Virus record (IMG/VR): IMGVR_UViG_3300030328_002163 | Reading direction: 5' to 3' (one strand) | DNA: 64,000 nucleotides | Source of the DNA: an uncultured virus (IMG/VR IMGVR_UViG_3300030328_002163) | Lineage: Duplodnaviria > Heunggongvirae > Uroviricota > Caudoviricetes > Crassvirales | Part shown: piece by piece, positions 1-64,000 of the stretch | Layout of the letters: each line of letters begins with the position of its first letter | How positions within the stretch are numbered: position 1 is the stretch's first letter | Translations under genes and position numbers: made by a program | Notes under the pieces: generated by a model | Seen by the model: only the letters and a program-made list of their open reading frames with translations | Databases searched by the model: none | What the model was told of the DNA's origin: nothing

Positions 1-2381
1 TTATTATTTCTTTCACTTCTAAAAAATTCAATATCAAATGTTACTAAACTACCCTCTGGTATAACTAAGTTTACATCATCTGTAGTATTATCTCTAAAAC
101 AGGGCACAAGTATAGCAGGATAACGTCTTGAAATGGCAGATGAAAGTCCTGAACTCCATGCTGTTGTGTCATCTGCTATATCTACATTAAAATTAGTAGG
201 TTTTAACTCCATGTATAAACCAGCTAATTCCGCTATATATGGAGGTGTACCTCCACTTTCAACATTAGCGGCTGGTGTTAAAAAGTTTTGCTCTCTAGCT
301 TGTACACTTAATACTTCTTGAGTTTGATAACTAGTTAATGATCCAAAACTATCTGTCTTAACCCTTAATATGTCTCCAGTTTGTACTTTAGTTTGATTTT
401 GCCCCTCTAATTTAAAATGAACAGTGTTTGTTGTAGGGTCTTCATAATAAAAATTACTATATATTGTCTCATATGGTCCCTCAGCTCTTTTTACCACAAA
501 CTTATATTTTGTTGCCCAATATGGAGGCTTTTGCCCAGGTGGTATTGTAAGTTTTATTTGATTGGTTTGATCCGAAGTAGATGCAGGTGTAAATATTGTG
601 TTATCAGGAGAAACTAAAGCAGTAGAACTTCTTAAATATTCATCCATATACACCATACCTACCTCATAGTTTCTATTACTATGTAAGCTTTTTGTATTTC
701 CATTACCAAGAAATAAGATTTCTGTACTTGTAAATTTATAATATTCATATAAAGGATTAGCCGCTGGAGTAATACTGTCAGTAAATTTCATGGCTGGTAT
801 AGTAAATGTTACTGAGCTTGTTCCAGGAGTAGCGGTAATTTTTATTCCTTCATTTAAATTAGTAATACCACTTTCTGTTTTTTCCCATGATATATTTGAA
901 TCACTATCTGTCTTATTTGTTACAGCGCAATTAAAAGTGTCTGTAAAACTGGTTCCAGAGCATGAATTAGCTACGGTATTAAAATATGCGGGTTCACTTC
1001 CTATTCTTGCTTTAAAATCATCACTCGTAACCATTTCATAAACTGTACTATAGTCTTGTGTAAGTGTAAATACAGTTCTAATTGTTGTAGAAGCTTGTTG
1101 TACAGATACTGTTCCTGAGTTTCCCGACCAAGCGGCATGTGTAAAAGTAAAATCAAAATCCATTATTGATCCACTTTTCATAGTTTGAGCAATTTCTAAA
1201 GGAGCAAAATTAAATGTTACAGAAGCATCGGCTATTGTTGGGCTCGATCCACCATCTATACTATATTGTTGACTGCTTAGGGTAGAGGTTAAATCAACAG
1301 TTTCAATAGCTTCGGATATTAATTCGCTTTCAAATTGAATGTTACAAGCATCTCCATTACTGTCAACCATGTCATAACCATCTACATAATTAGCATAAAC
1401 CAATCTGTTGCCCATTAAGGTTTGGGCTTTTGCAAACCTAGGCACATTGTCATATAATCTTAATAATTCCGCTTCAGGAAGGATAGTATATATTTTGCTG
1501 TTACTAAAAGTTTGAGTTTGAATAGTATTACTAGGCCATCCAAAGTTCTCTTTATCAAACCTTTCGATAACATTTAACACATTGGAATCAGCAAATTTAA
1601 ATATTAAATCAACCCCTATCACATTCTCATCTCCTGTATTAAAACTAATTTCAACCGCATTGTAAATGTTTTTCATACCGCTATTTAAATTAGTAGCGAT
1701 ATCTAACTTGAAAACACCAGGTACAAATGCTATGTCTGTAAATTGTGATAATGCACTGTATTCATCATCTTTATATTTATACCTATAAGCAAATGATATC
1801 ATACGGGTCTCCATGTAATTTGCTTCTGTAGATTGGGATATAAGATTAAATGTTGGTGCTGCTAAAGGAGGTTGTACAATAACATTTAACTCTTTTGCTG
1901 TTACCACATCTGCTCCACTTGATGGACCAGGGTAAGTTCTTGTTACATTAATTTTTCTTGGTGGATTTATATCATCGGTAAAAAATAATAAATCACCTAT
2001 TTTGTTTACACTATTTATTAAATACTCAGAATTAAAATTTAAAACACTTAGAGAAACAACATGATATTTAATTAATTCAGTGTTAGTGTTATAAGACACA
2101 ATCATGTCTACTGTAGTAGAAGTTATAAACCAGTAGATAGTTTCATTAGCACCATCATCATAAGCCCCAATACATTTAGCTCCTATTAAATCAGTATTGT
2201 TATATTGTAAAGTCGTTAGCCTTGTGTTTCCTTTAGAGTTTTCAACTGCACCTATCTCCGTGGTTTCTGTTGATCCTAATCTAACATTTATAGCATTGAC
2301 ATATTCGCCTGGTGGGAGTAGCCTCTCATCCACGCTTTTATTCATTCTACCGCGTACAAAATTTGTCGTTACTATAGGCAT
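1..2381 (-). CDS. Tail stabilisation/muzzle protein (crAss-like), N-terminal part; runs off the window start
   Basis: Not in the ORF track. ATG at 2381 gives MPIVTTNFVRGRMNKSVDERLLPPGEYVNAINVRLGSTETTEIGAVENSKGN, typical of this family; the same frame is open at position 1; follows the ring-protein genes. Confidence 0.8.
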   Translation of the reverse strand, partial: MPIVTTNFVRGRMNKSVDERLLPPGEYVNAINVRLGSTETTEIGAVENSKGNTRLTTLQYNNTDLIGAKCIGAYDDGANETIYWFITSTTVDMIVSYNTNTELIKYHVVSLSVLNFNSEYLINSVNKIGDLLFFTDDINPPRKINVTRTYPGPSSGADVVTAKELNVIVQPPLAAPTFNLISQSTEANYMETRMISFAYRYKYKDDEYSALSQFTDIAFVPGVFKLDIATNLNSGMKNIYNAVEISFNTGDENVIGVDLIFKFADSNVLNVIERFDKENFGWPSNTIQTQTFSNSKIYTILPEAELLRLYDNVPRFAKAQTLMGNRLVYANYVDGYDMVDSNGDACNIQFESELISEAIETVDLTSTLSSQQYSIDGGSSPTIADASVTFNFAPLEIAQTMKSGSIMDFDFTFTHAAWSGNSGTVSVQQASTTIRTVFTLTQDYSTVYEMVTSDDFKARIGSEPAYFNTVANSCSGTSFTDTFNCAVTNKTDSDSNISWEKTESGITNLNEGIKITATPGTSSVTFTIPAMKFTDSITPAANPLYEYYKFTSTEILFLGNGNTKSLHSNRNYEVGMVYMDEYLRSSTALVSPDNTIFTPASTSDQTNQIKLTIPPGQKPPYWATKYKFVVKRAEGPYETIYSNFYYEDPTTNTVHFKLEGQNQTKVQTGDILRVKTDSFGSLTSYQTQEVLSVQAREQNFLTPAANVESGGTPPYIAELAGLYMELKPTNFNVDIADDTTAWSSGLSSAISRRYPAILVPCFRDNTTDDVNLVIPEGSLVTFDIEFFRSERNN

Positions 2382-2383
2382 TT

Positions 2384-3292
2384 TTACTTAATCCATTTAG
2401 CCTGACCTCTTAAATTCATCAATAATCGACCAGGGTGTATATTACTTAATCTAATTTTTGCGTTTCTTAATAAAGAAGACTTATCTTTTCTAGCTCTGTT
2501 TACAATATATTCTTGTACTCCTAATTTACCATTTAATATAGAGTATTTAATATAAGCATAAATAAATTCTTCAAACAACTTATTTACACTAATGTCCGCA
2601 TCAGTTCCTTTTTCCATTCCATCAGAAACATATTCTAATACAATAGACTGCCCTGATGCAATAGAGCTAAAATTAATTACTCCTCTTTGCTTATCAATAG
2701 AAAAAGTAGGATTAGTATTAGCAGTTTCAGTATTCAATCCAAAATGTCCACCTATAGCAAAATCAAAATACCATAAACCATCTACACAATAACCCTCACA
2801 TCCATCATATGGACTTTCGTTGTTAAGGTAAATAGTTTTCTTTGATAAGTCTAATGGTGAATCCTGTGGTTTTAAAACATTTCCATTTTGATCAAATAGT
2901 ATGTTATTATCGTTGTCTTGTAAATAAGTGTTTGCCCATTGTGTTTGAATATTTTCTGTTAATGGAAATAAAACACCATTTTGAAACATAGAAATTCTTA
3001 CCCAATTGACATAATCATGAGGTAAGACAAATAACAATGAGTCATCTAATGATAACTGTAATATTTTAATTTCTTTCATGGCATCGTAATTCAATTCTTG
3101 AATACCACGTTTTGCATGAAATAATACTTTATATCTCGATATGTTATTAACTAATTCATTATTGCCTTGATACATCAACATAAAATTATTAACAATATCA
3201 TTTAAAGAAACATATTGATATGAGCCCCAATTTTTACTTTTAGGTGATGCTCCTGCGTTTGTATAATATTGATAATCTGTTAAATATGCCAT
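2384..3292 (-). CDS. Tail ring/tubular structural protein
   Basis: 302 aa, LPHDYVNWVRIS motif, directly upstream of the stabilisation protein as in crAss-like phages. Confidence 0.65.
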   Translation of the reverse strand: MAYLTDYQYYTNAGASPKSKNWGSYQYVSLNDIVNNFMLMYQGNNELVNNISRYKVLFHAKRGIQELNYDAMKEIKILQLSLDDSLLFVLPHDYVNWVRISMFQNGVLFPLTENIQTQWANTYLQDNDNNILFDQNGNVLKPQDSPLDLSKKTIYLNNESPYDGCEGYCVDGLWYFDFAIGGHFGLNTETANTNPTFSIDKQRGVINFSSIASGQSIVLEYVSDGMEKGTDADISVNKLFEEFIYAYIKYSILNGKLGVQEYIVNRARKDKSSLLRNAKIRLSNIHPGRLLMNLRGQAKWIK

Positions 3293-3295
3293 AAT

Positions 3296-4309
3296 CTATA
3301 TTTGTATTTGATTGTCTTCAACTATTTCTTGTTTACCAAATTGGTACACATCTTCTTCTCTAATTTCTATTCCTACATACTGACAAATTTTAGCTACTAA
3401 ACCTGGTTCATCAGAAAGTGGTAATTCAAAGTCTTGATAATCAGATTGATTTGAATCAAACTCAGGGCTACCTGAAGTGCCTCCCACTGTTTGATATGTC
3501 CATTTTGGTGGTAATGGATACCTTACATAATCAGTTATAACTGATCCTGCAGTAGTTATGGTATCAGGGTATACTGTTATAGTATTACCTAATTGTCCTT
3601 GAGCAGTATCGCTTGATCCTACAATACCACTTGTGGCTCCCCCTAACACATATGCTGGGAAACCGGTTGTTGGTGTAGTTAAGGGAGAATTAGTTAAATA
3701 AAATATTTTATTTTGATTAACTCTTTCTGCTTCTACAATTCCTGTAGTGTTATATATGGAATAAGTGTCACCACCAGCTCCACCAATAGGGAATATATTA
3801 GTACTTAATGTTAATTGAGTATTACTATCTATACTTACCACAAATGCACTAAACCCAGCATAATCACTTGTCGCAGTATTGTTAGTTACTATTTGTCCTA
3901 CTTTAATTACACCACTTGTAGAAAACTGAGCTGCGGAGTCTGTTAATCTATTAGCTACACCAGCCGCAGTTGTAAAACCACTGTCTACAAAATTAGGATA
4001 GTAATTAACTTTATTTATATAGTAATAATCTGAAGGAAGATTAAACATATTGTTTGCTTGTTTAATCAAACCTTTCGTGGCAGAAAAACTATCAATAACT
4101 TCTACTAAACTTTTTACTATATCTGCATATCCAGTACCTGATACTCGTTGATTTTGTTTGTTTATCCAACTATTATATTGATAAAAATAGTCTTCAAATA
4201 AATCCATTTGAGCTTGTTGCGCGTATAAATTAAAATCCTGTGGAGATATATATCCGTAGTTATTTTTATTTGCTATTGCTTGTACTGTATTTCTAACTGA
4301 GTTAATCAT
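3296..4309 (-). CDS. Head-tail adaptor/ring protein with an inserted beta-rich domain
   Basis: ATG 4309 (MINSVRNTV...NKNNYGYISPQDFNLYAQQAQ) lies downstream of the promoter at 4324-4331; YVRYPLPPKW and DFEL motifs. Confidence 0.65.
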   Translation of the reverse strand: MINSVRNTVQAIANKNNYGYISPQDFNLYAQQAQMDLFEDYFYQYNSWINKQNQRVSGTGYADIVKSLVEVIDSFSATKGLIKQANNMFNLPSDYYYINKVNYYPNFVDSGFTTAAGVANRLTDSAAQFSTSGVIKVGQIVTNNTATSDYAGFSAFVVSIDSNTQLTLSTNIFPIGGAGGDTYSIYNTTGIVEAERVNQNKIFYLTNSPLTTPTTGFPAYVLGGATSGIVGSSDTAQGQLGNTITVYPDTITTAGSVITDYVRYPLPPKWTYQTVGGTSGSPEFDSNQSDYQDFELPLSDEPGLVAKICQYVGIEIREEDVYQFGKQEIVEDNQIQI

Positions 4310-4323
4310 GCTAGTTCTTTTTA

Positions 4324-4331
4324 CAAATATA
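4324..4331 (-). promoter_or_regulatory. Bacteroidota sigma-70-type -7 element TATATTTG
   Basis: Matches TAnnTTTG, about 15 nt upstream of ATG 4309. Confidence 0.7.
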
Positions 4332-4334
4332 AGC

Positions 4335-4367
4335 AAAAAAAAAAGAGGCCTAATTGTTTAAGCCTCT
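4335..4367 (-). terminator. Rho-independent terminator
   Basis: AGAGGCTTAA-ACAA-TTAGGCCTCT hairpin followed by a T run on the minus strand. Confidence 0.75.
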
Positions 4368-4393
4368 TCTTAATTTAAGTGCAATAGATTAAA

Positions 4394-4723
4394 CTACGCC
4401 CATGCTTTTTCAACTTGAGCAACGCTTGTAACAGGATATTTTGGTGAAAGAGTGTAAATAGGGTTATTCCAGCTTGTAGCTAGTGCATCTTCAATAGCCT
4501 CTACGATGCTACCAATTTGCTCTTTCTTTTTAGCTGTATCATCTGCTGTTGAAGCAGTTAATGTAACACCTATAACCTCACTTGCACCAGTTGCTGAATG
4601 TCCTACTATATCATATAAAATGTCTACAGCTCCAGTTCCCGTGCCTTGTTCTACTGTAAGAACGTGATTAACATTAATTAAATAATCTTGATCACTTACA
4701 GTTACTTTTAAAAATTTTTCCAT
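4394..4723 (-). CDS. Small structural protein (putative)
   Basis: 109 aa ORF with its own promoter (4756-4763) and terminator, inside the head module. Confidence 0.5.
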   Translation of the reverse strand: MEKFLKVTVSDQDYLINVNHVLTVEQGTGTGAVDILYDIVGHSATGASEVIGVTLTASTADDTAKKKEQIGSIVEAIEDALATSWNNPIYTLSPKYPVTSVAQVEKAWA

Positions 4724-4755
4724 ATCTTATAAATTTATGGGGTTAAACAATTATA

Positions 4756-4763
4756 CAAAGATA
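4756..4763 (-). promoter_or_regulatory. Bacteroidota -7 element TATCTTTG
   Basis: TAnnTTTG upstream of ATG 4723. Confidence 0.7.
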
Positions 4764-4772
4764 ATAATTTAA

Positions 4773-5531
4773 TTAACTCTTTTTTAAGCGGGCTTTTAGA
4801 ATCTTATATATATCTACACCTTCATCTGATTGAAAAAATGATGCCACTATCCAATCCGGATCTTCTCCAAAAGGAACAGATAATAATCTCTTTTTGTTAT
4901 TAGGAAGATTATAATAAACTTCTTTACCATTGTTTCTTTTTTGCAAAAACCCCGCTTTAAATATTTCATACACATCATCTTGCAATTGTAACATTGGATC
5001 ATTAATTGTATTAATAAAATCCTCTGGATTGTTTTTAGAATAAATTAATATATCCCTTTTTAATTCAGGAATAGTCATAGTATCCACTACATTGCCTAAT
5101 AACACTCGGCTAACTTGTATCATTTTAGGAGTATTTGAAGCTAGATCTTTAGCTACCATTTGTGCTTCTAAAACCCTTTCGGCTTCATTTAACTCATCAA
5201 TAGCATCTTGCTCTTTATTTACTTCTACAAATACACTTCCATTTGCAGGGTGATAATGTAAAAATTCTTGTAATATTTGGTTTTCCTTTTGAGCCACTAA
5301 CATACCATCTTCAAAAACTATTGGTTCAAGTATTGCATTTCCATCTTGCTCATCTTCAAATGGGCTTCGTTGGTTTCGTGCATATCTCATAGGTCTGTTA
5401 ATACCTTGTTCTTCATCAAAATATAATAAAGGAGATCTTTGTGAGTGTCTTGAGCTTAACATGTAAGCTAGAGGAGTTTTGCCACCTGTTAGTTTATATA
5501 CTTTGGTGACGTATTTTGCTTTTTTTTTCAT
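4773..5531 (-). CDS. Hypothetical protein downstream of the major capsid gene
   Basis: 252 aa ORF; (TTAAA)n leader. Confidence 0.6.
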   Translation of the reverse strand: MKKKAKYVTKVYKLTGGKTPLAYMLSSRHSQRSPLLYFDEEQGINRPMRYARNQRSPFEDEQDGNAILEPIVFEDGMLVAQKENQILQEFLHYHPANGSVFVEVNKEQDAIDELNEAERVLEAQMVAKDLASNTPKMIQVSRVLLGNVVDTMTIPELKRDILIYSKNNPEDFINTINDPMLQLQDDVYEIFKAGFLQKRNNGKEVYYNLPNNKKRLLSVPFGEDPDWIVASFFQSDEGVDIYKILKARLKKS

Positions 5532-5570
5532 TGTATTTAATTTAATTTAATTTGAGTAAAAACATAAATA

Positions 5571-5594
5571 TTACCCCCACCGAAGTGAGGGTAA
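5571..5594 (-). terminator. Terminator/stabilising hairpin after the major capsid gene
   Basis: TTACCCTCAC-TTCG-GTGGGGGTAA hairpin with UUCG loop followed by T-rich sequence. Confidence 0.7.
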
Positions 5595-5608
5595 GATTTA
5601 TAATAATA

Positions 5609-7069
5609 TTAGTCCTTAAAGATAAAGAAGTTGTTTGCACCTAAAGTACATACAGCTCTTTCACTTAAGAAATTAACTTCCATCTTGTCGATATTAGATG
5701 TTCTTGCACCACCAGCTGAGCCAGTTATCCAAGTTTTATATCTTCTATCTTCAGTTTCAGAAGCTCTATATCTAACATGTAAGAATGGTCTTTTAGCATT
5801 CTTTCCTAAAATTTGATCGTATACTGTAGTTGAACCAGCTGGAACTAATAGTCCGTTTACTGCTCCACCAACAATACCACCTCTCATTGTAGGATCGTTT
5901 AGATATTTCCAGTCAGACTTATAAAAGTCATAACCTCTTCTGAATCCTGTAAAGCCAAGATTTAAAGCCATATCTTTATCATTATCAAATAGACCATATG
6001 ATGTACCACCTGCTCCGTAAGAGTTTTGTTGTGCTAACATATCATCGATATCAAATGAGAAATTTCTGTTTAAGAAAATAACATTTTCTTCTATAGATCC
6101 TTGTTTGTCTAGTCTTTGAATAACACTATCAAACTGAGCTAAAGTAGTTGGATTACCTCCACCAAAAATATTACCTCTATTTTCTACAACATAGAAAATA
6201 CCATCAGAACCAGATTTGTCTGCTGCTGAAGCAGCCGCAGCTGTTCCTTGTAAGTAATCACCTGCAGCAGATGCAGCCTCTGCTGGAACTGCTTCCACCA
6301 TTGCTGTTTCTAGATAATCTTCAAATCTAAGTCTTGTTTCGTGCTCAGATTTTAAATACCACAAGTAACCACTTGCTCCATTTTCAGTTGTAACTTCAAT
6401 CCATCCAATTTGAGCCATATCAGAACCAGATACTTCATAAGTATCTTTTATGATAATAGGCTTATTGTCAAAAATGAAATCATCTGCTTCGTTAGAACCA
6501 ACCATTCCAGCTGTTCCTTTAGCAAATTCAGAACCATAAATAAAACAATCAATAGAACCTGAAGTAAATGCAGGCATACCTGCTGCTTCATAAAATCCTA
6601 CACTGAAAGTTCTAGCCGCTGCACCTGTACCAGATGGAGCTGCTGTTACAATTCCTTTAGCTGATAATGTTGAGCCAGCAACAGAAGAACTTAACATTAC
6701 TGTTTGTCCTGCTCTTAAAGCTGCAAGATTCGGTGAAGCTAAAGCTGGATCGAAGTCACCCGGTGGTATAACGAATATCGCTGTATCCGAACCTGCTCCC
6801 GAAGCAGTTGTCAATCCTCTATATTTATTGTGTAACCTTCCTTGTTCTGCCCATTTAATAAGGTCAGAGTTTGAAGGCATTTCAGCGCCTACCATTCTTA
6901 AGAATGAAGCTACTGTTCTATTCCCGTATCTTTCGAATTCTTTTTCGTAAGTGTCAGGAAGATATTGCTGTAACCAAGTAAAATCTGCCGAAGCTAGATA
7001 ATTAGTTGATACAGGCACTTGTTGTGAACTGGGTTGTAAATCATACCCAGGTACCGCTTGTACTGCCAT
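5609..7069 (-). CDS. Major capsid protein
   Basis: 486 aa; follows scaffold and portal; QYLPDTYEKEFERYGNR and WAEQGRLH motifs of this phage group's capsid proteins; strong terminator downstream. Confidence 0.8.
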   Translation of the reverse strand: MAVQAVPGYDLQPSSQQVPVSTNYLASADFTWLQQYLPDTYEKEFERYGNRTVASFLRMVGAEMPSNSDLIKWAEQGRLHNKYRGLTTASGAGSDTAIFVIPPGDFDPALASPNLAALRAGQTVMLSSSVAGSTLSAKGIVTAAPSGTGAAARTFSVGFYEAAGMPAFTSGSIDCFIYGSEFAKGTAGMVGSNEADDFIFDNKPIIIKDTYEVSGSDMAQIGWIEVTTENGASGYLWYLKSEHETRLRFEDYLETAMVEAVPAEAASAAGDYLQGTAAAASAADKSGSDGIFYVVENRGNIFGGGNPTTLAQFDSVIQRLDKQGSIEENVIFLNRNFSFDIDDMLAQQNSYGAGGTSYGLFDNDKDMALNLGFTGFRRGYDFYKSDWKYLNDPTMRGGIVGGAVNGLLVPAGSTTVYDQILGKNAKRPFLHVRYRASETEDRRYKTWITGSAGGARTSNIDKMEVNFLSERAVCTLGANNFFIFKD

Positions 7070-7090
7070 AATAATTTAAATTTTAATTTG

Positions 7091-8269
7091 TTAAACTTTT
7101 TTAATACTTCTAATTTTAAGTCCTCTTCCACTATCGGTATCTCCTATGGCCCTTATCTTCATACCATCTTTTGTGACGGTTTGTTGTGCGGCACTTCTGA
7201 TATCCATGTTTATATTTTTAGATTTTCTAGAAACATTATCCACAGTAGCAGATACGCCTTGATCATAAAAAAATTGAGCAAATTTCTCAGGGTTCATAGC
7301 AACAGCTAGTGAACGATGATATCCTTTGGGATCAGCAATAAGCCCTGTTTGTTTGTCCATAAATTTATTAACAAAATTGTTAAAATCGGACTGCACATTT
7401 TTAAGCTCTTCACCTGTCCCAGGCTTAAAAGTTATATTATTATCTCCTATACTGAACTCAAAACCTTTAAATTCATTACTAAAAACCTCATTGGTTTTAT
7501 CTAAGAAATAGTTATACTTCTTTTTATTTTGCTCCTCAATAGATTTAGATTCTTTAAGATAACTTTCATAAGCATTTAAATTTTCTTGTTGATCGTTAGA
7601 TAATTGATCCCCGCTTGACTCAAGAGGTACTTTATATTTATCTTTCTGCTCATTCAAAAACTTTTTCGCTTTCGCAAGTTCTCGTTTTTTCGCTAGTTTT
7701 TTCTTCTTAATATCTCTTGGTTCATCCAGCTCTTCATCGATGCTAAACTTATCCTCCATGATATCTTGAATATCTACAGCGTCTAACCCTTCTTCGGTTA
7801 TGCTATAGTAACTAGCAAGTACAGAGTCATCTTCCATCGAATCATAATCTTTCTGTAAATTATAGAAATCTGTGATTCCACGTCCGGTGTCTTTTTTGTA
7901 CTTTAAATACGCAGACACATCTTCAGGTAATTCTTCATTTGCCTCTTTTTCCGCAAACAATTCATCAACTGAATTTATATCCTTGTTGTATCTATCTCTA
8001 ATAAAAGAAAGAACGTCTTCATCATTTAACTCTGATGAGGGAGTTTCATCAATTTTCTCTGATGAGGGAGTTTCTTTTTCAACTTTTTCTTCTACCTTAT
8101 CTTCTACCTTTTCCTCTACAGTAGAAACATTAGTTGTTTCTGTTTGTTTTTCTTGTGGTTTAGATTCACTGTCTTCAAACTTTTCTTCATGTTTTTGTAA
8201 CAATTCCTCTTCTATTTCTGCTTTGGACTTTTCTTCCTTATGCCCTAAGTCTCTTACTTTTATTTCCAT
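7091..8269 (-). CDS. Capsid scaffolding protein (putative)
   Basis: Acidic low-complexity N-terminus and coiled coil; sits between portal and capsid. Confidence 0.65.
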   Translation of the reverse strand: MEIKVRDLGHKEEKSKAEIEEELLQKHEEKFEDSESKPQEKQTETTNVSTVEEKVEDKVEEKVEKETPSSEKIDETPSSELNDEDVLSFIRDRYNKDINSVDELFAEKEANEELPEDVSAYLKYKKDTGRGITDFYNLQKDYDSMEDDSVLASYYSITEEGLDAVDIQDIMEDKFSIDEELDEPRDIKKKKLAKKRELAKAKKFLNEQKDKYKVPLESSGDQLSNDQQENLNAYESYLKESKSIEEQNKKKYNYFLDKTNEVFSNEFKGFEFSIGDNNITFKPGTGEELKNVQSDFNNFVNKFMDKQTGLIADPKGYHRSLAVAMNPEKFAQFFYDQGVSATVDNVSRKSKNINMDIRSAAQQTVTKDGMKIRAIGDTDSGRGLKIRSIKKV

Positions 8270-8295
8270 AATATTAAATTAGATTAAATTTTAAA

Positions 8296-8303
8296 CAAAG
8301 TTA
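8296..8303 (-). promoter_or_regulatory. Bacteroidota -7 element TAACTTTG for scaffold and capsid
   Basis: TAnnTTTG in the intergenic region upstream of ATG 8269. Confidence 0.7.
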
Positions 8304-8329
8304 AACAAAAAATAAATACAAAATTTAGC

Positions 8330-10765
8330 CTATCTTGGCTCAAACTCTGCTAAATCAAAACCATCTAAACTATCCTCATTAGATTCAAAGTTTATTGCTG
8401 GTAAATCTCTTTTCTTCTGTTCTATCATTTTAGAAGTCTGAGTAGACTGCTGACTAATCCTATTATCTTTTGCTTTTTCTCTTTCATTTTCTCTTTGTTG
8501 TAACCCTTGCTGTTCCATTCCTTTTAACTGCATTTGAAACTGAAACTCAGTTTGCATTAATTGTTCTTTTAATGCTGCTTCATTTTTAAGCTTCTCTATT
8601 TCAAAACTTATTTCAGCTTGTTTCACTTGCATTTTAGATTGAGTTTCCATTTGAACCTTTTGAGCTTCGAGCTGAGCTTTTGCTTGTTCTCCTTGCATTT
8701 GCATTTGTGCAGCCATTTGCTGCTCTTGCATTTTTTGTTGTTGCTCTTGTTCTTGTTTTTGTTTACGCTTTAATTTAAGCAATTGATTAGCCATTTTAAG
8801 ATTATTAATCTCTCTTATATCTATAGCATCTTCTAAGCTTATATTTTCTTTAGATAGTGCCATTTGTATATTAGCTTCTAACATAGCTTTTTCTTCTTCA
8901 TCAGGAGCCATTTCTATAAATATTCCAAAATCATAAATGTATAAATCTTTAATTTCTTCTAAAATACCTGAATTATATTTTCCTATTTGCATAGCAAACT
9001 CATCTTTGAAATCTGCAAATTCTAATATATCAGCAGTTCTAATAGATAAACACTCTGCTAAAGTTCTGGTTATAAATAAACTACCGTCTAATATATGTCT
9101 AGTAGCTGTATTGCTATTAAGTGCTGCAAGTTTTTGTACACCCACTAAAGAATTAGGATCAGGAGTCGAACCATCTCTGGCTTCATTCAATCCTGTTACT
9201 GCTCTTATCATATCCAAATAATGATTGTAGTTAGCTATTAACATTTGCATTTTACTAGAACCACTGTTAGCAGTAAGTTGTTGAATAGGAACTCGTGCAT
9301 TATTAAATTCACCATCTTGAGTAAAACTCCTACCAATAACACTACCTGTTTGAAAATATAATCGTAAAGCATCTTCTGGGTTATAAGCATTGCCTGTTCC
9401 TAAATCAACTTCATTTAAACCGTCTGCATCAATAAATACACCATCAGGCACAATTCTTGAAACCACTTGTTGAATTTTTAAATGAGTCATTTGAATTAAA
9501 TCTGCAAAAGGAATCATTCTACGCACCAAGGATTCTAACTGTCCTTTGTACATTCTCGGAGCACATGCTACATAATTAGGCATTGCAAACTGATTTGCCG
9601 ATTTAGGCCTAACCATATTTTCAGCCAATTTCCATTCTAAAACAATGTTTGTTCCCATAACCATAACGCCTGTATACCACACATCTATTCTTTTTTCTAC
9701 CTTTTCAAATTTACCTTCCTCCATCATTTCTTGTGGTGGATTAAATTGATCATCTTTCTGAACAGTTTTATAAGAACCGTCTGCTAATTTTTTTCTTTTA
9801 TAAACAAATGAATGGGTGGTTTTGTAATTAAAATATAATAAAGTTGCTGTATCTCTATAAAACATACTGTTTTCATAGAACTGTGAAGTGTTAAAATAAT
9901 TATACCAGGATTGACTATACTTAGCTATTTCATTTAAATCAACATCGGTTAGTGATGGATCAATTTTAATTAGCTCTGTCATTGGAACTGTTTTAATTTC
10001 ACCCCAATAAAAACAATCCTTAAAATAAGGATCTTCAGTATAACTATAAACCACATTTGCAGGATCAACATAATCTAATTTTACACCTTGTCCTGGTAAA
10101 AACTCATGTTTAGTTATTCCAATGCCTAGTGTTGTTAAATCATAATCCACCCTGTTTCTTATGTCATTATAATGATTTTCAGAAAATAAAGTGTTTATAG
10201 CAACTTCTTCTGCAATTTCTACCGCAGGTTTATACTTCATATTCATATAAAGCTCCATTTCTTCATCGGACTCAGGAAGTTCTTCGGCGTCTGTTTGAAA
10301 CACATTGATGCCGAAATCTTCTTCTATTTGAGTAAATAAAGGTTTTGCAATAACTTCTCCTTCTATTTGTTTTTGAAACTCATTTCTTTTTTCAGCAGAC
10401 ATAGCATCTTCAGCATAAGCTTTTACTTTAAAAAGCCTATCCGACATCCCATTTACTACAATATCTACAAACTTAGGAATGATAGGAACAGGTGTCCAAT
10501 CTAAATTTAAATAAGATAAATCACCATCTACTGCTAATTCGTTTTTATATTTTGCAATAGACTGCTCACCTCGCGCGTACAAGCGTAGACGCATGAACTC
10601 TCCCCATTGATCGTAAAACCTACAAGAACCATTGTCTCTTCTAAACCATTCATATTGTATTGCTTGTCCTATTTGTAATCCATATTCTACTGTATCTTTT
10701 GTGGAGTCTGAAACGAACTGATCAGGAAAAGCAGCAGCTTGTATATTTATTGTAACGTCTTTCAT
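8330..10765 (-). CDS. Portal protein
   Basis: 811 aa immediately after TerL; PIIPKFVDIVVNG motif; Gln-rich C-terminal coiled coil. Confidence 0.85.
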   Translation of the reverse strand: MKDVTINIQAAAFPDQFVSDSTKDTVEYGLQIGQAIQYEWFRRDNGSCRFYDQWGEFMRLRLYARGEQSIAKYKNELAVDGDLSYLNLDWTPVPIIPKFVDIVVNGMSDRLFKVKAYAEDAMSAEKRNEFQKQIEGEVIAKPLFTQIEEDFGINVFQTDAEELPESDEEMELYMNMKYKPAVEIAEEVAINTLFSENHYNDIRNRVDYDLTTLGIGITKHEFLPGQGVKLDYVDPANVVYSYTEDPYFKDCFYWGEIKTVPMTELIKIDPSLTDVDLNEIAKYSQSWYNYFNTSQFYENSMFYRDTATLLYFNYKTTHSFVYKRKKLADGSYKTVQKDDQFNPPQEMMEEGKFEKVEKRIDVWYTGVMVMGTNIVLEWKLAENMVRPKSANQFAMPNYVACAPRMYKGQLESLVRRMIPFADLIQMTHLKIQQVVSRIVPDGVFIDADGLNEVDLGTGNAYNPEDALRLYFQTGSVIGRSFTQDGEFNNARVPIQQLTANSGSSKMQMLIANYNHYLDMIRAVTGLNEARDGSTPDPNSLVGVQKLAALNSNTATRHILDGSLFITRTLAECLSIRTADILEFADFKDEFAMQIGKYNSGILEEIKDLYIYDFGIFIEMAPDEEEKAMLEANIQMALSKENISLEDAIDIREINNLKMANQLLKLKRKQKQEQEQQQKMQEQQMAAQMQMQGEQAKAQLEAQKVQMETQSKMQVKQAEISFEIEKLKNEAALKEQLMQTEFQFQMQLKGMEQQGLQQRENEREKAKDNRISQQSTQTSKMIEQKKRDLPAINFESNEDSLDGFDLAEFEPR

Positions 10766-13011
10766 CTTTTAAGTAATTGACTAACTGAACTTTTATTGTT
10801 ATATCTTGCAAAGTTAATGCTTATTTTTGATTGTTTTTGAACTGGAGTATATAGGTGTTTTTGGTTAGACATTATAGCAAGACCTGAGCTTATCGATGCA
10901 TCAAATCGTGTACGATTATTAATATCAAATTTTGCCCAATCCTCTAAAGTTCTTTGAAAATACATTGTACCCATTACATCTTTATCTCTATACGTTCCAT
11001 CTACATCAAGGCCTATATGTTTTTCAATATAAGACTCAATTGCAGAAGCATGTGATTGTTTTACATCTTCTGAGCTATTTGGTATACCACCTAGCTCCTT
11101 TTCTGTTTTAGACAGCTTGTTATATTTTTTATCCGGTCTATTTAAACAATAACCTCTGTATCCTCGATTTTTGAAATGATACAATAAACGAGGTTTATTG
11201 TTTTCACATAATATAGGCATACCATAAAAAACACAAGCCATCAATACTTCTTCAAAAAATATTTCTGCCGTTTGGGGTCGGGCTATGTATTCAAGAAAAA
11301 ACTCATTACTAGGAGCCTCATCCATGTTAAATTTTGTGAGCCCATGTAATGATCCATTAGAACCTTTACCAACAACTACTCCAGAAATGTCATAAGAGTC
11401 ACAACCAAAAGAACCAAGATGTTCGTTTCCAGGTCTTTTTTGTCCTCCCCTTTCAATAACGTTATTTTGAAGTGAAGCCTTTGGGATGTAAGTTACAAAA
11501 AATCTTCCTCTTTTATTTGGGCTCCATATAACCTTAGAATCTTTTATACCATCTTTCCAATGAAAACCGCCTTGAGTGACATGATGTTGTATAATTAAAG
11601 AGTCATTGTAATCTATCTGTTGATATATTTTAGTAAGGTTAAATAAAGACTGTTTACTTTCATCTCTAAATGCATGAGACTCAGATCTTGGAAATTGTCT
11701 ATAAAACTCATTTAAAGCATCAGGATCGTTTTTTAATGACTCAACTTCATTTTCCCAATAGTTTATCGCACCTTGAGAAATCATTTCACCATCAATACCC
11801 ATAACAGGTTTTGTAGGATTTTTTAATACAGGCATTCCATATATATCTATAAACCCTTCCATATTCCACTCCATAGGAACAAACAAATTATATAGCCCGC
11901 TTTTAGTTTGACCATTAGAGTTTCTTTTCATACAATCAGAATCTTCAAATAAAGACTTAAAGTTTCTTCCTCCTTTATCTAATGCATTAGAAGTAGAACC
12001 CATTAGGCATTTACCGATTACTTTACTACCTAATCGCAAACAAGTTTTAGTTACCCTCCAATTATTTAATATGTTTTCAGGTCTCTCCCATTTACCACTT
12101 TCATCATGAATTAGTAATTGTAACTTCTCACCATCATAACTGTTATCTGATGTGTTCTTCCAGTCAATAGTTGTATCTAACCCTTCTAGCTCTTCTTCAT
12201 CCACCACATACATATTCTTCTTGGTAATCTTAGATGCAGGAACTCTATAGGCTAACTCTGTTTTAGGTTTATCCATACCATCTTGAATCGGTTTAAAAAA
12301 GAACGGATAGTTGTTAGATATAGGAACAATCTTGTCGGTAAACATTTTTTTAGCATCTGCTCCAGTTTTAGAAAGTATACCTATTCGAGAGTCTTTTGTT
12401 ATCGTGGCAGTATTTACACCTTCACAAGAACTCATAAAAGAAAAACCTGAACGTCTTATTTTTAAATAACACATTCCAAAACTTCTTTTGTCAGCTTTAG
12501 ATGCTTCCCAAAATATATAAAACAATCTATTAGCTTCTCTAAAATCAGGATGCCCAACATCTATTTTAGTCCATTGTAGATACATATAATGAGTGCCGGT
12601 AATGTACGTTGGTTCGCCATTATTCATAAACCAAAAACCTTCTTCCCTTCTATCGAACTCTTGCTCGATATAATCTACCCATTTGTTTTTAAATTGGGGA
12701 GGGGTGTCATGCCATTGAAATATAGATTGTATTTTTTTTAATTCTTTAGGTAAAACATGTGGCTCCCAATACTGTTCTTCTTTTTTTTTGTCTCGTGCAT
12801 ACACCTCGTTAGGAGGTTTAGGTAACGCTATGTTTAAACCATTTATATTTATTATCTGATCTATTTGTCCAGTTTTAGAAATAACAACAAAATCATATTT
12901 ATCATTATACCCATAAAGCCAAGTCCGAGCTCTATTCTTAGTTGCTAACACATTTTTAGGAACTATATTATAAAGATTTTTATATAAACTATTTTGATCT
13001 TGATTCTGCAA
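10762..13011 (-). CDS. terL: Terminase large subunit
   Basis: KIRRSGFS Walker A-like, LLIHDESGKW Walker B, GCDSYD nuclease motif. Confidence 0.9.
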   Translation of the reverse strand: MQNQDQNSLYKNLYNIVPKNVLATKNRARTWLYGYNDKYDFVVISKTGQIDQIININGLNIALPKPPNEVYARDKKKEEQYWEPHVLPKELKKIQSIFQWHDTPPQFKNKWVDYIEQEFDRREEGFWFMNNGEPTYITGTHYMYLQWTKIDVGHPDFREANRLFYIFWEASKADKRSFGMCYLKIRRSGFSFMSSCEGVNTATITKDSRIGILSKTGADAKKMFTDKIVPISNNYPFFFKPIQDGMDKPKTELAYRVPASKITKKNMYVVDEEELEGLDTTIDWKNTSDNSYDGEKLQLLIHDESGKWERPENILNNWRVTKTCLRLGSKVIGKCLMGSTSNALDKGGRNFKSLFEDSDCMKRNSNGQTKSGLYNLFVPMEWNMEGFIDIYGMPVLKNPTKPVMGIDGEMISQGAINYWENEVESLKNDPDALNEFYRQFPRSESHAFRDESKQSLFNLTKIYQQIDYNDSLIIQHHVTQGGFHWKDGIKDSKVIWSPNKRGRFFVTYIPKASLQNNVIERGGQKRPGNEHLGSFGCDSYDISGVVVGKGSNGSLHGLTKFNMDEAPSNEFFLEYIARPQTAEIFFEEVLMACVFYGMPILCENNKPRLLYHFKNRGYRGYCLNRPDKKYNKLSKTEKELGGIPNSSEDVKQSHASAIESYIEKHIGLDVDGTYRDKDVMGTMYFQRTLEDWAKFDINNRTRFDASISSGLAIMSNQKHLYTPVQKQSKISINFARYNNKSSVSQLLKR

Positions 13012-13264
13012 AGCCTTTAGGTGTATTATTTTTAACTATATCATTTCCTTCTATTAATTGCTTCTCTTCTTCGATTCGCTTTAATATTTCAAATGCATCA
13101 AAGATAGCAAGTTTTTTTGTAGCTGCTGCATTTTTTAATCTGTCTGCGGCCAACTCATCATCTTTATCGTATTTAATAATATCCTCTTTGGCTACTTTTA
13201 TAAGTTGAGTAACTGCTTTTTCGCCAGCTTTAATTATTTCTTCTTTTATTTTTTTACTGTCCAT
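12989..13264 (-). CDS. Terminase small subunit (putative)
   Basis: 91 aa helical protein overlapping the start of terL. Confidence 0.55.
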   Translation of the reverse strand: MDSKKIKEEIIKAGEKAVTQLIKVAKEDIIKYDKDDELAADRLKNAAATKKLAIFDAFEILKRIEEEKQLIEGNDIVKNNTPKGFAESRSK

Positions 13265-13830
13265 TATAATACCATTGTTATATTATTGGTAAACATGCGA
13301 TATAATTTTTCATCATCTATATAAAACTCATATTCACTATCTGGAGAAAAAGTTATTTGATCTCCTTCTTTTACACCTAAAGATTTTAGTTCTTTATTAG
13401 AATATTTTAATATACCATGTAATGGTTCTTCTTTAATATTAACCCCTTCAATATAATAATCTTTTTTTGGAATAGGTTTTACAAAACAATATTTATCATG
13501 CCCATACCATCTTCCTTTTTTGTTATATAAAAAAAACTGATCATAATCAATAAAGAATAAATCATCTTTAAAAAAACTTTTACCACTTTTTTCTCTACCC
13601 TTCATGTCAAAATAAAATTTAAAGACATTGTGGTGTACCAACAAGATATCTCCTTTTGAAATATCGCCACTATAATTTAATGGAGTAGATACCACTTTTG
13701 CAAACCTATTAGACGCTTTGTGGTCTTCTTTAGAAACGCTGGTTATAAAGTCTATACCTCCTAAGTCTTTTATATTATCATAACGCCTACCTTTTATTGG
13801 GCGCACTATAAAAGAATAAGGTGATTGCAT
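13264..13830 (-). CDS. Tandem GroES-like (co-chaperonin fold) protein
   Basis: Two repeats of a pattern like FxVxP...GxV...xKxGDx(I/V); 188 aa. Confidence 0.55.
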   Translation of the reverse strand: MQSPYSFIVRPIKGRRYDNIKDLGGIDFITSVSKEDHKASNRFAKVVSTPLNYSGDISKGDILLVHHNVFKFYFDMKGREKSGKSFFKDDLFFIDYDQFFLYNKKGRWYGHDKYCFVKPIPKKDYYIEGVNIKEEPLHGILKYSNKELKSLGVKEGDQITFSPDSEYEFYIDDEKLYRMFTNNITMVL

Positions 13831-14054
13831 TAAAAATCTAAATTATATTCTACTGAAATAGGCATAGTGTTTTTAAACTCTTTCCACATAATAAGCTCAT
13901 TACTTCTTTGAATCCAAATTTTATAAGAATTAGTGTTCGGATCGCTTTGTATTAAATGTATTTGATATCTTCCGTTTAAAACCTCTTGTCCCACAATATA
14001 ATGCATGGCTCCAGACTTGTAGTCTGCTCCTATAGAGATTTTTCTAATGTCCAT
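13830..14054 (-). CDS. Hypothetical protein
   Basis: 74 aa, translationally coupled to the downstream gene. Confidence 0.6.
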   Translation of the reverse strand: MDIRKISIGADYKSGAMHYIVGQEVLNGRYQIHLIQSDPNTNSYKIWIQRSNELIMWKEFKNTMPISVEYNLDF

Positions 14055-14058
14055 CGGA

Positions 14059-14589
14059 TTAAAATGTAGAATCTAACTTTAGTGTTCGGTAAGTTATATT
14101 TACATACAATGTTCCGTTTCCTTGAGTTGGATTACTTCCTGCTTTAGATAAAACCACTGCTGTGTTTATAGGAACTTGTTGAGCACCTCCTCCAGTATAT
14201 ACTTGTGCAACATAATCTACACTAGAGTTCATAGTTGCTATGGTAATATCACCTAAAGCAAGTGCACCCATGTCTATTGTTGGTAAATCTGCTGCATAGT
14301 CATAAGTTACCGAACCTGGATCCATAAAAACCACTATTCTCTGTATGTCATATACATATGCAGAACCAGGAGTTGGAAGTAATTCAAAATCTTGTGTAGC
14401 TAAAACATTTAAAAAAGTAGATGAAACTGCTACAGTTTTAGATGTTACATCAACATTATATAATTTTTGTAAAGCCTCTAGGGTACAAGTTTTGGTGGAT
14501 AAGTCATCATTAGCATCTGTCAAAACAAAGTAATCTGACAATACAGGATCAATGTTAGGATAGATGCTAGTGTTACTTATTCTTGCCAT
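14059..14589 (-). CDS. Virion structural protein (tail/fibre associated)
   Basis: MARISNTSIYP N-terminus resembles that of 27060..27785. Confidence 0.5.
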   Translation of the reverse strand: MARISNTSIYPNIDPVLSDYFVLTDANDDLSTKTCTLEALQKLYNVDVTSKTVAVSSTFLNVLATQDFELLPTPGSAYVYDIQRIVVFMDPGSVTYDYAADLPTIDMGALALGDITIATMNSSVDYVAQVYTGGGAQQVPINTAVVLSKAGSNPTQGNGTLYVNITYRTLKLDSTF

Positions 14590-14852
14590 TATTTTACTTC
14601 TTCTACAGGTTGTGCTGCTTCAACTGTTTCTTTTATTGCGCCTGTTGCTAAATCAATAGAAACATCTTTACCATACTTTTCCATAAGATTTTTTTCATCA
14701 ACTTTAAATGCTGCTCTAAGATCATCCATTTGAGCTAATAATTCTTTTTGTTGTAGTAAAGAATCCGCGATTGCTAATTTAGTTTTGGTGAACTCTTGGT
14801 TCATCCCTTGGAGTCTTTTTAACTCGTCTTCTGTAATTTTTTTTTCTGCCAT
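14589..14852 (-). CDS. Small coiled-coil protein, possible fibre assembly chaperone
   Basis: 87 aa, KYGKDVSIDLATG motif; near the fibre genes. Confidence 0.45.
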   Translation of the reverse strand: MAEKKITEDELKRLQGMNQEFTKTKLAIADSLLQQKELLAQMDDLRAAFKVDEKNLMEKYGKDVSIDLATGAIKETVEAAQPVEEVK

Positions 14853-14882
14853 TGTATTTAATTTAATTTAAGTTATAAAAAA

Positions 14883-14890
14883 CAAATATA
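14883..14890 (-). promoter_or_regulatory. Bacteroidota -7 element TATATTTG
   Basis: TAnnTTTG upstream of ATG 14852. Confidence 0.65.
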
Positions 14891-14904
14891 GTAAAATATT
14901 ATTA

Positions 14905-15297
14905 TTATTCACTTTCTTCTTCCTCTTCTTCTACTGGAGGAGCTGGTGGATTTTGCCATGAAAAATATAAATCTTCATTTACAGGATGTATCTGTGCATC
15001 AATATTTTCATCTAATGATTTTTTCATTGCATCTACATCTAGAGCTCCTTCTAACCATCCAATAACCACATTTTCAAACGCTTCTGTATTTTCATAAGGA
15101 ACAAAAGGCTCTCCTTTTACATATGTAAAACCTTGGGCTCCGATTTGTGATGCACTATAATAAACATCTGTACCAGGCATTTTTTCACTAGACGTAGCTA
15201 GGTAGCTCCAATGCACTGTATAAATCACATTTGACTCACCCTCTGCTTGAATGTGAGCATTCATTTGATTAATTGTCCAAGAATATGTATTTGCCAT
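14905..15297 (-). CDS. Tail-fibre-associated hypothetical protein
   Basis: 130 aa, YSWTI...VIYTVHW...FVPYE...VIGWL pattern, which I recall next to marine phage fibre genes. Confidence 0.55.
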   Translation of the reverse strand: MANTYSWTINQMNAHIQAEGESNVIYTVHWSYLATSSEKMPGTDVYYSASQIGAQGFTYVKGEPFVPYENTEAFENVVIGWLEGALDVDAMKKSLDENIDAQIHPVNEDLYFSWQNPPAPPVEEEEEESE

Positions 15298-15313
15298 AAT
15301 ATTATATTTTACA

Positions 15314-15321
15314 CAAAGATA
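15314..15321 (-). promoter_or_regulatory. Bacteroidota -7 element TATCTTTG
   Basis: TAnnTTTG upstream of ATG 15297. Confidence 0.65.
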
Positions 15322-15339
15322 CTTATTTTATTTTTATAG

Positions 15340-15777
15340 TTAACAAGTATTGACATTTCCATGTAATTCCCCTGTTCCTAATATTAACCTAGTATATTTA
15401 TTCGTATCAAACTTATAATACCCGTTAGCGAGGGGGTTATTTCCTGCACTATCTGAATATAAAAAATCTCCTGTGGTGGGTTGTGCACCACTCCCTGAAT
15501 GATAATACGTTTGATCTATAGTTTCAGAGCAAACTCCGTTAAAATTTGAATTCACAGAAGAAGAATATGCGGTTAGTGTTGCATAGGTTTTACCATAAAA
15601 TTCTGAATAAGAATGAGGAGCTGATTGGTTAACTCCTGAATCCTCATATATTTTTACAAGAGATCCTGCTTGTGGTGTTGAGCTTGTTCCTGATAATGGG
15701 GCATTCGCTGTGCCACTTCTGTTTGCTTCGACATTTATGTCGTTTGCTGATATTTCACCTGATGATGGTAGTGTCAT
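15340..15777 (-). CDS. Fibre-tip/adhesin-like protein with a Cys-bounded YYHxGSG domain
   Basis: MTLPSSGEISANDINVE N-terminus typical of fibre-tip proteins; C-terminal domain shared with 61541..64000. Confidence 0.55.
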   Translation of the reverse strand: MTLPSSGEISANDINVEANRSGTANAPLSGTSSTPQAGSLVKIYEDSGVNQSAPHSYSEFYGKTYATLTAYSSSVNSNFNGVCSETIDQTYYHSGSGAQPTTGDFLYSDSAGNNPLANGYYKFDTNKYTRLILGTGELHGNVNTC

Positions 15778-15797
15778 AATTTATTTATTTGTTTGTT

Positions 15798-15905
15798 TTA
15801 TTCTAAAACCCAATCTGTTCCGTTATATATATAATACTCTTCTTCCCATAATACTCTGTCTCCAGTTACTGCGCCGGGAAATAATATGTTTTTAGGTATA
15901 CTCAT
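15798..15905 (-). CDS. 35 aa fibre-associated peptide (below ORF track cutoff)
   Basis: MSIPKNILFPGAVTGDRVLWEEEYYIYNGTDWVLE fills the gap between genes. Confidence 0.55.
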   Translation of the reverse strand: MSIPKNILFPGAVTGDRVLWEEEYYIYNGTDWVLE

Positions 15906-15915
15906 AATTTTATTT

Positions 15916-18900
15916 TTAATAAACTCCAGTTAGATTATTTGATGTAGTTTCAGCTGTTACATAAGATGATCTCCAAGGATAAGGTGTATAATATTGACAA
16001 AAATCAATAACAGGCTGCATATAAGTATTTTGTCTTAAAACAATAACACAATAACCATCACTTGATGTATAAGGATTTTGTACAAATCCTGACTGTGCAA
16101 AATTTAATACGCTTAAACTAGCAAAACTACCACTCCAGTTATGAAACATACAGGTACCATGACCGAAACCGGGATAAGAACCATAATATGCATAACCTTT
16201 AACTTCGAATCCACCCATTATATATTCGGTATTTCCAGCAGGACTTCCACCCATCCATAAATTTGTTTTTATATGCCTGTATGAATCTGTGCTAGTTATA
16301 GGCCCGCAAATATACCAACCTCGCATTATTCTTTTATTATATAAAGGTCCTTCAACATGTAGAGTTGTATTTCCTTGACTACCCGAACCTACTACGCCCA
16401 CGGGCCCAGATGTTCCTACTCCTACATTTCCGGTTAAACCCTCAATCATCATTTTACTATCACTAATAGTAGCACTATTACTATCGTTTGCGGTATCTAC
16501 TAAAAAGTGTAAATCTTGTCTAGCTGCACCATCTCCTAAAGCTTTAGCTACAATCCCCACTTTTCTATAAGACGCATTAGAGGTTTCGGCATACCCTAAG
16601 CTTATTCCTCCCCAAACACCAGAACTATTATTTTGTCCTTGACCAACATGTGCATTCAGAGCTGAATCAGCACCATCTACTTCAAGTGTAGTGTGTGGAC
16701 TTGTAATTCCAATTCCAACATTGCCTGAAGAATCAATAGTCATATAAGTATTATTACTAGCAGTATTTTGGAATTTGTGAGTATCTGATTGATAGAGAAG
16801 AGCAGTATTAGAACTATCAGAACCTATTGCTGAATATGTAGTATTACCATTATTACTTTTAAATTGAATATAAAAATTATTATCTGATGAACGACCTTGT
16901 AATCGTAATCCAGTAGTAATGCCATTTGGTTTTAAAGTCACAGCGCCATCATTATCAATACGCATTCTTTCTGTATTATCTCCAGTTGCAAAAGTCATTG
17001 CTGTATCTCCTCCAGAACTTGAAGTCGCTATATAATTTATAGAACCTCTTACACTTGCTCCAGGTCCAGAACCATCTGCTGAATAAAAGTTTATTCCACC
17101 AATTCTTTCTCCACTCCAACTCGCGTCATTTTTAGTACATCCTAAAGTAATTATAGAAGTGTTAACAGCTCCTTCTAAATTTAAAAGTGTATCAGGCGAT
17201 GTAGTTCCAATTCCTACGTTTCCTCCAATTTCTATCTTCATTCTATCATCCCAGGTTCTTGCACCTGAAGTTTCATCTGAAGTTTGAAAAGAAAATCCAC
17301 CGCCATTAAATAACATTCTAGAAGCTGAATAAGCTCCTCTAACATTACCATTTGGAAGTGTATTCCCTGCTATAAAAGGCCCAACCGCTGCGGTACTTCC
17401 GATTCCAACACTTCCTGAACCACCTCCTGTAACATCATAATATATTCCAGGCTCATTTGAATTTGAAGCTCTATTTACCATTAAAGGAGTTGAAGGCGAA
17501 GTTGTTCCGATTCCTACATTTCCGTCATCTCCAATAAACATTAAACTTGAACCAGATCCATCTTTAAATTGAAAGTTTCTTGACGATTGGTCATTATCTG
17601 AATCTATTGTAATAGCACCTGATTCTCTGAATTTTATTTGTGCAAAATCAGCTACTTGAAAATCTAAAGCAGTTGCAGTAGCTAAAGATAAATTCCCAGA
17701 ACTGTCTATACGCATTGTTTCTGTTACTGCACCACCTACAGGCCTTGTGTGAAATTGTAAATTAGTTCCTACATTATCCGTATCAGCACCTGCTCTAATT
17801 ATAGCAACTGTTGAAACAGCAGAATTATACCAAGCAAGATCACCTCTATTTCCACTTGTAACAGAGCTAGAATTAGAAATGGCTATCGTAGTAGCACTTG
17901 CACTTTCAACTTGCAAATTAGCAGCAGGCGTCTTAGTCCCGATACCTACATTTCCTCCAGATGGTTGAAAAGAAATATTTCCTGCATTTGCAACACCTTG
18001 TTCTATTGTTTGAAACATCCATTTTCTATCAGCAGCAGCTGCGGCACCTTCAGTATACACTTGTAATGTAGCATAATTACTTGCTTCATTAGAAGTTCCT
18101 ATATACATAATCTCTGAAGTACCTGTATTTGTTTTTGTTGCGTTTCTACCAATATCTAAAATTGCCGCAGGTGAAGTTATTCCAATTCCTACGTTTCCAC
18201 CATTAGCAATACTTATACGATCGAGATTATTTGTTTTTAAATTAAATGCATGGTTGGTGTTTGTTCCTAAAGACATGTCTGTGGTAGCATCATCATAGCT
18301 CCAATCACCACCTACTGCTCCTCCAGATCTTTTAGCTTCATAGAGTTTTACTGAACCACTTGATGCATATGCTCCAGTGGAGCTTACAACTGTAGCTCCC
18401 GCTACTGTGCCGACAAAACTTGCTGTTCCTAAAGTAATTGTTCCGCTAACAGTTATATCACCTGCAAAAGTTGCATTTTGTGAAGTGTCTATGGTTATTG
18501 CTGCTGTGTTATTTGATAAAATTTCAAGGTTATGATTACTAGATGTACCAACTCTACCCACACTAGCACCCATTATTTTTGTTGTAGCACCACCGCTTTC
18601 AGCAGCTGAAATTGTAGCGTTCGATGCAGTAGTTGTTATATTACCAGATGTTGCTATTGCACCTGTAAAAGTTGATGTGCCTGTACCTGTGACTTTTAAA
18701 TCTAACCCACTTGCAACAAAAGTGTTCGCATCACTGTGTGAACCACTTGTACCAAAAACTACCGTTCCTGTGCCAGTAGCATCTACATTATATCCATATG
18801 CTTGAGAGTAAGTTCCTGAGGCAGTTGAGTTGTAACCCATAGCAATGGATTGATTTCCTGTAGCATTTGAGTCATAACCAAATGCTATTGCTTGATCGCC

Positions 18901-19188
18901 ACTAGCAGTAGCAGCGTAACCAACTTGTATACCCTGTGCACCAGGAGTGGAATTTGAACCTATTTTTATTTTATCATCTGCAAATATTAATCGTTTAGTA
19001 GCTGCCAATGTTACATCACCTGAAAAAGTATTATTTCCTGTGCCTGAAGCTTGTATAACGCCGCCCACAGCAACAACTCCTGTATTTGGATTTAAGGCAA
19101 GATTAACTCCACTTGGCGTTAATATTTGACCGCCATTAATTGTTACATTACCATCAATAGTTTCTCCACTTAAAAATCTAATAGCCAT
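15916..19188 (-). CDS. Tail fibre protein 3
   Basis: GNVGIGTxxP repeats and YadA-head-like repeats (AIAFGYDSNATG); no S74 chaperone domain. Confidence 0.8.
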   Translation of the reverse strand: MAIRFLSGETIDGNVTINGGQILTPSGVNLALNPNTGVVAVGGVIQASGTGNNTFSGDVTLAATKRLIFADDKIKIGSNSTPGAQGIQVGYAATASGDQAIAFGYDSNATGNQSIAMGYNSTASGTYSQAYGYNVDATGTGTVVFGTSGSHSDANTFVASGLDLKVTGTGTSTFTGAIATSGNITTTASNATISAAESGGATTKIMGASVGRVGTSSNHNLEILSNNTAAITIDTSQNATFAGDITVSGTITLGTASFVGTVAGATVVSSTGAYASSGSVKLYEAKRSGGAVGGDWSYDDATTDMSLGTNTNHAFNLKTNNLDRISIANGGNVGIGITSPAAILDIGRNATKTNTGTSEIMYIGTSNEASNYATLQVYTEGAAAAADRKWMFQTIEQGVANAGNISFQPSGGNVGIGTKTPAANLQVESASATTIAISNSSSVTSGNRGDLAWYNSAVSTVAIIRAGADTDNVGTNLQFHTRPVGGAVTETMRIDSSGNLSLATATALDFQVADFAQIKFRESGAITIDSDNDQSSRNFQFKDGSGSSLMFIGDDGNVGIGTTSPSTPLMVNRASNSNEPGIYYDVTGGGSGSVGIGSTAAVGPFIAGNTLPNGNVRGAYSASRMLFNGGGFSFQTSDETSGARTWDDRMKIEIGGNVGIGTTSPDTLLNLEGAVNTSIITLGCTKNDASWSGERIGGINFYSADGSGPGASVRGSINYIATSSSGGDTAMTFATGDNTERMRIDNDGAVTLKPNGITTGLRLQGRSSDNNFYIQFKSNNGNTTYSAIGSDSSNTALLYQSDTHKFQNTASNNTYMTIDSSGNVGIGITSPHTTLEVDGADSALNAHVGQGQNNSSGVWGGISLGYAETSNASYRKVGIVAKALGDGAARQDLHFLVDTANDSNSATISDSKMMIEGLTGNVGVGTSGPVGVVGSGSQGNTTLHVEGPLYNKRIMRGWYICGPITSTDSYRHIKTNLWMGGSPAGNTEYIMGGFEVKGYAYYGSYPGFGHGTCMFHNWSGSFASLSVLNFAQSGFVQNPYTSSDGYCVIVLRQNTYMQPVIDFCQYYTPYPWRSSYVTAETTSNNLTGVY

Positions 19189-22100
19189 TATTTATTCTTT
19201 TTTAGTTCTTCAATTTCTGCCTTTAATTCTTTTATAGCCTCTATAAGATAGCCTGTTAAATTACCATAAGCAACACCTAGTGTTCCATCGTTTGCTGTTT
19301 TAATTAATTCAGGAGCTATTTCTTGTATTTCTTGAGCAATAACACCTGAGCCCTCTTTACCCGTGTCTTTTCTAGTAAAACTTACCCCTCTCATGTCATA
19401 CACCTTAGAGCCCTCTAAAGTTTTAATATTTTTCTTTAATTTTTTATCAGAATATGCTACCACATCTCCCGCCATTGTTAAGGTTCCAGCATCCGTACTA
19501 TAACAGTCAATTTGACCAAATTGTTGATATGCTGATCCGTTATATCCTTGAAATACAAATAAAGCTTCTCCATTATTTGCACCCTTGATTGTTCCAAATG
19601 CTGCTTCAGTATTACCCGCATGACTAAACCGTATTCCTATATAATCATTAGTAGTGTTTACCCCTTGTATGTTCATTGAAGGATAAGCATTAAATGATGT
19701 AGCGCTATAAGCAGTTGTAGTATCTTGAGTGATGGTTAATCCTCCGTTGTTTTGTACCTTTCCATAAAGCCATAGCTTTGCAGTACTTGATGACGTTGTT
19801 CCAATACCTAAATTTCCTCCAGCAATAAATGAGGCGTCATTTGCTCTAAATCTAACTTTTTGAGTACCATTATAATACAACCCTAAAAACCCTTCGTTTG
19901 AAAAATATTGTTCTAAAGAAGCTATTTTAGTACCAGTAGATGGTGAATTTGTAAATATTTGAATACCAGCTGTTCCTGACCCCCAAATCTTTTGTAAAAT
20001 ATTAAAACTTCCATCACCAAGTTGAAAATGGCACTGAGGATTAGTTGTTCCAATTCCTACATATCCACTACCTTTTACCGACATAAAGTTTGTAGTGTCG
20101 TTTGTGTTACTCACTTTAAGAGCATATTCAGTAGAAGTTGTACCCGCTTGAATTAATAACCCATTAGAGTCACTTTGTGCATTTGTATTTCTGATAATAC
20201 CAGTATATCCCGCAGTAGAGGTTAATGCTTCTAATCTAGCGTTAGGCCCATCAGTTCCAATTCCTACGTTTCCACTACTTGTAATTGACATTCTTTTTGC
20301 AGGTGTACTCATATTGGTATAAAAATCCATACCGCTGTGTCCTGTCATAAACAAATGAGTTTGAGAATAATCAATTCCTAATAAAGCTCTATTACCCGCA
20401 TTATCTTGGAATAACAAATGAGGATTAAGATTACTTGATGTAGTGCCTGAGTTTTTAATGTATACCGGAGCAATGGTGTCACTATCTCCTATAAAAGCAG
20501 AAAATAATCCACTATTTCCTAACACTTCAAATTTTTCTGATGAACTTATAGATGTTGTGGTTGCCCCTATCAAAACGGCGCCTGTATTATCATTATATAT
20601 ATTATTTCCACTACCAGTCCAATATGCATCATCTGTTCCACCATGAGACATTGGGAAGTTGTTGGATAATAAAGTGTCTACAGCAGAAAACGAAGTGACA
20701 AAGGTAATGTCCCATGCTCCTAAATACTGCTCTATGTTTGTATCATAGCCCCCATAAAAATCTCTTACTATAATTTGAGGATAGTTCCATGTGGTGTCTG
20801 TATCTCCAATCCACACACAATGTACACTGCCATTGTCTCCAAACCGCACATTATAATTTTGTGTTGTTGTACTAGCAATTACTTGTGCAGTACAATTTAC
20901 CCAAGTATCGTTTCCAATTCCTTCGTAAATGTACCCACCAACAAACACTGTAACACTTTCTTTGCCTTCATAATCAAAAATGTCTATAACAAATTTAACC
21001 ATATCATATCTTGCCGCACCTCCAGTAGGTATTCTAATTTCTATAGCCCCCGTGTGTGCTCCAGTAGAGGTCATATAATCAGCCCCATGTGGCCTCATTA
21101 TATATCCTCCAGTGCTTCCTATGTCTTGCCACACATTTTTATCAAACTCTACATCACCTGAAAAAGTTGCAGCACCTGCAATAATACTTTTCGTTCCAGT
21201 GCTAAAACTACCAGAACCATCTCCTGAATCTATATTAAGATTTCCACCATACGCTTTAACAGTCCAACTTCTTGTGCCAGATTGATCAAAACCTAATCTT
21301 GAACCATTAGTTATCAATAAGCCCTGGTCTCCTGATGAATTTAAGTTAGCACTTGTGGTAATACCACCTGCATAAGCTGTAATTTGCCCTGCAAAAGTTG
21401 CGTTTTCAGAACTATCTATTGTTAAAGCATCAGAAGTTCCTAAAGATGCACTATTAGATATTCTAAATGAATTATCAGTGCCATCTTTTCCTATAGTCCA
21501 ATGTGTGGTATTTCCACCACTTCCGTCATCTGTTCCAAATTCTATTTCAGCATCACCAGTTGCCGATATTAACATACTAGTACCACCATTAGTCCTATAC
21601 AACTTATAACCAAGTGCATCTCCAGTCAAATGAGTCACTTGTCCAACAAAAACATGATTATCTGAAGTTCCAGTTCCCAAAGTCGCATCTCCTGTACAGT
21701 AAAGAGTGAGTGTTTCTGTTAGTCCGTTTACATTTATTCCAGCAGAGCTTACTTCTACTTTAGTAGCATTACTTACTCTTAGCTTTGTGTTTTTAGTAGA
21801 ATTTAAATTAAATGCTCCACCAACCATGTTGATGTAACCCACATCGCTGTTAGCACTTCTAATAACCGATATACCACTTGTAAAAACAGTGTCTTGTGTG
21901 TCTTTTACAGATAAAGAAGTTGCCGCTGCACCAGCATCATTAATACCTACATTACCAGTGGTTGCTAAATAAAAATGAGATGTTGTTCCTATTTGTAGTT
22001 GTATGCCTCCAGCTTGTGAATTTAGTTTTAACCCTCCACTAGCTCCTGAATCAGTTGTAATTATTCCTGCATCTGCCCATCCTGTAACTCCAGTATATCC

Positions 22101-22274
22101 CGCACTAGTAGCTATCATGTCTAGTTGTGATGATTCTCCTACTACCTGCACACGCGAGTTTGCGGCTACACCAGTATTTGTGTTGGTTACAGCTACATAT
22201 GTAATGGCATTTTGAGAATGATTTACATCTATATCTCCATTTACATTTTCATTACTGAGTAGTCTTATAGCCAT
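19188..22274 (-). CDS. Tail fibre protein 2 with C-terminal peptidase S74 intramolecular chaperone
   Basis: GNVGIGT repeats; VVAYSDKKLKKNI...GVIAQE...LIEAIKEL. Confidence 0.85.
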   Translation of the reverse strand: MAIRLLSNENVNGDIDVNHSQNAITYVAVTNTNTGVAANSRVQVVGESSQLDMIATSAGYTGVTGWADAGIITTDSGASGGLKLNSQAGGIQLQIGTTSHFYLATTGNVGINDAGAAATSLSVKDTQDTVFTSGISVIRSANSDVGYINMVGGAFNLNSTKNTKLRVSNATKVEVSSAGINVNGLTETLTLYCTGDATLGTGTSDNHVFVGQVTHLTGDALGYKLYRTNGGTSMLISATGDAEIEFGTDDGSGGNTTHWTIGKDGTDNSFRISNSASLGTSDALTIDSSENATFAGQITAYAGGITTSANLNSSGDQGLLITNGSRLGFDQSGTRSWTVKAYGGNLNIDSGDGSGSFSTGTKSIIAGAATFSGDVEFDKNVWQDIGSTGGYIMRPHGADYMTSTGAHTGAIEIRIPTGGAARYDMVKFVIDIFDYEGKESVTVFVGGYIYEGIGNDTWVNCTAQVIASTTTQNYNVRFGDNGSVHCVWIGDTDTTWNYPQIIVRDFYGGYDTNIEQYLGAWDITFVTSFSAVDTLLSNNFPMSHGGTDDAYWTGSGNNIYNDNTGAVLIGATTTSISSSEKFEVLGNSGLFSAFIGDSDTIAPVYIKNSGTTSSNLNPHLLFQDNAGNRALLGIDYSQTHLFMTGHSGMDFYTNMSTPAKRMSITSSGNVGIGTDGPNARLEALTSTAGYTGIIRNTNAQSDSNGLLIQAGTTSTEYALKVSNTNDTTNFMSVKGSGYVGIGTTNPQCHFQLGDGSFNILQKIWGSGTAGIQIFTNSPSTGTKIASLEQYFSNEGFLGLYYNGTQKVRFRANDASFIAGGNLGIGTTSSSTAKLWLYGKVQNNGGLTITQDTTTAYSATSFNAYPSMNIQGVNTTNDYIGIRFSHAGNTEAAFGTIKGANNGEALFVFQGYNGSAYQQFGQIDCYSTDAGTLTMAGDVVAYSDKKLKKNIKTLEGSKVYDMRGVSFTRKDTGKEGSGVIAQEIQEIAPELIKTANDGTLGVAYGNLTGYLIEAIKELKAEIEELKKNK

Positions 22275-22288
22275 AATTTATATTTCTT

Positions 22289-22296
22289 CAAAGATA
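22289..22296 (-). promoter_or_regulatory. Bacteroidota -7 element TATCTTTG
   Basis: TAnnTTTG between two fibre genes. Confidence 0.65.
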
Positions 22297-22297
22297 G

Positions 22298-25200
22298 TTA
22301 ATTCTTAGAAGACATTTTTTTAATTTGTTCTTCGAGTCTATCTATTTGTTTTTGTTGTTCTTTTATTGCTTCAATTAAATACCCTGACAAGTTACCATAA
22401 GCAACTCCTTTATATTCACTATCATTATTTACAAGTTCTGGTGCAATTTTTTCTAATTCTTGTGCTATTACACCGCTACCTTTTTTACCTTCTTTTTTAA
22501 ACGACACTCCGCGCATTTTTAATACTTTTGATCCATCTAGTGTTTTTATGTCTGATTTTAATCTTTCATCTGAATATGCTACCACATCTCCAGTAGCTGT
22601 TACTGTTCCTGTAGTTGCTATTGTAAATAAAACCGTTGAGTTATTTTTATAAAAAGTATGACTATAATCACCGACATTTTGGTATCTCATGTTGTTGCTT
22701 TCCCAGTATGTACCATTTACATTAGTACCATTAGCTTGAAACAAAACACCCCCTGATAAAGCCGCTGCGGTGGATCCAAAAGTCATTGTTGTACACCCAC
22801 CAGAAATAGCACCTGGATTTGTGGTTCCTATTCCGAAATCCCCAGCATTATTAATAAGTAATAAATGTGTAGAATTTCCTGTGTCATATAAAGCAAAATC
22901 TCCCGCAGCAAATATGTTAGCACCAGCTCTCCATGTTTGACCTGAATAACCAAAATCAACACTAGGTCCAGAAGCACTACTTCCTGATGTGTTATCGAAC
23001 CTCATTAAAGGCCCACCAGCTCCACCTGGACCCGCTAAATGTAATTTATATGATGGAGATGTTTCTCCGATCCCTATATTTCCACTATTATTTATAACAA
23101 AATCAGCAGTTCCACTATTTACTCCAGCTCCTGTTGAGTCTACTACAGGATCTGTATTACCATCAACAGACCTTACTATAGCAAATTTATTATTATTTAA
23201 TGCATTAGTTATTAAAAATCTTTTAGCGCTACCTGTCATATTGGTGTCTGAATGAAGTAGTATCTGCCCATATGTTCCATACCAATTTGTACCATCAGAG
23301 TAGTTGTTTTTACCTCGAACCCTTAACGCGTGTTCATAGTTGGTTGTACTCGATGTAACTGGTTGATAGCCAACTGTTAAATTAGTGTATATTCCTGAGT
23401 CACCAACTACATCTAATTTATAACCAGGTGCAGTCGTTCCAATACCTACATTGCCACCATTCAATAATGTCATTTGTTCGGTACCACCACCATTTATAAA
23501 TCTTAATCTATCGGTGGCTCCCCCATATGCAATTTGAAATGCATTACTATTATTCGCAAGTAAAATAGAAGCTTTAGAAGTATCATCATTACCATTAGTA
23601 GCGTTTCTTTTTATTTGTACTAAATAATTATTATTAGCATACATAGAAGCACCATCTGATACTGATAACGCAGTAGTTGGTGCTGTCGTTCCAATTCCTA
23701 ATTTATCATTATAATATGGATATTGTGAAGATAATCCACTAACCGACTGAGTATAAAGACCAGTTAATGACCAACCAACTAAATTTGCATAACCAGCTCC
23801 ATATGTAAATCCATTAATTCTTACATTATAAGCATTTCCATTACTATTTAAATGTGCAACTCTTATTTTGTATGTACTTGTTGCAGAATCCCACCTTAAA
23901 ACATCTAAATAAACATTACCAGCTACTTCTCCTAAAGATTCTGATATTCTTGATGAATTTGTATATATTACGTTATTAGCATTTAAACCTAATGCATAAA
24001 TTCTTGTTAATCTACCAGGGGTATTTTGATTAGAATAACTTCCTGTAATACTTACTTCTAGTTCACCCCAATAAGAAATATTACCTAAATCAATATCAAA
24101 ATTTAAATTAGCAGTACCGTGAGTAAAATATGTTGAAGTTTTAACATCTTCAATAGTAGCTCCATTTAATAATCCTTGTGTTTGTGTGAAATCAGTTACA
24201 TCTAATTTATAACTAGGTCCAGTCGTTCCAATTCCAAAATTTCCACTATAACTAAGAAATGCTTTTATTCCACCACCTGTAGTCAGGGCTAAGTGGCCAT
24301 TTCCATATGTGCTTATATTGGTATATCCATTAGTATTATCCCACGATATATTAGCTTTTTCACTTCCATTGTGGCCAAAAGCTAATGATGTGTATTGAGC
24401 GCCTTGACTATCTATCCATATTCCATTATCGTTACCACCATATACGGTTAAAGCTTTATTAGGGGAATCTGTTCCTATTCCAAAATTTCCTTCTTCGATA
24501 CACACCGCTGAATTACCTGTTGTTGCAAGTCTATGATTTAAAGCATCTACAGAACCTTGTTTTATACCTAAATATCCCGCGTCAGATGTAGAAGCTGAAT
24601 TATAATAAAATAAAGCTCTATTTCTTTCAGGAGTACTAATCTCTAAAGCATAAGTTGCGCCCGCAACATTTGATATATCTAATTTTGCCTCAGGCGAAGC
24701 TGTTCCAATTCCAACATTACCCCCGTTCAATATAGTTAACATATTAGCAGGGGTGGTTTCATTATAAAAATATATTCTAGAGGTATCGTGTTCAATGGAA
24801 AAATTATTTCCCCCTGTTCTTCTAAAAGCTATTTTTTTATCGCTACCAACATTATTACAAGTAATTGTCCCACCTACTGAAATTGCTCCGGCAAAAGTTG
24901 AATCATTGGTTGCAAAAGTTATAGGCCCATCGCCTATAGCTGTAGCACCCGTAAACTTACTTACTGTGTTTGTTGTTCCGCTTCCTGTAATTGTTCCTGT
25001 GGTGGGTGTTGTCCATGTAGGCAGTGCATTACCTTGAGATGTTAGTACTTGTCCACTTGTTCCGTAGTTTGTTCCTGAAGGACCTACAGAAAAGGCTCCT
25101 GTTTCGGTAATTTTAAATCTTTCTAAGCCAGATGTTGTTCCTGATGCTGCGGTTAAAAATCTAATATAACCACCATCGGCGCTGGTAGCTGTTTGTTCTA

Positions 25201-25531
25201 AATGAATAGATGCTAAATATCCTCTATTGCTTTTTCCTGTTAACCTACCCCCAGCAGTTGCCACATCTAAAGCCTGTATGCTTTCAATCTGTCCATTAGT
25301 GTCTATTCTCCCTGTACCTCCAGAGCTTACAACATCAAACTTTCCCGCACCTGTTATTATTAAATCTAAAGAATTGTATTGAGGCACAAATGTCCACGTG
25401 CTATCAGGAGTAGGAGCTGTGTTGGTTAATGTAAATGTTGAAGCCGCATTACTAGAGCCGCTTAATGTAATTGAGTTATTTACAGTTAACGCCCCGTCTA
25501 TATTACCGTTACTTAAGAATTTTAACGCCAT
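22298..25531 (-). CDS. Tail fibre protein 1 with C-terminal peptidase S74 intramolecular chaperone
   Basis: GNxGIGT repeats; VVAYSDERLKSDI...GVIAQE...LIEAIKEQ. Confidence 0.85.
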   Translation of the reverse strand: MALKFLSNGNIDGALTVNNSITLSGSSNAASTFTLTNTAPTPDSTWTFVPQYNSLDLIITGAGKFDVVSSGGTGRIDTNGQIESIQALDVATAGGRLTGKSNRGYLASIHLEQTATSADGGYIRFLTAASGTTSGLERFKITETGAFSVGPSGTNYGTSGQVLTSQGNALPTWTTPTTGTITGSGTTNTVSKFTGATAIGDGPITFATNDSTFAGAISVGGTITCNNVGSDKKIAFRRTGGNNFSIEHDTSRIYFYNETTPANMLTILNGGNVGIGTASPEAKLDISNVAGATYALEISTPERNRALFYYNSASTSDAGYLGIKQGSVDALNHRLATTGNSAVCIEEGNFGIGTDSPNKALTVYGGNDNGIWIDSQGAQYTSLAFGHNGSEKANISWDNTNGYTNISTYGNGHLALTTGGGIKAFLSYSGNFGIGTTGPSYKLDVTDFTQTQGLLNGATIEDVKTSTYFTHGTANLNFDIDLGNISYWGELEVSITGSYSNQNTPGRLTRIYALGLNANNVIYTNSSRISESLGEVAGNVYLDVLRWDSATSTYKIRVAHLNSNGNAYNVRINGFTYGAGYANLVGWSLTGLYTQSVSGLSSQYPYYNDKLGIGTTAPTTALSVSDGASMYANNNYLVQIKRNATNGNDDTSKASILLANNSNAFQIAYGGATDRLRFINGGGTEQMTLLNGGNVGIGTTAPGYKLDVVGDSGIYTNLTVGYQPVTSSTTNYEHALRVRGKNNYSDGTNWYGTYGQILLHSDTNMTGSAKRFLITNALNNNKFAIVRSVDGNTDPVVDSTGAGVNSGTADFVINNSGNIGIGETSPSYKLHLAGPGGAGGPLMRFDNTSGSSASGPSVDFGYSGQTWRAGANIFAAGDFALYDTGNSTHLLLINNAGDFGIGTTNPGAISGGCTTMTFGSTAAALSGGVLFQANGTNVNGTYWESNNMRYQNVGDYSHTFYKNNSTVLFTIATTGTVTATGDVVAYSDERLKSDIKTLDGSKVLKMRGVSFKKEGKKGSGVIAQELEKIAPELVNNDSEYKGVAYGNLSGYLIEAIKEQQKQIDRLEEQIKKMSSKN

Positions 25532-25551
25532 GTAAGTAAATTAAAGTTTAA

Positions 25552-27048
25552 TTAACTTACAGATATCAATATTCTTGCAGCATTAGTAGCTAAAGCAGTT
25601 GTAGTTGTTATTGTTACGACAGTCGTGCTTGTTCTAACCGTGTCACAGTAAATTGTATCGTAAGTTGTTTTGTCATATAATTGCACAATCACATCTCTTG
25701 TACCTAAATTATGTGTAACAGCTATAGAAGTATTTGTTCCGTCTCCTACATCTGCTGCATAATTTAAATTATCTCCTACACAAGTCTGAACCGCTGTACA
25801 GAAATCTGTTATTTGAGTAGATGGAATAGCAATGGTTTGTTCTGACATTCCTGTAACAATTCCATGAGTATCTACTGTAGCAGATAATGACTTAGTTACA
25901 CCTCCATAAGTTCCATTAGATGTTTGTGTGTCTAAAGAAACCGCTCCCGCCGCTGTAATTGTTGTTCCTCCGTTTGTTGGAAAACTAGCTAAACCTGGTG
26001 TTGTTGCAGTTGCAATATCAATATTTGCCTGTACAGTAACCCAATCTCCAATAACTGAAGCTCCAGCTGCTGCTGCAGACTTACATATTACTTGATCACC
26101 GACTGCTAAAGGCTCTGAAGCATCTCCATAAAAATCACCTGCTGTTGTTACCACATAAAAGTCACCAACTGCAATAGCAATCCTTGATCCTCCAGTGGTT
26201 AAGTTGTCACTTCCTCCATCTATTACACCTGTTGTAGCATTAAATCCTCCTTTAAATTCAAGTAATCCCACCGTAGCAGCATCTACATAATTTTTAGTTG
26301 CCGCATCTTGTGCATTAGTAGGATCTAATAGTCCTGTAATTTTTTTACTATTCATAGCAAGAGCAGCGTCAGGTAAGCCTAATAGGTTTATAGGAATTTC
26401 ATTACTTGCTTTTCTTTTCTGAGCTGTTCCATCTAATACAATAAATTCATCAGTATTAACCCATGATTGAGTCATGTCTGGTAAATCTTCTAATTTTAGA
26501 TCATATGTTACTGTATCAGTGGCACTAACAGTTGCTTCTAATCCAGTATTGTGAGCAAATGTAATTGTGTTTCCATTTACTACCGCTTCTGAAGTTGTAC
26601 CATCGCTAATGTTAAATGTAGTTATTGGTTCTGTACCAGCTGTAACTGCTGTTATTTGTCCTTTTTTGTTATAACCAATGCTTACTGGATATGCAACACT
26701 TCCTGCTGCCGCACTTGGCGCATTATCATTCATGGTGATTGCAACTTGTCTAGTAGCTCCTACTGTTGTTGTGATAAATCCTGTTTCTCCAGCAATTTTA
26801 GCAGTTTCTCCATTACTAATTGTTTGATTGCTTCCTGAATCTGCTGTTAAAATCCAAGTAACCATACCAGATGATATTGCCACCCATGTATTACTACCAG
26901 TGTGGTAGTAAAGTTCGTTTGTGTCAGTTCTGTAAATAAGTTGTCCTTCTCCTGCTAATCCTGTGGGGTTAGCTGTTACATTGTCGACAATAAAGTTTTT
27001 TATCTCATTATTGTCAAGATCGATATTAGATAAATATTTTATTGCCAT
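25552..27048 (-). CDS. Proximal tail fibre/structural protein
   Basis: MAIKYLSNIDL start, PTNAQDAATKNYVD fibre motif, VTHNLGTRDV C-terminus. Confidence 0.65.
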   Translation of the reverse strand: MAIKYLSNIDLDNNEIKNFIVDNVTANPTGLAGEGQLIYRTDTNELYYHTGSNTWVAISSGMVTWILTADSGSNQTISNGETAKIAGETGFITTTVGATRQVAITMNDNAPSAAAGSVAYPVSIGYNKKGQITAVTAGTEPITTFNISDGTTSEAVVNGNTITFAHNTGLEATVSATDTVTYDLKLEDLPDMTQSWVNTDEFIVLDGTAQKRKASNEIPINLLGLPDAALAMNSKKITGLLDPTNAQDAATKNYVDAATVGLLEFKGGFNATTGVIDGGSDNLTTGGSRIAIAVGDFYVVTTAGDFYGDASEPLAVGDQVICKSAAAAGASVIGDWVTVQANIDIATATTPGLASFPTNGGTTITAAGAVSLDTQTSNGTYGGVTKSLSATVDTHGIVTGMSEQTIAIPSTQITDFCTAVQTCVGDNLNYAADVGDGTNTSIAVTHNLGTRDVIVQLYDKTTYDTIYCDTVRTSTTVVTITTTTALATNAARILISVS

Positions 27049-27059
27049 AATCTTTTATT

Positions 27060-27785
27060 TTAATTAAATGTTACCACTCCAGTAAATCCTGGATTAGCGG
27101 GTTGTGCAAATGTTAGTGTTACTTGTTTTGTGTCGATAAAATCTACATCACAAAACACCTCATCACCTGGACTTGCTTGTGTACCTGTAAATACAGTAAC
27201 AGATGGAAATTTATCGAGTCCATGAGTAACTGTATATTGATTGGAGCCACTCAAAGCAAAAGTATAATTCGCATCTGATGTACCAGGATACGTAAGCAAA
27301 GATATAAAATAATCTTTGTTTGCTGTTAAGCCATTTTGACTGTTCTTATGAGTAACTACAATATCGTAATAATTTCCACTTGCATCTACAGTTGCCGAGT
27401 TCCAAGTAAAAACTGCCCATTTAGATATATCATCACACTGTGTTATTAACACATCTGCTCCAACTAATCCGGTTTGGTAATATCCTGAAACGTCTGTTGT
27501 TGGTTCAACCAACTGATATTTGCTAAGTTTAAATCCTGTTATTCCAGAAAAAGCAACTGAATCAGCTCCTTGAGGATCAAATGATAAGGTTCCTGATCCT
27601 ACCGGAACAGTGTTAGTATATATAAACCTTAACGCTTGAGACTGAACAGCCTCCCTATTCATGAATTCTGCAACAGACTCTAATGTAAAGTTTTTGGTTG
27701 CAAAACTACTATCGGCATCTGAGCCAATCCATTTGTCAGATCCGACTAACTTGGTGTCTAAGGGATAGGTACTAATTCTTGCCAT
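27060..27785 (-). CDS. Virion structural protein (fibre associated)
   Basis: MARISTYP start, VTHGLDKFPSVTV C-terminal motif. Confidence 0.55.
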   Translation of the reverse strand: MARISTYPLDTKLVGSDKWIGSDADSSFATKNFTLESVAEFMNREAVQSQALRFIYTNTVPVGSGTLSFDPQGADSVAFSGITGFKLSKYQLVEPTTDVSGYYQTGLVGADVLITQCDDISKWAVFTWNSATVDASGNYYDIVVTHKNSQNGLTANKDYFISLLTYPGTSDANYTFALSGSNQYTVTHGLDKFPSVTVFTGTQASPGDEVFCDVDFIDTKQVTLTFAQPANPGFTGVVTFN

Positions 27786-27800
27786 AATCTTTTATTTTAA

Positions 27801-27808
27801 CAAAGGTA
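27801..27808 (-). promoter_or_regulatory. Bacteroidota -7 element TACCTTTG
   Basis: TAnnTTTG upstream of ATG 27785. Confidence 0.65.
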
Positions 27809-27827
27809 ATAAATCTTTTTCTTTGTT

Positions 27828-28235
27828 TTATTTTCTCCAAATCTTTGCGGTTTTTTCTATTCCACGTGAAGTAAAATAAAAACCTAAACTCATAATTACT
27901 ATTTGTCCTAGTAAATCTACATACTGATTTGCAATATTAAATTCACCAATGTTTCCATCGGTTAAGGCAAATAAAGTATAAAGAACTAAAGAAAAAATAG
28001 TAAGTAGGGGCCGTATATTCTTCGAGAGCCATGAGTCTGATTGCATATCTGCGGCATGTCGAGATGTTATTTCTTTTTCTAAACTAATCTCATGTGACAT
28101 AAAGATTTCGGTCATTTGTTTTTCAAATTCCGCCTTTTCATCTTTTGTCCTTACGAACTTATCGACTACTCCTCCAAGTTTTTCTGCGATGGAAACTCCA
28201 GCTCCACCGAAAATTTTAGCTAATATTTGTTTCAT
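27828..28235 (-). CDS. Holin (GTA 3TM holin-like)
   Basis: DMQSDSWLSKNIRP followed by two hydrophobic helices and YFTSRGIEK; coupled to the amidase. Confidence 0.7.
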   Translation of the reverse strand: MKQILAKIFGGAGVSIAEKLGGVVDKFVRTKDEKAEFEKQMTEIFMSHEISLEKEITSRHAADMQSDSWLSKNIRPLLTIFSLVLYTLFALTDGNIGEFNIANQYVDLLGQIVIMSLGFYFTSRGIEKTAKIWRK

Positions 28236-28645
28236 AGTATATATTTATATTCTTCTTTAGCATCATAACTAGGACACATTTTAGTTGAAAAATCTCTATG
28301 TCCATATATTTCAGCGTTAGGGTGAAATTTTTTTAATAAACTTAATAAATCTAATAACGTTGCTCTTTGTTCATCCGTTCTTGTATCTTCCCACTCTTTC
28401 ATGTTCTCATCCATTCCTCCAATATAACACACACCAATACTAGATTTATTTTCTCCTTTACAGTGGGCCCCTTGAACATCAACCATTCTTCCATATTCCA
28501 TTGTTCCATCTAAATGTACAATATAATGATAACCAATATCTGAAAACCCTCTTTCTAAATGCCATTTTTTTATAGTTTCGGCACTAAAGTGTTTTCCTTT
28601 TGGTGTTGCAGAACAGTGTACAATAATCTTATCTATCTTTCTCAT
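28232..28645 (-). CDS. N-acetylmuramoyl-L-alanine amidase endolysin (T7 lysozyme-like)
   Basis: IIVHCSAT, DIGYHY, GAHC, SIGVCYIGG, GHRDF, KMCPS; likely start is ATG 28645. Confidence 0.9.
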   Translation of the reverse strand: MRKIDKIIVHCSATPKGKHFSAETIKKWHLERGFSDIGYHYIVHLDGTMEYGRMVDVQGAHCKGENKSSIGVCYIGGMDENMKEWEDTRTDEQRATLLDLLSLLKKFHPNAEIYGHRDFSTKMCPSYDAKEEYKYIL

Positions 28646-28727
28646 AATTTTTAAGTATGTATACAATGATGGCCATTCCTATTGTCATAGAAAACATCAT
28701 CATAAATGTTTCATCATAAGGGCTCAT
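28629..28727 (-). CDS. 32 aa single-TM peptide in the lysis cassette
   Basis: MSPYDETFMMMFSMTIGMAIIVYILKNYEKDR; coupled to both neighbours. Confidence 0.5.
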   Translation of the reverse strand: MSPYDETFMMMFSMTIGMAIIVYILKNYEKDR

Positions 28728-29041
28728 TATCGTTTATAAACCTTTTCTTCTAGCCCTTCTAATCTTTTATCATGCTGATCCTCTAGCCTTTCTACTTGTT
28801 TTTCTAGAAAATCAATTTTTTGAGTCAAAGACTCTATGTTTATTTTTTCCTGTTTAGGCAATTCTTTAGCTATTTCTATTTCAGATGTAAGCTGAGAATA
28901 AGTCATTGTTAAACTAATTATACCCCCTATTAATAATCCTAAAAATTTAACATCAATTTTTATGTCTGATTTTCCGTCATTATCAAGATCTACTTCTACT
29001 TTTTTATTTAACACTGTTTTATTTTTTATTGATTGATCCAA
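28727..29041 (-). CDS. TM plus coiled-coil protein, paralogue C
   Basis: One TM helix, SEIEIAKELPK, ends LEEKVYKR. Confidence 0.6.
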   Translation of the reverse strand: MDQSIKNKTVLNKKVEVDLDNDGKSDIKIDVKFLGLLIGGIISLTMTYSQLTSEIEIAKELPKQEKINIESLTQKIDFLEKQVERLEDQHDKRLEGLEEKVYKR

Positions 29042-29352
29042 ACTCTGTTTATAGATTTTTGGATGTCCTCTTTTGTTGCTTGTATTTTAAAAGAAATGTC
29101 TGCTGCATATTGCATCTTAACCTTACCATCTTTTCCTAAAATAACTATAACAGGAACAGTTTTAATTGATTTAACTATGTGTTCTGGTTGGTCTTCTAGC
29201 CACGCATATTGAACTTTAGCGTTTTGTAATCCTCTTAGGTTATAATTATTTCTATCATTCCATTTGTAATTAAAATGAATCACTGTAACTTTTTCTTGAG
29301 CATATGCTGAAAATCCGAAAAGGATAAGTAAAATTAAAATTAAATTTTTCAT
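29026..29352 (-). CDS. Secreted thioredoxin-like-fold protein without CxxC
   Basis: Signal peptide ending AYA-Q; VIHFNYKWN and IKTVPVIVIL (cis-Pro-like motif). Confidence 0.5.
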   Translation of the reverse strand: MKNLILILLILFGFSAYAQEKVTVIHFNYKWNDRNNYNLRGLQNAKVQYAWLEDQPEHIVKSIKTVPVIVILGKDGKVKMQYAADISFKIQATKEDIQKSINRVWINQ

Positions 29353-29657
29353 CTTTTATAAACTTTATCTTCGAGTTCTTTAATTCTCTTTTTGTTATCT
29401 AATATGTCTTCTTTTAAAACCTCTGTTGATTTATCAATTTGTAATATAGTACTTCTTACTAATTCATCTTTTAACTGAAACTCCATTCTTTGTACAAACT
29501 CATCTCCATTATAGTTTTCAATTTTATTATTAAGATCTTGTATATCTCCCTGTAAGGTGAACCACATACTCGCAAGGGATATTACACCACCCACGAGCAA
29601 AGCTATAGTCTTGAGATCGAGTTTGATTTCTGTGTCTTCACTGAGTTTTTTTGCCAT
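29349..29657 (-). CDS. TM plus coiled-coil protein, paralogue B
   Basis: One TM helix, WFTLQGDI, ends LEDKVYKR. Confidence 0.6.
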   Translation of the reverse strand: MAKKLSEDTEIKLDLKTIALLVGGVISLASMWFTLQGDIQDLNNKIENYNGDEFVQRMEFQLKDELVRSTILQIDKSTEVLKEDILDNKKRIKELEDKVYKR

Positions 29658-29658
29658 C

Positions 29659-29934
29659 TTATTCTTTGTTTTTTATTATATAATCTTTAATATATTTAAT
29701 ATCATCCTTAATGTCTGAAATATCTTCTTTCATATTATCAAAGTCGTTTTTAATTATTTCATCTTTATAAGATAATTCAATTTTAGTAACCTCTGGTTTG
29801 GGTAATTCTTTTGCTAATGCAATTTCGGATTGTAAAGTAAAAAATACTGCAAGTAAAGAACCCAATCCAAGTGCTCCGGCAATTAGCTCTTTAATTGTTA
29901 AACTAAATTTGCTTTTTGGATTTATTCCTTTCAT
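29659..29934 (-). CDS. TM plus coiled-coil protein, paralogue A
   Basis: One TM helix, FFTLQSEIALAKELPK. Confidence 0.6.
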   Translation of the reverse strand: MKGINPKSKFSLTIKELIAGALGLGSLLAVFFTLQSEIALAKELPKPEVTKIELSYKDEIIKNDFDNMKEDISDIKDDIKYIKDYIIKNKE

Positions 29935-30016
29935 TGTATTTAATTTTTTACATAAACGTAGTGAAACGTAATTTCATTATTTAACAAACTGTTCGTTTGT
30001 GTATATTCCACACTAT

Positions 30017-30811
30017 CTACCATATTGCTATAAGTTTATCAGCTGTTGTTCCTGAAGCCATTACTTGCACACATTGAACTGGTAAATAACTACCAACCTG
30101 ACAATTGTAAAAAGTAACTATATCTCCAGCAGTTGTTCTAACTGTTACATTATAGAATTGAGTTGCAATTGTGGTCGCGGCTGTAGCATCACCTACATAA
30201 ATTAAACATCCTTCATTATTAGATGTTGTTGCCACCCCTCCATTTGCTCCTCCATAAGCAGGATAGTTCGCTCCACCCTCATCTTGAGAATATATTCTAA
30301 AGTTATCATTATATGTAGTGTCGGAGCCAAATATATTAGCACTCAACGCTAACTGATCGGCATTGGTTACCGCGGTAACAGTAGCAATAGTTCCCGCATC
30401 TGTATTTATTACCACATCATTGACCTTTACTCCTTTGGCTACAAAATCTACTTCATCATCCACCAAAGCATCTTGCCTTACTATTAAATAGTTTTCAGGA
30501 GAGGCTGCAAATATATTAGATCCAAACGCCAACTGTGTTGTGGAATCTACTGCGGTAACTGCCGCATTTGCAGGAGTTGTGGTATTATACACTACATCAC
30601 CAACTATTACAGGTAGCGGAGTAGTGGTAGATTGAAAGGTTGCACCACTATCAATTAACTTATTAGTGGCAGTAGAAGTGTTAGCACCAGAATCAACTGA
30701 GTTGCCTACGCCTGTTGCTGCAATAAAATTAGGGTTTGGTATTGGTATAGTGTCACTTGGCACCACTATAAGTGCTTGACCCGTATTAACGGTAATTTTT
30801 GGATACGCCAT
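30017..30811 (-). CDS. Virion structural protein with two internal beta-rich repeats
   Basis: Thr/Ala/Gly-rich; C-terminal LIYVG...GSYLPVQCVQVMASGTTA motif. Confidence 0.55.
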   Translation of the reverse strand: MAYPKITVNTGQALIVVPSDTIPIPNPNFIAATGVGNSVDSGANTSTATNKLIDSGATFQSTTTPLPVIVGDVVYNTTTPANAAVTAVDSTTQLAFGSNIFAASPENYLIVRQDALVDDEVDFVAKGVKVNDVVINTDAGTIATVTAVTNADQLALSANIFGSDTTYNDNFRIYSQDEGGANYPAYGGANGGVATTSNNEGCLIYVGDATAATTIATQFYNVTVRTTAGDIVTFYNCQVGSYLPVQCVQVMASGTTADKLIAIW

Positions 30812-30841
30812 TTTATTTTATTTTGAGGTTAAAAATCTCTT

Positions 30842-30988
30842 TTACTTACTATATGGAAATGTGCGATTCAAGGTATCCCTACGCTTATTACAACCGCAAT
30901 CACCATTAGTAACTTTTTCGACTACATTTTTAATACCAGTAGCCTTGGTAATTTTTTCTATTGTATCGCCCAATCCTCTTGACTTCAT
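30842..30988 (-). CDS. 48 aa small phage protein (GLGDT...CGC)
   Basis: MKSRGLGDTIEKITKATGIKNVVEKVTNGDCGCNKRRDTLNRTFPYSK; below ORF track cutoff. Confidence 0.7.
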   Translation of the reverse strand: MKSRGLGDTIEKITKATGIKNVVEKVTNGDCGCNKRRDTLNRTFPYSK

Positions 30989-30994
30989 CTATCC

Positions 30995-31135
30995 TTATTT
31001 TTTACAAACACATTGTGCGACTGGACATTCTTTAACATTAAATATTAATTTAGATATCATCCAGTTCCATTTGCATTGAAACTTGCACCAGATTTTTTGA
31101 ATCCATAATCCTATTTTAACGAACAACTTGCCCAT
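30995..31135 (-). CDS. 46 aa Cys/Trp-rich peptide
   Basis: MGKLFVKIGLWIQKIWCKFQCKWNW...CPVAQCVCKK from ATG 31135. Confidence 0.55.
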   Translation of the reverse strand: MGKLFVKIGLWIQKIWCKFQCKWNWMISKLIFNVKECPVAQCVCKK

Positions 31136-31136
31136 T

Positions 31137-31253
31137 TTATTTCTTTTTTTTCTTAATGTTTTTCTTTGCTCTTCTAACAGCAACAACGCCTTTGTTGACA
31201 GCTTCTACTGTTTGTAGTTTTTTCTTAAGATTTTGTAACCAATTTTTGCTCAT
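31137..31253 (-). CDS. 38 aa basic peptide
   Basis: MSKNWLQNLKKKLQTVEAVNKGVVAVRRAKKNIKKKKK; tiles exactly between its neighbours. Confidence 0.55.
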   Translation of the reverse strand: MSKNWLQNLKKKLQTVEAVNKGVVAVRRAKKNIKKKKK

Positions 31254-31254
31254 T

Positions 31255-31419
31255 TTACTTTTTATTTTTCTTTTTGTTTTCTTTATCTAAAGCTTCAGCT
31301 CTAATTGCAATTCGATCAGCAACTTCTTGCGACCTATCTTTCCATGGAACAAATCCTAAAGAAGGAGCTTTTTGTTTTGATACTTTTTTATTAACTGGTT
31401 TGGAATTTTTCTTAGCCAT
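31255..31419 (-). CDS. 54 aa basic peptide
   Basis: MAKKNSKPVNKKVSKQKAPSLGFVPWKDR...; TTAAA leader. Confidence 0.55.
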   Translation of the reverse strand: MAKKNSKPVNKKVSKQKAPSLGFVPWKDRSQEVADRIAIRAEALDKENKKKNKK

Positions 31420-31435
31420 TAAATTTAATTTAAAT

Positions 31436-31618
31436 TTATTTCATACTGCATCCAAAGTTCTTTGCGTAGTTGGCCATTGCAACTACTTTCTTAGAGTGCT
31501 TTTTTTTATTCTTCATTACTGAAGATGCAGCACTACAAGCGTCTTTAAATCCATTATTCTTAGCCCATTTTGTAAATGCGCCTCGTCTAGATTTTTTTAT
31601 TTCAGGAAAAGCTGCCAT
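31436..31618 (-). CDS. Small basic protein
   Basis: MAAFPEIKKSRRGAFTKWAK... from ATG 31618, coupled to the upstream stop. Confidence 0.6.
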   Translation of the reverse strand: MAAFPEIKKSRRGAFTKWAKNNGFKDACSAASSVMKNKKKHSKKVVAMANYAKNFGCSMK

Positions 31619-31818
31619 TATTTTAAATGATCGTGCTTTTTCCAATCTGACGTATGTCTATAAGACATTCCTTTGTCCGCACCATATGCATGACCGTATA
31701 ATTTTTTAGACATAGCTTTTGACTCGTCTCTACGATCTTTCAATGATTGTTTGTGTGGTCCTTTGTGCCTTGCACCTAAAGACTCATCTAGTCTGGAATT
31801 GTAACCTTGTTTTTTCAT
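31618..31818 (-). CDS. Small basic protein
   Basis: 66 aa, QGYNSRLDESLG...RRDESKAM; promoter at 31839. Confidence 0.6.
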   Translation of the reverse strand: MKKQGYNSRLDESLGARHKGPHKQSLKDRRDESKAMSKKLYGHAYGADKGMSYRHTSDWKKHDHLK

Positions 31819-31838
31819 AATTTAAAAATTTATATATA

Positions 31839-31846
31839 CAAATATA
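31839..31846 (-). promoter_or_regulatory. Bacteroidota -7 element TATATTTG
   Basis: TAnnTTTG upstream of ATG 31818. Confidence 0.65.
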
Positions 31847-31854
31847 CTAATATT

Positions 31855-32196
31855 TTATTTATATTTTTTCTTCAACCTTCTAGCAATCCCCGCGGCTCTT
31901 TTGGCTGATATTTTTTTTGTTCTAATTGTTCTATTACCGTTTCTGGTTCTAGAAACATATTTAGTAAATTCACCATTGTTTTCACTAACCTGTTTAAATT
32001 TACTTTTTTCTCTAGTTTTATTTCCTTTAGTTTTTGTAGTAGTTTTTCTATACGAAACATTTGGCTTATTTCCATAAGCAGGTGTGTTAGAGGATTCAGA
32101 AACAGTTTTACTTTTCTTTTTCTTACCCATTTTTTGATTAGACTTAGTTGTAGAACGCACTCTAATATATTCAGGATCTTTTTTTTTGTTTGCCAT
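31855..32196 (-). CDS. Lys/Arg-rich protein
   Basis: 113 aa, highly basic. Confidence 0.6.
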   Translation of the reverse strand: MANKKKDPEYIRVRSTTKSNQKMGKKKKSKTVSESSNTPAYGNKPNVSYRKTTTKTKGNKTREKSKFKQVSENNGEFTKYVSRTRNGNRTIRTKKISAKRAAGIARRLKKKYK

Positions 32197-32237
32197 TATT
32201 TTTTATTTAACATTTCCAGTGTCTATGTGCCTTTATG

Positions 32238-32390
32238 TTAATAAGACTTCATGTTTTTCTCCATTCCATAACCTGGATTGTTTTTTACCTTACCCCCATG
32301 CATTTTAGCATAGTGGTGAGCTTGGGCTTTACCCAACGCGTTATATGGAAAGACTTTGTCTTTACCTTTTTTTAATTTTACTGTAGGCAT
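32238..32390 (-). CDS. 50 aa basic peptide
   Basis: MPTVKLKKGKDKVFPYNALGKAQAHHYAKMHGG... Confidence 0.55.
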   Translation of the reverse strand: MPTVKLKKGKDKVFPYNALGKAQAHHYAKMHGGKVKNNPGYGMEKNMKSY

Positions 32391-32415
32391 AATTATAAAT
32401 TTAAACTGTTAAACA

Positions 32416-32541
32416 CTATCTACCTTGTCCTCGATATGGTTTTTTATATGCAGTTTGACTGCGTGAAGCATTTTTACTATGAATCCCTGGGCGTTTCTTT
32501 TTCCCTTTAGAATAATAAACTGCAACTATATTTTTTGCCAC
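32416..32541 (-). CDS. 41 aa basic peptide ending YRGQGR
   Basis: GTG start; KKKRPGIHSKN...YKKPYRGQGR, a motif I recall from small phage proteins. Confidence 0.65.
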   Translation of the reverse strand: MAKNIVAVYYSKGKKKRPGIHSKNASRSQTAYKKPYRGQGR

Positions 32542-32544
32542 TTC

Positions 32545-32640
32545 TTAGATAATAACTCTTGTACTTTGTTTCTTTCCACTTGGTGGTTTAACTGCAACTT
32601 TTTTAGGAGCTACTTTTTTTACTGCTTTTTTCTTAGCCAT
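32545..32640 (-). CDS. 31 aa Lys/Ala/Pro-rich (H1-tail-like) peptide
   Basis: MAKKKAVKKVAPKKVAVKPPSGKKQSTRVII; TAnnTTTG elements at 32689-32696 and 32740-32747. Confidence 0.55.
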   Translation of the reverse strand: MAKKKAVKKVAPKKVAVKPPSGKKQSTRVII

Positions 32641-32761
32641 AATTTTAGTTATTAAGTTAATCTTTACTAAACAAGTAATGAAGAAACACAAAAATAGTGG
32701 TACACACTATTATAGCTATTATGATTTTCATTACATTTACAAATATAGTAACTTTAATTTA

Positions 32762-33244
32762 ATGAAATCTAAAGGCGTCTATCAACGGAAACCGACTTCA
32801 CGTATTACCCCGTCACACAATTACCTTAAATATTGGAGAGTTATTAGATATTGGGTAAAGGCTAAATACAAATTATCTACCCCTGATCTTGAGATGCTTC
32901 TGTTTTTATACAGTGAGGATATATTCAACAAAGAACAGTTTAAAAAATATGAAGAAGTGATGAGCTGGGAATATCCTAGGTTCGCCAGGCTCCTTCGTGA
33001 TGATTGGATTCATGTGTGGAGAAAGCGTGAGGGTAATAAGGCTACTCTTTATGAGCTTACTTACAAAGCAAAACGTATCATAACAATGATTTACAAGAAA
33101 CTTAATGGTGAAGAAATCGCTGAAACAGCTCATTCTAACCCGTTATTTAGAAATGATGCTAGTTACATGGATAAAGTATACAGAAATACAATTGTAGAAA
33201 TGAATGAGTTTATAAAACAACAACGACATCTCTCTCAAGAATAA
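32762..33244 (+). CDS. Winged-helix (MarR-like) DNA-binding protein (putative)
   Basis: LSTPDLEMLLFL...RFARLLRDDWIHVW...LYELTYKAK pattern; likely start ATG 32762; the only plus-strand gene in the late block. Confidence 0.5.
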   Translation: MKSKGVYQRKPTSRITPSHNYLKYWRVIRYWVKAKYKLSTPDLEMLLFLYSEDIFNKEQFKKYEEVMSWEYPRFARLLRDDWIHVWRKREGNKATLYELTYKAKRIITMIYKKLNGEEIAETAHSNPLFRNDASYMDKVYRNTIVEMNEFIKQQRHLSQE

Positions 33245-33467
33245 TAGTATATTGCTTGTCGTTTATGATCATTGTATATCCTGACATCTTATCGTAGTAT
33301 ATCAGATCCCCAGGTTTAATATCTTCTACATTAGTTCCAGGTTTTACTACTTTACCCTTCTTGTATCTAAAATCTTTTATATCATTAGCTGATAGTAGCA
33401 GTCCTGAGTCTGTTTTAATCTCTTCTTCTATTGTATCGATTATAATATACTTGTTTATTGGCCTCAT
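33210..33467 (-). CDS. groES: Co-chaperonin GroES
   Basis: MRPINKYIII...KTDSGLLL...GKVVKPG...IKPGD...ILERDVVVVL. Confidence 0.85.
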   Translation of the reverse strand: MRPINKYIIIDTIEEEIKTDSGLLLSANDIKDFRYKKGKVVKPGTNVEDIKPGDLIYYDKMSGYTMIINDKQYTIILERDVVVVL

Positions 33468-35062
33468 ACTCTTTTGTGTGTAATAATTGCATTAGTAGAT
33501 AAGATTGTTGTTGCTACTGACACTGCATTAACCAGTGCATTTTTAGTAACTTTCAAGGGATCAATAACTCCCATTTTATACATGTCGCCTGTTTTCTCGT
33601 TCTTCACATCATACCCATAGTTACCTCCCATCTTGTCAAACTTACCAACTATCTCCTTAACATCTTTCCCTGCATTTATAAGAATTTGATTTAATGGCAC
33701 TTGTATTGCATCAATTATTATCTCAGCTGCAACTTTATCACTTATAGTTTTCTCAAATGTTTTATATCCTAGTTCTTGTGCTGCTCGGTATAGTGCTAAC
33801 CCTCCTCCAGGAATAATGCCTTCTTGCAAGGCACTGCGCACCGCGCATACCGAGTCATCGACTCGGTCAAATTTTTCTTTTTGCTCCACGTCGCTATTAG
33901 CCCCCACATATATACACCCTATTGCACCGGCCAGACTAGCTATCCTTTCATTGATAAAGTCTTTATCGCTTTTAATTGTCATATTTTTCTGCTGTTCCTT
34001 CAGCTCGTTGATACGATCAAGGGTTGCATCGGTTAGGTTGGCCTCTTTAATAATCACACTAGAGTCTTTACCCACTATTATTTTGTCGACATGTCCCAAA
34101 TCATCCATAGATATAAGGCTCAGATCATCGCCAGTCTTCTCGCTGTATATTTTTGCTCCGACCGCGAATGCTATGTCTTGCATGAGCTCACTACTTTTGT
34201 ATCCAAACTGTGGAGGAGCTATTGTACATAGGTTCAAATTATTTCGCACCACGTTGGCCGCTAGTGTATTGACTACATTCTCCGAGCATGGAGCTATTAT
34301 TAACAACTTATCTCTATTTTGTATAATTGGTTTTAATACGTTTTCTATTTGGAGGATGTTATCTATACCAATATCACACACAAGCACCTTCACATCTTCA
34401 AGCACACACTCATCTTTACGGTGGTTGTTTAAGAACATAGGTGAGGAGTATCCCCTATCTACTTTTATCCCGTTAGTTACTTCAGCATATGTCTCATGGT
34501 TCTGAGATTTCTCTACCGTCACTATTCCATTAGTACCCACTTTGTTATATGCATCGGCTATTATCTTACCAATCTCCTTATCATTATTTGCAGATATTGT
34601 TGCTACATCGAGCAGTGTGTCCTTAGTAATTTTCTTAGAACCCTTTTCCAAAATACCAATAATCTGATCGCAGTATTTATTAATACTTTTAATAACCTCC
34701 GTGATATTATGGTTTTCTTTTAAGAGCCTTTGTCCCACATTAACAATCGCCTCGGTCAGTACTATTGCTGTTGTTGTGCCATCACCCGCTGAGTTAGCAG
34801 TTCTGGTAGCAGCATCCTTCATCATTTGTATTGCTAAATTTTCAATTGCATTGTCTAAGAATATTGACTTGGCTACAGTAACCCCATCCTTAGTTACGGT
34901 AATTCCCCCAGTGTGGTCGGGGGATTCAATGAGTACCGTCTGACCTCTCGGGCCTAGAGTGCTTTTAACTGCTTTAGATATTGCAGTAATTCCTTTTATT
35001 AATTGTGCTCTACCTTTCTCATCAAAGGTTAAGTCTTTTGGTATATATCCTAGTTTACTCAT
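33464..35062 (-). CDS. groEL: Chaperonin GroEL
   Basis: TLGPRG, VTKDGVTVAK, AGDGTTTA, VATISAN, GIIPGGG, GVIDPLKV. Confidence 0.95.
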   Translation of the reverse strand: MSKLGYIPKDLTFDEKGRAQLIKGITAISKAVKSTLGPRGQTVLIESPDHTGGITVTKDGVTVAKSIFLDNAIENLAIQMMKDAATRTANSAGDGTTTAIVLTEAIVNVGQRLLKENHNITEVIKSINKYCDQIIGILEKGSKKITKDTLLDVATISANNDKEIGKIIADAYNKVGTNGIVTVEKSQNHETYAEVTNGIKVDRGYSSPMFLNNHRKDECVLEDVKVLVCDIGIDNILQIENVLKPIIQNRDKLLIIAPCSENVVNTLAANVVRNNLNLCTIAPPQFGYKSSELMQDIAFAVGAKIYSEKTGDDLSLISMDDLGHVDKIIVGKDSSVIIKEANLTDATLDRINELKEQQKNMTIKSDKDFINERIASLAGAIGCIYVGANSDVEQKEKFDRVDDSVCAVRSALQEGIIPGGGLALYRAAQELGYKTFEKTISDKVAAEIIIDAIQVPLNQILINAGKDVKEIVGKFDKMGGNYGYDVKNEKTGDMYKMGVIDPLKVTKNALVNAVSVATTILSTNAIITHKRV

Positions 35063-35089
35063 TGAATTAAATTAAATTAAATTATAAAA

Positions 35090-35097
35090 CAAAGATA
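35090..35097 (-). promoter_or_regulatory. Bacteroidota -7 element TATCTTTG for groEL-groES
   Basis: TAnnTTTG upstream of ATG 35062. Confidence 0.7.
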
Positions 35098-35117
35098 GTA
35101 TAATTTGTTAAAATGCA

Positions 35118-35312
35118 AAATGTCGAATGACAAACTTATTGCTCACCTTACTCTCTATATATATTTTACTTTACTCTTCTTTTTTTTTATTTTTATAATA
35201 GTAATATTTTCGACATTATCGACATTAATAATAATTATAATAATAAAACTACTGAAAATCAGTTAGTTATGTTATGTCGATTTTATTTTTGTAATGACAC
35301 AGTTGTGTCAGT
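35118..35312. other. Putative replication origin A (YGACA repeats flanking AT-rich DNA)
   Basis: TGTCGAATGACA, tandem CGACATTA x2, TGTCG, TGACAC...GTGTCA around near-pure AT tracts. Confidence 0.45.
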
Positions 35313-35327
35313 TATTGTACACTAACC

Positions 35328-35358
35328 AAAAAAAAAGAGATTTATTTCTAAACCTCTT
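35328..35358 (-). terminator. Rho-independent terminator
   Basis: AGAGGTTTA-GAAA-TAAATCTCT followed by a T run on the minus strand, after ORF 35390..35584. Confidence 0.7.
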
Positions 35359-35389
35359 CATTTCACAAAAAGAAAACAGAAAAATATTT

Positions 35390-35584
35390 TTAAAAATTTA
35401 GTTCGTTAAATTTCTTTTTATCTTCCGCTAACTGTATAGCTTCTGCCATCAAATTAATCTTACGATCATTTTCAACTGCTCGTTTTGTAGCAGCTGCTTT
35501 TGCTATTCCAGTCATGCCATCACGCCTGTCATTTATAAGTCTTCCGTCCTTGACGTATAACCCATCGATGTAATCTTTTGCCAT
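35390..35584 (-). CDS. Hypothetical protein, monocistronic
   Basis: 64 aa with its own promoter (35605-35612) and terminator. Confidence 0.65.
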   Translation of the reverse strand: MAKDYIDGLYVKDGRLINDRRDGMTGIAKAAATKRAVENDRKINLMAEAIQLAEDKKKFNELNF

Positions 35585-35604
35585 AGTTATAAAATTTTAT
35601 CCTA

Positions 35605-35612
35605 CAAAGATA
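35605..35612 (-). promoter_or_regulatory. Bacteroidota -7 element TATCTTTG
   Basis: TAnnTTTG upstream of ATG 35584. Confidence 0.7.
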
Positions 35613-36106
35613 CGGAAAATATTTTTGAGTATTCAGATATATAGAGGTTGAGGGCTATACTACATCTTACACAACCCCACCCCAAAACGAAAACGACTTT
35701 TTTTTTCGATTCAAAAAATGTTTTTAAAAATTACAGATAGATTTTTTCAGAATTTTACCCTTCCATGTGGAGAGGGTAGCCTTGCAAGGTTCAGAACCTT
35801 TGAAGGTTCTTTGTCTGTTGTTCATTTTGGTGCATTCTCTTGCACTATCTCGAAGCCTTCCCTTTATTAAAGGTATTTAAAAGAGAAGAGAGAAGAGGAG
35901 CCTTCCCTTAACCCCTCACCGACTCCAATTATAACTAAACAAAACACACACAAACCAAAATAATAAAATCATAATTCAATATGATTTAATAATTGAAAAG
36001 AGAATTTAAAACATTTGAAACAAGTATTTAAATATATTTTCTTGAGGTAATTAAAAGAATTTAACAAATATTGATCAAATGTTAGTTATATATTAAATAA
36101 TTTTAT

Positions 36107-36114
36107 TATCTTAG
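36107..36114 (+). promoter_or_regulatory. Candidate early promoter -7 element (TATCTTAG, one mismatch)
   Basis: About 22 nt before the first early ATG (36136). Confidence 0.4.
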
Positions 36115-36135
36115 CTAAGAATTAAATTAACTACA

Positions 36136-36225
36136 ATGAAAAATAATACTTATGAAATGGAACTTGCAACCATTCAAAACAACTGCCAAGAATTAGAAAA
36201 CTTTATTAACAATTTAAATTTATAA
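36136..36225 (+). CDS. 29 aa first early peptide
   Basis: MKNNTYEMELATIQNNCQELENFINNLNL with AATTAACTACAATG leader. Confidence 0.45.
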   Translation: MKNNTYEMELATIQNNCQELENFINNLNL

Positions 36226-36227
36226 TC

Positions 36228-36497
36228 ATGTACAAAGTAACACAAATGACAAGCCAAAGAAGTGGCAACCCTATTGCAAATCAGTTTAAAATTAGTACTC
36301 CTAAAGGATTATTTTTTCAATCCTATAGTAGTATAATTGCTCTTATTGATAACAAAAATAATATCATCTTAGATGAGTATTACCATGACTATTCAAGAAC
36401 TACAAGCAAGTATTTAACTCAGTTTTTAGACATGAATACTCAAGAAAGAAGAAAGGCAATTAAAGGGGGTGAAATCAAACTTAAAAACCTTAACTAA
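36228..36497 (+). CDS. Early hypothetical protein
   Basis: ANQF...FQSYSSIIA...YSRTTSKY motif, recalled from phage early genes. Confidence 0.7.
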   Translation: MYKVTQMTSQRSGNPIANQFKISTPKGLFFQSYSSIIALIDNKNNIILDEYYHDYSRTTSKYLTQFLDMNTQERRKAIKGGEIKLKNLN

Positions 36498-36499
36498 GA

Positions 36500-36554
36500 G
36501 ATTAACTGAAGAGGATTTAATATCCGAAACACCTCTTTAAGAGGTGTCTTAATC
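36500..36554 (+). ncRNA. Type I hammerhead ribozyme 1
   Basis: GATTAA-CTGAAGA-GGAT(TTAAT)ATCC-GAAA-CACCTCT(TTA)AGAGGTG-TC-TTAATC; complete core, three perfect stems, GUC cleavage triplet. Confidence 0.92.
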
Positions 36555-36568
36555 AAAATGAATTAACT

Positions 36569-36772
36569 ATGGATAAAGAATTTAAAGCAAGGCAAAATGC
36601 TAAATTTAATCTACTCCTAAAAAGATTTGATGAGTGGATGAAAGATGGCAATGTTATGATTAGAAGTGATATCAAAGGAAGGTATTACTCTACTCAAGAT
36701 GCATTATATAAAAACAGAATAGAATCTAAAGCAGAACTATTAGACTATTTTGTAACTGAATTTAACTCTTAA
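36569..36772 (+). CDS. Early hypothetical protein
   Basis: 67 aa with AACTATG start. Confidence 0.65.
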   Translation: MDKEFKARQNAKFNLLLKRFDEWMKDGNVMIRSDIKGRYYSTQDALYKNRIESKAELLDYFVTEFNS

Positions 36773-36782
36773 AACTATAAAT

Positions 36783-37331
36783 ATGACTATTAAACAAAAA
36801 GTTTTTATATCTCTTAAGAAGAAGTATGAAACATCCTCATTTAAATTAGAGGATATTAGAAGAGAGATTTGGATTGCTCAAGGAAAGAATCCAAAGAAGT
36901 TTTACAATAAGCAAGGTTACTACATGGTAGCTATCAATGATTGGGTAGGTGATAGACTTTTAAATAGAAGTAAAAAGAACACTTATAAGATTACTTTTAT
37001 TGGTTGTTTATATGCTAAAAATCCAACCCACACAAACAGAGCATTAAGGAAGATTAGTGAAAGAAAAGAAGCAAGGATAAAACCTATTAATAACCATGAG
37101 GACAACTTCAAACATTTAGTTGGTAAACAAATTGTAAATGTTAGAAGACTAACTCCAAATGAGTGTGGTAAGTTAGGATGGAATAAATCTCCTCTTGTAT
37201 TGGAATTAGATGATAGTACTTGCTTAATTCCTCAAACAGATGATGAAGGAAATGATGGTGGAGCAATGCTACACTATGACTATAAACAAAGAGAAGGATA
37301 CATCAAAGAAGAGGTAATATATCATATATAG
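36783..37331 (+). CDS. Early hypothetical protein (two-domain)
   Basis: C-terminal LVGKQIVNVR...GW...DDEGNDGGA motif. Confidence 0.7.
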   Translation: MTIKQKVFISLKKKYETSSFKLEDIRREIWIAQGKNPKKFYNKQGYYMVAINDWVGDRLLNRSKKNTYKITFIGCLYAKNPTHTNRALRKISERKEARIKPINNHEDNFKHLVGKQIVNVRRLTPNECGKLGWNKSPLVLELDDSTCLIPQTDDEGNDGGAMLHYDYKQREGYIKEEVIYHI

Positions 37332-37376
37332 ATTAGTTTGGAACTTGGAGAGGTTCGACTCCTCTCCTAATCTCAA
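37330..37376 (+). ncRNA. Minimal tRNA-like element (acceptor-like stem plus T-arm, no anticodon arm)
   Basis: (A)GATTAG...GAGAGG-TTCGACT-CCTCTC-CTAATC(T); canonical T-loop; GG in the 11-nt linker. Confidence 0.6.
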
Positions 37377-37406
37377 TGCAATTGTGCAGATTATTAATTA
37401 ACTATT

Positions 37407-37757
37407 ATGGAACATAAAAAACACATGATTCTAAACCTTCTAAAACTCAAGATTAAATTTGAGGAAGATGAAGGTGCAGATGTTACATTTGAGACTAAAT
37501 ACTCAAGTGATGGCTACCCTCTTTTTATTGCTAATTATAACAATGATGAGCAAGGTGAAATGGGAGTAAAAATCTTTATGTATGAAGATAATTTCAACAT
37601 TGAAATGTATGACTACATAAGGGAAAGACTAAGTGAAGAAGACTTAAAATCAAAGACAATATCAGTATTGGCTTATGATGAAGAAGACTTTGATGAACTT
37701 ATAGATTGGAATGATTTCCACAAACAAGCAATTAAATACTTAAAAACAAATAAATAA
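37407..37757 (+). CDS. Acidic early hypothetical protein
   Basis: 116 aa, Asp/Glu-rich. Confidence 0.65.
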   Translation: MEHKKHMILNLLKLKIKFEEDEGADVTFETKYSSDGYPLFIANYNNDEQGEMGVKIFMYEDNFNIEMYDYIRERLSEEDLKSKTISVLAYDEEDFDELIDWNDFHKQAIKYLKTNK

Positions 37758-37758
37758 T

Positions 37759-37893
37759 ATGAATGATTTACTAAACTACATTGATTTCACTTCGATATGT
37801 GAAGACAACAATTTAACAAGTGGTGATATTACACCAACACAAACAAGTGAATTAGAAAAAATAATAACAGAATTTATTGAACAAAATAAATAA
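37759..37893 (+). CDS. 44 aa early peptide
   Basis: MNDLLNYIDFTSICEDNNLTSGDITPTQTSELEKIITEFIEQNK; tiles between genes. Confidence 0.6.
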   Translation: MNDLLNYIDFTSICEDNNLTSGDITPTQTSELEKIITEFIEQNK

Positions 37894-37895
37894 CT

Positions 37896-38015
37896 ATGAA
37901 CAAAAAAGAACTTATAGAAAAAATAGAATGGATTATTGAAGGAGCAGATGTTGGAGACAATATATTCCAAATAGTACAAGACATTAAAAAACTAATAAAA
38001 GAACAAAAACAATAA
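37896..38015 (+). CDS. 39 aa early peptide
   Basis: MNKKELIEKIEWIIEGADVGDNIFQIVQDIKKLIKEQKQ; TAACTATG start. Confidence 0.6.
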   Translation: MNKKELIEKIEWIIEGADVGDNIFQIVQDIKKLIKEQKQ

Positions 38016-38017
38016 TT

Positions 38018-38527
38018 ATGGGACAATATTTTAGAGTAATAAACAAAACAAAAAAAGAACTACTTAATCCTCATACTTTTGGCAGTGGGTTAAAAATAGG
38101 AGAGATTATAAGCAGTAGAGGAGAGATTCTGCAAGGACTTGTTTTGCTATTGGCAGAAGGACACATAGAGTACAAAGATTCAATTCCTCAACCATCTACC
38201 ATTATCGGTAGGTGGCAAGGAGATAAAATAACTATTTTAGGTGACTATGCTCAAGACAAAGAGGGTAATAACATTTGGAATACCATGTTAGACTCTAAAG
38301 GAGAATTAAAGAAGTCATGGAAAGATATTTCTGTTGAGACTTTTAAAACACTAATAGAGAACACCTCTGTAGGCAGTAGGAAAGCCGAACAAATAAGAAA
38401 GGGTGGCACAAAATGGATGTATAGTTGTGAGAAAGCACTTATGGAAGAACTATTCCCTAAGGAATGTACTGAAGGAGACTTAAGAGAGAAGTATGACTTT
38501 GTAGAGAAAGAACAATCTGAAGAGTAA
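38018..38527 (+). CDS. Early hypothetical protein
   Basis: MGQYF...GSGLKIGE...GRWQGDKITILGDY motif. Confidence 0.7.
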   Translation: MGQYFRVINKTKKELLNPHTFGSGLKIGEIISSRGEILQGLVLLLAEGHIEYKDSIPQPSTIIGRWQGDKITILGDYAQDKEGNNIWNTMLDSKGELKKSWKDISVETFKTLIENTSVGSRKAEQIRKGGTKWMYSCEKALMEELFPKECTEGDLREKYDFVEKEQSEE

Positions 38528-38573
38528 AGGTTTAAACACCTACGAAACTCCCATGTATTTGGGAGTCATTGTT
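38511..38573 (+). ncRNA. Type I hammerhead ribozyme 2
   Basis: AACAAT-CTGAAGA-GTA(AA)GGT(TTAAAC)ACCTAC-GAAA-CTCCCA(TGTATT)TGGGAG-TC-ATTGTT; complete core and GUC triplet. Confidence 0.9.
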
Positions 38574-38593
38574 TAACTAAAATTTAATCAAAT

Positions 38594-38974
38594 ATGAAAG
38601 AAGTTAGAGTTTATCTAATTAATCTACATGATTGTAGAGTAAAAGATATGGATAATATCTTAGAACTAACCGATAAGGAGTTTATGTTTGAAGCCGAAGA
38701 ACAAGGAAAGGTTTATTCCTTAAAAGGTTTTCAAAAAGCATTTAACTTAGAAGAGGTTAATATTGCAACCGACCAAATGAGAATAATTGAAGTAGATAAT
38801 CCAGCTGTGGAAGATCCTTCTTCAGATCCTACTTGGGAATTTGACAATTCATCTCCAATTATCCACTTGGATGAGGATGGAAATGAACTCAAAGATTCTC
38901 CACTTAGTAATCCACTTGACAACCATTTTAAAACAATGGCAAGTATGGTCAGAAACTTAACTAAAAATAAATAA
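38594..38974 (+). CDS. Early hypothetical protein
   Basis: 126 aa, AEEQGKVYSLKGFQKAFN motif. Confidence 0.65.
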   Translation: MKEVRVYLINLHDCRVKDMDNILELTDKEFMFEAEEQGKVYSLKGFQKAFNLEEVNIATDQMRIIEVDNPAVEDPSSDPTWEFDNSSPIIHLDEDGNELKDSPLSNPLDNHFKTMASMVRNLTKNK

Positions 38975-38976
38975 CT

Positions 38977-39258
38977 ATGGAAAATACTTTAAAGATTGAA
39001 CACCTTGTTGTAGATGACTTTTGGGTGTATAAAGAAACCAACAAAGAAGGACATGTAGCATTGAACTATATGTTCGGAACAAGTGATGAAGAATATGAGA
39101 TTTTCAAAAAAGAATATTGTAAAGCAGATGAAGAGTTTACAACTTGGTATAATTACTATTATAAAGGAGAGCATACAGATGATGTTATATGCTCAATGAT
39201 TCATATATGGCATGGTATAATTAAACCATCATATCTTCAAAAACAATTAAATAAATAA
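38977..39258 (+). CDS. Early hypothetical protein
   Basis: 93 aa, TAACTATG start. Confidence 0.6.
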   Translation: MENTLKIEHLVVDDFWVYKETNKEGHVALNYMFGTSDEEYEIFKKEYCKADEEFTTWYNYYYKGEHTDDVICSMIHIWHGIIKPSYLQKQLNK

Positions 39259-39260
39259 CT

Positions 39261-39614
39261 ATGGATAAAGAATTAAGAAAAAAAATTAAGGTTGATGTTG
39301 TTAATAATAATATCAAAGAAGTTATGGCTATGGAAAAAAATGGTAATGGTATTGGGGCTTATTGTTTACTAATAGATAAAACTATTGATAGTTTAAAAGC
39401 AATACCCAATTCTATTTTCTTGGAAGTGGTTTGTGATATAACATCCGAAATAACTGCCGAGAAATTTAACCACAAAGAATCAGTGTGGAATAAATCTGAA
39501 CAATCATATAACTATACTGAAGAGGCACAAGATTTCTTCAATAATAAATATGATGAAATAGAACATCTGCTTATAGATAAATTGAAACTAAATGTGGATA
39601 TGATAAACCAATAA
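39261..39614 (+). CDS. Early hypothetical protein
   Basis: 117 aa, YTEEAQDFFNNKYD motif. Confidence 0.6.
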   Translation: MDKELRKKIKVDVVNNNIKEVMAMEKNGNGIGAYCLLIDKTIDSLKAIPNSIFLEVVCDITSEITAEKFNHKESVWNKSEQSYNYTEEAQDFFNNKYDEIEHLLIDKLKLNVDMINQ

Positions 39615-39617
39615 ACT

Positions 39618-40259
39618 ATGAATGTATTAGAATTATTTAGTGGTAGCCGAAGCATCGGCAAAGAAGCAGAGAAGAGAGGGCATAAAGTCTTCTCTTCAGA
39701 CTTCAAAGATTTTCCAAACACAGACTATGTGTGTGACATCATGGAGTTTGATGTAAACAAGATTCCATTTAAGGTGGATATGTTGTGGGCATCACCACCA
39801 TGTGAGTCATTTTCTGTAGCATCAATTGGACATCATTGGGAGAAAGGTAAGGAGTTTATGCCTAAGACAAATAATGCAGTCAAAGGAATAAACATCTTAA
39901 TGAGAACAATGAAGATAATAGATATAATGTTACATAGAAATCCAAACATGATTTGGTACATAGAGAATCCAAGAGGTAAGATGAGAAAGTCTCCTCATTG
40001 GAATGAGGTCCACCATGTTAGGCACACTTTAACCTATTGTCAATATGGTGATGATAGAATGAAGCCAACAGACATTTGGACCAACAACTTTAAATGGACT
40101 CCTAAACCTATGTGTAAGAATGGTGACCCTTGTCATGTTTCTGCACCAAGAGGAAGTCAAACTGGAACACAAGGTCGTGGAAGTTACTATGATAGAAGTA
40201 AGATTCCTTCTGAATTGTGTAAAGAAATAGTAAGTATAACAAGTAAATTAAATAAATAA
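39618..40259 (+). CDS. Short C5 cytosine DNA methyltransferase
   Basis: Motif I LELFSG, motif IV WASPPC, motif VI IENP, YCQYG...KPTDIW. Confidence 0.8.
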   Translation: MNVLELFSGSRSIGKEAEKRGHKVFSSDFKDFPNTDYVCDIMEFDVNKIPFKVDMLWASPPCESFSVASIGHHWEKGKEFMPKTNNAVKGINILMRTMKIIDIMLHRNPNMIWYIENPRGKMRKSPHWNEVHHVRHTLTYCQYGDDRMKPTDIWTNNFKWTPKPMCKNGDPCHVSAPRGSQTGTQGRGSYYDRSKIPSELCKEIVSITSKLNK

Positions 40260-40262
40260 ATT

Positions 40263-40433
40263 ATGGCATTTTATAAATATGAAGAAACAGATGATAATGT
40301 TATTTATTTCTTTTGTGACCTTTATGAATTTTTAGAGGAACACAATGATTGTATGGAAACAAACTACACATCTGTATCACAATTTAATGAGGGAGAGCCT
40401 CACAGAATTATAACAAAAATTAACTTAAATTAA
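40263..40433 (+). CDS. 56 aa acidic early peptide
   Basis: MAFYKYEETDDNVIYFFCDLYEFLEEHN...; tiles between genes. Confidence 0.55.
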   Translation: MAFYKYEETDDNVIYFFCDLYEFLEEHNDCMETNYTSVSQFNEGEPHRIITKINLN

Positions 40434-40440
40434 ATAAATT

Positions 40441-40635
40441 ATGGCAAATAGTAGTTATTGCAGATATGAAAATACTGCACGAGATTTAAAAGATTGTGTA
40501 GAAGCAATTGATACTGATGGAATATCAGAAACTGCAAGTGATAGAGAAATTGAAGGGTTGAGAGATTTACTCCTTCTTGCAAAAGAAGTGGTAGATAGAG
40601 AGGATGAAATTCTGGACTTGCTCGGTGATAGTTAA
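40441..40635 (+). CDS. Early hypothetical protein
   Basis: SYCRYENT...DLKDC motif. Confidence 0.7.
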   Translation: MANSSYCRYENTARDLKDCVEAIDTDGISETASDREIEGLRDLLLLAKEVVDREDEILDLLGDS

Positions 40636-40665
40636 AAAAAATGTATAACTTAAATAAAAATTAAA

Positions 40666-40974
40666 ATGGATTTAGAAAATAAACATACTGAAATTGAACA
40701 TCTTAGAAAGCTATTGCAAGAAGAGATGAAAGCAAAGGATGAAGCAATTAAAGAGTTAAAGAGTTATAAGAACTCTTATTTAACAATTGATAAAAAGTAT
40801 TATCCAAAGGATGTAAAGTTTTATCAGAAAGCAAAACTTTTTGAAATACGAAAAGGTGATGACTTACAAGATGATGATATATGGGATTCATATTGTGAGG
40901 ATCTGGAGGTAGATGAAGGACAAGATTCCTTCTGTGTTTGTGTGATTGGAATGATGCATCAATATGACTCCTAA
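40666..40974 (+). CDS. Hypothetical protein
   Basis: 102 aa ORF with A-rich leader. Confidence 0.6.
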   Translation: MDLENKHTEIEHLRKLLQEEMKAKDEAIKELKSYKNSYLTIDKKYYPKDVKFYQKAKLFEIRKGDDLQDDDIWDSYCEDLEVDEGQDSFCVCVIGMMHQYDS

Positions 40975-41128
40975 AGGAATAATGTTAGAATTATTATACC
41001 TTGTCTCCAAAATAATGAAGGCAAGGTGTGAGCAAACATATGATGAAGCCGAAGCAGATAAGTGGAGTAAGAATCATGATGCTATAACTAAGATTATAAA
41101 CCAAATAGAAAATGGTGGAATAAAATAA
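40964..41128 (+). CDS. 54 aa hypothetical protein
   Basis: MTPKGIMLELLYLVSKIMKARCEQ...; overlaps the upstream stop. Confidence 0.5.
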   Translation: MTPKGIMLELLYLVSKIMKARCEQTYDEAEADKWSKNHDAITKIINQIENGGIK

Positions 41129-41151
41129 TTAAATAATAAAACTATAAAAAA

Positions 41152-41352
41152 ATGAGAAAAACAACATTAGATGTACTTGCCGAGTGCAAGTGGGAATTAG
41201 AAGAAACAAAAGAAGAATTAAGTTTATTGGAGGTTAAATGGACTGCATTAACTAAATGGTTAGAAAAAAATCATGAAGGTAAATTTAAGCATGGCATGGA
41301 TGAAGTAACGAGAGCAATAAACAAAAGGAATAAAAAATTAGGAATTAGTTAA
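41152..41352 (+). CDS. Hypothetical coiled-coil protein
   Basis: 66 aa. Confidence 0.6.
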   Translation: MRKTTLDVLAECKWELEETKEELSLLEVKWTALTKWLEKNHEGKFKHGMDEVTRAINKRNKKLGIS

Positions 41353-41361
41353 ATAAAGAAC

Positions 41362-41369
41362 TACTTTTG
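41362..41369 (+). promoter_or_regulatory. Bacteroidota -7 element TACTTTTG (replication operon)
   Basis: TAnnTTTG 20 nt upstream of ATG 41389. Confidence 0.5.
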
Positions 41370-41388
41370 GGGAAATATACAACAATCA

Positions 41389-41457
41389 ATGAACAAGTAT
41401 TATGCTCCAGATCCAGAAGAAGAAGAAGAAGAAGATGATGTGTTCTTATTTATATAA
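41389..41457 (+). CDS. 22 aa acidic peptide (candidate)
   Basis: MNKYYAPDPEEEEEEDDVFLFI directly after the promoter. Confidence 0.35.
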   Translation: MNKYYAPDPEEEEEEDDVFLFI

Positions 41458-41552
41458 AAAATTAGTTAGTTAATTCAAAGTCAAGCCCACCTCTGATGGT
41501 TATTGTGTTTCATACATGGGTGGGTATTGACGCCTTCAAAACAAAAAGATAA

Positions 41553-41858
41553 ATGAAAAAAGATATATTTAATAAGTATAGTGAAGCTGTGGCTAAACAA
41601 TTTCATCTAACAATAGATGAGATGTTTAGTAAGACTAAGAGACAAGACATAGTAGAAGCAAGACAGATATTATATTATCTCTGCAAAGAAAGACCTATAA
41701 GGTTTAGTTTTATTCAGAGATTTTTAGAAGAGAATGGGTATAAGGTCGGACACTCCAGTATCATGCATGGTTACAAACAAGCTAAAAAAATGATAGAGGA
41801 AGATTCTGATTATAAAAATTTTATTGACAAAGCCACACAAGATGCCGACACTGATTGA
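41553..41858 (+). CDS. DnaA C-terminal (domain IV) HTH-like protein
   Basis: SKTKRQDIVEARQILYYLC...HSSIMHG resembles the DnaA RxxxxxxARQxAMYL...DHTTVxHA motif. Confidence 0.7.
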   Translation: MKKDIFNKYSEAVAKQFHLTIDEMFSKTKRQDIVEARQILYYLCKERPIRFSFIQRFLEENGYKVGHSSIMHGYKQAKKMIEEDSDYKNFIDKATQDADTD

Positions 41859-42252
41859 AATATTTAATGAAGCCAAGGCAGATCCACGAGCAATTATCAC
41901 TCTATATAGTAACAGAGAGTCGGTAATTAATAAAGGATGTAAAATTCAAAAGTTTTCTGATCGAATAGAAATACTCAATATGGGTAAAGGGGGTGACTAT
42001 TTTAAGGTATGTACTCCAAAGGAGTATGAGTATTTTTATAATTTCGGTTGGAGAATAGGTGTTTTACAATTGGCAATAAGCAATTGTCAGTTTAAACTAA
42101 ACATTATTAAGGAAAGAATTAAAAAAGAAGTAAACACCAGAAAGAATGATAAGCATATTCAAAATCTAAAGAACAGAAGAGAAGCTATCATGGTTAAGTT
42201 TACTACCTATAAACGAAAATTAAATCAAGTTAAATTAAAATCACAATTATGA
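41842..42252 (+). CDS. Hypothetical protein
   Basis: ORF track 41824..42252; ATG 41842 is the more likely start. Confidence 0.6.
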   Translation: MPTLIEIFNEAKADPRAIITLYSNRESVINKGCKIQKFSDRIEILNMGKGGDYFKVCTPKEYEYFYNFGWRIGVLQLAISNCQFKLNIIKERIKKEVNTRKNDKHIQNLKNRREAIMVKFTTYKRKLNQVKLKSQL

Positions 42253-42794
42253 ATAAACTAAAATCAATTAAAATCAAAGGAAAGGATTATGTTGAAGTTC
42301 ATGAAAGACTTAAGTATTTCAGGACCACATATCCTAAGTATTCTCTAACTACTGAAGTAATAGAGAAAACAGAATCTTCAATATTAGTTATGGCTATTAT
42401 TAAAGATGATAATGATAGAGTCTTGGCTACAGGGTTAGCCGAAGAGTCTAAAAATTCTACATTTATAAACAAAACAAGTTATGTGGAAAATGCCGAGACT
42501 TCAGCTTGGGGAAGAGCATTGGGTAATTTAGGTATTGGATTAGACACCTCAGTGGCAAGTGCCGATGAAGTAGTTAATGCAATAGCTAATCAAAACAAAC
42601 CTGTTAAGGTAGCTCAAGAAACTAAGAAGGAAGGTAAGTGGACATTAGAGGTGAAGGATGAAAAGTGGGATGTGGTCCTACAATGGATAGCTAAAAACAA
42701 GAAAAAGGGATTAGCTAAACTAATAGAAGAGTTAGAAAAAGACTTGTATATCATCGGTGATGATGTGAAGGTAGAACTTAAAAAACATGTTTAG
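42249..42794 (+). CDS. Single-strand annealing recombinase (Sak/Rad52-like, putative)
   Basis: IKGKDYVEVHER...ENAETSAWGRAL motif; adjacent to the exonuclease. Confidence 0.6.
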   Translation: MNKLKSIKIKGKDYVEVHERLKYFRTTYPKYSLTTEVIEKTESSILVMAIIKDDNDRVLATGLAEESKNSTFINKTSYVENAETSAWGRALGNLGIGLDTSVASADEVVNAIANQNKPVKVAQETKKEGKWTLEVKDEKWDVVLQWIAKNKKKGLAKLIEELEKDLYIIGDDVKVELKKHV

Positions 42795-43596
42795 TCCTAT
42801 GGATCCACAAGCAATTATCTTGGATAAACTCCAAGAAGATATTAATTATTATGGTGACTACGGTAAGCAGTTCTTATCGTACTCAGACATTAAAACATTG
42901 TTTAATAATAAAAAACTATTTAAGCAAGACACACCTAAAACAAAAGCAATGATTGAAGGATCTTACTTTCACACTGCAATGTTAGAGCCGGACAGAATTA
43001 AAGAGTATCAAGTAGTAGATGTTGCATCAAGATCGACTAAAGCCTACAAAGAAATGTGTCCCCCTGGAGAAATCCTTCTTTTACAAAAAGAGAAAGATCA
43101 TTTAGATTTATTGGTAGACACAATGAAGGAAAACTTAGAAATGAGTCATATTATATATAGTAAAGACAATAAGTTTGAAGTTCCACAAACTGAATCAATT
43201 ATGAATAATTTATGGAAAGGTAAAGCAGATATAGTAACAGACTCTTCTTTTCAAGTAATTGCCGAAGATGAAAATGGAGATGAACAAGTGGTTAATTACT
43301 CGGACGGAGCAGTTATTGATCTGAAAACTACATCTGATTTAACTAAATTTAGGTACTCATTTTTTACTTATAATTATGATGCTCAGGCCTATATTTATCA
43401 AAGGTTGTTTAATAAACCTATGTTATTTCTTGTAATAGACAAACAAACAATGGAATTAGCAATGAGACCTGTTTCTCCTGAAACTATTGAAAGAGGTCAA
43501 AATAAAGTTCAACATGCAACAAAAATATATGAAAAATTCTTCGGTGATAAAGCTACTCATGACGTTAACACGTACATCGATAAGCAACTTATATAG
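42787..43596 (+). CDS. PD-(D/E)XK exonuclease (RecE/exonuclease VIII-like)
   Basis: LSYSDIK, GSYFHTAMLEP, KGKAD, IDLKTT, YDAQAYIY. Confidence 0.8.
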   Translation: MFSPMDPQAIILDKLQEDINYYGDYGKQFLSYSDIKTLFNNKKLFKQDTPKTKAMIEGSYFHTAMLEPDRIKEYQVVDVASRSTKAYKEMCPPGEILLLQKEKDHLDLLVDTMKENLEMSHIIYSKDNKFEVPQTESIMNNLWKGKADIVTDSSFQVIAEDENGDEQVVNYSDGAVIDLKTTSDLTKFRYSFFTYNYDAQAYIYQRLFNKPMLFLVIDKQTMELAMRPVSPETIERGQNKVQHATKIYEKFFGDKATHDVNTYIDKQLI

Positions 43597-43738
43597 ATTA
43601 TATAAAGAAAAAACACAACCAACTCATTTACAGGTGCATGTTCCAAACACTTGTAGGAGCTGGAAAGAAAGAAGGGAACTTCTTTCTATAACGAGAAAAT
43701 TTTTGGAACAAAACATTAAAATAGTAAAAAATGAGTAA
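43559..43738 (+). CDS. Hypothetical protein
   Basis: ORF track 43487..43738; ATG 43559 is likely; bridges the exonuclease and SSB genes. Confidence 0.45.
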   Translation: MTLTRTSISNLYRLYKEKTQPTHLQVHVPNTCRSWKERRELLSITRKFLEQNIKIVKNE

Positions 43739-44021
43739 TCAAGAACAAAAGATTTATTGTGGAAGTGGGGTTGAAAAGTTTGATGGTGGATTGGTAGAGA
43801 TATCAGTGTGTTTATCAGATATCCCTAAAGAACATAGATTTGAATACAATGGTAAATGGTATACAAAACTAAAAGTTCAAAAAAAACAGGAAGTAGATGA
43901 GTATGGAAAGACTCACTATGTGGCTGTTAATACATGGAAACCTGATGCCAAAGAAAAAAAGGCAGAAAAACCTGTTGAACAGAAAGAAGAGAAGGAAGTT
44001 GGTCCTGATCTTCCCTTTTAA
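43731..44021 (+). CDS. Single-stranded DNA-binding protein (putative)
   Basis: Small beta-rich protein with an acidic tail ending DLPF, inside the recombination module. Confidence 0.6.
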   Translation: MSNQEQKIYCGSGVEKFDGGLVEISVCLSDIPKEHRFEYNGKWYTKLKVQKKQEVDEYGKTHYVAVNTWKPDAKEKKAEKPVEQKEEKEVGPDLPF

Positions 44022-44055
44022 GTGTGTTTGGAAGTAAGAGAAAATCTTACGACCA

Positions 44056-44113
44056 TGACATTAGAGCAAGAGGAGAGTGTGGTTTCTCTTCTCTTCTCTT
44101 TTGTCTAATGTCA
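44056..44113 (+). terminator. Long hairpin after the SSB gene (terminator or processing stem)
   Basis: TGACATTAGA/TCTAATGTCA perfect 10 bp arms enclosing a purine/pyrimidine inner stem. Confidence 0.45.
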
Positions 44114-44273
44114 AATGACAAAAAAAAATGAGTATTGAGGGCTATAATAATAATTTGTATTATCTTTTTTTTATAATAATATTTATTATTAATTATTGAC
44201 AGAATTGACAGAATAGAGTAAAATCTATTTATTAAGAAGAGAAACTGAAATTAAATTAAATTAAATCGACATA
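44106..44273. other. Putative replication origin B upstream of the primase
   Basis: TGTCAAATGACA, AT-rich tract, tandem TGACAGAAT x2, CGACAT; same layout as 35118-35312. Confidence 0.45.
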
Positions 44274-44275
44274 AA

Positions 44276-46687
44276 ATGGACATTACTATCTTTAAAGATA
44301 TTAAAGAAACAGCACAACCCTTTTTTAGAAAGGTCGATGTTATCTTAAAAAGAATACAAGAAGGCTCTTCCAAAGATTTAGTTAAAAGGATCAGAGCTGA
44401 AAAAGACAAAGAAAAAAGAAATTTACTTAAACAACAACTTCCAGCCATTTGTTTTAGTGGCACATTCAACAAAAGAAACGATACATCCTTACAAGAACAT
44501 AGTGGATTAATATGCTTAGACTTTGATGGCTATAAAACCAATAAAGATATGCTTCAAGAAAAAGAAAGGTTGAGTAAGAATAAATATATTTTTGCATTGT
44601 TTATATCTCCAAGTGGTAAAGGGCTGAAGGCAGTAGTAAAAATTCCTAAAGAACCTGACAACCATAAAAATTATTTTTTAAGTCTGCAACATTACTTAAA
44701 TTCTGATTATTTTGATAAGACCTGTAAAAATATTTCAAGAGTTTGCTATGAATCATATGATCCATTAATTCATATTAATACAAATTCAAGCACTTGGGAT
44801 AAAATTGTAGAGCAAGAATATACAGAAGTAATAAAACATGTAGATATTCCAACTATTCCAGTTACTGATGAAAATAAAATTGTAGATATCCTCACTAAAT
44901 GGTGGCTTAAAAAGTATCCAATGGTTGAGGGGCAAAGAAATCAAAACATATACATATTAGCGGCTGCATTTAATGATTTTGGTGTCAACCAAACTTTAGC
45001 AGAGTATGTAATGAATAATTTTGCTAGTAAAAACTTTACTGCATCTGAGATCAGAAGGACAATAACTTCTGCATATCAACAAGTGCAGAATTTTGGGACA
45101 AAGTATTATGAGGATGAAGATAAAGTAAACTTAGTTAGAGAAAAACTAAAAAGAGGTGTATCAAAAAAAGAAATACGATCTCAGCTTGAGGAGTCTGATG
45201 TTGAGGTCGGCACCATAGAGAATGTATTAGTCAGACTCGAAGATGAGCAGTCCAATAGTAAGTTTTGGACTAAGAATGATAAAGGGGTAATAAAGATAGT
45301 ACACATATCTTTTAAAAGTTTTCTTGAAGAGAATGGATTTTACAAGTTTAATCCAGAAGGCAGTAGAAGTTATGTGTTTGTTAGGGTAACTAACAACTTA
45401 ATAGACCACACCTCTGAGAAAGAAATTAAAGATTTTATTTTAAACTATCTGTTAGAGATAGATGACATTACTGTGTATAATTACTTTGCCGAACACACTC
45501 GGTATTTTAGAGAAGAGTTTTTAACTCTTTTGTCTTCCATAGATGTATATTTTATAGAGGACACCAAGGACACAGCTTATTTATATTATAAGTCTGGAGC
45601 AGTAAAAGTGACTAAAGGCACGGTTACACCAATAGATTACTTGGATTTAGGAGGTTATGTTTGGAAAGATCATGTTATAGATAGAACTTTTGTAATGTGT
45701 GAATCGAATGAATGTGATTACAAAACATTTATATCTAATATTTGTGGAAATGATGAGAGTAGAATAGAGTCTATGAGGTCTACAATTGGTTATTTACTCC
45801 ATGCTTGGAAAAATTTATCCTATAGCCCAGCTACAATCCTTAATGATGAGCAGATATCTGATTCTCCAGAAGGTGGAACAGGTAAAGGTTTGTTTATTAA
45901 TGCTTTGTCTCATATGAAGAAGGTAGTAGTAATAGATGGAAAATCATTTAATTTTGAAAAATCTTTTGCTTATCAGCTTGTTAGTGCTGATACCCAGATC
46001 CTATGTTTTGATGATGTAAGTAAACATTTTAATTTTGAAAGATTATTTTCTGTTGTCACAGAAGGTTTAACCCTTGAGAAGAAAAACAAAGATGCAATAA
46101 AGATTCCATTTAGTAAATCTCCTAAGGTAGCAATCACTACCAACTATGCTATAAGAGGTAAGGGCTCATCTTTCGAGAGGAGAAAATGGGAGTTAGAATT
46201 AGCACAATTTTATACTAGGGAATATACTCCTCTTAAAGAGTTCGGTAAGTTAATGTTTGGAGAGTGGAATGATGATGAATGGTGTTCCTTTGACAATTTT
46301 ATGATTGAGTGCTTACAGCTTTATTTAAGGTCTGGATTAGTTAAGAGTGAATTTGTTAACTTGAAGATCAGAAGACTCTCGGCTGAGACATGCCATGAGT
46401 TTATAGAATGGTGTGGAATATTAGATGACATGCCACCAAATAAAATGTTAGCAACTAATACAAAAATATTTAAACAAGACTTGTACTTTGATTTTATTGA
46501 AGACAACCCTGACTTTGCTCCTAAGTCTAAAATGACAGTATCTAGGACTAGGTTTTATAAATGGCTTACAGCTTATAATCAATTTAAATATAAGTGTGAT
46601 CCTGAAGAAGGAAGAGATTCTGGAGGAAGATGGATTGTGTTTAGAAATGTACAAGATTTAGAAGAAAATGGTAAAATAGATTTTTAG
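44276..46687 (+). CDS. Primase-helicase (BT4734/VirE-N-like primase, PriCT, SF3-like helicase)
   Basis: LPAICFSG...HSGLICLDFD...SPSGKGLK...SRVCYESYD; EGQRN; GGTGKG Walker A; CFDD; ITTNY. Confidence 0.85.
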   Translation: MDITIFKDIKETAQPFFRKVDVILKRIQEGSSKDLVKRIRAEKDKEKRNLLKQQLPAICFSGTFNKRNDTSLQEHSGLICLDFDGYKTNKDMLQEKERLSKNKYIFALFISPSGKGLKAVVKIPKEPDNHKNYFLSLQHYLNSDYFDKTCKNISRVCYESYDPLIHINTNSSTWDKIVEQEYTEVIKHVDIPTIPVTDENKIVDILTKWWLKKYPMVEGQRNQNIYILAAAFNDFGVNQTLAEYVMNNFASKNFTASEIRRTITSAYQQVQNFGTKYYEDEDKVNLVREKLKRGVSKKEIRSQLEESDVEVGTIENVLVRLEDEQSNSKFWTKNDKGVIKIVHISFKSFLEENGFYKFNPEGSRSYVFVRVTNNLIDHTSEKEIKDFILNYLLEIDDITVYNYFAEHTRYFREEFLTLLSSIDVYFIEDTKDTAYLYYKSGAVKVTKGTVTPIDYLDLGGYVWKDHVIDRTFVMCESNECDYKTFISNICGNDESRIESMRSTIGYLLHAWKNLSYSPATILNDEQISDSPEGGTGKGLFINALSHMKKVVVIDGKSFNFEKSFAYQLVSADTQILCFDDVSKHFNFERLFSVVTEGLTLEKKNKDAIKIPFSKSPKVAITTNYAIRGKGSSFERRKWELELAQFYTREYTPLKEFGKLMFGEWNDDEWCSFDNFMIECLQLYLRSGLVKSEFVNLKIRRLSAETCHEFIEWCGILDDMPPNKMLATNTKIFKQDLYFDFIEDNPDFAPKSKMTVSRTRFYKWLTAYNQFKYKCDPEEGRDSGGRWIVFRNVQDLEENGKIDF

Positions 46688-46758
46688 GGGTATCTAGGTA
46701 TCACCGACTAAGAGATAGTCTCTTAGAACTCATCTATGAAAGCCGAAATTTAGAAAAT

Positions 46759-47958
46759 ATGAAGAAAATCACTGTTTTAGACCTTTTTTCAGGAATTGGG
46801 GGATTTCACCTCGGTTTTGAAAAAGCGGGATATGACGTTAAAACTTTCTTTTCTGAAGTCGATACTCATGCCATTGCAGTATATAAGTATAATTTTAAAA
46901 ATAGTAAATATGTCGGATCAGTTACAGATGTTCGAGGAGAACAGTTACCAAAAATTGACGCTATCACCTTTGGAAGCCCTTGCCAAGACTTTAGTGTTGC
47001 TGGAAATCGTAAAGGGATGGGAGGAGATAGATCGAGCCTTATACTTGAAGCGATTAGACTCATCGATGAGTGCCGACCAGGAGTTTTTATCTGGGAAAAT
47101 GTTAAAGGAACGTTCAGCTCAAACGATGGCGAAGACTTTGCGGCAATCCTCCAAGCCTTTACCAACATTGGGGGCTATAGACTTGAATGGCAATTGTGTA
47201 ATACATCGTGGTTTCTACCCCAAAACAGAGAGAGAATCTACCTTGTCGGATATTCTACAGAACCCAAAGAAGATTGGAAAGGAGTTTTTCCTATCCAAAA
47301 AAATGACAAAGTTTCTCCTGGAGAGGGAGGGACCTTGGGGAAAGAATCTGGACATTCACGAACAATAACCGCTAGGTATTGGAAAATGGGATCTCATGAT
47401 ACCTATGTAAAGATGGCAGATTATAGGAATGATGAGGGATTACGAGTAAGGGAAGATGATGAAAGCCCTTGTTTATCTGCACGAAGACACAGTGAAAAGG
47501 ATGTAAGCACTATGCCACCACTTGCAGTCTCTGGAGCATTAAGAACTTTTCCTAGGCAAAAACCTAAAGGTGAAGAGGATAATAGAAAAAAACAACTAGA
47601 AACTAGGAGTGATGATGTTTCTAATGCAGTTACCACCCACCCTTTTGATAGTGTCGTGGTCCCCACTCAATTAGGTAACTCAGAAAAATATGGTAATTCC
47701 GTTAAAGCTGAGGGGGATGATGCTTTCACATTACGATCTTCAGAGCCCAATGGTATTATAGAAAACAAATCAATACGAAGACTTACACCTATAGAGTGTG
47801 AAAGGCTCCAAGGGTTTCCTGATAATTGGACCCAATATGGAATCTATGATGGTGAGACAAAAGAGGTGAGTAACACTCAAAGGTATAAGATGTGTGGTAA
47901 TGCAGTAACGGTAGATGTAGTTGAAGCTGTGGTTAATCAATGCAAAGATATAATATGA
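46759..47958 (+). CDS. C5 cytosine DNA methyltransferase
   Basis: DLFSGIGGF, GSPCQDFS, WENV, QNRERIY, RRLTPIECERLQGFPD, GNAV. Confidence 0.92.
   Translation: MKKITVLDLFSGIGGFHLGFEKAGYDVKTFFSEVDTHAIAVYKYNFKNSKYVGSVTDVRGEQLPKIDAITFGSPCQDFSVAGNRKGMGGDRSSLILEAIRLIDECRPGVFIWENVKGTFSSNDGEDFAAILQAFTNIGGYRLEWQLCNTSWFLPQNRERIYLVGYSTEPKEDWKGVFPIQKNDKVSPGEGGTLGKESGHSRTITARYWKMGSHDTYVKMADYRNDEGLRVREDDESPCLSARRHSEKDVSTMPPLAVSGALRTFPRQKPKGEEDNRKKQLETRSDDVSNAVTTHPFDSVVVPTQLGNSEKYGNSVKAEGDDAFTLRSSEPNGIIENKSIRRLTPIECERLQGFPDNWTQYGIYDGETKEVSNTQRYKMCGNAVTVDVVEAVVNQCKDII
46910..47368 (+). CDS. Nested +1-frame polypeptide within the methyltransferase (candidate beta subunit)
   Basis: Open for 190 codons in AT-rich DNA; ATG 46910 after an A-rich leader; carries STLSDILQ...KEFFLS. 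Confidence 0.6.
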   Translation: MSDQLQMFEENSYQKLTLSPLEALAKTLVLLEIVKGWEEIDRALYLKRLDSSMSADQEFLSGKMLKERSAQTMAKTLRQSSKPLPTLGAIDLNGNCVIHRGFYPKTERESTLSDILQNPKKIGKEFFLSKKMTKFLLEREGPWGKNLDIHEQ

Positions 47959-49187
47959 AGCTAAGAGACTATCAATCTGATATAGTTAAAAAAGGAATAA
48001 CAGTTCTTCAAAAGCATAGATTTTTGTATCTTGCTATGGAGGTTAGGACTGGGAAAACCTTGACAAGTTTGGCTATGAGTCTTGCTCTTCCTATTCGTAA
48101 CCTCTTATTTATAACAAAGAAAAAAGCAATTTCTAGTATTCAGTCAGACTATGATATGCTTAACCCTCCTTATAATATTACTATAATAAATTATGAAAGT
48201 CTACATAAGGTGTCTCATGAGACACAGTGGGATATGATAGTCTGTGATGAAGCACATTCTATGGGGGCATTTCCTAAGCCAAGCCTTAGAGCAAAGACAG
48301 TAAAAGAGTTTGTGTTAAAGCACAATCCTTTTGTTATTCTTTTATCAGGAACTCCTACCCCTGAGTCTTACTCACAAATGTATCACCAGGTTTATGGGAT
48401 CAGAACAAATCCTTTTAGACCTTATGTTAACTTTTACAAGTTTGCTAAACAATATGTGAAGGTTACCCAAAAAAAGATTGGAGCCTTAAGTATTAATGAC
48501 TACAGTAATGGATTGCCAACCATCTTAGATATAATGAAACCTTATACCTTAGCTTATTCTCAGAAAGAAGCAGGTTTTAAAGTGAGCACTGATGAGAAAG
48601 TGTTATATGTTCCTGTCTCACCATTAATAAAAAAATTAGTAAGAAAATTAACTACTGATAGGGTGGTAGAAGGAGATCAGAATGTAATATTAGCCGATAC
48701 AGCAGTTAAGTTAATGTCAAAATTGCATCAACTTTATTCAGGCACGGTAAAATTTGAAAGCGGAGAGTCTATGGTAATTGATTTAAGTAAAGCGGAGTTT
48801 ATTAGAAAAGAGTTTAAAAATAAAAAGATAGCTATTTTTTATAAGTTTAAAGAAGAACTAAATGCTCTAAAGAAAGTATATAGAAAATCTTTATGCACAG
48901 AATTGGAAGAGTTTAATAGCACTAACAAATGTATTGCATTACAGATAGTATCAGGTAGAGAAGGTATCAGTTTAAAGAATGCACAAGCATTAGTATATTA
49001 TAATATAGACTTTAGTGCCACGAGTTATTGGCAATCTAGAGATCGAATGACTACTAAGAATAGATTATATAACAAGATATATTGGGTGTTTAGTGAGGGA
49101 GGAATAGAAAATGATATATATAAAAGTGTGATTAAAAAGAAAGATTACACCCTTAATCACTTCAAAAAGGATTTACTAAATTTGTAA
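47955..49187 (+). CDS. SNF2-like SF2 helicase
   Basis: LRDYQ, MEVRTGKT, DEAH, LSGTP, GREGISL, QSRDR; likely start ATG 47955. Confidence 0.85.
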   Translation: MKLRDYQSDIVKKGITVLQKHRFLYLAMEVRTGKTLTSLAMSLALPIRNLLFITKKKAISSIQSDYDMLNPPYNITIINYESLHKVSHETQWDMIVCDEAHSMGAFPKPSLRAKTVKEFVLKHNPFVILLSGTPTPESYSQMYHQVYGIRTNPFRPYVNFYKFAKQYVKVTQKKIGALSINDYSNGLPTILDIMKPYTLAYSQKEAGFKVSTDEKVLYVPVSPLIKKLVRKLTTDRVVEGDQNVILADTAVKLMSKLHQLYSGTVKFESGESMVIDLSKAEFIRKEFKNKKIAIFYKFKEELNALKKVYRKSLCTELEEFNSTNKCIALQIVSGREGISLKNAQALVYYNIDFSATSYWQSRDRMTTKNRLYNKIYWVFSEGGIENDIYKSVIKKKDYTLNHFKKDLLNL

Positions 49188-49188
49188 T

Positions 49189-49410
49189 ATGAGGTTTATT
49201 AAGTTTACTCTTATATGGATAAGCCAAAACTTAGCAATACCTTTTTGGGTGGTGGGACACATACATCTTTCTATTCATTCTTTTCATGACTTAATAGAAA
49301 TTTGTTCATCATTAGGAATGAATATTATTGTAGCAATAGGTTTTTATTTAGATTATAAATATGACAGAACAACAAATACAAAGCAAAAGAATAAAAGAGT
49401 TAGAGGCTGA
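49189..49410 (+). CDS. Small membrane protein
   Basis: Two hydrophobic segments, 73 aa. Confidence 0.5.
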   Translation: MRFIKFTLIWISQNLAIPFWVVGHIHLSIHSFHDLIEICSSLGMNIIVAIGFYLDYKYDRTTNTKQKNKRVRG

Positions 49411-49600
49411 TGGATATTATGTAATTAAGTTAATTAAAACTAATAAGAATGGGATTCCTGATCTCCTGGCAATACCACCAAATAGTGATGTTTTATTTTC
49501 AGAGGTTAAGACTCCTAAAGGAAGAGTGTCAGCTTTACAAAAATATAGATTAAAAGAATTAAAAGACTATGGATATAAAACCGAGGTATATAAAGGATAG
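49361..49600 (+). CDS. VRR-NUC nuclease / Holliday junction resolvase
   Basis: EQQIQ...GIPDL...FSEVK...GRVSALQ. Confidence 0.85.
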   Translation: MTEQQIQSKRIKELEADGYYVIKLIKTNKNGIPDLLAIPPNSDVLFSEVKTPKGRVSALQKYRLKELKDYGYKTEVYKG

Positions 49601-49892
49601 GGGGTATGATGTTGAAGACAACTTTATAACTTCTTTAGAAGAAATAGATGAACAGATAGCTATAAAAATTGCTATGTATATTGAGCAAAACTTAACAGAT
49701 ATTTCTCCTAACAACTCTACCACATATGTGTTGGGGGGTGTTGTTCATCATTTTAATGAACCGATTACTTTTGCAGTTGAGGTTATGAAAACTTATGGGA
49801 TACAGATTACATTAACAGATTTATCTCTCATAGACATGAATGAATATTTAGATTTAATTTGCTTAAATGCATATATAAAGCCAAGAAAATGA
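49569..49892 (+). CDS. Hypothetical protein
   Basis: 107 aa ORF. Confidence 0.55.
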   Translation: MDIKPRYIKDRGYDVEDNFITSLEEIDEQIAIKIAMYIEQNLTDISPNNSTTYVLGGVVHHFNEPITFAVEVMKTYGIQITLTDLSLIDMNEYLDLICLNAYIKPRK

Positions 49893-50104
49893 ATTATATA
49901 ATAGAAGATTTAGAATATTTTAAATCATATAAAAGAAATTTATATCAATTTCTTATTATTAATTGTTGTTATCCAGGGAATTATAATCATAATGGGGGGC
50001 GTATACCTATATCTGCAAAAGATATGTTAGGACTGCTTAAAGAGATCAGTAGCATAGAGATTCGTATCAATAGATTAGAAGAGGAAATTGATCCCACCGT
50101 TTGA
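49859..50104 (+). CDS. Hypothetical protein
   Basis: ORF; true start is probably ATG 49889. Confidence 0.45.
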   Translation: MLKCIYKAKKMNYIIEDLEYFKSYKRNLYQFLIINCCYPGNYNHNGGRIPISAKDMLGLLKEISSIEIRINRLEEEIDPTV

Positions 50105-50130
50105 ATCTTATCAAAAAATTTTTATATTTG
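50100..50130 (+). promoter_or_regulatory. Bacteroidota promoter TTTG-N19-TATATTTG
   Basis: Both the -33 and -7 elements are present before ATG 50151. Confidence 0.65.
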
Positions 50131-50150
50131 ATGTAGATGGTCAAATATAA

Positions 50151-50342
50151 ATGAACGATATATCTCAAGACGATGTGAATGCTATCAAGCATATTAACTA
50201 TGTGACAAATAATTCACACGATCTTATTACCGAGTTATATGAGGATTTAATGGAGAGAGATCATCAACAAGCCAAAATAAAAGCCCAAGAAATTTGTAAA
50301 GTTATGGCTGAACTTATTCAGTCTTTGTCTGATGAAGTTTAG
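50151..50342 (+). CDS. Hypothetical protein
   Basis: 63 aa, converges on the large ejection protein gene. Confidence 0.6.
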   Translation: MNDISQDDVNAIKHINYVTNNSHDLITELYEDLMERDHQQAKIKAQEICKVMAELIQSLSDEV

Positions 50343-53300
50343 TTCTTTTTCTCTCTTTTTTCTTGTTCCTTCAACATCTTAATTATTTGTCTATATGCTG
50401 CTGGGGCATATTTTCGTAGGTTTTCTAGCTCTTCTTTTGAATAAGATATTCTTCCACCACTTTTTTTCTGAGCCTTTCTCTTGTCTGCAAAGAAATCATT
50501 AACTATCATTCTTCTTATGTCTTTATAAAATGGAAGTAAATTTAAGTTACCTGCTAATTCAACTGCCATTCTTTCAGTCAGTTCTCTTTCATAAAAGTCC
50601 CTAGTCTTTTTATCTTTAGCAGTAGTTAACCCTACTAGTACCTTTCTTAGTCGTTCACTTGATTGAAGAGCTGGACCATAAGGGCCGGCAAATAATTTAA
50701 TAGCATTTTCAAATGAAGTTTTATTTTTAATGTCTTCTGCACCTATAAGATTAAACACCACTGAATGTTCAAACTGATCGTACTCTTCACCTCCTCTTAA
50801 GTCTTCACCAAATTCTTCATTAGCTAACTCTATTGCTAATGAAATAGGATAGTTAGGTATATTACCCAATCCTCTTCTAAACATTAATGTAGCAATAGTT
50901 CCAACCAATTGTCTACCTAATAAGTCCTCTAGTACAATATCTTCTTCTTCATCCTCCATGTCGAAGGCTTCATCGAACAATCCTCTAAGAACTGTATATA
51001 ATGCCATATAAGCTGTCATCCTACCTGTTATACCTAAAAGCAAACCTCCCGCTTGTACTCTACTTAAATCTCCATTATTATACATAGCGGTTATAGCTTT
51101 CTTAGCTGTAATAAATTCAAACAAATTAAATCTAGCCATATATCCATTAGCTAGTTTATATGCCCTCATCATTCCACTATCTTCTTTCTGAGTTTGTAGT
51201 TTTAAAATAGAATTAAAAGGATTTACTGATGTTGCCATTCTTACTATAGCTGCATCTGCCGCTATTCTAGCATTCTTAATAGCTTCTTTATTATTTAAAT
51301 ATTCAGAGTTACCTTCTCCTATATTAATAAGATCTTGTTCTGTAAGTTTTACCCCTGTTTCTTTTTCGAATGCATTCACAAACTCTGCAAAATACAAAGG
51401 TCTTGATATAGCTTTATCAGGATTAGAGATAAGATTTGATCCCATAAAATCAGTAAGTGCAGTCGCACCTTTTAATATTGGTAAATTATCATATATAAAA
51501 TTAATCTTCTCAAGTATAGGTGGTATAGCTCTATCTTTAACAGATTTACCTTTTTTAAATACTGCTGCATCTACCATTTTGCCAGTCAAAGCAGTAGGAT
51601 CATATAGTTTTAATGTTTCTGAACTACCTATATTTCGCATAAACATAGCGCCTTGAGGATTCATGGAGTACTTTCCAAACTTAGTCATACCTTGTATAAG
51701 GGCTTTTGGACTGGAAAGCAACCCAAATAATAAGTTAGAACCTAATTCCGCACCAGCTCTAGGTACAGAAGCTAGTGCAGCAAAGTATCCTATTCTTCTC
51801 ATGTTATCGAATATTCTTTCACCGAAAGTAGTTTCTATAAAATTTCCTTCGAATACTATTCTTATATTTTCTTCAAGAGCTTTCTTTAAAGCCTCTACCG
51901 ATTCTTTTTGTATGTCTGTAGCATTTGGATCATTATCAATTTCTTTCTGTACTTTGTCAACTGTTTTTAAAACTTGTCTAATAGGTCTAGTCATTTGATA
52001 GTCCATAATAGTTTGTCTCATACCTCTTGATGTAGATGATATTATGTCAAAGTTTATAGGCTTTCCGCCAGGTGTTCTTTGTGTTAATGTACCAGCTTTA
52101 GTTGAACCAGTAGGGTTCATAAATTTTTGTTTTTGTTCTAGTGTAGCCTTTGACATGTCCTCTTTACTTTCATATACTACATCATGATGTACATAGTAAT
52201 TATATAAATCAACTCGATTACCTCTTACATTTGCAGCAGTATATAAAGCTTTAGCCGCTAGTGACTCATTTACTTTATCTATTAACTCTAAGGCTTTTAT
52301 CTCATTTTTACTTAAGGCTTTGTTTAATTTTTCATTATCTATCTGCCCTTCTTTGTTTGAAAATTCTTTTTTTAATTTTTTTAATATTTTAATATCTTCT
52401 TGAGCAAATGTTTTGTTAGACTTTTCTAACATTTCTATTGTTTTGTCTACATAATCTATAGCAGGTTCAACCCCCTTTTTATCAGGATTAGCATTATATT
52501 CTCTTTGTAATGCATAAATCATTAATCTGTACTTAGACTCAACTATACTATTAGTACCCTTTACTAGTTGTATTTTAGAATTTGGCTTACTTAATAAAAC
52601 CTCTGCTTCTTCTAATAATTTATCTGCTATACCAATATCAGTTTCGGCTTTGGAATACTCTGAAGCTAATATTAATGCAGTGGCTTTAGCTATGTCAGAA
52701 TTATTATAGTTTCCTAAGACCTCATCAATATTGCCCATATTGGTTGCTCTTATTTCTTGAAAAGTTCCTGATCCACCTCTCAACACAGACTTAACTTTAC
52801 CATAAAACTTAGATAAGAAATTGGTTATGTTGGTGCCTTTTACTTTTCTTTTAATAATGTTTGTAAACTTATTTCTATTAGCTATAATGTCATCCATTAA
52901 AGACACTGCGCTTTGGTCTATAAAACCATTGTTGATGTTGTTTAATATTTTCTTTAAATTAACTAAAGTTGAATAATCATTGCTACCATCTTTCTTTACT
53001 TTCACTAATTGTTTTAAATCTTCTTTAGTTAATGTTTTATAAAACTCTGCATCTTCAAATGCTATTTGTCCTTTAAGTGGAGATGTGTCTAATTTAATAT
53101 TAAGAATATCATCTATCTCATTATCTAAATTAAAATCTAATTCTAACTGAGTTGATTCTTCTAAATTTGTTTCTTCTTTTACTATAACAGAGTTGATTAT
53201 ATCATCTGCTGTCTTAAGCATTTTACCTGATTCATCTAAAGTTAATACCTTAGCTCTTTCACCTATGATGTTTAATAAATCCATATAAGCATCTAGCTTT

Positions 53301-56300
53301 TCTAATGGTATAATCTTAGCATCATAACTAAGTAATTTCTGTAGAGATGGAAACAAATCTTTAGCACTTCCAATCTTACTCTTAATATTTCTTTTAGCTA
53401 CTTTTCTTTTTTTGTTAGCTTGAACAATTGTATTGGCTAAATCAGCCTTCTCATAAATTTTAGTTATATAATCTTGTAATGCTTTAACTTGAGCTTCATC
53501 ATTAAAATTAGTTCTTAAAGCTTTACTAATCATTACATTAGCTTGATTCTTAGTAATTACATTTTTATTTCCTAATCCTTTAATATATTTAACTACCTCT
53601 GCGGCTTTCTTTCTAAAATCTCTTACAGCTTCCTTTGCACCTCTTTTTTCGCTTTTGACTATTTCTTTTAGTTTAGTAAGCTCAGAAGTCTTTTTCATAT
53701 CAAAGCCTTTAGTTTTTACACCTTTACCTAACATAGCATCATATACTTTAACCATATTAGGTGTAAGTTTTTTCTCTATAGCCGAACCTTTAATGCCATT
53801 ATATATATCAGTTAACCAATCTTTAAACCTAGAGAAGATTCTTTCTAATCTACTATTTGGCGCTTTACCATCTGCTAAATATTTTTCAAATCCTCGAGCA
53901 AAGATTTCACTTACTTCTCTACTCCATCTTTTTTTACCTGCAAACTTTAATACAGTTTGTTTCTCTTCTTTAGTTAAATATTTCTCATATATATGAGCTA
54001 ACTCATGTAATGGAGTAGAAACATCAGGGTTTGTCATAGCTATTATAACAAATTCACCATCTCTTGCAATCATCGCACCTCTAGCTGAAGCATCCATTTC
54101 TTGGAACAAAGGCCCTCCTGTTTCTGAGAAAGGATTTATCATGCTACCATTTTTTGTGAAAAAGTATTTCCCAGATCTTGCTTTCTTAATTCCATAGCCC
54201 AATTTTTCTGCTGCTTTTCTCAAAGCAAACTCATCAAGATTAGATGCCATGCTATACCCAGACTCATTAAAATTATAAAGTTGTGCTAATTTACCTATAG
54301 GACTTTTAGGTGATTGATATAATTTCTTTTGTTCCTTAAGAGCTTTTATATCTTCATCAGTAGCTTTTACAAATTTTATTTTTTTGTACATTTCTTCTAC
54401 AGAAATTCCTTCTCTTTTAGCCATAGATCGTATGGCTTTATCCATAACTGTAGCAGCTCCTAATGCTTGATCTCTATCAAGATTAAATACTTTTCGTTGT
54501 ATATCATAAAGTTGTTTGAGATTATTAGCCACTTTACCAGGTAGAGGTTTTTTTGTTTTTTCTTCTGCTATTTGTTTTTTTCTTCTAGCTACAGATTTTG
54601 GATTAGCAATATTTTCAAATCCTTCTATTGTTTCTGTAAGTTTTATAGTTCCAGGCTCAACTATATCAGTTTTTTCAATAAACTCCTCGTTAGTAAGGGT
54701 GTTATCTTTAGATACTTTAATAGTGCTATAAACGTCTCCGTCTGCATTTTTATATCTAAAAGTTCTACTTCCGTCTTTAGCTGTAATAACTTCAACTGAA
54801 GAATTTTCATCTGGCTCACCTTCTACACGCTCTCTTGTAAATGTGTGAGTTTCTTTTTTTACTGGATCTTTATCATTGATAGCTAAAGGATCTACTTCCT
54901 CTTCGGACTTCGTTTCCTCTTCACTGATAACTTCGGTTTCTTCTTTACCCTCTTGGGTAATGGTCCCTTCGGTGTCTCCTTTTCCCACCTCCGAGCCATC
55001 TGGGGATTGTTGGCGTGCATCCACGCCCTCTGTGCTTCGCTTTTGAATGGCATCTTCTGTAATTTTAGTTATACTTTTATTTATTTCTTCTATCTTATTA
55101 TCAATATCTTTAACTGTTCTAGGATCTTTATTTGCTTTCTTTTGCATTAAAGCTTGTTCCTCTACCATTAGGGATAGAATTTCTTTTTTAGACTGTGTAT
55201 CGAGCTCTGGATTGATTTTCTTGCTTAGTCCAACTATCTGATCATAATTAGCTAGTATCTTTTCTCCTTCTTCTTTAGTTAACTTACCATCATTAATCAT
55301 TTCTTTTATAGCTCCTACCTGTGCCTTTCTAATTTTTTTATAGTTCTTATCGTTTGATGTGTTTAAAAACAGCTCAAACAACTCATCATTCATTTCTTCT
55401 AGGTTATTTACCATAGGATCAGTTCCTAATCCTTGATACATCATCATAGGTATAGACAATGTAATACCTCCAATACCTTCTTGTATACCAGCTTTGAGTA
55501 CTTGTTTATAATATTCTTCACTAAATGCTTCAGGTGTATCGAAGTTACCTTTATCTGAAGCTACATTCCATAATCTTTTAGCATTAATCTCGGCTATTTG
55601 TTGAAGAGCTCCTGTCTCTGCTTCGGCTAATCCCATAGAGCCAGCTCGTAAGGTGCCTTTCAATATTTTGTTTTTAACTTCTCTTTCTATAATTTCAGAA
55701 AAAGTTTTTGCAGAACTTTTTCCTGTGCCTTGTCCAAGTTTTTTTAATCCTTGTAAAGTCAATTGCTTAACAAATGGAGAAGATGCAGTCATGTTACGAA
55801 ATCCATAAGCTTCTAGTATACCTGTAACTATACCTAATGGACCTGTTATTAAATACTTTTGAGATTCTGGTACTTCTGCAAAACTAGGATCTTTCTCCAT
55901 TTCCTCATTAATTGCATCCATTTGAAGTATTCCAAAGTTTAATACCCTACCACCAAAACCATAACTCATTAAAGCTGGTAAGCTTTCACCGACACCTAAT
56001 ACAGCCCCTCCCACAAGAGATTCTCTTTGTACTCTATCAGCATATTCCCTAGTTGTTTTTGTTATAGGTCTTGATAATAAATCTGTTGCACCTACCCTTA
56101 CAGAAGGTAGTACTTCTGCTTTTACAGATTTACTAGCTATATCTTTTACTTTAGAATTTAACTCAGATTTCTTTGATTTATCTATATTATTAACAATGTT
56201 TTGTAATTTATCTAGTGGTATATCTCCATATTTAGCTTCTAAGTAAGCATTTCTTAATGCCATCTCAGCAGGTTTACCTTTTTTAAAACCTTGTATCTCT

Positions 56301-57406
56301 TCTACTTTCTCATCACTCAATGATACTCTCCAACTGTCATAATCTAAATCTTTACTATCTAATCCTTCTACCTTTTCTCCACTATTTATTAGTTCTTCTA
56401 TTATGTTTCGATTATAATCTTGTGGTGACATTCCAGCGTTAGGTAAAATGTTAACTAAAATATCTGTAGCAATTCCAGATTGCCCACTTGCTATTCTACC
56501 AACACCATCAAAAAATTTATTTATAAAAGCTCCTACAAAAGTTCCTTTCTCTGCTTCTTTTTCTACATACCTTCCTACATTCTTTCTATAAGCAATCATG
56601 TCTTGTTGATTCTTGGTTTGCTTTTCGCTTATTTCATTTCTTTTTGTTTCTAGTTGTAAGTCTCTTTCTTTAAATTGCTCCAGTTGTTGTTGAGCTAATA
56701 AAGGGTTCGATTGTTTTAAATCATTATATTCTTTAGAATAAAAATATTGTCTTTCCTTTTCTAATTCATTAAAGTCTCTTAAATATAATTTAAGCTCACT
56801 ATTGAACCTGCTTTGATTGTTTTGAAAACTTTTTACATAGTTATCATACTCCTCTTCATCATAAAACTTGACCTCATTTTTATCATAGTTTTTTTCTATA
56901 GTAGATAAAGGATCAGTAGACTGATTGTTTTTAATAAAATCTTGTATACCTTTTGGGTTTCTTTTATAGTTAGTAAATGTTTCTTCTACTCCTGTAGGGC
57001 TAGTAATTTTTATTGCATTAATACCAACACCTAATGGACTACTCCATTCTTCAAACTTAAAACCTTTGTTGCCGAATAAATAATTTAATTCTGGAACTGC
57101 ATTCTCTTCACCTTGATTAAGGACTTCATCCGTTGCTAATAATTCCAAAGAACCATCTTCTGCCACTTGAGTTTCTGTAGTAGATACCGAAACGCTTTGA
57201 GGAGAAATGGAAGGAGAGTCTTTTTTTTTTACCCCAAAATCTTGGAGCATTTGTTCTATGGGAGGCATCTCGTAATGCTCTAGCATATTTTCCCTAAGCT
57301 TACCTATTTTAACAGGGTCTTGCATATCTATAGCAAACTGTTCATAAGCTGGTAGATCAAAATACTTTAAAGCATTTTCATACAGTCTTTTTAATTTTTC
57401 CTCCAT
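50339..57406 (-). CDS. Large internal virion/ejection protein (polyvalent type) with zincin-like HExxH domain
   Basis: 2355 aa; STPLHELAH...EIFARGFEKYL...F..FKDWLTDIY; last of three ejection-type genes. Confidence 0.7.
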   Translation of the reverse strand: MEEKLKRLYENALKYFDLPAYEQFAIDMQDPVKIGKLRENMLEHYEMPPIEQMLQDFGVKKKDSPSISPQSVSVSTTETQVAEDGSLELLATDEVLNQGEENAVPELNYLFGNKGFKFEEWSSPLGVGINAIKITSPTGVEETFTNYKRNPKGIQDFIKNNQSTDPLSTIEKNYDKNEVKFYDEEEYDNYVKSFQNNQSRFNSELKLYLRDFNELEKERQYFYSKEYNDLKQSNPLLAQQQLEQFKERDLQLETKRNEISEKQTKNQQDMIAYRKNVGRYVEKEAEKGTFVGAFINKFFDGVGRIASGQSGIATDILVNILPNAGMSPQDYNRNIIEELINSGEKVEGLDSKDLDYDSWRVSLSDEKVEEIQGFKKGKPAEMALRNAYLEAKYGDIPLDKLQNIVNNIDKSKKSELNSKVKDIASKSVKAEVLPSVRVGATDLLSRPITKTTREYADRVQRESLVGGAVLGVGESLPALMSYGFGGRVLNFGILQMDAINEEMEKDPSFAEVPESQKYLITGPLGIVTGILEAYGFRNMTASSPFVKQLTLQGLKKLGQGTGKSSAKTFSEIIEREVKNKILKGTLRAGSMGLAEAETGALQQIAEINAKRLWNVASDKGNFDTPEAFSEEYYKQVLKAGIQEGIGGITLSIPMMMYQGLGTDPMVNNLEEMNDELFELFLNTSNDKNYKKIRKAQVGAIKEMINDGKLTKEEGEKILANYDQIVGLSKKINPELDTQSKKEILSLMVEEQALMQKKANKDPRTVKDIDNKIEEINKSITKITEDAIQKRSTEGVDARQQSPDGSEVGKGDTEGTITQEGKEETEVISEEETKSEEEVDPLAINDKDPVKKETHTFTRERVEGEPDENSSVEVITAKDGSRTFRYKNADGDVYSTIKVSKDNTLTNEEFIEKTDIVEPGTIKLTETIEGFENIANPKSVARRKKQIAEEKTKKPLPGKVANNLKQLYDIQRKVFNLDRDQALGAATVMDKAIRSMAKREGISVEEMYKKIKFVKATDEDIKALKEQKKLYQSPKSPIGKLAQLYNFNESGYSMASNLDEFALRKAAEKLGYGIKKARSGKYFFTKNGSMINPFSETGGPLFQEMDASARGAMIARDGEFVIIAMTNPDVSTPLHELAHIYEKYLTKEEKQTVLKFAGKKRWSREVSEIFARGFEKYLADGKAPNSRLERIFSRFKDWLTDIYNGIKGSAIEKKLTPNMVKVYDAMLGKGVKTKGFDMKKTSELTKLKEIVKSEKRGAKEAVRDFRKKAAEVVKYIKGLGNKNVITKNQANVMISKALRTNFNDEAQVKALQDYITKIYEKADLANTIVQANKKRKVAKRNIKSKIGSAKDLFPSLQKLLSYDAKIIPLEKLDAYMDLLNIIGERAKVLTLDESGKMLKTADDIINSVIVKEETNLEESTQLELDFNLDNEIDDILNIKLDTSPLKGQIAFEDAEFYKTLTKEDLKQLVKVKKDGSNDYSTLVNLKKILNNINNGFIDQSAVSLMDDIIANRNKFTNIIKRKVKGTNITNFLSKFYGKVKSVLRGGSGTFQEIRATNMGNIDEVLGNYNNSDIAKATALILASEYSKAETDIGIADKLLEEAEVLLSKPNSKIQLVKGTNSIVESKYRLMIYALQREYNANPDKKGVEPAIDYVDKTIEMLEKSNKTFAQEDIKILKKLKKEFSNKEGQIDNEKLNKALSKNEIKALELIDKVNESLAAKALYTAANVRGNRVDLYNYYVHHDVVYESKEDMSKATLEQKQKFMNPTGSTKAGTLTQRTPGGKPINFDIISSTSRGMRQTIMDYQMTRPIRQVLKTVDKVQKEIDNDPNATDIQKESVEALKKALEENIRIVFEGNFIETTFGERIFDNMRRIGYFAALASVPRAGAELGSNLLFGLLSSPKALIQGMTKFGKYSMNPQGAMFMRNIGSSETLKLYDPTALTGKMVDAAVFKKGKSVKDRAIPPILEKINFIYDNLPILKGATALTDFMGSNLISNPDKAISRPLYFAEFVNAFEKETGVKLTEQDLINIGEGNSEYLNNKEAIKNARIAADAAIVRMATSVNPFNSILKLQTQKEDSGMMRAYKLANGYMARFNLFEFITAKKAITAMYNNGDLSRVQAGGLLLGITGRMTAYMALYTVLRGLFDEAFDMEDEEEDIVLEDLLGRQLVGTIATLMFRRGLGNIPNYPISLAIELANEEFGEDLRGGEEYDQFEHSVVFNLIGAEDIKNKTSFENAIKLFAGPYGPALQSSERLRKVLVGLTTAKDKKTRDFYERELTERMAVELAGNLNLLPFYKDIRRMIVNDFFADKRKAQKKSGGRISYSKEELENLRKYAPAAYRQIIKMLKEQEKREKKN

Positions 57407-57408
57407 AT

Positions 57409-59307
57409 TTAATATCCCTTTGGTTTTGATCCACTTGGATTATTGTAAGCATTGTTACTAGCAATCAATATCTTATCTATAATATACTTAATACCCGCAT
57501 CAGAACCTCCAGTATCTAATTCCTCAACACTTACCTCCATATAGTCCTCACCAGGAATGGCATCACCACTAAAGACAATGTCGGTTTTATCAATTAATCC
57601 CATTACTTCTGGTGGTAAATAAAATCTTAATACATCATCAGTACCTGTACTTCGTGGTGAAGGAACAACTTTTATGTTTTCTAAAAGATATTCTGTACCT
57701 TTTTCTACACCTAAACTCTTGAAAAGATCTTGATACAATGATGCACTATCTTCATCTGGATCAATTTCTGTTAATGCTTCAGATATACTTACAGGCACAA
57801 TTTTACCTCCTTCTGATTTAGTTCTATTTAAGAATCCTGTACCAGATGACTGTACATCCACAGGAGTTCTTTTTACATTATAGTCATCTACAAAAGGCTT
57901 ATCTTCACCTTTATATAATTCTCTAGCTCTTTGAGCTGAAACTACATCTGCACCAGGAGTAACAGCTGCCATTAATGATACTGCTGTTTCTTTAGCATCA
58001 TATATTTTCTTGCCGTCCTTGTCTTTAGTATATTGTTTCTTTATTACCTTAGGTTCTCTACCATCAGTATATTGAATTACAAAAGCATCTTGAGTATCAT
58101 CACTATAAATATTTTGTATTTCATCATTATTAGCAGTTATTTTTGCCAATGCAGCGCTAGAAGGTTCACCACCTGAAGCAAAATTATAAGCTATTTCATA
58201 TGATACATTTAATTTTTCATCTTCTTTACTTTGATTTATTGAGGTAGATGATTCTTCTTTATCTGTTTTAGTCATATCATCTACTTGCCTATCAACAGCA
58301 GCTCTCGCAACTTTTTTTGCTTCTGCCTCCATATCTCCTTTAGCAAGACTGTAAACAGGTGCTCCTGAGTCATAACTTACTAAAATCATTTTATCAGTGC
58401 TTACACCTGGATATTTTTTTTTAAACTCTTCTTCACTTTGTGCTATACGGTATCCAACACCTGCTAAAATTTGCATCTGATCATCATTTGTTGCAGTCAA
58501 AGTGTTTTCAGCATCTACTAAAAAATCTTCATATGTTTTACCATCGGCATATCTAAAACCTTCTTTAGTAAAGCCTGTTCCTTTCTCAGACACATATGAT
58601 TTTATAACTTGGCCTAAAGGATCAACTAGTTTTTTTGCTTCATCATTTAAAACTTTTCTGTTTGAACGCATGTTCATTCGTTGATTTATACCATGTGGAT
58701 TAATAATTCTTTGAGGGTTTTCTGTTACATCTGGCATTACGGTAAAATTACCATCACCATCTTTATCCATCTCAACTAACTGTAGTTGTCCATTTGCAGG
58801 ATTAGTCATTAACACTTTATTCTTCAAATTACCAAAAGATTCTAAGGCAGTGGTATTATACAGCTCACCTTCACTTGCTATAATGTTTCCATTAGCATCT
58901 ATTTCTTGTCTCTCTAATGATTTTTGATACCATGTATCCCAATTCTTTATGGAATCACTATAACTTGCATAACCATTTTTTTGTTGTTGCATGTACAGTT
59001 TAAAGTCTTTAGGGCTAATTAAACCTCTTTTTAATAAATCATATTGTATCTGTAAATTTTTTTTAGACATGTCACTGGCATTAATTATTAACCCCCCTGC
59101 GTCTTGATTTTGCACATCAGGAACAGCACTTAAGTTTTCCATTGCCTTTTGCGTCTCCTCATCTAAAGCTGCTTTTCTTGCTGCTCTATCTGCTGCAATA
59201 GTAGTAATACCTTTAGTTACATCTTGTGCTACTTTACCCCAATCAACATATTCTTTCTCTAAATTTTTTTGGGCGTATATTGAATACTTTTGTGGATTAA
59301 CTGCCAT
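57409..59307 (-). CDS. Internal virion/ejection protein (putative)
   Basis: 632 aa helical protein between the pilot-like and giant proteins. Confidence 0.55.
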   Translation of the reverse strand: MAVNPQKYSIYAQKNLEKEYVDWGKVAQDVTKGITTIAADRAARKAALDEETQKAMENLSAVPDVQNQDAGGLIINASDMSKKNLQIQYDLLKRGLISPKDFKLYMQQQKNGYASYSDSIKNWDTWYQKSLERQEIDANGNIIASEGELYNTTALESFGNLKNKVLMTNPANGQLQLVEMDKDGDGNFTVMPDVTENPQRIINPHGINQRMNMRSNRKVLNDEAKKLVDPLGQVIKSYVSEKGTGFTKEGFRYADGKTYEDFLVDAENTLTATNDDQMQILAGVGYRIAQSEEEFKKKYPGVSTDKMILVSYDSGAPVYSLAKGDMEAEAKKVARAAVDRQVDDMTKTDKEESSTSINQSKEDEKLNVSYEIAYNFASGGEPSSAALAKITANNDEIQNIYSDDTQDAFVIQYTDGREPKVIKKQYTKDKDGKKIYDAKETAVSLMAAVTPGADVVSAQRARELYKGEDKPFVDDYNVKRTPVDVQSSGTGFLNRTKSEGGKIVPVSISEALTEIDPDEDSASLYQDLFKSLGVEKGTEYLLENIKVVPSPRSTGTDDVLRFYLPPEVMGLIDKTDIVFSGDAIPGEDYMEVSVEELDTGGSDAGIKYIIDKILIASNNAYNNPSGSKPKGY

Positions 59308-59315
59308 ACTTCTAA

Positions 59316-60257
59316 CTATTTAATGCCTAAAATCTTTTTAATTGCTTCTAATTGTTCAGGAGTTAAGTTTGAAAAGTCTTCTTTCCTTGCTTGTCTAAAA
59401 GATTTTTTATCACCAAATATACTTTCTATATTTTCTCCTATCTTCTGTCTTGCCTCATCAGGTGTGTATCCTTGCACAAAATCTACATACTCTGGTATAT
59501 AACCTTCATCACCTGGTTTTAAATCTACATTATAATCTGATCCACGCGCAGTATTTTGTGTTTGTACTGGTTTACCAGTCTTAGGATCAATAACTACTTG
59601 TCCACCATATGTGATAGTACCATCTGCACCTACAGTTCCTAAACCTTTAAAGGTATCACTTTCTGCTAATTTACCTGCTTGTCTATCTGCGGCTCCTTGC
59701 ATATAATCAGGAAGTGAACTAGCTAAAGCTGAAACTCCTGATATCCCAGATTGTATTGCCGACATCGTAGATGCGGCAGCTGCTTCTCTTTGATCACCAG
59801 ACATAGCCATCGCATCTTTTGCTGCTCCTACATCCATCCCTACAAGTTCATCTTGTATTCTATTTCTATTTTCTGCTTTTTGAAGCTCTAAAGCATATAA
59901 ATCTTTACCCATTTGTAATCTTTGTTGTTCATTTGCAGCGGTACCTAAAGCTCCAACCTTACCAACTCCAGCCGCTAACGATCGAGCATCTGCCCCTTGT
60001 AATGAATCTAAAGCTTGTCTTTGTTGAGCTGTATTAGAACGAAATGCTCTATCATATGATTCAGTTGGTAATTTAATATTTTCAAACTCATCTTTCATCA
60101 TTCGATTTCTAGCTTCTTGCATTAATCTTTCTGATTCTTTTTTTGACTGACTCGCTGCCCTACGTTGTTTTGCAGATTGACCTAAACCGATACCCATACC
60201 TGCTAACCCTGTGGCTGCTGCTACACTTCCTATTATAATTGCTGCTGCTCCTGACAT
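59316..60257 (-). CDS. DNA pilot/ejection protein (putative)
   Basis: Hydrophobic Gly/Ala N-terminus followed by Gln/Ala-rich coiled coils. Confidence 0.6.
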   Translation of the reverse strand: MSGAAAIIIGSVAAATGLAGMGIGLGQSAKQRRAASQSKKESERLMQEARNRMMKDEFENIKLPTESYDRAFRSNTAQQRQALDSLQGADARSLAAGVGKVGALGTAANEQQRLQMGKDLYALELQKAENRNRIQDELVGMDVGAAKDAMAMSGDQREAAAASTMSAIQSGISGVSALASSLPDYMQGAADRQAGKLAESDTFKGLGTVGADGTITYGGQVVIDPKTGKPVQTQNTARGSDYNVDLKPGDEGYIPEYVDFVQGYTPDEARQKIGENIESIFGDKKSFRQARKEDFSNLTPEQLEAIKKILGIK

Positions 60258-60760
60258 GTTTTTTTTATTTTATTTATTATTTTGCTGGGTAAATCCCTAT
60301 AATTATTTGTATAAACCTCTGCTTCTGCTTCTTCAAAAGTTTTAGCTTTTACTTTATATACACAACAGAAGCTACTATCTTCATGCACATAAAACACTCG
60401 TTGAGTGCCTATCTGAGTAAATATAGTATGCGGAGCTTCAATTGTTTGAATTTCTCCAGCATCTGTTATGTATGACACCTTACCCTTTAACAAAAAAGAA
60501 GGGTGTTGTTGTTTGTGTATCATACTAATTATTATACCACCTTTTGGCATAAATAATTCTCTAGTGTACAAACCACCTTCGATGTGTTGTTTTAATGGAC
60601 ATAGCTCTGAAAACTCTTCGCTGTATTCTTCTCCTGCGGTGTGGTCTAAAGATATTTCTAAAGCTTGAGCTTTTTTATGAAAGTCTTCTATTTTTTCCCA
60701 CATCATTCCTCTTTTAGCCACTACAGAGTTCAACACATCATGAGCTATTTCTAATTCCAT
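60233..60760 (-). CDS. Cupin-fold protein
   Basis: GLYTRELFMPKG...HKQQH...LLKG...GTQRVFYVHEDS. Confidence 0.6.
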   Translation of the reverse strand: MELEIAHDVLNSVVAKRGMMWEKIEDFHKKAQALEISLDHTAGEEYSEEFSELCPLKQHIEGGLYTRELFMPKGGIIISMIHKQQHPSFLLKGKVSYITDAGEIQTIEAPHTIFTQIGTQRVFYVHEDSSFCCVYKVKAKTFEEAEAEVYTNNYRDLPSKIINKIKKTCQEQQQL

Positions 60761-60765
60761 TTTCA

Positions 60766-60773
60766 CAAAGATA
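60766..60773 (-). promoter_or_regulatory. Bacteroidota -7 element TATCTTTG
   Basis: TAnnTTTG just upstream of ATG 60760. Confidence 0.6.
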
Positions 60774-60780
60774 ACAAATT

Positions 60781-61536
60781 CTAAGGATAACTTTTCATGA
60801 CACTGCTTCCTACAGAAAATAACTCTACCGCACTAGTATCATCATTAGTCATTGTAAACTCCATATAGTATCCCCTAGCCCCATGAGACTCGGCTATACT
60901 GTTTTTATAATATAATATCATATCTCCACCACTAGGGATAGTAGCTCCAGGAGCTGAAGCATCCACTGTAATAGACTTACTGGTTAAAGACAGTATTGGC
61001 CCTACAATCACCGGAGTGGTTGTTCCAGTGTACACTGTATCTCCCACGCTTACAATACTTCCAATTGAGTTATTAAAAGTAATTAATGTTGTTGCGGCCA
61101 CACCTGATACTGTAGCACATCCGCCTAAACCATTACCTGATCTTAACTTCCAATCTACAGTAGCCGCATTACTTCTTATATATGAATACCATTCCCCTTC
61201 TTTTTGTTCAAAATATGTTTCTAACATTGAGCCGCTGTTTAAATCGGTATTTAAATTAGTTACAGCCCAACTATGAGAACTTTCATAAGACATTGTCTTA
61301 AACAACTTAATGCTTAATGTAGGTTCAGGGTTAAAAACACTAGTCATAGTAGATATTCCTTGAACACCATAGTAATTATTTCGCAGAGAATTGGTGTTAT
61401 GTCTCCATAAATTCCCTTCATAAAAAGTGTATAAATACCCATTCATACCTTTTATATATTCTGGATAATATGTGTAAAAAGAGGGCCACCCTGGGCTTCT
61501 TTTGTCATCGCTAAATGTTAATGTTTCTGCTGCCAT
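60781..61536 (-). CDS. Tail structural protein resembling the C-terminal segment of the stabilisation protein
   Basis: GWPSFYTYYPE...YTFYEGNLWRHN...KEGEWY...ARGYY motifs. Confidence 0.55.
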   Translation of the reverse strand: MAAETLTFSDDKRSPGWPSFYTYYPEYIKGMNGYLYTFYEGNLWRHNTNSLRNNYYGVQGISTMTSVFNPEPTLSIKLFKTMSYESSHSWAVTNLNTDLNSGSMLETYFEQKEGEWYSYIRSNAATVDWKLRSGNGLGGCATVSGVAATTLITFNNSIGSIVSVGDTVYTGTTTPVIVGPILSLTSKSITVDASAPGATIPSGGDMILYYKNSIAESHGARGYYMEFTMTNDDTSAVELFSVGSSVMKSYP

Positions 61537-61540
61537 ATTA

Positions 61541-63256
61541 TTATGTAGGTATACAATTTGATTCTGTGGTTACTTCTCCAAGACTACCTGTTATTTCTAT
61601 GTATGTGTTTTGAGAGCCCACTGTGTAAAGATAATAATTTCCTGCCGCTAAAGGACTAGAGCATCCCGAGTTAGTATACACAAAGTCACCTAATACAGGA
61701 TAACTTCCAGATCCATCGTGATAGTAAGTAACATTTGCTGTTGGATTAGCACCTGGTCCACAAATCTGATTAAATACTAAATCAGAACTACCTAAAAACG
61801 AAGTACACGTTCCGCAATTAGTTACAGATGCAACTACTCCAGCTCCACCACTTATAGTTATGTAACTACCACCATTAGCAGTGGTTATTTTATATAATCC
61901 ATTGGAGAGTGTTGTTGCTTTACACACATCAGTATAACAAATATCGGTTGCAACCGGTAATGAGCCTGATCCATTATGATAGAAATTAGTTGTTAAAGAT
62001 GCTGCACATGCATCAGCGCCACTAGCTTGACTTGTGCTTGAGCTAAAGGATGTTCCTAATGCAAAACTAAATGGACCTGTTACTGCCCCTGCGGTCCCTA
62101 CCTCATAATAAGCAGTAGCATCTAATTTATAATACCCTGCACTTAAAGGTGTCGTGCCTCCTGCATCTGAATAAGCTGTGTCCCCTGTTGTTGGTAAACT
62201 ACCAGCGCCATCATGATAATAAGTTTGATCAACAGTATCCCCACACGCTGCAACTACTGTTGCATTAAGAGTTGAACTTTGGAATGCAGTATTAGTTGGA
62301 CATGTTGTGATGGCGGTTACTACACCACTTACCACCTCTGCTACTGTAGTTGATGTAATTTTATAAAACCCATTTGTTAATGCAGTGGCTCCAGTACTGT
62401 TTGAAAACACAAAGTTACCTACTTGAGGAACAGTATTGCTATCCGCAACAGGTGCACTTGATCCTGTAGTAGATGAATTTTGTGCAAAATAATATGTTTG
62501 CCCTTGAGTAGCACTACACGCTAAAGGTGCACTTGTTTGTACTAAATTAGTAGTAAATGATGGTAATGATGTTGGACAAATAGCTTTAAATTGAAATGCT
62601 GTACCTCCACACACACCAACTAATTGTAATCTTAATGTAGAAGGTGAAGCATTTGGTTTAGGTATAACCATCGTGTAATAAATATTACCTGTAGCATTTA
62701 AATTTACTGTACCAGACGCGGGTATAGCTATGGTAGAACTGGTTCCAGCATCTACAAAAGCCGCACCATCATAAGTAAAGTCAGTGACTGTAAATGAATT
62801 GCCTTGTAAATCCGAGGCTGCACATCCACTTACACCTGTAGCTCCAACAAAGTTAAGTTCTCCAGCTGTGGCTTCTTCTATACCATGATTATTCGTAGTA
62901 AGAGTGTTATATGTTGTTGAATCAAAAGTTGCTAGTATACCATCTGGCACACTATAAGGTTGAAAATAAACCACTATAGCTCCTACATCCCCTGTAGTAT
63001 TACCCATGTCAATATCAATAATATAACTACCCACACCTCCACTTGCAGAGACATCACTTCCACATGGTACTGGACACTCACAACTAGCAGCAGTTCCTAA
63101 TGTTCCTCCTGTTTGTTGTCTATATGTCAAAGTAGTTTCAGTTGGTGCTTGATACCATCCATCAGGTGCTTTTGTTGTTAAAAGACTATCTGTCCACACT
63201 GCGGTTGCAGAAGCAAAAGTTGATGTGTCTATATAATATGTAGTGTCTGTAGCCAT
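61541..63256 (-). CDS. Cys/Thr/Gly-rich repeat virion surface protein
   Basis: Four copies of a C..YYHxGxGxxPxxGD..Y...GxY domain. Confidence 0.6.
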   Translation of the reverse strand: MATDTTYYIDTSTFASATAVWTDSLLTTKAPDGWYQAPTETTLTYRQQTGGTLGTAASCECPVPCGSDVSASGGVGSYIIDIDMGNTTGDVGAIVVYFQPYSVPDGILATFDSTTYNTLTTNNHGIEEATAGELNFVGATGVSGCAASDLQGNSFTVTDFTYDGAAFVDAGTSSTIAIPASGTVNLNATGNIYYTMVIPKPNASPSTLRLQLVGVCGGTAFQFKAICPTSLPSFTTNLVQTSAPLACSATQGQTYYFAQNSSTTGSSAPVADSNTVPQVGNFVFSNSTGATALTNGFYKITSTTVAEVVSGVVTAITTCPTNTAFQSSTLNATVVAACGDTVDQTYYHDGAGSLPTTGDTAYSDAGGTTPLSAGYYKLDATAYYEVGTAGAVTGPFSFALGTSFSSSTSQASGADACAASLTTNFYHNGSGSLPVATDICYTDVCKATTLSNGLYKITTANGGSYITISGGAGVVASVTNCGTCTSFLGSSDLVFNQICGPGANPTANVTYYHDGSGSYPVLGDFVYTNSGCSSPLAAGNYYLYTVGSQNTYIEITGSLGEVTTESNCIPT

Positions 63257-63260
63257 ATTT

Positions 63261-64000
63261 TTAACAAGTTAATAAATTTTCTACTCTACCCGAGCTGTTA
63301 ACATATATTACTGATGTTGCACTTAATGAATAATAACCAGCAGAAACTATTGTTGTTCCTGTATTATTAGAAAATACAAAATCATTTACAATTGGAGTTG
63401 TCCCACTTCCATTATGATAGTAAGTTTGATCTTGAGCGAGTCCACATGCTTCAGATCTTGTAGATTTCATTAATGATCCTGGGAAAGATGTATATGTACA
63501 TCCAGTACAACATACATCAGTAGCACTAGTCGTACTTGCACATAAAGGTATAGCTGTTCCACATGGTGCACATTGAGTGGCTGGAAGAAGTGATCCGCTT
63601 GATTGCTCTCTAACAATTCCACCTGTTTGATAAAACTGATTAGGGGCTTTAGTGTGTAAATTAGAGTCTGTCCAAACAGCAGTAGCAGTAGCAAAACTAT
63701 CTGTGTCAATATAATAACCCACAGTATTTCCTGAACAACATGCAATTACATCTGTTGAACCATCTCTTAAATTTACATTAGTTACATTTCTATAATCCCA
63801 TACCATATATAAATACTTATCAGTCGTTGGATTATTATTAGTGTAAGTAAATGATGCTTGATACAAACCAGTAGATGGATTAGTTATTGGTGTTACATTA
63901 GTTGCTGCAGCATCAATATTAGCCCATGAACCTGCATCATATTCAGTTGAACTTATAAGGTATTTAAACTTGTCCACCGTAGGATCAAAAACAAAATCAT
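63261..64000 (-). CDS. C-terminal part of a Cys-rich virion protein, 5' end beyond the window
   Basis: Frame open to the window end (DFVFDPTVDKFK...); shares domains with 61541..63256. Confidence 0.6.
   Translation of the reverse strand, partial: DFVFDPTVDKFKYLISSTEYDAGSWANIDAAATNVTPITNPSTGLYQASFTYTNNNPTTDKYLYMVWDYRNVTNVNLRDGSTDVIACCSGNTVGYYIDTDSFATATAVWTDSNLHTKAPNQFYQTGGIVREQSSGSLLPATQCAPCGTAIPLCASTTSATDVCCTGCTYTSFPGSLMKSTRSEACGLAQDQTYYHNGSGTTPIVNDFVFSNNTGTTIVSAGYYSLSATSVIYVNSSGRVENLLTC

What the first reader, a model, noticed from the sequence alone, without database searches (positions are those of the whole stretch)
36500..36554. Self-cleaving hammerhead ribozyme between two early genes
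Seen: a complete type I hammerhead 3 nt after the stop of 36228..36497. Stem I is GATTAA/TTAATC, then the CUGAAGA core, stem II GGAT/ATCC, GAAA, stem III CACCTCT/AGAGGTG and a GUC triplet. The predicted cut follows 36548, about 20 nt before the next ATG. Established: this is the hammerhead consensus, and cleavage leaves 5'-OH and 2',3'-cyclic phosphate ends. Inference: it splits the early polycistronic mRNA and sets the stability and translation of the downstream gene.
Basis: partly seen in the sequence, partly recalled or inferred. Interest (0 to 1): 0.85.

Follow-up and report, generated by a model that had tools for sequence, protein, structure and literature searches.

The report
Hammerhead ribozyme in marine phage operon
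This is a genuine-looking self-cutting hammerhead RNA sitting between two genes of an uncultured marine phage, one of two in the same gene block and one of many near-identical ones in aquatic phages, so it is real but of an already known kind.

Summary
Window 36500-36554 (+) carries a full type I hammerhead: 6-bp stem I, CUGAAGA, 4-bp stem II, GAA, 8-bp stem III and GUC, with the cut after C36548.

It is not chance. Across 300 shuffled windows there were 26 loose matches and none with such stems. A second type I hammerhead lies at 38510-38574 on the same strand.

A covariance model built from five other phage hammerheads scores the two at 60.2 and 30.2 bits. The next best hit scores 15.5.

Searching public contigs with only the core plus stem II of HH1 gave 116 matches. 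Of these, 115 are complete hammerheads, always with a 6-bp stem I flanked by A/A, and with 51 different stem III hairpins. The cut lies a median 25 nt before the next same-strand start codon.

HH2 is invariant in 3 of 3 related phage contigs. HH1 is kept in 1 of 3, between different genes.

Rfam's curated thresholds miss both hammerheads. Cleavage itself, expression timing and downstream effects are untested.

Verdict: a new member of a known kind, the phage intergenic hammerheads (Perreault 2011). Interest is moderate to low.

The parts
36228..36497 (+). Upstream 89-aa ORF (PHROG 21575, function unknown). Its TAA stop ends 2 nt before the ribozyme.
   Evidence: Homologues occur in 28 IMG/VR loci, none followed by a hammerhead. 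It is absent from the three close relatives.
36499..36499 (+). Unpaired A directly 5' of stem I. Together with A36555 it forms an A/A pair of flanks that closes the 6-bp stem I.
   Evidence: A at both flanks in 82 of 82 distinct lineage members.
36500..36505 (+). HH1 stem I, 5' strand.
36506..36512 (+). HH1 catalytic core C3-A9 (CUGAAGA).
36513..36525 (+). HH1 stem II (4 bp, starting with G10.1-C11.1) with a 5-nt loop UUAAU.
   Evidence: The same stem/loop module was found 116 times in public contigs.
36526..36528 (+). HH1 core G12 A13 A14.
36529..36547 (+). HH1 stem III hairpin (A15.1 to U16.1; 8 bp, 3-nt loop).
36548..36548 (+). C17. The predicted scissile bond lies between 36548 and 36549.
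   Evidence: Position in the consensus. Lineage members have C (51) or A (7) here and never G.
36549..36554 (+). HH1 stem I, 3' strand. It becomes the 5'-OH end of the downstream RNA after the cut.
36555..36568 (+). A-rich leader between the ribozyme and the ATG. It contains a two-codon mini-frame (36558-36566) and the recurring TAACTATG start context.
   Evidence: It is conserved together with HH1 in contig G002 (76 nt, 96% identical).
36569..36772 (+). Downstream 67-aa ORF with no family match. It is absent at this place in G002, where HH1 directly precedes the homologue of ORF 36783-37331.
38510..38574 (+). HH2, a second type I hammerhead. Stem I has 7 bp. Stem II is 3 bp, a bulged A, then 4 bp. 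Stem III has 7 bp. The triplet is GUC, with the cut after C38567. Its 5' half overlaps the last codons and the TAA stop (38525-27) of ORF 38018-38527. The next ATG is at 38594.
   Evidence: (30.2 bits, E 1.7e-5). All stems are invariant in 3 of 3 relatives.

Best explanation
HH1 (36500-36554, + strand) is a functional type I hammerhead self-cleaving ribozyme. It is encoded in the short spacer between two co-directional genes of an uncultured marine tailed phage, probably one that infects Flavobacteriia.

Proposed mechanism:
- When the + strand gene block is transcribed, the 55-nt element folds into the three-way junction.
- It then cuts its own backbone after C36548 by internal transesterification.
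- The upstream RNA ends in the stem II/III hairpins with a 2',3'-cyclic phosphate.
- The downstream RNA starts with a 5'-OH, 20 nt before the next gene's AUG.

Together with HH2 (cut after C38567), this would chop the polycistronic transcript into gene-length pieces, each with a short, defined, A-rich leader.

Shown here: the motif, its non-random nature, its lineage, the co-variation, the conservation and the fixed genomic geometry.

Inferred: the cleavage itself, and its effects on the stability and translation of the flanking cistrons.
For: 1. All consensus positions and the three core-adjacent pairs are present. The junction is the MFE fold of the 77-nt stretch.

2. Chance is excluded. There are two hits in the window, against 26 loose and 0 equally good hits in 300 shuffles.

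3. Model R1 was built from 5 IMG/VR hammerheads, none from the window. It scores HH1 at 60.2 bits (E 1.3e-13) and HH2 at 30.2 bits (E 1.7e-5). The next hit in 64 kb scores 15.5 bits.

4. A pattern holding only the core, stem II/loop II and GAAAC of HH1 found 116 matches in 112 loci. Of these, 115 have a complete stem I, stem III and U-H.
 - There are 58 distinct ribozymes.
 - Stem I is always 6 bp, in 19 variants.
 - The triplet is GUC in 51 and GUA in 7.
 - There are 51 distinct stem III hairpins.
 - A lies on both flanks of stem I in 82 of 82 distinct contexts.

5. Genomic geometry in that lineage:
 - 80 of 81 usable contexts have a same-strand ORF ending at or just before the ribozyme.
 - 76 of 80 have a same-strand ATG ORF of at least 50 codons within 150 nt.
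 - The cut-to-ATG distance has a median of 25 nt (quartiles 22-30). HH1 is at 20 nt and HH2 at 26 nt.

6. Orthologues:
 - HH2 is unchanged in all stems in 3 of 3 related contigs, although the adjacent protein falls to 55% identity. The changes lie only in loops.
 - HH1 plus its leader is 96% identical over 76 nt in G002, while the genes on both sides differ.

7. The best Rfam match to HH1 is a hammerhead family: RF03152, 27.3 bits, E 0.0028.

8. Precedent (PMC3088659, passages read): clustered hammerheads flank genes in prophages. About 2-kb polycistronic constructs were cut at every ribozyme in vitro, and one triple arrangement was cut in E. coli.
Against: - No experiment or RNA data bears on cleavage here.
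- Rfam at its curated thresholds reports nothing in the window. On a 251-nt stretch no hammerhead family appeared even at E<=10. The 76-nt search gives only a sub-threshold hit: 27.3 bits against a gathering score of 56.3, covering model positions 21-77 only.
- Stem I has a single G-C pair. In a 201-nt context the MFE keeps stems II and III but pairs the stem I strands elsewhere. The active fold may therefore depend on co-transcriptional folding or tertiary contacts.
- HH1 is missing from 2 of the 3 close relatives, from all 28 contigs that carry the upstream gene, and from 30.9 kb (record positions 30000-60850) of a freshwater relative, MW202828.1, the only part searched. It is dispensable.
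- The R1 seeds were fetched with a pattern whose 17 fixed letters came from the window's own hammerheads. Its E-values therefore overstate independence.
- Alignment A3 was selected and fitted by that model.
Confidence: 0.85

Rival explanations
1. The motif is a true hammerhead by descent, but it is slow, conditional or decaying in this phage. It would be a minimal-type ribozyme with a weak A-U stem I that cuts little at cellular Mg2+, so it has little effect on expression.
For: - Stem I has 5 of 6 A-U pairs and is lost from the MFE in a 201-nt context.
- No pseudoknot partner for loop II is supported.
- HH1 is absent from 2 of 3 close relatives.
- Perreault et al. report slow phage variants.
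Against: - The core is fully canonical.
- HH1 shares the exact 6-bp stem I, the A/A flanks and the UNAAU loop II that are invariant or near-invariant in 82 contexts. That points to a maintained tertiary contact.
- The G002 orthologue differs only in the two loops.
Confidence: 0.08
2. The hairpins act as something other than a ribozyme, and the core letters are incidental. Candidates are an intrinsic terminator or attenuator, a 3'-end stabiliser, or an RNase or protein binding site.
For: - 12 of 28 loci (9 of 18 distinct sequences) carrying homologues of the upstream gene have a terminator-like hairpin with a T-run at the corresponding place.
- HH2's stem III was flagged as terminator-like by the simple scan.
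Against: - HH1 has no T-run after stem III. Neither scan flags it.
- A terminator would not need CUGAAGA, GAA, U-H, a 6-bp stem I or the A/A flanks, all of which are conserved across 115 of 116 relatives.
Confidence: 0.04
3. It is a chance resemblance in A+T-rich DNA.
For: - The motif is short.
- The scan covers very many windows.
- Rfam gathering thresholds are not reached.
Against: - 0 of 300 shuffles gave an equally good hit.
- A second copy lies on the same strand 2 kb away.
- Orthologues exist.
- 115 of 116 core-plus-stem-II matches elsewhere are complete hammerheads.
Confidence: 0.01

Closest known systems
Type I hammerhead ribozyme (Rfam RF00163, clan CL00010)
   Same: - Same topology, with stem I open and stems II and III capped.
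- Same core, with the same G10.1-C11.1 and A15.1-U16.1 pairs.
- 6-bp stem I as in the Rfam consensus shown.
- An A-rich loop II.
   Different: - RF00163 did not report HH1 in any run.
- A sister phage hammerhead (L140) reached only 28.2 bits against the gathering score of 34.
- This phage lineage has a longer stem III and fixed A/A flanks.
RAGATH-1 hammerhead (Rfam RF03152)
   Same: It is the best Rfam match for both HH1 (27.3 bits, E 0.0028) and HH2 (21 bits, E 0.12). The matches cover the ribozyme part of the model, positions 21-77.
   Different: - The 5' hairpin of that family (model positions 1-20) is not matched.
- The score is about half the gathering score of 56.3.
- HH1 is therefore not a member of that sub-family.
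Clustered hammerheads flanking genes in prophages (Perreault et al. 2011, PMC3088659; passages read)
   Same: - Several ribozymes of one polarity lie close together and flank single genes whose identity varies.
- The proposed role is processing of long phage transcripts into gene-length mRNAs.
- Cleavage was shown in vitro, and for one case in E. coli.
   Different: - Those tested cases are from prophages of Clostridium, Azorhizobium and Agrobacterium.
- This one is in an uncultured marine lytic-type phage contig, and its activity is untested.
HHphage of haloviruses HF1/HF2 (Perreault et al. 2011, passage read)
   Same: - The ribozyme lies a few nucleotides (13) upstream of a start codon in the early region.
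- A mapped transcript 5' end lies within 3 nt of the cleavage site.
   Different: - HHphage is a structural variant that needs high Mg2+.
- It sits at the head of a transcript of an archaeal virus.
- HH1 has a canonical core.
Type I hammerheads in 5'-UTRs of fungal and plant RNA viruses (Lopez-Galiano et al. 2026, PMC13725137; abstract read)
   Same: A type I hammerhead lies just upstream of an ORF, and there self-cleavage is needed for translation initiation.
   Different: - That is a eukaryotic, cap-independent context with RNA genomes.
- Nothing comparable has been shown for bacterial translation.

Membership tests
Hammerhead ribozyme (class) | Core C3-U4-G5-A6-N7-G8-A9 between stems I and II. 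| tested here: met
   CUGAAGA at 36506-36512.
Hammerhead ribozyme (class) | G12-A13-A14 between stems II and III, with an A15.1-U16.1 pair. | tested here: met
   GAA at 36526-28. A36529 pairs with U36547.
Hammerhead ribozyme (class) | Cleavage triplet N-U-H, where H is not G. | tested here: met
   G36546, U36547, C36548.
Hammerhead ribozyme (class) | Three helices meet at the core with no mispair next to it. This is the acceptance rule of Perreault 2011 (Methods passage). | tested here: met
   Stems of 6, 4 and 8 bp. The pairs 1.1-2.1 (U-A), 10.1-11.1 (G-C) and 15.1-16.1 (A-U) are all standard.
Hammerhead ribozyme (class) | Stems maintained by compensatory change among relatives. | tested here: met
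   In the lineage found through core plus stem II only:
- 115 of 116 matches have stems I and III.
- There are 19 stem I variants and 51 stem III hairpins.

Among direct orthologues the stems do not vary at all, so they are uninformative.
Hammerhead ribozyme (class) | Score at or above Rfam's gathering threshold for a hammerhead family. | tested here: not met
   - 0 matches at gathering thresholds in the whole window.
- The best hit is RF03152 at 27.3 bits against 56.3.
- Sister phage hammerheads are also sub-threshold.
Hammerhead ribozyme (class) | [quoted passage not shown] | tested here: inconclusive
   - The fixed 6-bp stem I, the invariant A/A flanks (82 of 82) and the UNAAU loop II suggest a contact.
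- A loop II to 3'-tail pseudoknot is not supported: the G002 loop changes without a change in the tail.
Hammerhead ribozyme (class) | Site-specific self-cleavage giving 5'-OH and 2',3'-cyclic phosphate ends. | not testable with these tools
   No RNA run was listed. Only DNA contigs were laid.
Type I topology | The 5' and 3' ends leave through stem I, and stems II and III are closed by loops. | tested here: met
   Order of the elements along 36500-36554.
RAGATH-1 hammerhead (RF03152) | Conserved hairpin 5' of stem I (model positions 1-20). | tested here: not met
   The alignment starts at model position 21 for both HH1 and HH2.

The most novel reading that the evidence does not exclude
In this aquatic-phage lineage the ribozyme is not just a transcript cutter. 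It would be a cistron-start device.

The fixed module has four parts: an upstream stop codon at or inside stem I, the hammerhead, an invariant A, and an A-rich leader. It places a 5'-OH end 22-30 nt before the next AUG. On this reading, self-cleavage is required for efficient, independent translation initiation of internal cistrons, and for protection from 5'-end-dependent decay. About 6 in 10 of these phage leaders lack a Shine-Dalgarno-like sequence. This would be a bacterial counterpart of the ribozyme-dependent translation initiation just reported for eukaryotic RNA viruses.

The same module would also mark the junctions at which accessory genes are swapped. In this window and its relatives, HH1 and HH2 both sit exactly at breaks in homology.
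Probability: 0.15. Interest if true: 0.7.

Novelty: new member of a known kind. Interest (0 to 1): 0.35.

Why it matters
What hammerheads do in phages and bacteria is still unsettled. Perreault et al. call the functions unclear.

This window adds a clean pair of canonical type I ribozymes in a phage gene block. Through them it exposes a well-populated lineage that standard Rfam annotation does not report at its thresholds.

That lineage has a strikingly fixed geometry:
- a 6-bp stem I;
- invariant A/A flanks;
- an upstream stop codon at or inside the ribozyme;
- the cut about 25 nt before the next start codon.

This geometry gives a concrete, testable hypothesis: the ribozymes act as cistron separators or leader-defining elements. 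For genome annotation it is also a reminder that short phage spacers may hold ribozymes that threshold-based scans miss.

The element itself is not a new kind of thing.

Tried and rejected
- **Rfam, whole window, gathering thresholds:** nothing. On 251 nt at E<=10 no hammerhead family was listed. Only the 76-nt search showed the sub-threshold RF03152 hit, so the outcome depends on the filters.
- **Whole genome:** none is held.
- **INPHARED blastn of 35500-38500:** no match.
- **Earlier findings of this scan:** none.
- **RNA evidence:** no RNA holder was listed. Four DNA contig sets were laid. They gave only short pieces. One X2 contig spans 36393-36568 with 1 difference, and one X4 contig spans 38526-38689 with none. 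They gave no information on RNA ends and no useful variation in the ribozymes.
- **Relatives of the upstream 89-aa gene (28 loci):** no hammerhead by my descriptor.
- **Freshwater relative MW202828.1, positions 30000-60850:** no R1 hit at E<=0.1.
- **MAFFT alignment of 27 hammerheads (A1):** too poorly aligned in the stems to model. I replaced it with 5 equal-length sequences (A2).
- **Pseudoknot between loop II and 36562-36566:** possible on paper in the window, but the G002 orthologue changes the loop and not the tail. Rejected as unsupported.
- **Circular RNA made by joining the HH1 and HH2 cut ends:** the two stem I sequences are not complementary to each other, so no hybrid ribozyme could form. 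Rejected by reasoning; not tested.
- **Terminator reading of HH1:** not flagged by either scan.
- **Sigma-70-type promoter scan of 34900-41000:** fewer sites than in shuffles (24 against a mean of 33.4), so it says nothing about the transcription start.
- **Genome-contig scan with a looser loop pattern:** 14 matches, which is roughly what chance would give by my own estimate. R1 reports four of them at E<=0.001. Three are clear: a Flavobacterium granuli contig at 57.7 bits, a Polaromonas MAG at 50 bits and a Tenacibaculum MAG at 33.3 bits. The fourth, a Ruminococcus MAG, is marginal at 21.3 bits.

Full report
**1. The observation**

- a 6-bp stem I (36500-05 with 36549-54);
- CUGAAGA (36506-12);
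- a 4-bp stem II beginning with G-C and closed by a 5-nt loop (36513-25);
- GAA (36526-28);
- an 8-bp stem III that starts with the A15.1-U16.1 pair (36529-47);
- C17 at 36548.

The order of the parts is that of a type I hammerhead. The 77-nt stretch 36490-36566 folds into exactly this junction as its minimum-energy structure (-15.8 kcal/mol, z -2.81).

The element starts 2 nt after the TAA stop of the 89-aa ORF 36228-36497. The predicted cut lies 20 nt before the ATG of the 67-aa ORF 36569-36772. A two-codon mini-frame begins earlier, at 36558.

**2. Chance**

I wrote a descriptor that asks for the core, GAAA, U-H and three stems of at least 4, 3 and 3 pairs, in all three circular permutations. 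It finds two hits in the 64 kb on both strands. Both are type I and both are on the + strand: HH1, and a second one, HH2, at 38510-38574.

In 300 first-order Markov shuffles of the window there were 26 loose hits in all (7 of them type I). None had stems as long as the real ones.

HH2 has the same core. Its cut follows C38567, and its 5' half overlaps the last codons and the stop of ORF 38018-38527. It folds as a hammerhead on its own.

**3. Curated models**

- Rfam at gathering thresholds reports nothing in the window.
- With E-value reporting, a 251-nt stretch around HH1 gave no hammerhead family at all.
- A 76-nt stretch gave RF03152 (RAGATH-1 hammerhead) as the best hit: 27.3 bits, E 0.0028, against a gathering score of 56.3, matching model positions 21-77 only.
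- HH2 gave the same family at 21 bits, E 0.12.
- Other phage type I hammerheads that I collected are also sub-threshold. L140, for example, scores 28.2 bits on RF00163 against 34.

The curated thresholds therefore miss this group. That is a point against membership by that criterion, and I report it as such.

**4. A model from other phages**

Of these, 29 carry all three stems.

Five of equal length, none from the window, gave the covariance model R1. With filters off over the whole window, R1 scores as follows:

| Hit | Bits | E-value |
|---|---|---|
| HH1 | 60.2 | 1.3e-13 |
| HH2 | 30.2 | 1.7e-5 |
| Next best | 15.5 | 0.15 |

Caveat: the seeds were fetched with 17 letters taken from the window's own ribozymes. 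The core contribution to these scores is therefore not independent.

On the 28 R1 hits among 100 of those loci, 98% of pair cells are standard pairs, against 57% in shuffles and 30-35% with slid partners. That alignment was selected and fitted by the model, so it leans towards the structure.

**5. The cleaner test**

I searched with only the core, stem II/loop II and GAAAC of HH1. Nothing in this pattern is from stem I, stem III or position 17.
- It matched 21 IMG/VR loci and 91 metagenome loci, 116 matches in all. Some contigs are in both collections.
- 115 of the 116 have a complete stem I, stem III and U-H.
- They comprise 58 distinct ribozymes. Stem I is 6 bp in all 58, in 19 sequence variants. 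The triplet is GUC in 51 and GUA in 7.
- One metagenome contig (L205) carries a ribozyme identical to HH1.

After dereplication to 82 distinct contexts:
- the base just 5' and the base just 3' of stem I are both A in 82 of 82;
- there are 51 different stem III hairpins;
- positions 2-6 of stem I show several pair types each.

Stems I and III and the H17 rule are therefore maintained in a set chosen without regard to them. HH1 is an ordinary member of this lineage.

**6. Genomic geometry of the lineage**

- In 80 of 81 usable contexts, a same-strand ORF of at least 40 codons ends between 60 nt before the ribozyme and the cut.
- By my count of the printed list, in 31 of those 80 the stop codon is the TAA formed by the last three bases of the stem I 5' strand. 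In 11 it is the TGA of the core.
- In 76 of 80 usable contexts, a same-strand ATG ORF of at least 50 codons starts within 150 nt.
- The distance from the cut to that ATG has a median of 25 nt (quartiles 22 and 30). HH1 (20 nt) and HH2 (26 nt) fit.
- Leaders are A-rich. 31 of 81 contain a Shine-Dalgarno-like tetramer. The loci have a median G+C of 0.345.

A smaller, looser set gave the same picture.

**7. Close relatives of this phage**

Three IMG/VR contigs share the neighbouring genes: G001 (89 kb), G002 (59.6 kb) and G003 (28 kb).

HH2 is present in all three:
- Every stem position is unchanged.
- Differences lie only in loops II and III, although the adjacent 169-aa protein is only 55% identical in G003.
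- The sequence diverges right after the ribozyme.

HH1 is present only in G002:
- A 76-nt block (36496-36571: ribozyme, leader and ATG) is 96% identical there. The two changes are in loop II and at the loop-closing pair of stem III.
- The gene upstream is unrelated and the 67-aa gene is missing, so the ribozyme directly precedes the homologue of ORF 36783-37331.

G001 and G003 have tightly packed genes and no ribozyme at the corresponding places.

The 89-aa upstream gene is absent from all three. It occurs in 28 other viral contigs, none with a hammerhead. In 12 of them (9 of 18 distinct sequences) it is followed by a terminator-like hairpin.

Both ribozymes thus sit at breaks in homology. HH1 is an accessory feature within this phage group.

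**8. What the window is**

It is a tailed phage. It encodes a portal, tail fibres, GroEL, an exonuclease, a primase-helicase, two DNA methyltransferases and a helicase. It has no tRNA genes and no DNA match in INPHARED.

The primase is closest to phages of Flavobacterium, Nonlabens, Polaribacter and Cellulophaga. The single best match (67.6% identity) is an uncultured freshwater record. The DNA is held by marine metagenome runs.

The + strand block from about 36.1 to 49.9 kb starts with small ORFs and continues into replication genes. GC and AT skew switch sign there. 'Early' is therefore plausible but inferred.

**9. Mechanism**

Established chemistry of the class: the 2'-OH of C17 attacks the adjacent phosphate, giving a 2',3'-cyclic phosphate and a 5'-OH.

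Applied here, which is inference:
- The transcript of the + block is cut after 36548 and after 38567.
- Each upstream piece ends in the ribozyme's own hairpins.
- Each downstream piece begins with a short A-rich leader.

The fixed cut-to-AUG distance and the stop-codon overlap across the lineage argue that the element is built to separate cistrons precisely. Whether the benefit is stability, uncoupled translation or something else is open.

Weak points are the A-U-rich stem I, which loses out in a 201-nt MFE fold, and the lack of any direct RNA evidence.

**10. Comparison with what is known**

Perreault et al. 2011 (PMC3088659; passages read) described:
- hundreds of bacterial hammerheads near prophage genes;
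- multiple ribozymes flanking single genes of varying identity;
- cleavage of about 2-kb polycistronic constructs;
- a halovirus variant 13 nt before a start codon;
- stem lengths constrained by tertiary contacts.

HH1 and HH2 are further examples.

A 2026 paper (PMC13725137; abstract read) shows type I hammerheads in 5'-UTRs of RNA mycoviruses whose cleavage is needed for translation. That is an analogy only.

My literature searches did not turn up a description of this particular GGAU-stem II aquatic lineage or of its 25-nt spacing. The 2011 supplements and the Rfam seed alignments were not inspected, so I do not claim it is unpublished.

**11. Verdict**

The identification as a type I hammerhead is well supported, and the functional consequences are inferred. 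It is a new member of a known kind, and interest is moderate to low.

Noticed in passing
window 38510-38574 (+): A second canonical type I hammerhead (HH2) lies 2 kb downstream on the same strand. It overlaps the stop of ORF 38018-38527, and its stems are invariant in 3 of 3 related contigs.
   Followed up: yes
window 36564-36571, 37891-37898, 38972-38979, 39256-39263 (+); 35582-35589 (-): The start context TAACTATG recurs at ORF starts of the small-gene block: 9 in the window against 4.6 expected, with 5 of 100 shuffles reaching 9. The stretches 36561-36582 and 39253-39274 are 95% identical, so two ORFs begin with the same five residues. This may be a shared translation-start signal without a Shine-Dalgarno sequence, or a recombination point.
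   Followed up: partly
window 35585-36136: A gene-poor spacer of about 550 nt lies between the divergent gene blocks. It is G+C-richer in places (around 35640-35930) and has several hairpins. It is 72-84% identical to the related contigs but matches no Rfam family. It could hold promoters or an unknown RNA.
   Followed up: no
window 38824-38982 vs L148 3700-3858: A 159-nt stretch is 100% identical to contig G002, while the surrounding genes are 80-92% identical. The gene order after HH2 also differs among relatives. This looks like recent mosaic exchange next to the ribozyme.
   Followed up: no
window 33464-35062 (-): The phage encodes a full-length GroEL-type chaperonin (PHROG 5725, E 2e-133). 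The freshwater relative MW202828.1 is annotated with both groEL and a 10-kDa co-chaperonin.
   Followed up: no
L178 (= L263), IMG/VR contig of 23.7 kb: Three hammerheads of the same lineage lie within about 1.1 kb. L118 likewise has three in 1.2 kb, with the same or almost the same stem I, and L256/L257 has two in 1.5 kb. Arrays of ribozymes that each flank one small gene are common in this lineage.
   Followed up: partly
window 50339-57406 (-): A very large ORF of 2355 aa matches only PHROGs of unknown function (32588, 9880).
   Followed up: no

Follow-up and report, generated by a model that had tools for sequence, protein, structure and literature searches.

By gene content the window, the whole stretch of 64,000 nt analysed here, belongs to a phage: its minus strand carries the genes for virion and tail, and there is a GroEL-like gene. 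On the plus strand, a block spanning roughly 35.7–50.3 kb contains many small orphan ORFs together with methyltransferases, an exonuclease, a primase/helicase and a helicase. For the primase, the closest relatives in culture are from phages that infect Flavobacterium, Nonlabens, Polaribacter, Cellulophaga and Maribacter, and the related contigs are from marine metagenomes, judged from record names and run labels. Between 36228 and 41352 the gaps between ORFs mostly measure 10 nt or less, with two of 23 and 30 nt and one overlap of 11 nt. An additional gap of 124 nt at 37893–38018 is only apparent and holds a 39-aa ORF. Three spacers of 66–75 nt carry RNA elements: a type I hammerhead called HH1 (spacer of 71 nt), a tRNA-like element (75 nt) and a further hammerhead, HH2 (66 nt after the stop). 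HH1 and HH2 lie about 2 kb apart and flank a block of six ORFs, one of them of just 39 aa.

HH1 (36500..36554, plus strand) reads GAUUAA / CUGAAGA / GGAU-loop-AUCC / GAAA / CACCUCU-loop-AGAGGUG / UC / UUAAUC. It is separated by 2 nt from the upstream stop, that of ORF 36228..36497, and by 14 nt from the ATG at 36569; its predicted cut, after C36548, is 20 nt upstream of the same ATG. The second element (37330..37373, plus strand) resembles the top half of a tRNA and starts within the UAG stop of ORF 36783..37331. It consists of a 6-bp acceptor-like stem (AGAUUA/UAAUCU), a 10-nt connector with GG, a 7-bp T-arm and a UUCGACU loop. Neither ARAGORN nor Rfam made a call on it. The element forms a conserved island in the related virus record G001, and its trailer hairpin is found also after a true tRNA-Arg in locus L024.

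HH2 (38510..38574, plus strand) overlaps the end of a 169-aa ORF (38018..38527, plus strand) of the P0001 family, for which 28 homologues were found. Its product, ending in ..EKEQSEE, had no PHROG, Pfam, PDB or cultured-phage match, and Atlas gives unnamed viral clusters only. The final five codons (EQSEE) supply stem I with its 5' strand, encode the core and reach into the beginning of stem II, whose 5' strand contains the TAA stop (38525–38527). On the other side, the predicted 3' product would start with a 5'-OH at A38568 and a 26-nt A/U-rich leader (38568..38593, plus strand) that runs to the ATG at 38594 and holds no Shine-Dalgarno-like motif. The 126-aa ORF beginning there (38594..38974, plus strand) is the first of a tightly packed gene run with gaps of 2–7 nt.

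Structure and specificity of HH2

HH2 was assigned as a type I hammerhead ribozyme on its sequence, its fold, descriptor scans and the conservation and pairing seen in relatives. Stem I pairs AACAAU (38511–38516) with AUUGUU (38568–38573), and G38510·U38574 can extend this pairing to 38510–38516/38568–38574. Between the two strands follow, all on the plus strand, the core segment CUGAAGA (38517–38523), stem II (38524–38543), the core segment GAAA (38544–38547), stem III (CUCCCA-loop-UGGGAG, 38548–38565, closed by A15.1-U16.1), U16.1 (38566) and C17 (38567). The cut is predicted between 38567 and 38568. Stem I is open and loops close stems II and III, which is the type I topology. Stem II begins with G10.1-C11.1 and a U-A pair, continues with a bulge of one or two A and 3–4 bp, and ends in a loop of about 6 nt; it has two near-equivalent registers, either 3 bp, an AA bulge and 3 bp or 2 bp, an AA bulge and 4 bp. 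All core positions (C3, U4, G5, A6, N7, G8, A9; G12, A13, A14; A15.1-U16.1; H17, not G) are as expected, the core-adjacent pairs are G38524-C38543, A38568-U38516 and A38547-U38566, and the full type I consensus including C15.2-G16.2 is present. The core and stems are thus as an earlier note, made from the letters of this DNA, had claimed, and the sequence likewise bears out that the end of ORF 38018..38527 (EQSEE and stop) overlaps the 5' strand of stem I and the core.

Over a 76-nt segment the three-way junction is the fold of lowest energy, at -16.7 kcal/mol. With a z-score of -1.88 and 7 of 200 shuffles equally low, this folding energy by itself is modest and unremarkable. RNAalifold, applied to the 14 distinct sequences of the family described below, returned the same three-way junction. 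In a context of 191 nt the minimum-energy fold retained stem III and the inner part of stem II and lost the A/U-rich stem I, which suggests some caution as to how HH2 would fold within a long transcript. Fast cleavage by a hammerhead depends on a tertiary contact of stem I with stem II, either loop to loop or as a pseudoknot. In HH2, loop II shows complementarity to the outer portion of the stem I strand on the 3' side. A pseudoknot between the two was rejected because A, U and C variants at one loop position lack compensation.

The bare hammerhead core pattern is not above chance in the window: it matched 57 times, where shuffled sequence gave 28.4 matches on average and 57 were reached in 6 of 100 shuffles. 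A descriptor requiring three stems, run on both strands of the 64 kb, returned 36500–36554 and 38510–38574 only, compared with a single match across 300 Markov-simulated windows. A relaxed, energy-based descriptor that allowed C at position 4 found the same two sites and nothing in 40 simulations. Both motifs are therefore far beyond chance. A descriptor match at 7114–7195 of G001 was taken as a false positive; it has a stem II of 2 bp and lies on the strand opposite to the G001 hammerhead.

At gathering thresholds Rfam gave no match in the window, and only five tRNAs among 16 related loci. The best model for both copies was RF03152 (RAGATH-1), with 21.0 bits for HH2 and 27.3 bits for HH1 against a gathering cutoff of 56.3; the alignments span model positions 21–77, which represent the hammerhead in this model, and leave positions 1–20 unmatched. 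Searches of three related virus records (G001–G003) with RF03152 and RF00163 did not recover the known hammerhead copies, and E-value scans of 38300–38800 and 35000–50400 returned just weak, unrelated matches. The curated Rfam models overlook a whole set of marine-phage hammerheads.

Related loci and conservation

An alignment of the 28 homologues of the P0001-family protein was used to fetch 70 related loci, 13 viral and 57 metagenomic. Three of these are duplicates (L053 equals L026, L054 equals L020, L086 equals L032), and others may be one phage assembled twice. The 3' end of the gene is assessable in 66 loci, the contig stopping short of it in the other four. An HH2-type hammerhead overlaps this same gene end in 29 of the 66, with protein identity down to about 50%; it has U4 in 22 loci and C4 in seven. 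An unrelated hammerhead starts at the first base past the stop in six loci, a true tRNA-Arg lies 21 nt past it in one, and tRNA-like elements follow the gene in four. In the remaining 26, mostly homologues of 34–42% identity, there is no element and the next gene follows immediately. This is a natural comparison, in which one gene end bears the HH2-type or another hammerhead, a tRNA or a stub resembling one, or no element.

The HH2 family thus comprises 30 instances, the window and 29 loci, which reduce to 14 distinct sequences. Their helices are paired in 99.3% of 280 pair cells, compared with 31.7–47.0% when the partners are slid. The core is invariant except for U4/C4 and for N7, where all four bases occur; H17 is C or A. 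The other variable positions are one site in loop II, the inner part of stem III with its loop, and two sites in stem I, where the changes keep the pairing (A-U to G·U and G·U to G-C). Stem III exists in three versions, CUCCCA/UGGGAG, CACCUCA/UGAGGUG and CCCUUCA/UGAGGGG. On the MAFFT alignment just one of its pairs counts as changed on both sides, because two divergent versions sit one column out of register, and stems I and II never covary. The covariation in relatives that had been suggested as a check on the structure thus amounts to this one counted pair in stem III, with none in stems I and II. The invariance of the latter says little by itself, since their 5' strands are coding. Their non-coding 3' strands, however, are as invariant as the coding ones while the loops vary, and this contrast of invariant strands with drifting loops points to a constraint on HH2 at the level of the RNA. 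A peptide kept while the pairing is lost, the pattern that the earlier note had named as contrary to its view, occurs in none of the 30 instances, and seven loci keep both together with C4.

These C4 copies (core CCGAAGA; seven of 29 loci, five of the 14 distinct sequences) have all pairs intact and several different loops. The change from U4 to C is at the same time a synonymous change from TCT to TCC in the overlapping gene. Mapped onto a 27-row protein tree, the C4 label takes five changes on the best tree and four to six in bootstrap trees; the well-supported branches force only one and are thus compatible with a single origin of the C4 variants. A natural viroid hammerhead with U4C has the same core substitution; its activity is reported to be much lower in vitro, the variant still being infectious and functional in vivo (PMC3088659). 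Unlike in the viroid, C4 in the HH2 family is also a silent codon change of the overlapping gene. Either the C4 copies still work, or selection is partly on structure alone.

HH1 has a family of its own, with seven distinct sequences paired in 100% of 119 cells. Five pairs in its stems II and III are changed on both sides, and none of 500 shuffles reached the covariation score. HH1 and HH2 share just the core and the closing pairs, so the description of two copies with unrelated stems is accurate, and since related phages conserve a separate family of each, the argument for selection rather than recent duplication holds as well. Across 25 distinct hammerheads of related phages, C4 variants left out, only CUGA-GAG..CGAAA is common to all; a MAFFT alignment of such diverse hammerheads is structurally inconsistent in stems II and III. 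A stem II that begins with G-U and a bulged A recurs across several of their unrelated classes.

Coding overlap and placement

The conserved part of the P0001-family protein ends at ..DFVEK. Six loci have their stop there, with the different hammerhead beginning at the next base, and in one further locus where the gene has its own stop at this position a tRNA follows. The tail QS(E/D)E is found in every one of the 29 loci with the HH2 scaffold and is missing from the remaining 37 that could be assessed, and changes at N7 merely switch E and D within it. The tail is therefore read-through into the ribozyme up to the TAA in stem II. It represents the ribozyme in translated form, rather than a peptide sequence to which the ribozyme has to conform. 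The HH1 family shows upstream stops at -6, which falls inside stem I, and at +2, +3 and +5; the position varies with the adjacent gene. The exact overlap follows the reading frame. In locus L065 an unrelated hammerhead also ends the upstream ORF, with a UAG at the start of its stem II. In the type I layout such an overlap is harmless because the cut lies about 40 nt past the stop and the upstream ORF stays complete.

Placement was counted over 53 distinct hammerhead contexts, deduplicated on identical flanks of 60 nt, with L001–L019, L053, L054 and L086 set aside, the window represented by the plus strand of 35001–50400, and ORFs defined by an ATG start and at least 40 aa. An upstream ORF was assessable in 46 contexts, the other seven lying within 300 nt of the 5' end of their contig. 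In all 46 the distance from the stop to stem I falls between -18 and +11: it is -18 in 21 contexts, -16, -7 and -1 in one each, -6 in five, 0 in ten and +2 to +11 in seven. Downstream, the leader from the cut to the ATG measures 20–31 nt in 30 of the 32 contexts that have an ORF within 150 nt; in the other two it is 71 and 109 nt. Every descriptor match in the 70 loci points the same way as the genes. In L026 four hammerheads lie within 2.1 kb, each exactly between ORFs.

Role in the phage message

We consider it likely that 38510–38574 encodes a functional type I hammerhead of the non-structural block which punctuates a polycistronic phage mRNA, and that its overlap with the gene is a by-product. 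The plus-strand block would be transcribed into one polycistronic RNA. As soon as synthesis has passed the second strand of stem I, on its 3' side, the three-way junction could fold and cleave after C38567. The upstream product would then contain the whole ORF with its stop. It would end, two bases beyond the 7-bp hairpin of stem III, in a 2',3'-cyclic phosphate, and this end should slow attack by 3' exonucleases. The downstream product would open with a 5'-OH, leaving 26 nt to the start codon that follows, and this end together with an unstructured A/U leader should evade decay that depends on a 5'-monophosphate and be open to initiation. With HH1 at 36500 and the tRNA-like element at 37330, the message may be split into units that are separately stable and separately translated. 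As to the overlap, the gene may have lost, or may never have had, a stop of its own and so would read into the ribozyme as far as the UAA in stem II.

The presence of a tRNA, tRNA-like stubs or another hammerhead in one and the same slot, together with the tRNA mimic in the window, fits a generic "cut here" function. Counted against it are the 26 of 66 assessable loci in which the gene is followed by no element. The role that fits HH2 best is constitutive punctuation of the mRNA, along the lines put forward by Perreault et al. in 2011 (PMC3088659). According to that work, clustered hammerheads flank single genes in prophages and cleave in vitro within native transcripts of about 2 kb, and they were proposed to process long phage RNAs (PMC3088659); a review describes the role of bacterial and phage hammerheads as still undefined (PMC6765202). 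HH2 is of the same class as those phage hammerheads (PMC3088659), with the same intergenic, co-oriented placement, several copies per operon and the same proposed role; it differs in belonging to an uncultured marine phage group, in a 5' third that is coding with the stop in stem II, and in that its cleavage is a prediction. In the present set, too, several co-oriented copies flank short gene blocks, two in the window and up to four in L026. Structured border elements that direct cutting are known from the tRNA punctuation of mitochondrial transcripts, from the t-elements of plant mitochondria and from the early RNase III sites of phage T7, all of which depend on host enzymes (RNase P/Z, RNase III). 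As in mitochondrial tRNA punctuation, a tRNA or tRNA-like element can take the slot of the hammerhead in related phages. Unlike the systems based on RNase P/Z or RNase III, the hammerhead cuts itself.

A rather unlikely alternative assigns the cleavage an active part in translation. The cut would create a 5'-OH end at a fixed 20–31 nt before the start and free an A/U leader for ribosomes, assuming a host with little Shine-Dalgarno pairing; this would be compatible with punctuation. The narrow range of leader lengths in 30 of 32 contexts, which include several unrelated hammerhead classes, is consistent with it, as are the A/U-rich leaders of the window, neither with a Shine-Dalgarno-like motif, and the Flavobacteriia infected by the nearest cultured relatives. 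There is also a precedent in fungal RNA viruses, where type I hammerheads in the 5' UTR need self-cleavage for initiation (PMC13725137). Like HH2, these hammerheads of fungal and plant RNA viruses are of type I, lie a short distance upstream of an ORF and leave a 5'-OH leader; the hosts, however, are eukaryotic, the genomes are RNA and initiation is cap-independent (PMC13725137), and the precedent loses weight for that reason. Furthermore, the leader length may be inherited rather than selected, because many of the 32 contexts are homologous, and genes inside the block start 2–10 nt past the preceding stop with no ribozyme at all. To our knowledge, nothing comparable to hammerhead-enabled initiation has been shown in bacteria.

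The earlier note had read the overlap as a translation gate: ribosomes ending ORF 38018..38527 would occlude stem I, core and stem II, so that only poorly translated messages are cut and upstream translation tunes the fate of the downstream genes. We regard this as quite improbable. The stop does lie inside the motif in 30 of 30 HH2-family instances, and at 46 of 46 assessable junctions it is inside the motif or at most 11 nt upstream of stem I. Given the generally known size of the ribosome footprint, a ribosome at the point of termination would shield the 5' strand of every one of these junctions, which makes occlusion physically plausible. Regulated cleavage in phages has also been raised as a possibility (PMC3088659). 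On the other hand, the stop position in HH1-type copies moves with the neighbouring gene (-6, +2, +3, +5), P0001 homologues stop before the ribozyme or have a tRNA instead, and genes lie tightly packed throughout the block, whatever the junction. Since cleavage is irreversible, a transient occlusion delays the cut and does not prevent it. Nothing in the comparison of relatives requires a gate, and in the form in which it was stated the proposal is unsupported: homologues end ahead of the ribozyme, the tail is read-through and the stop shifts with the neighbour.

A wider version of these ideas is similarly improbable. Hammerheads, tRNAs and top-half mimics of about 45 nt would form one interchangeable set of punctuation marks, placed on the stop codon and 20–31 nt before the start, with cutting timed by ribosomes and initiation licensed by the leader. 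The terminating ribosome would unwind stem I and thereby time the cut or set the cleaved pieces free; initiation, in a host that makes little use of Shine-Dalgarno sequences, would be licensed by the newly formed 5'-OH leader. If this were true, ribozyme cleavage would actively link termination to re-initiation instead of passively trimming RNA.

Constitutive punctuation has also to be weighed against a function at the DNA level or in mobility, with hammerheads as joints for recombination at which gene cassettes are exchanged, or as devices excising gene-length RNAs that are then circularised; we hold this for very improbable. The homology of the window with three related records breaks 7–19 nt past HH2, and HH1 appears in G002 as an island of 76 nt with 96% identity and unrelated flanks. 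Copies of HH1 type lie between four upstream and three downstream gene clusters, those of HH2 type precede four downstream clusters, and in L026 the hammerheads flanking the P0001 homologue have a common stem I sequence. Each of HH1 and HH2 contains stop codons in all three frames, which would terminate any incoming gene. However, the compensatory changes and the occurrence of unrelated hammerheads in one slot speak for selection on RNA structure and not on DNA sequence identity. The 2-kb fragment of the window could not rebuild a ribozyme for self-ligation because the stem I sequences of HH1 and HH2 differ, and Perreault et al. report that spliced or circular products were sought and none found (PMC3088659). 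The breaks in homology and the diversity of clusters do indicate that hammerheads mark the borders of cassettes, which we treat as a consequence or side role. Hardly tenable, finally, is an inactive element, a terminator-like or protective hairpin with a core that is decayed or there by chance: stem III with the U-rich 3' strand of stem I was flagged as terminator-like, C4 variants persist in seven loci and no Rfam threshold was reached, but the core is invariant bar U4/C4 and N7 in 14 distinct sequences, the helices are paired in 99.3% of cells, the motif is nearly absent from simulated sequence, the C4 copies show no decay of pairing and the U4C viroid variant was reported to be functional in vivo (PMC3088659).

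As a single element HH2 adds no new principle. The kind has been known since 2011; new are the HH2 family, its fixed overlap with a gene end, the series of exchanges in one slot, the C4 series and the misses by Rfam. In the literature on phage hammerheads covered here we found no description of this marine family, and the supplementary alignments of PMC3088659 may include metagenomic relatives. The related phages and the natural U4C series allow testing whether the job of the hammerhead is simply to "cut here".

Sigma-70-type promoter sites did not exceed those in shuffled sequence (28 versus 36.7), and a Bacteroidota-type -33/-7 pattern was not enriched (8 versus 6.6), with none upstream of the block on the plus strand. 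Among the 20 sequencing runs listed one is an RNA run, stored as contigs only, which contains 0.05 of the sampled words. This run and three DNA runs yielded short contig pieces only, among which neither RNA ends nor joints appeared; two of the pieces cover 36499–36530 in HH1 and run from there into a different stem III.

Hammerheads at gene borders

When the window was compared with three related virus records (G001-G003) over 36496-36571 and 38574-38593, homology was found to end just 3' of each of its two hammerheads, HH1 (36500-36554, plus strand) and HH2 (38510-38574, plus strand). HH1 forms a conserved island in this comparison, and the genes on both sides of it are non-homologous. Thus, the hammerheads mark borders of mosaic cassettes. 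At one locus with a homologue of P0001, the family of the 169-aa ORF whose end overlaps HH2, four hammerheads lie within 2.1 kb (L026 3334-5453, plus strand), each exactly at a border between ORFs. Two of these, at 3914 and 4460, flank the P0001 homologue; they agree in the sequence of stem I and over most of stem III, whereas their stem II sequences differ. The pair looks as if it had arisen by duplication around a gene cassette.

A natural variant of the core, CCGAAGA, in which U4 is replaced by C, was found with all helices intact in seven loci (L038, L039, L040 and L043-L046), where the hammerhead lies at the 3' end of the gene homologous to P0001. The change leaves the amino acid of the overlapping codon unaltered. 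The C4 copies are interspersed with U4 copies on the protein tree, and a single origin would be compatible with its well-supported branches.

tRNA-like elements

The spacer between ORF 36783..37331 and ORF 37407..37757 is occupied by a mimic of the top half of a tRNA (37330-37373, plus strand), the first bases of which are contained in the UAG stop of the upstream ORF. It consists of a 6 bp acceptor-like stem, a GG-containing connector of 10 nt and a 7 bp T-arm with the loop UUCGACU, and its trailer hairpin reaches about 37392. Neither ARAGORN nor Rfam made a call here. The element is an island at 90% identity in G001, and in L024 the trailer hairpin was found also 3' of a genuine tRNA-Arg. 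Stubs of a similar kind, in which the connector likewise measures 10 nt, are located at L024 2454-2494, L031/L059 1359-1399 and L077 about 4527-4566.

Furthermore, a tRNA-like RNA of ~115 nt follows the P0001 homologue in L031/L059 (about 4611-4727) and in L067, filling the slot held by a hammerhead in relatives. It combines an acceptor stem with a D-like arm and a T-arm, and contains ~58 nt of inserted sequence. ARAGORN gave no call for it, and the Rfam tRNA-Sec model scored 24.3 bits against a cutoff of 47.

RNA library and other genes

In contigs of a marine metatranscriptome (run X20) that cover 36499-36530 of the window, the 5' half of a hammerhead resembling HH1 continues into another stem III, which is GC-rich. 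An RNA library thus contains HH1-like sequence, a presence which alone does not establish transcription; since these are assembled contigs, they are uninformative on cleavage.

On the minus strand, the window also carries a GroEL-like chaperonin gene (33464-35062; PHROG 5725, E 2e-133) and a gene for a 2355-aa protein (50339-57406).
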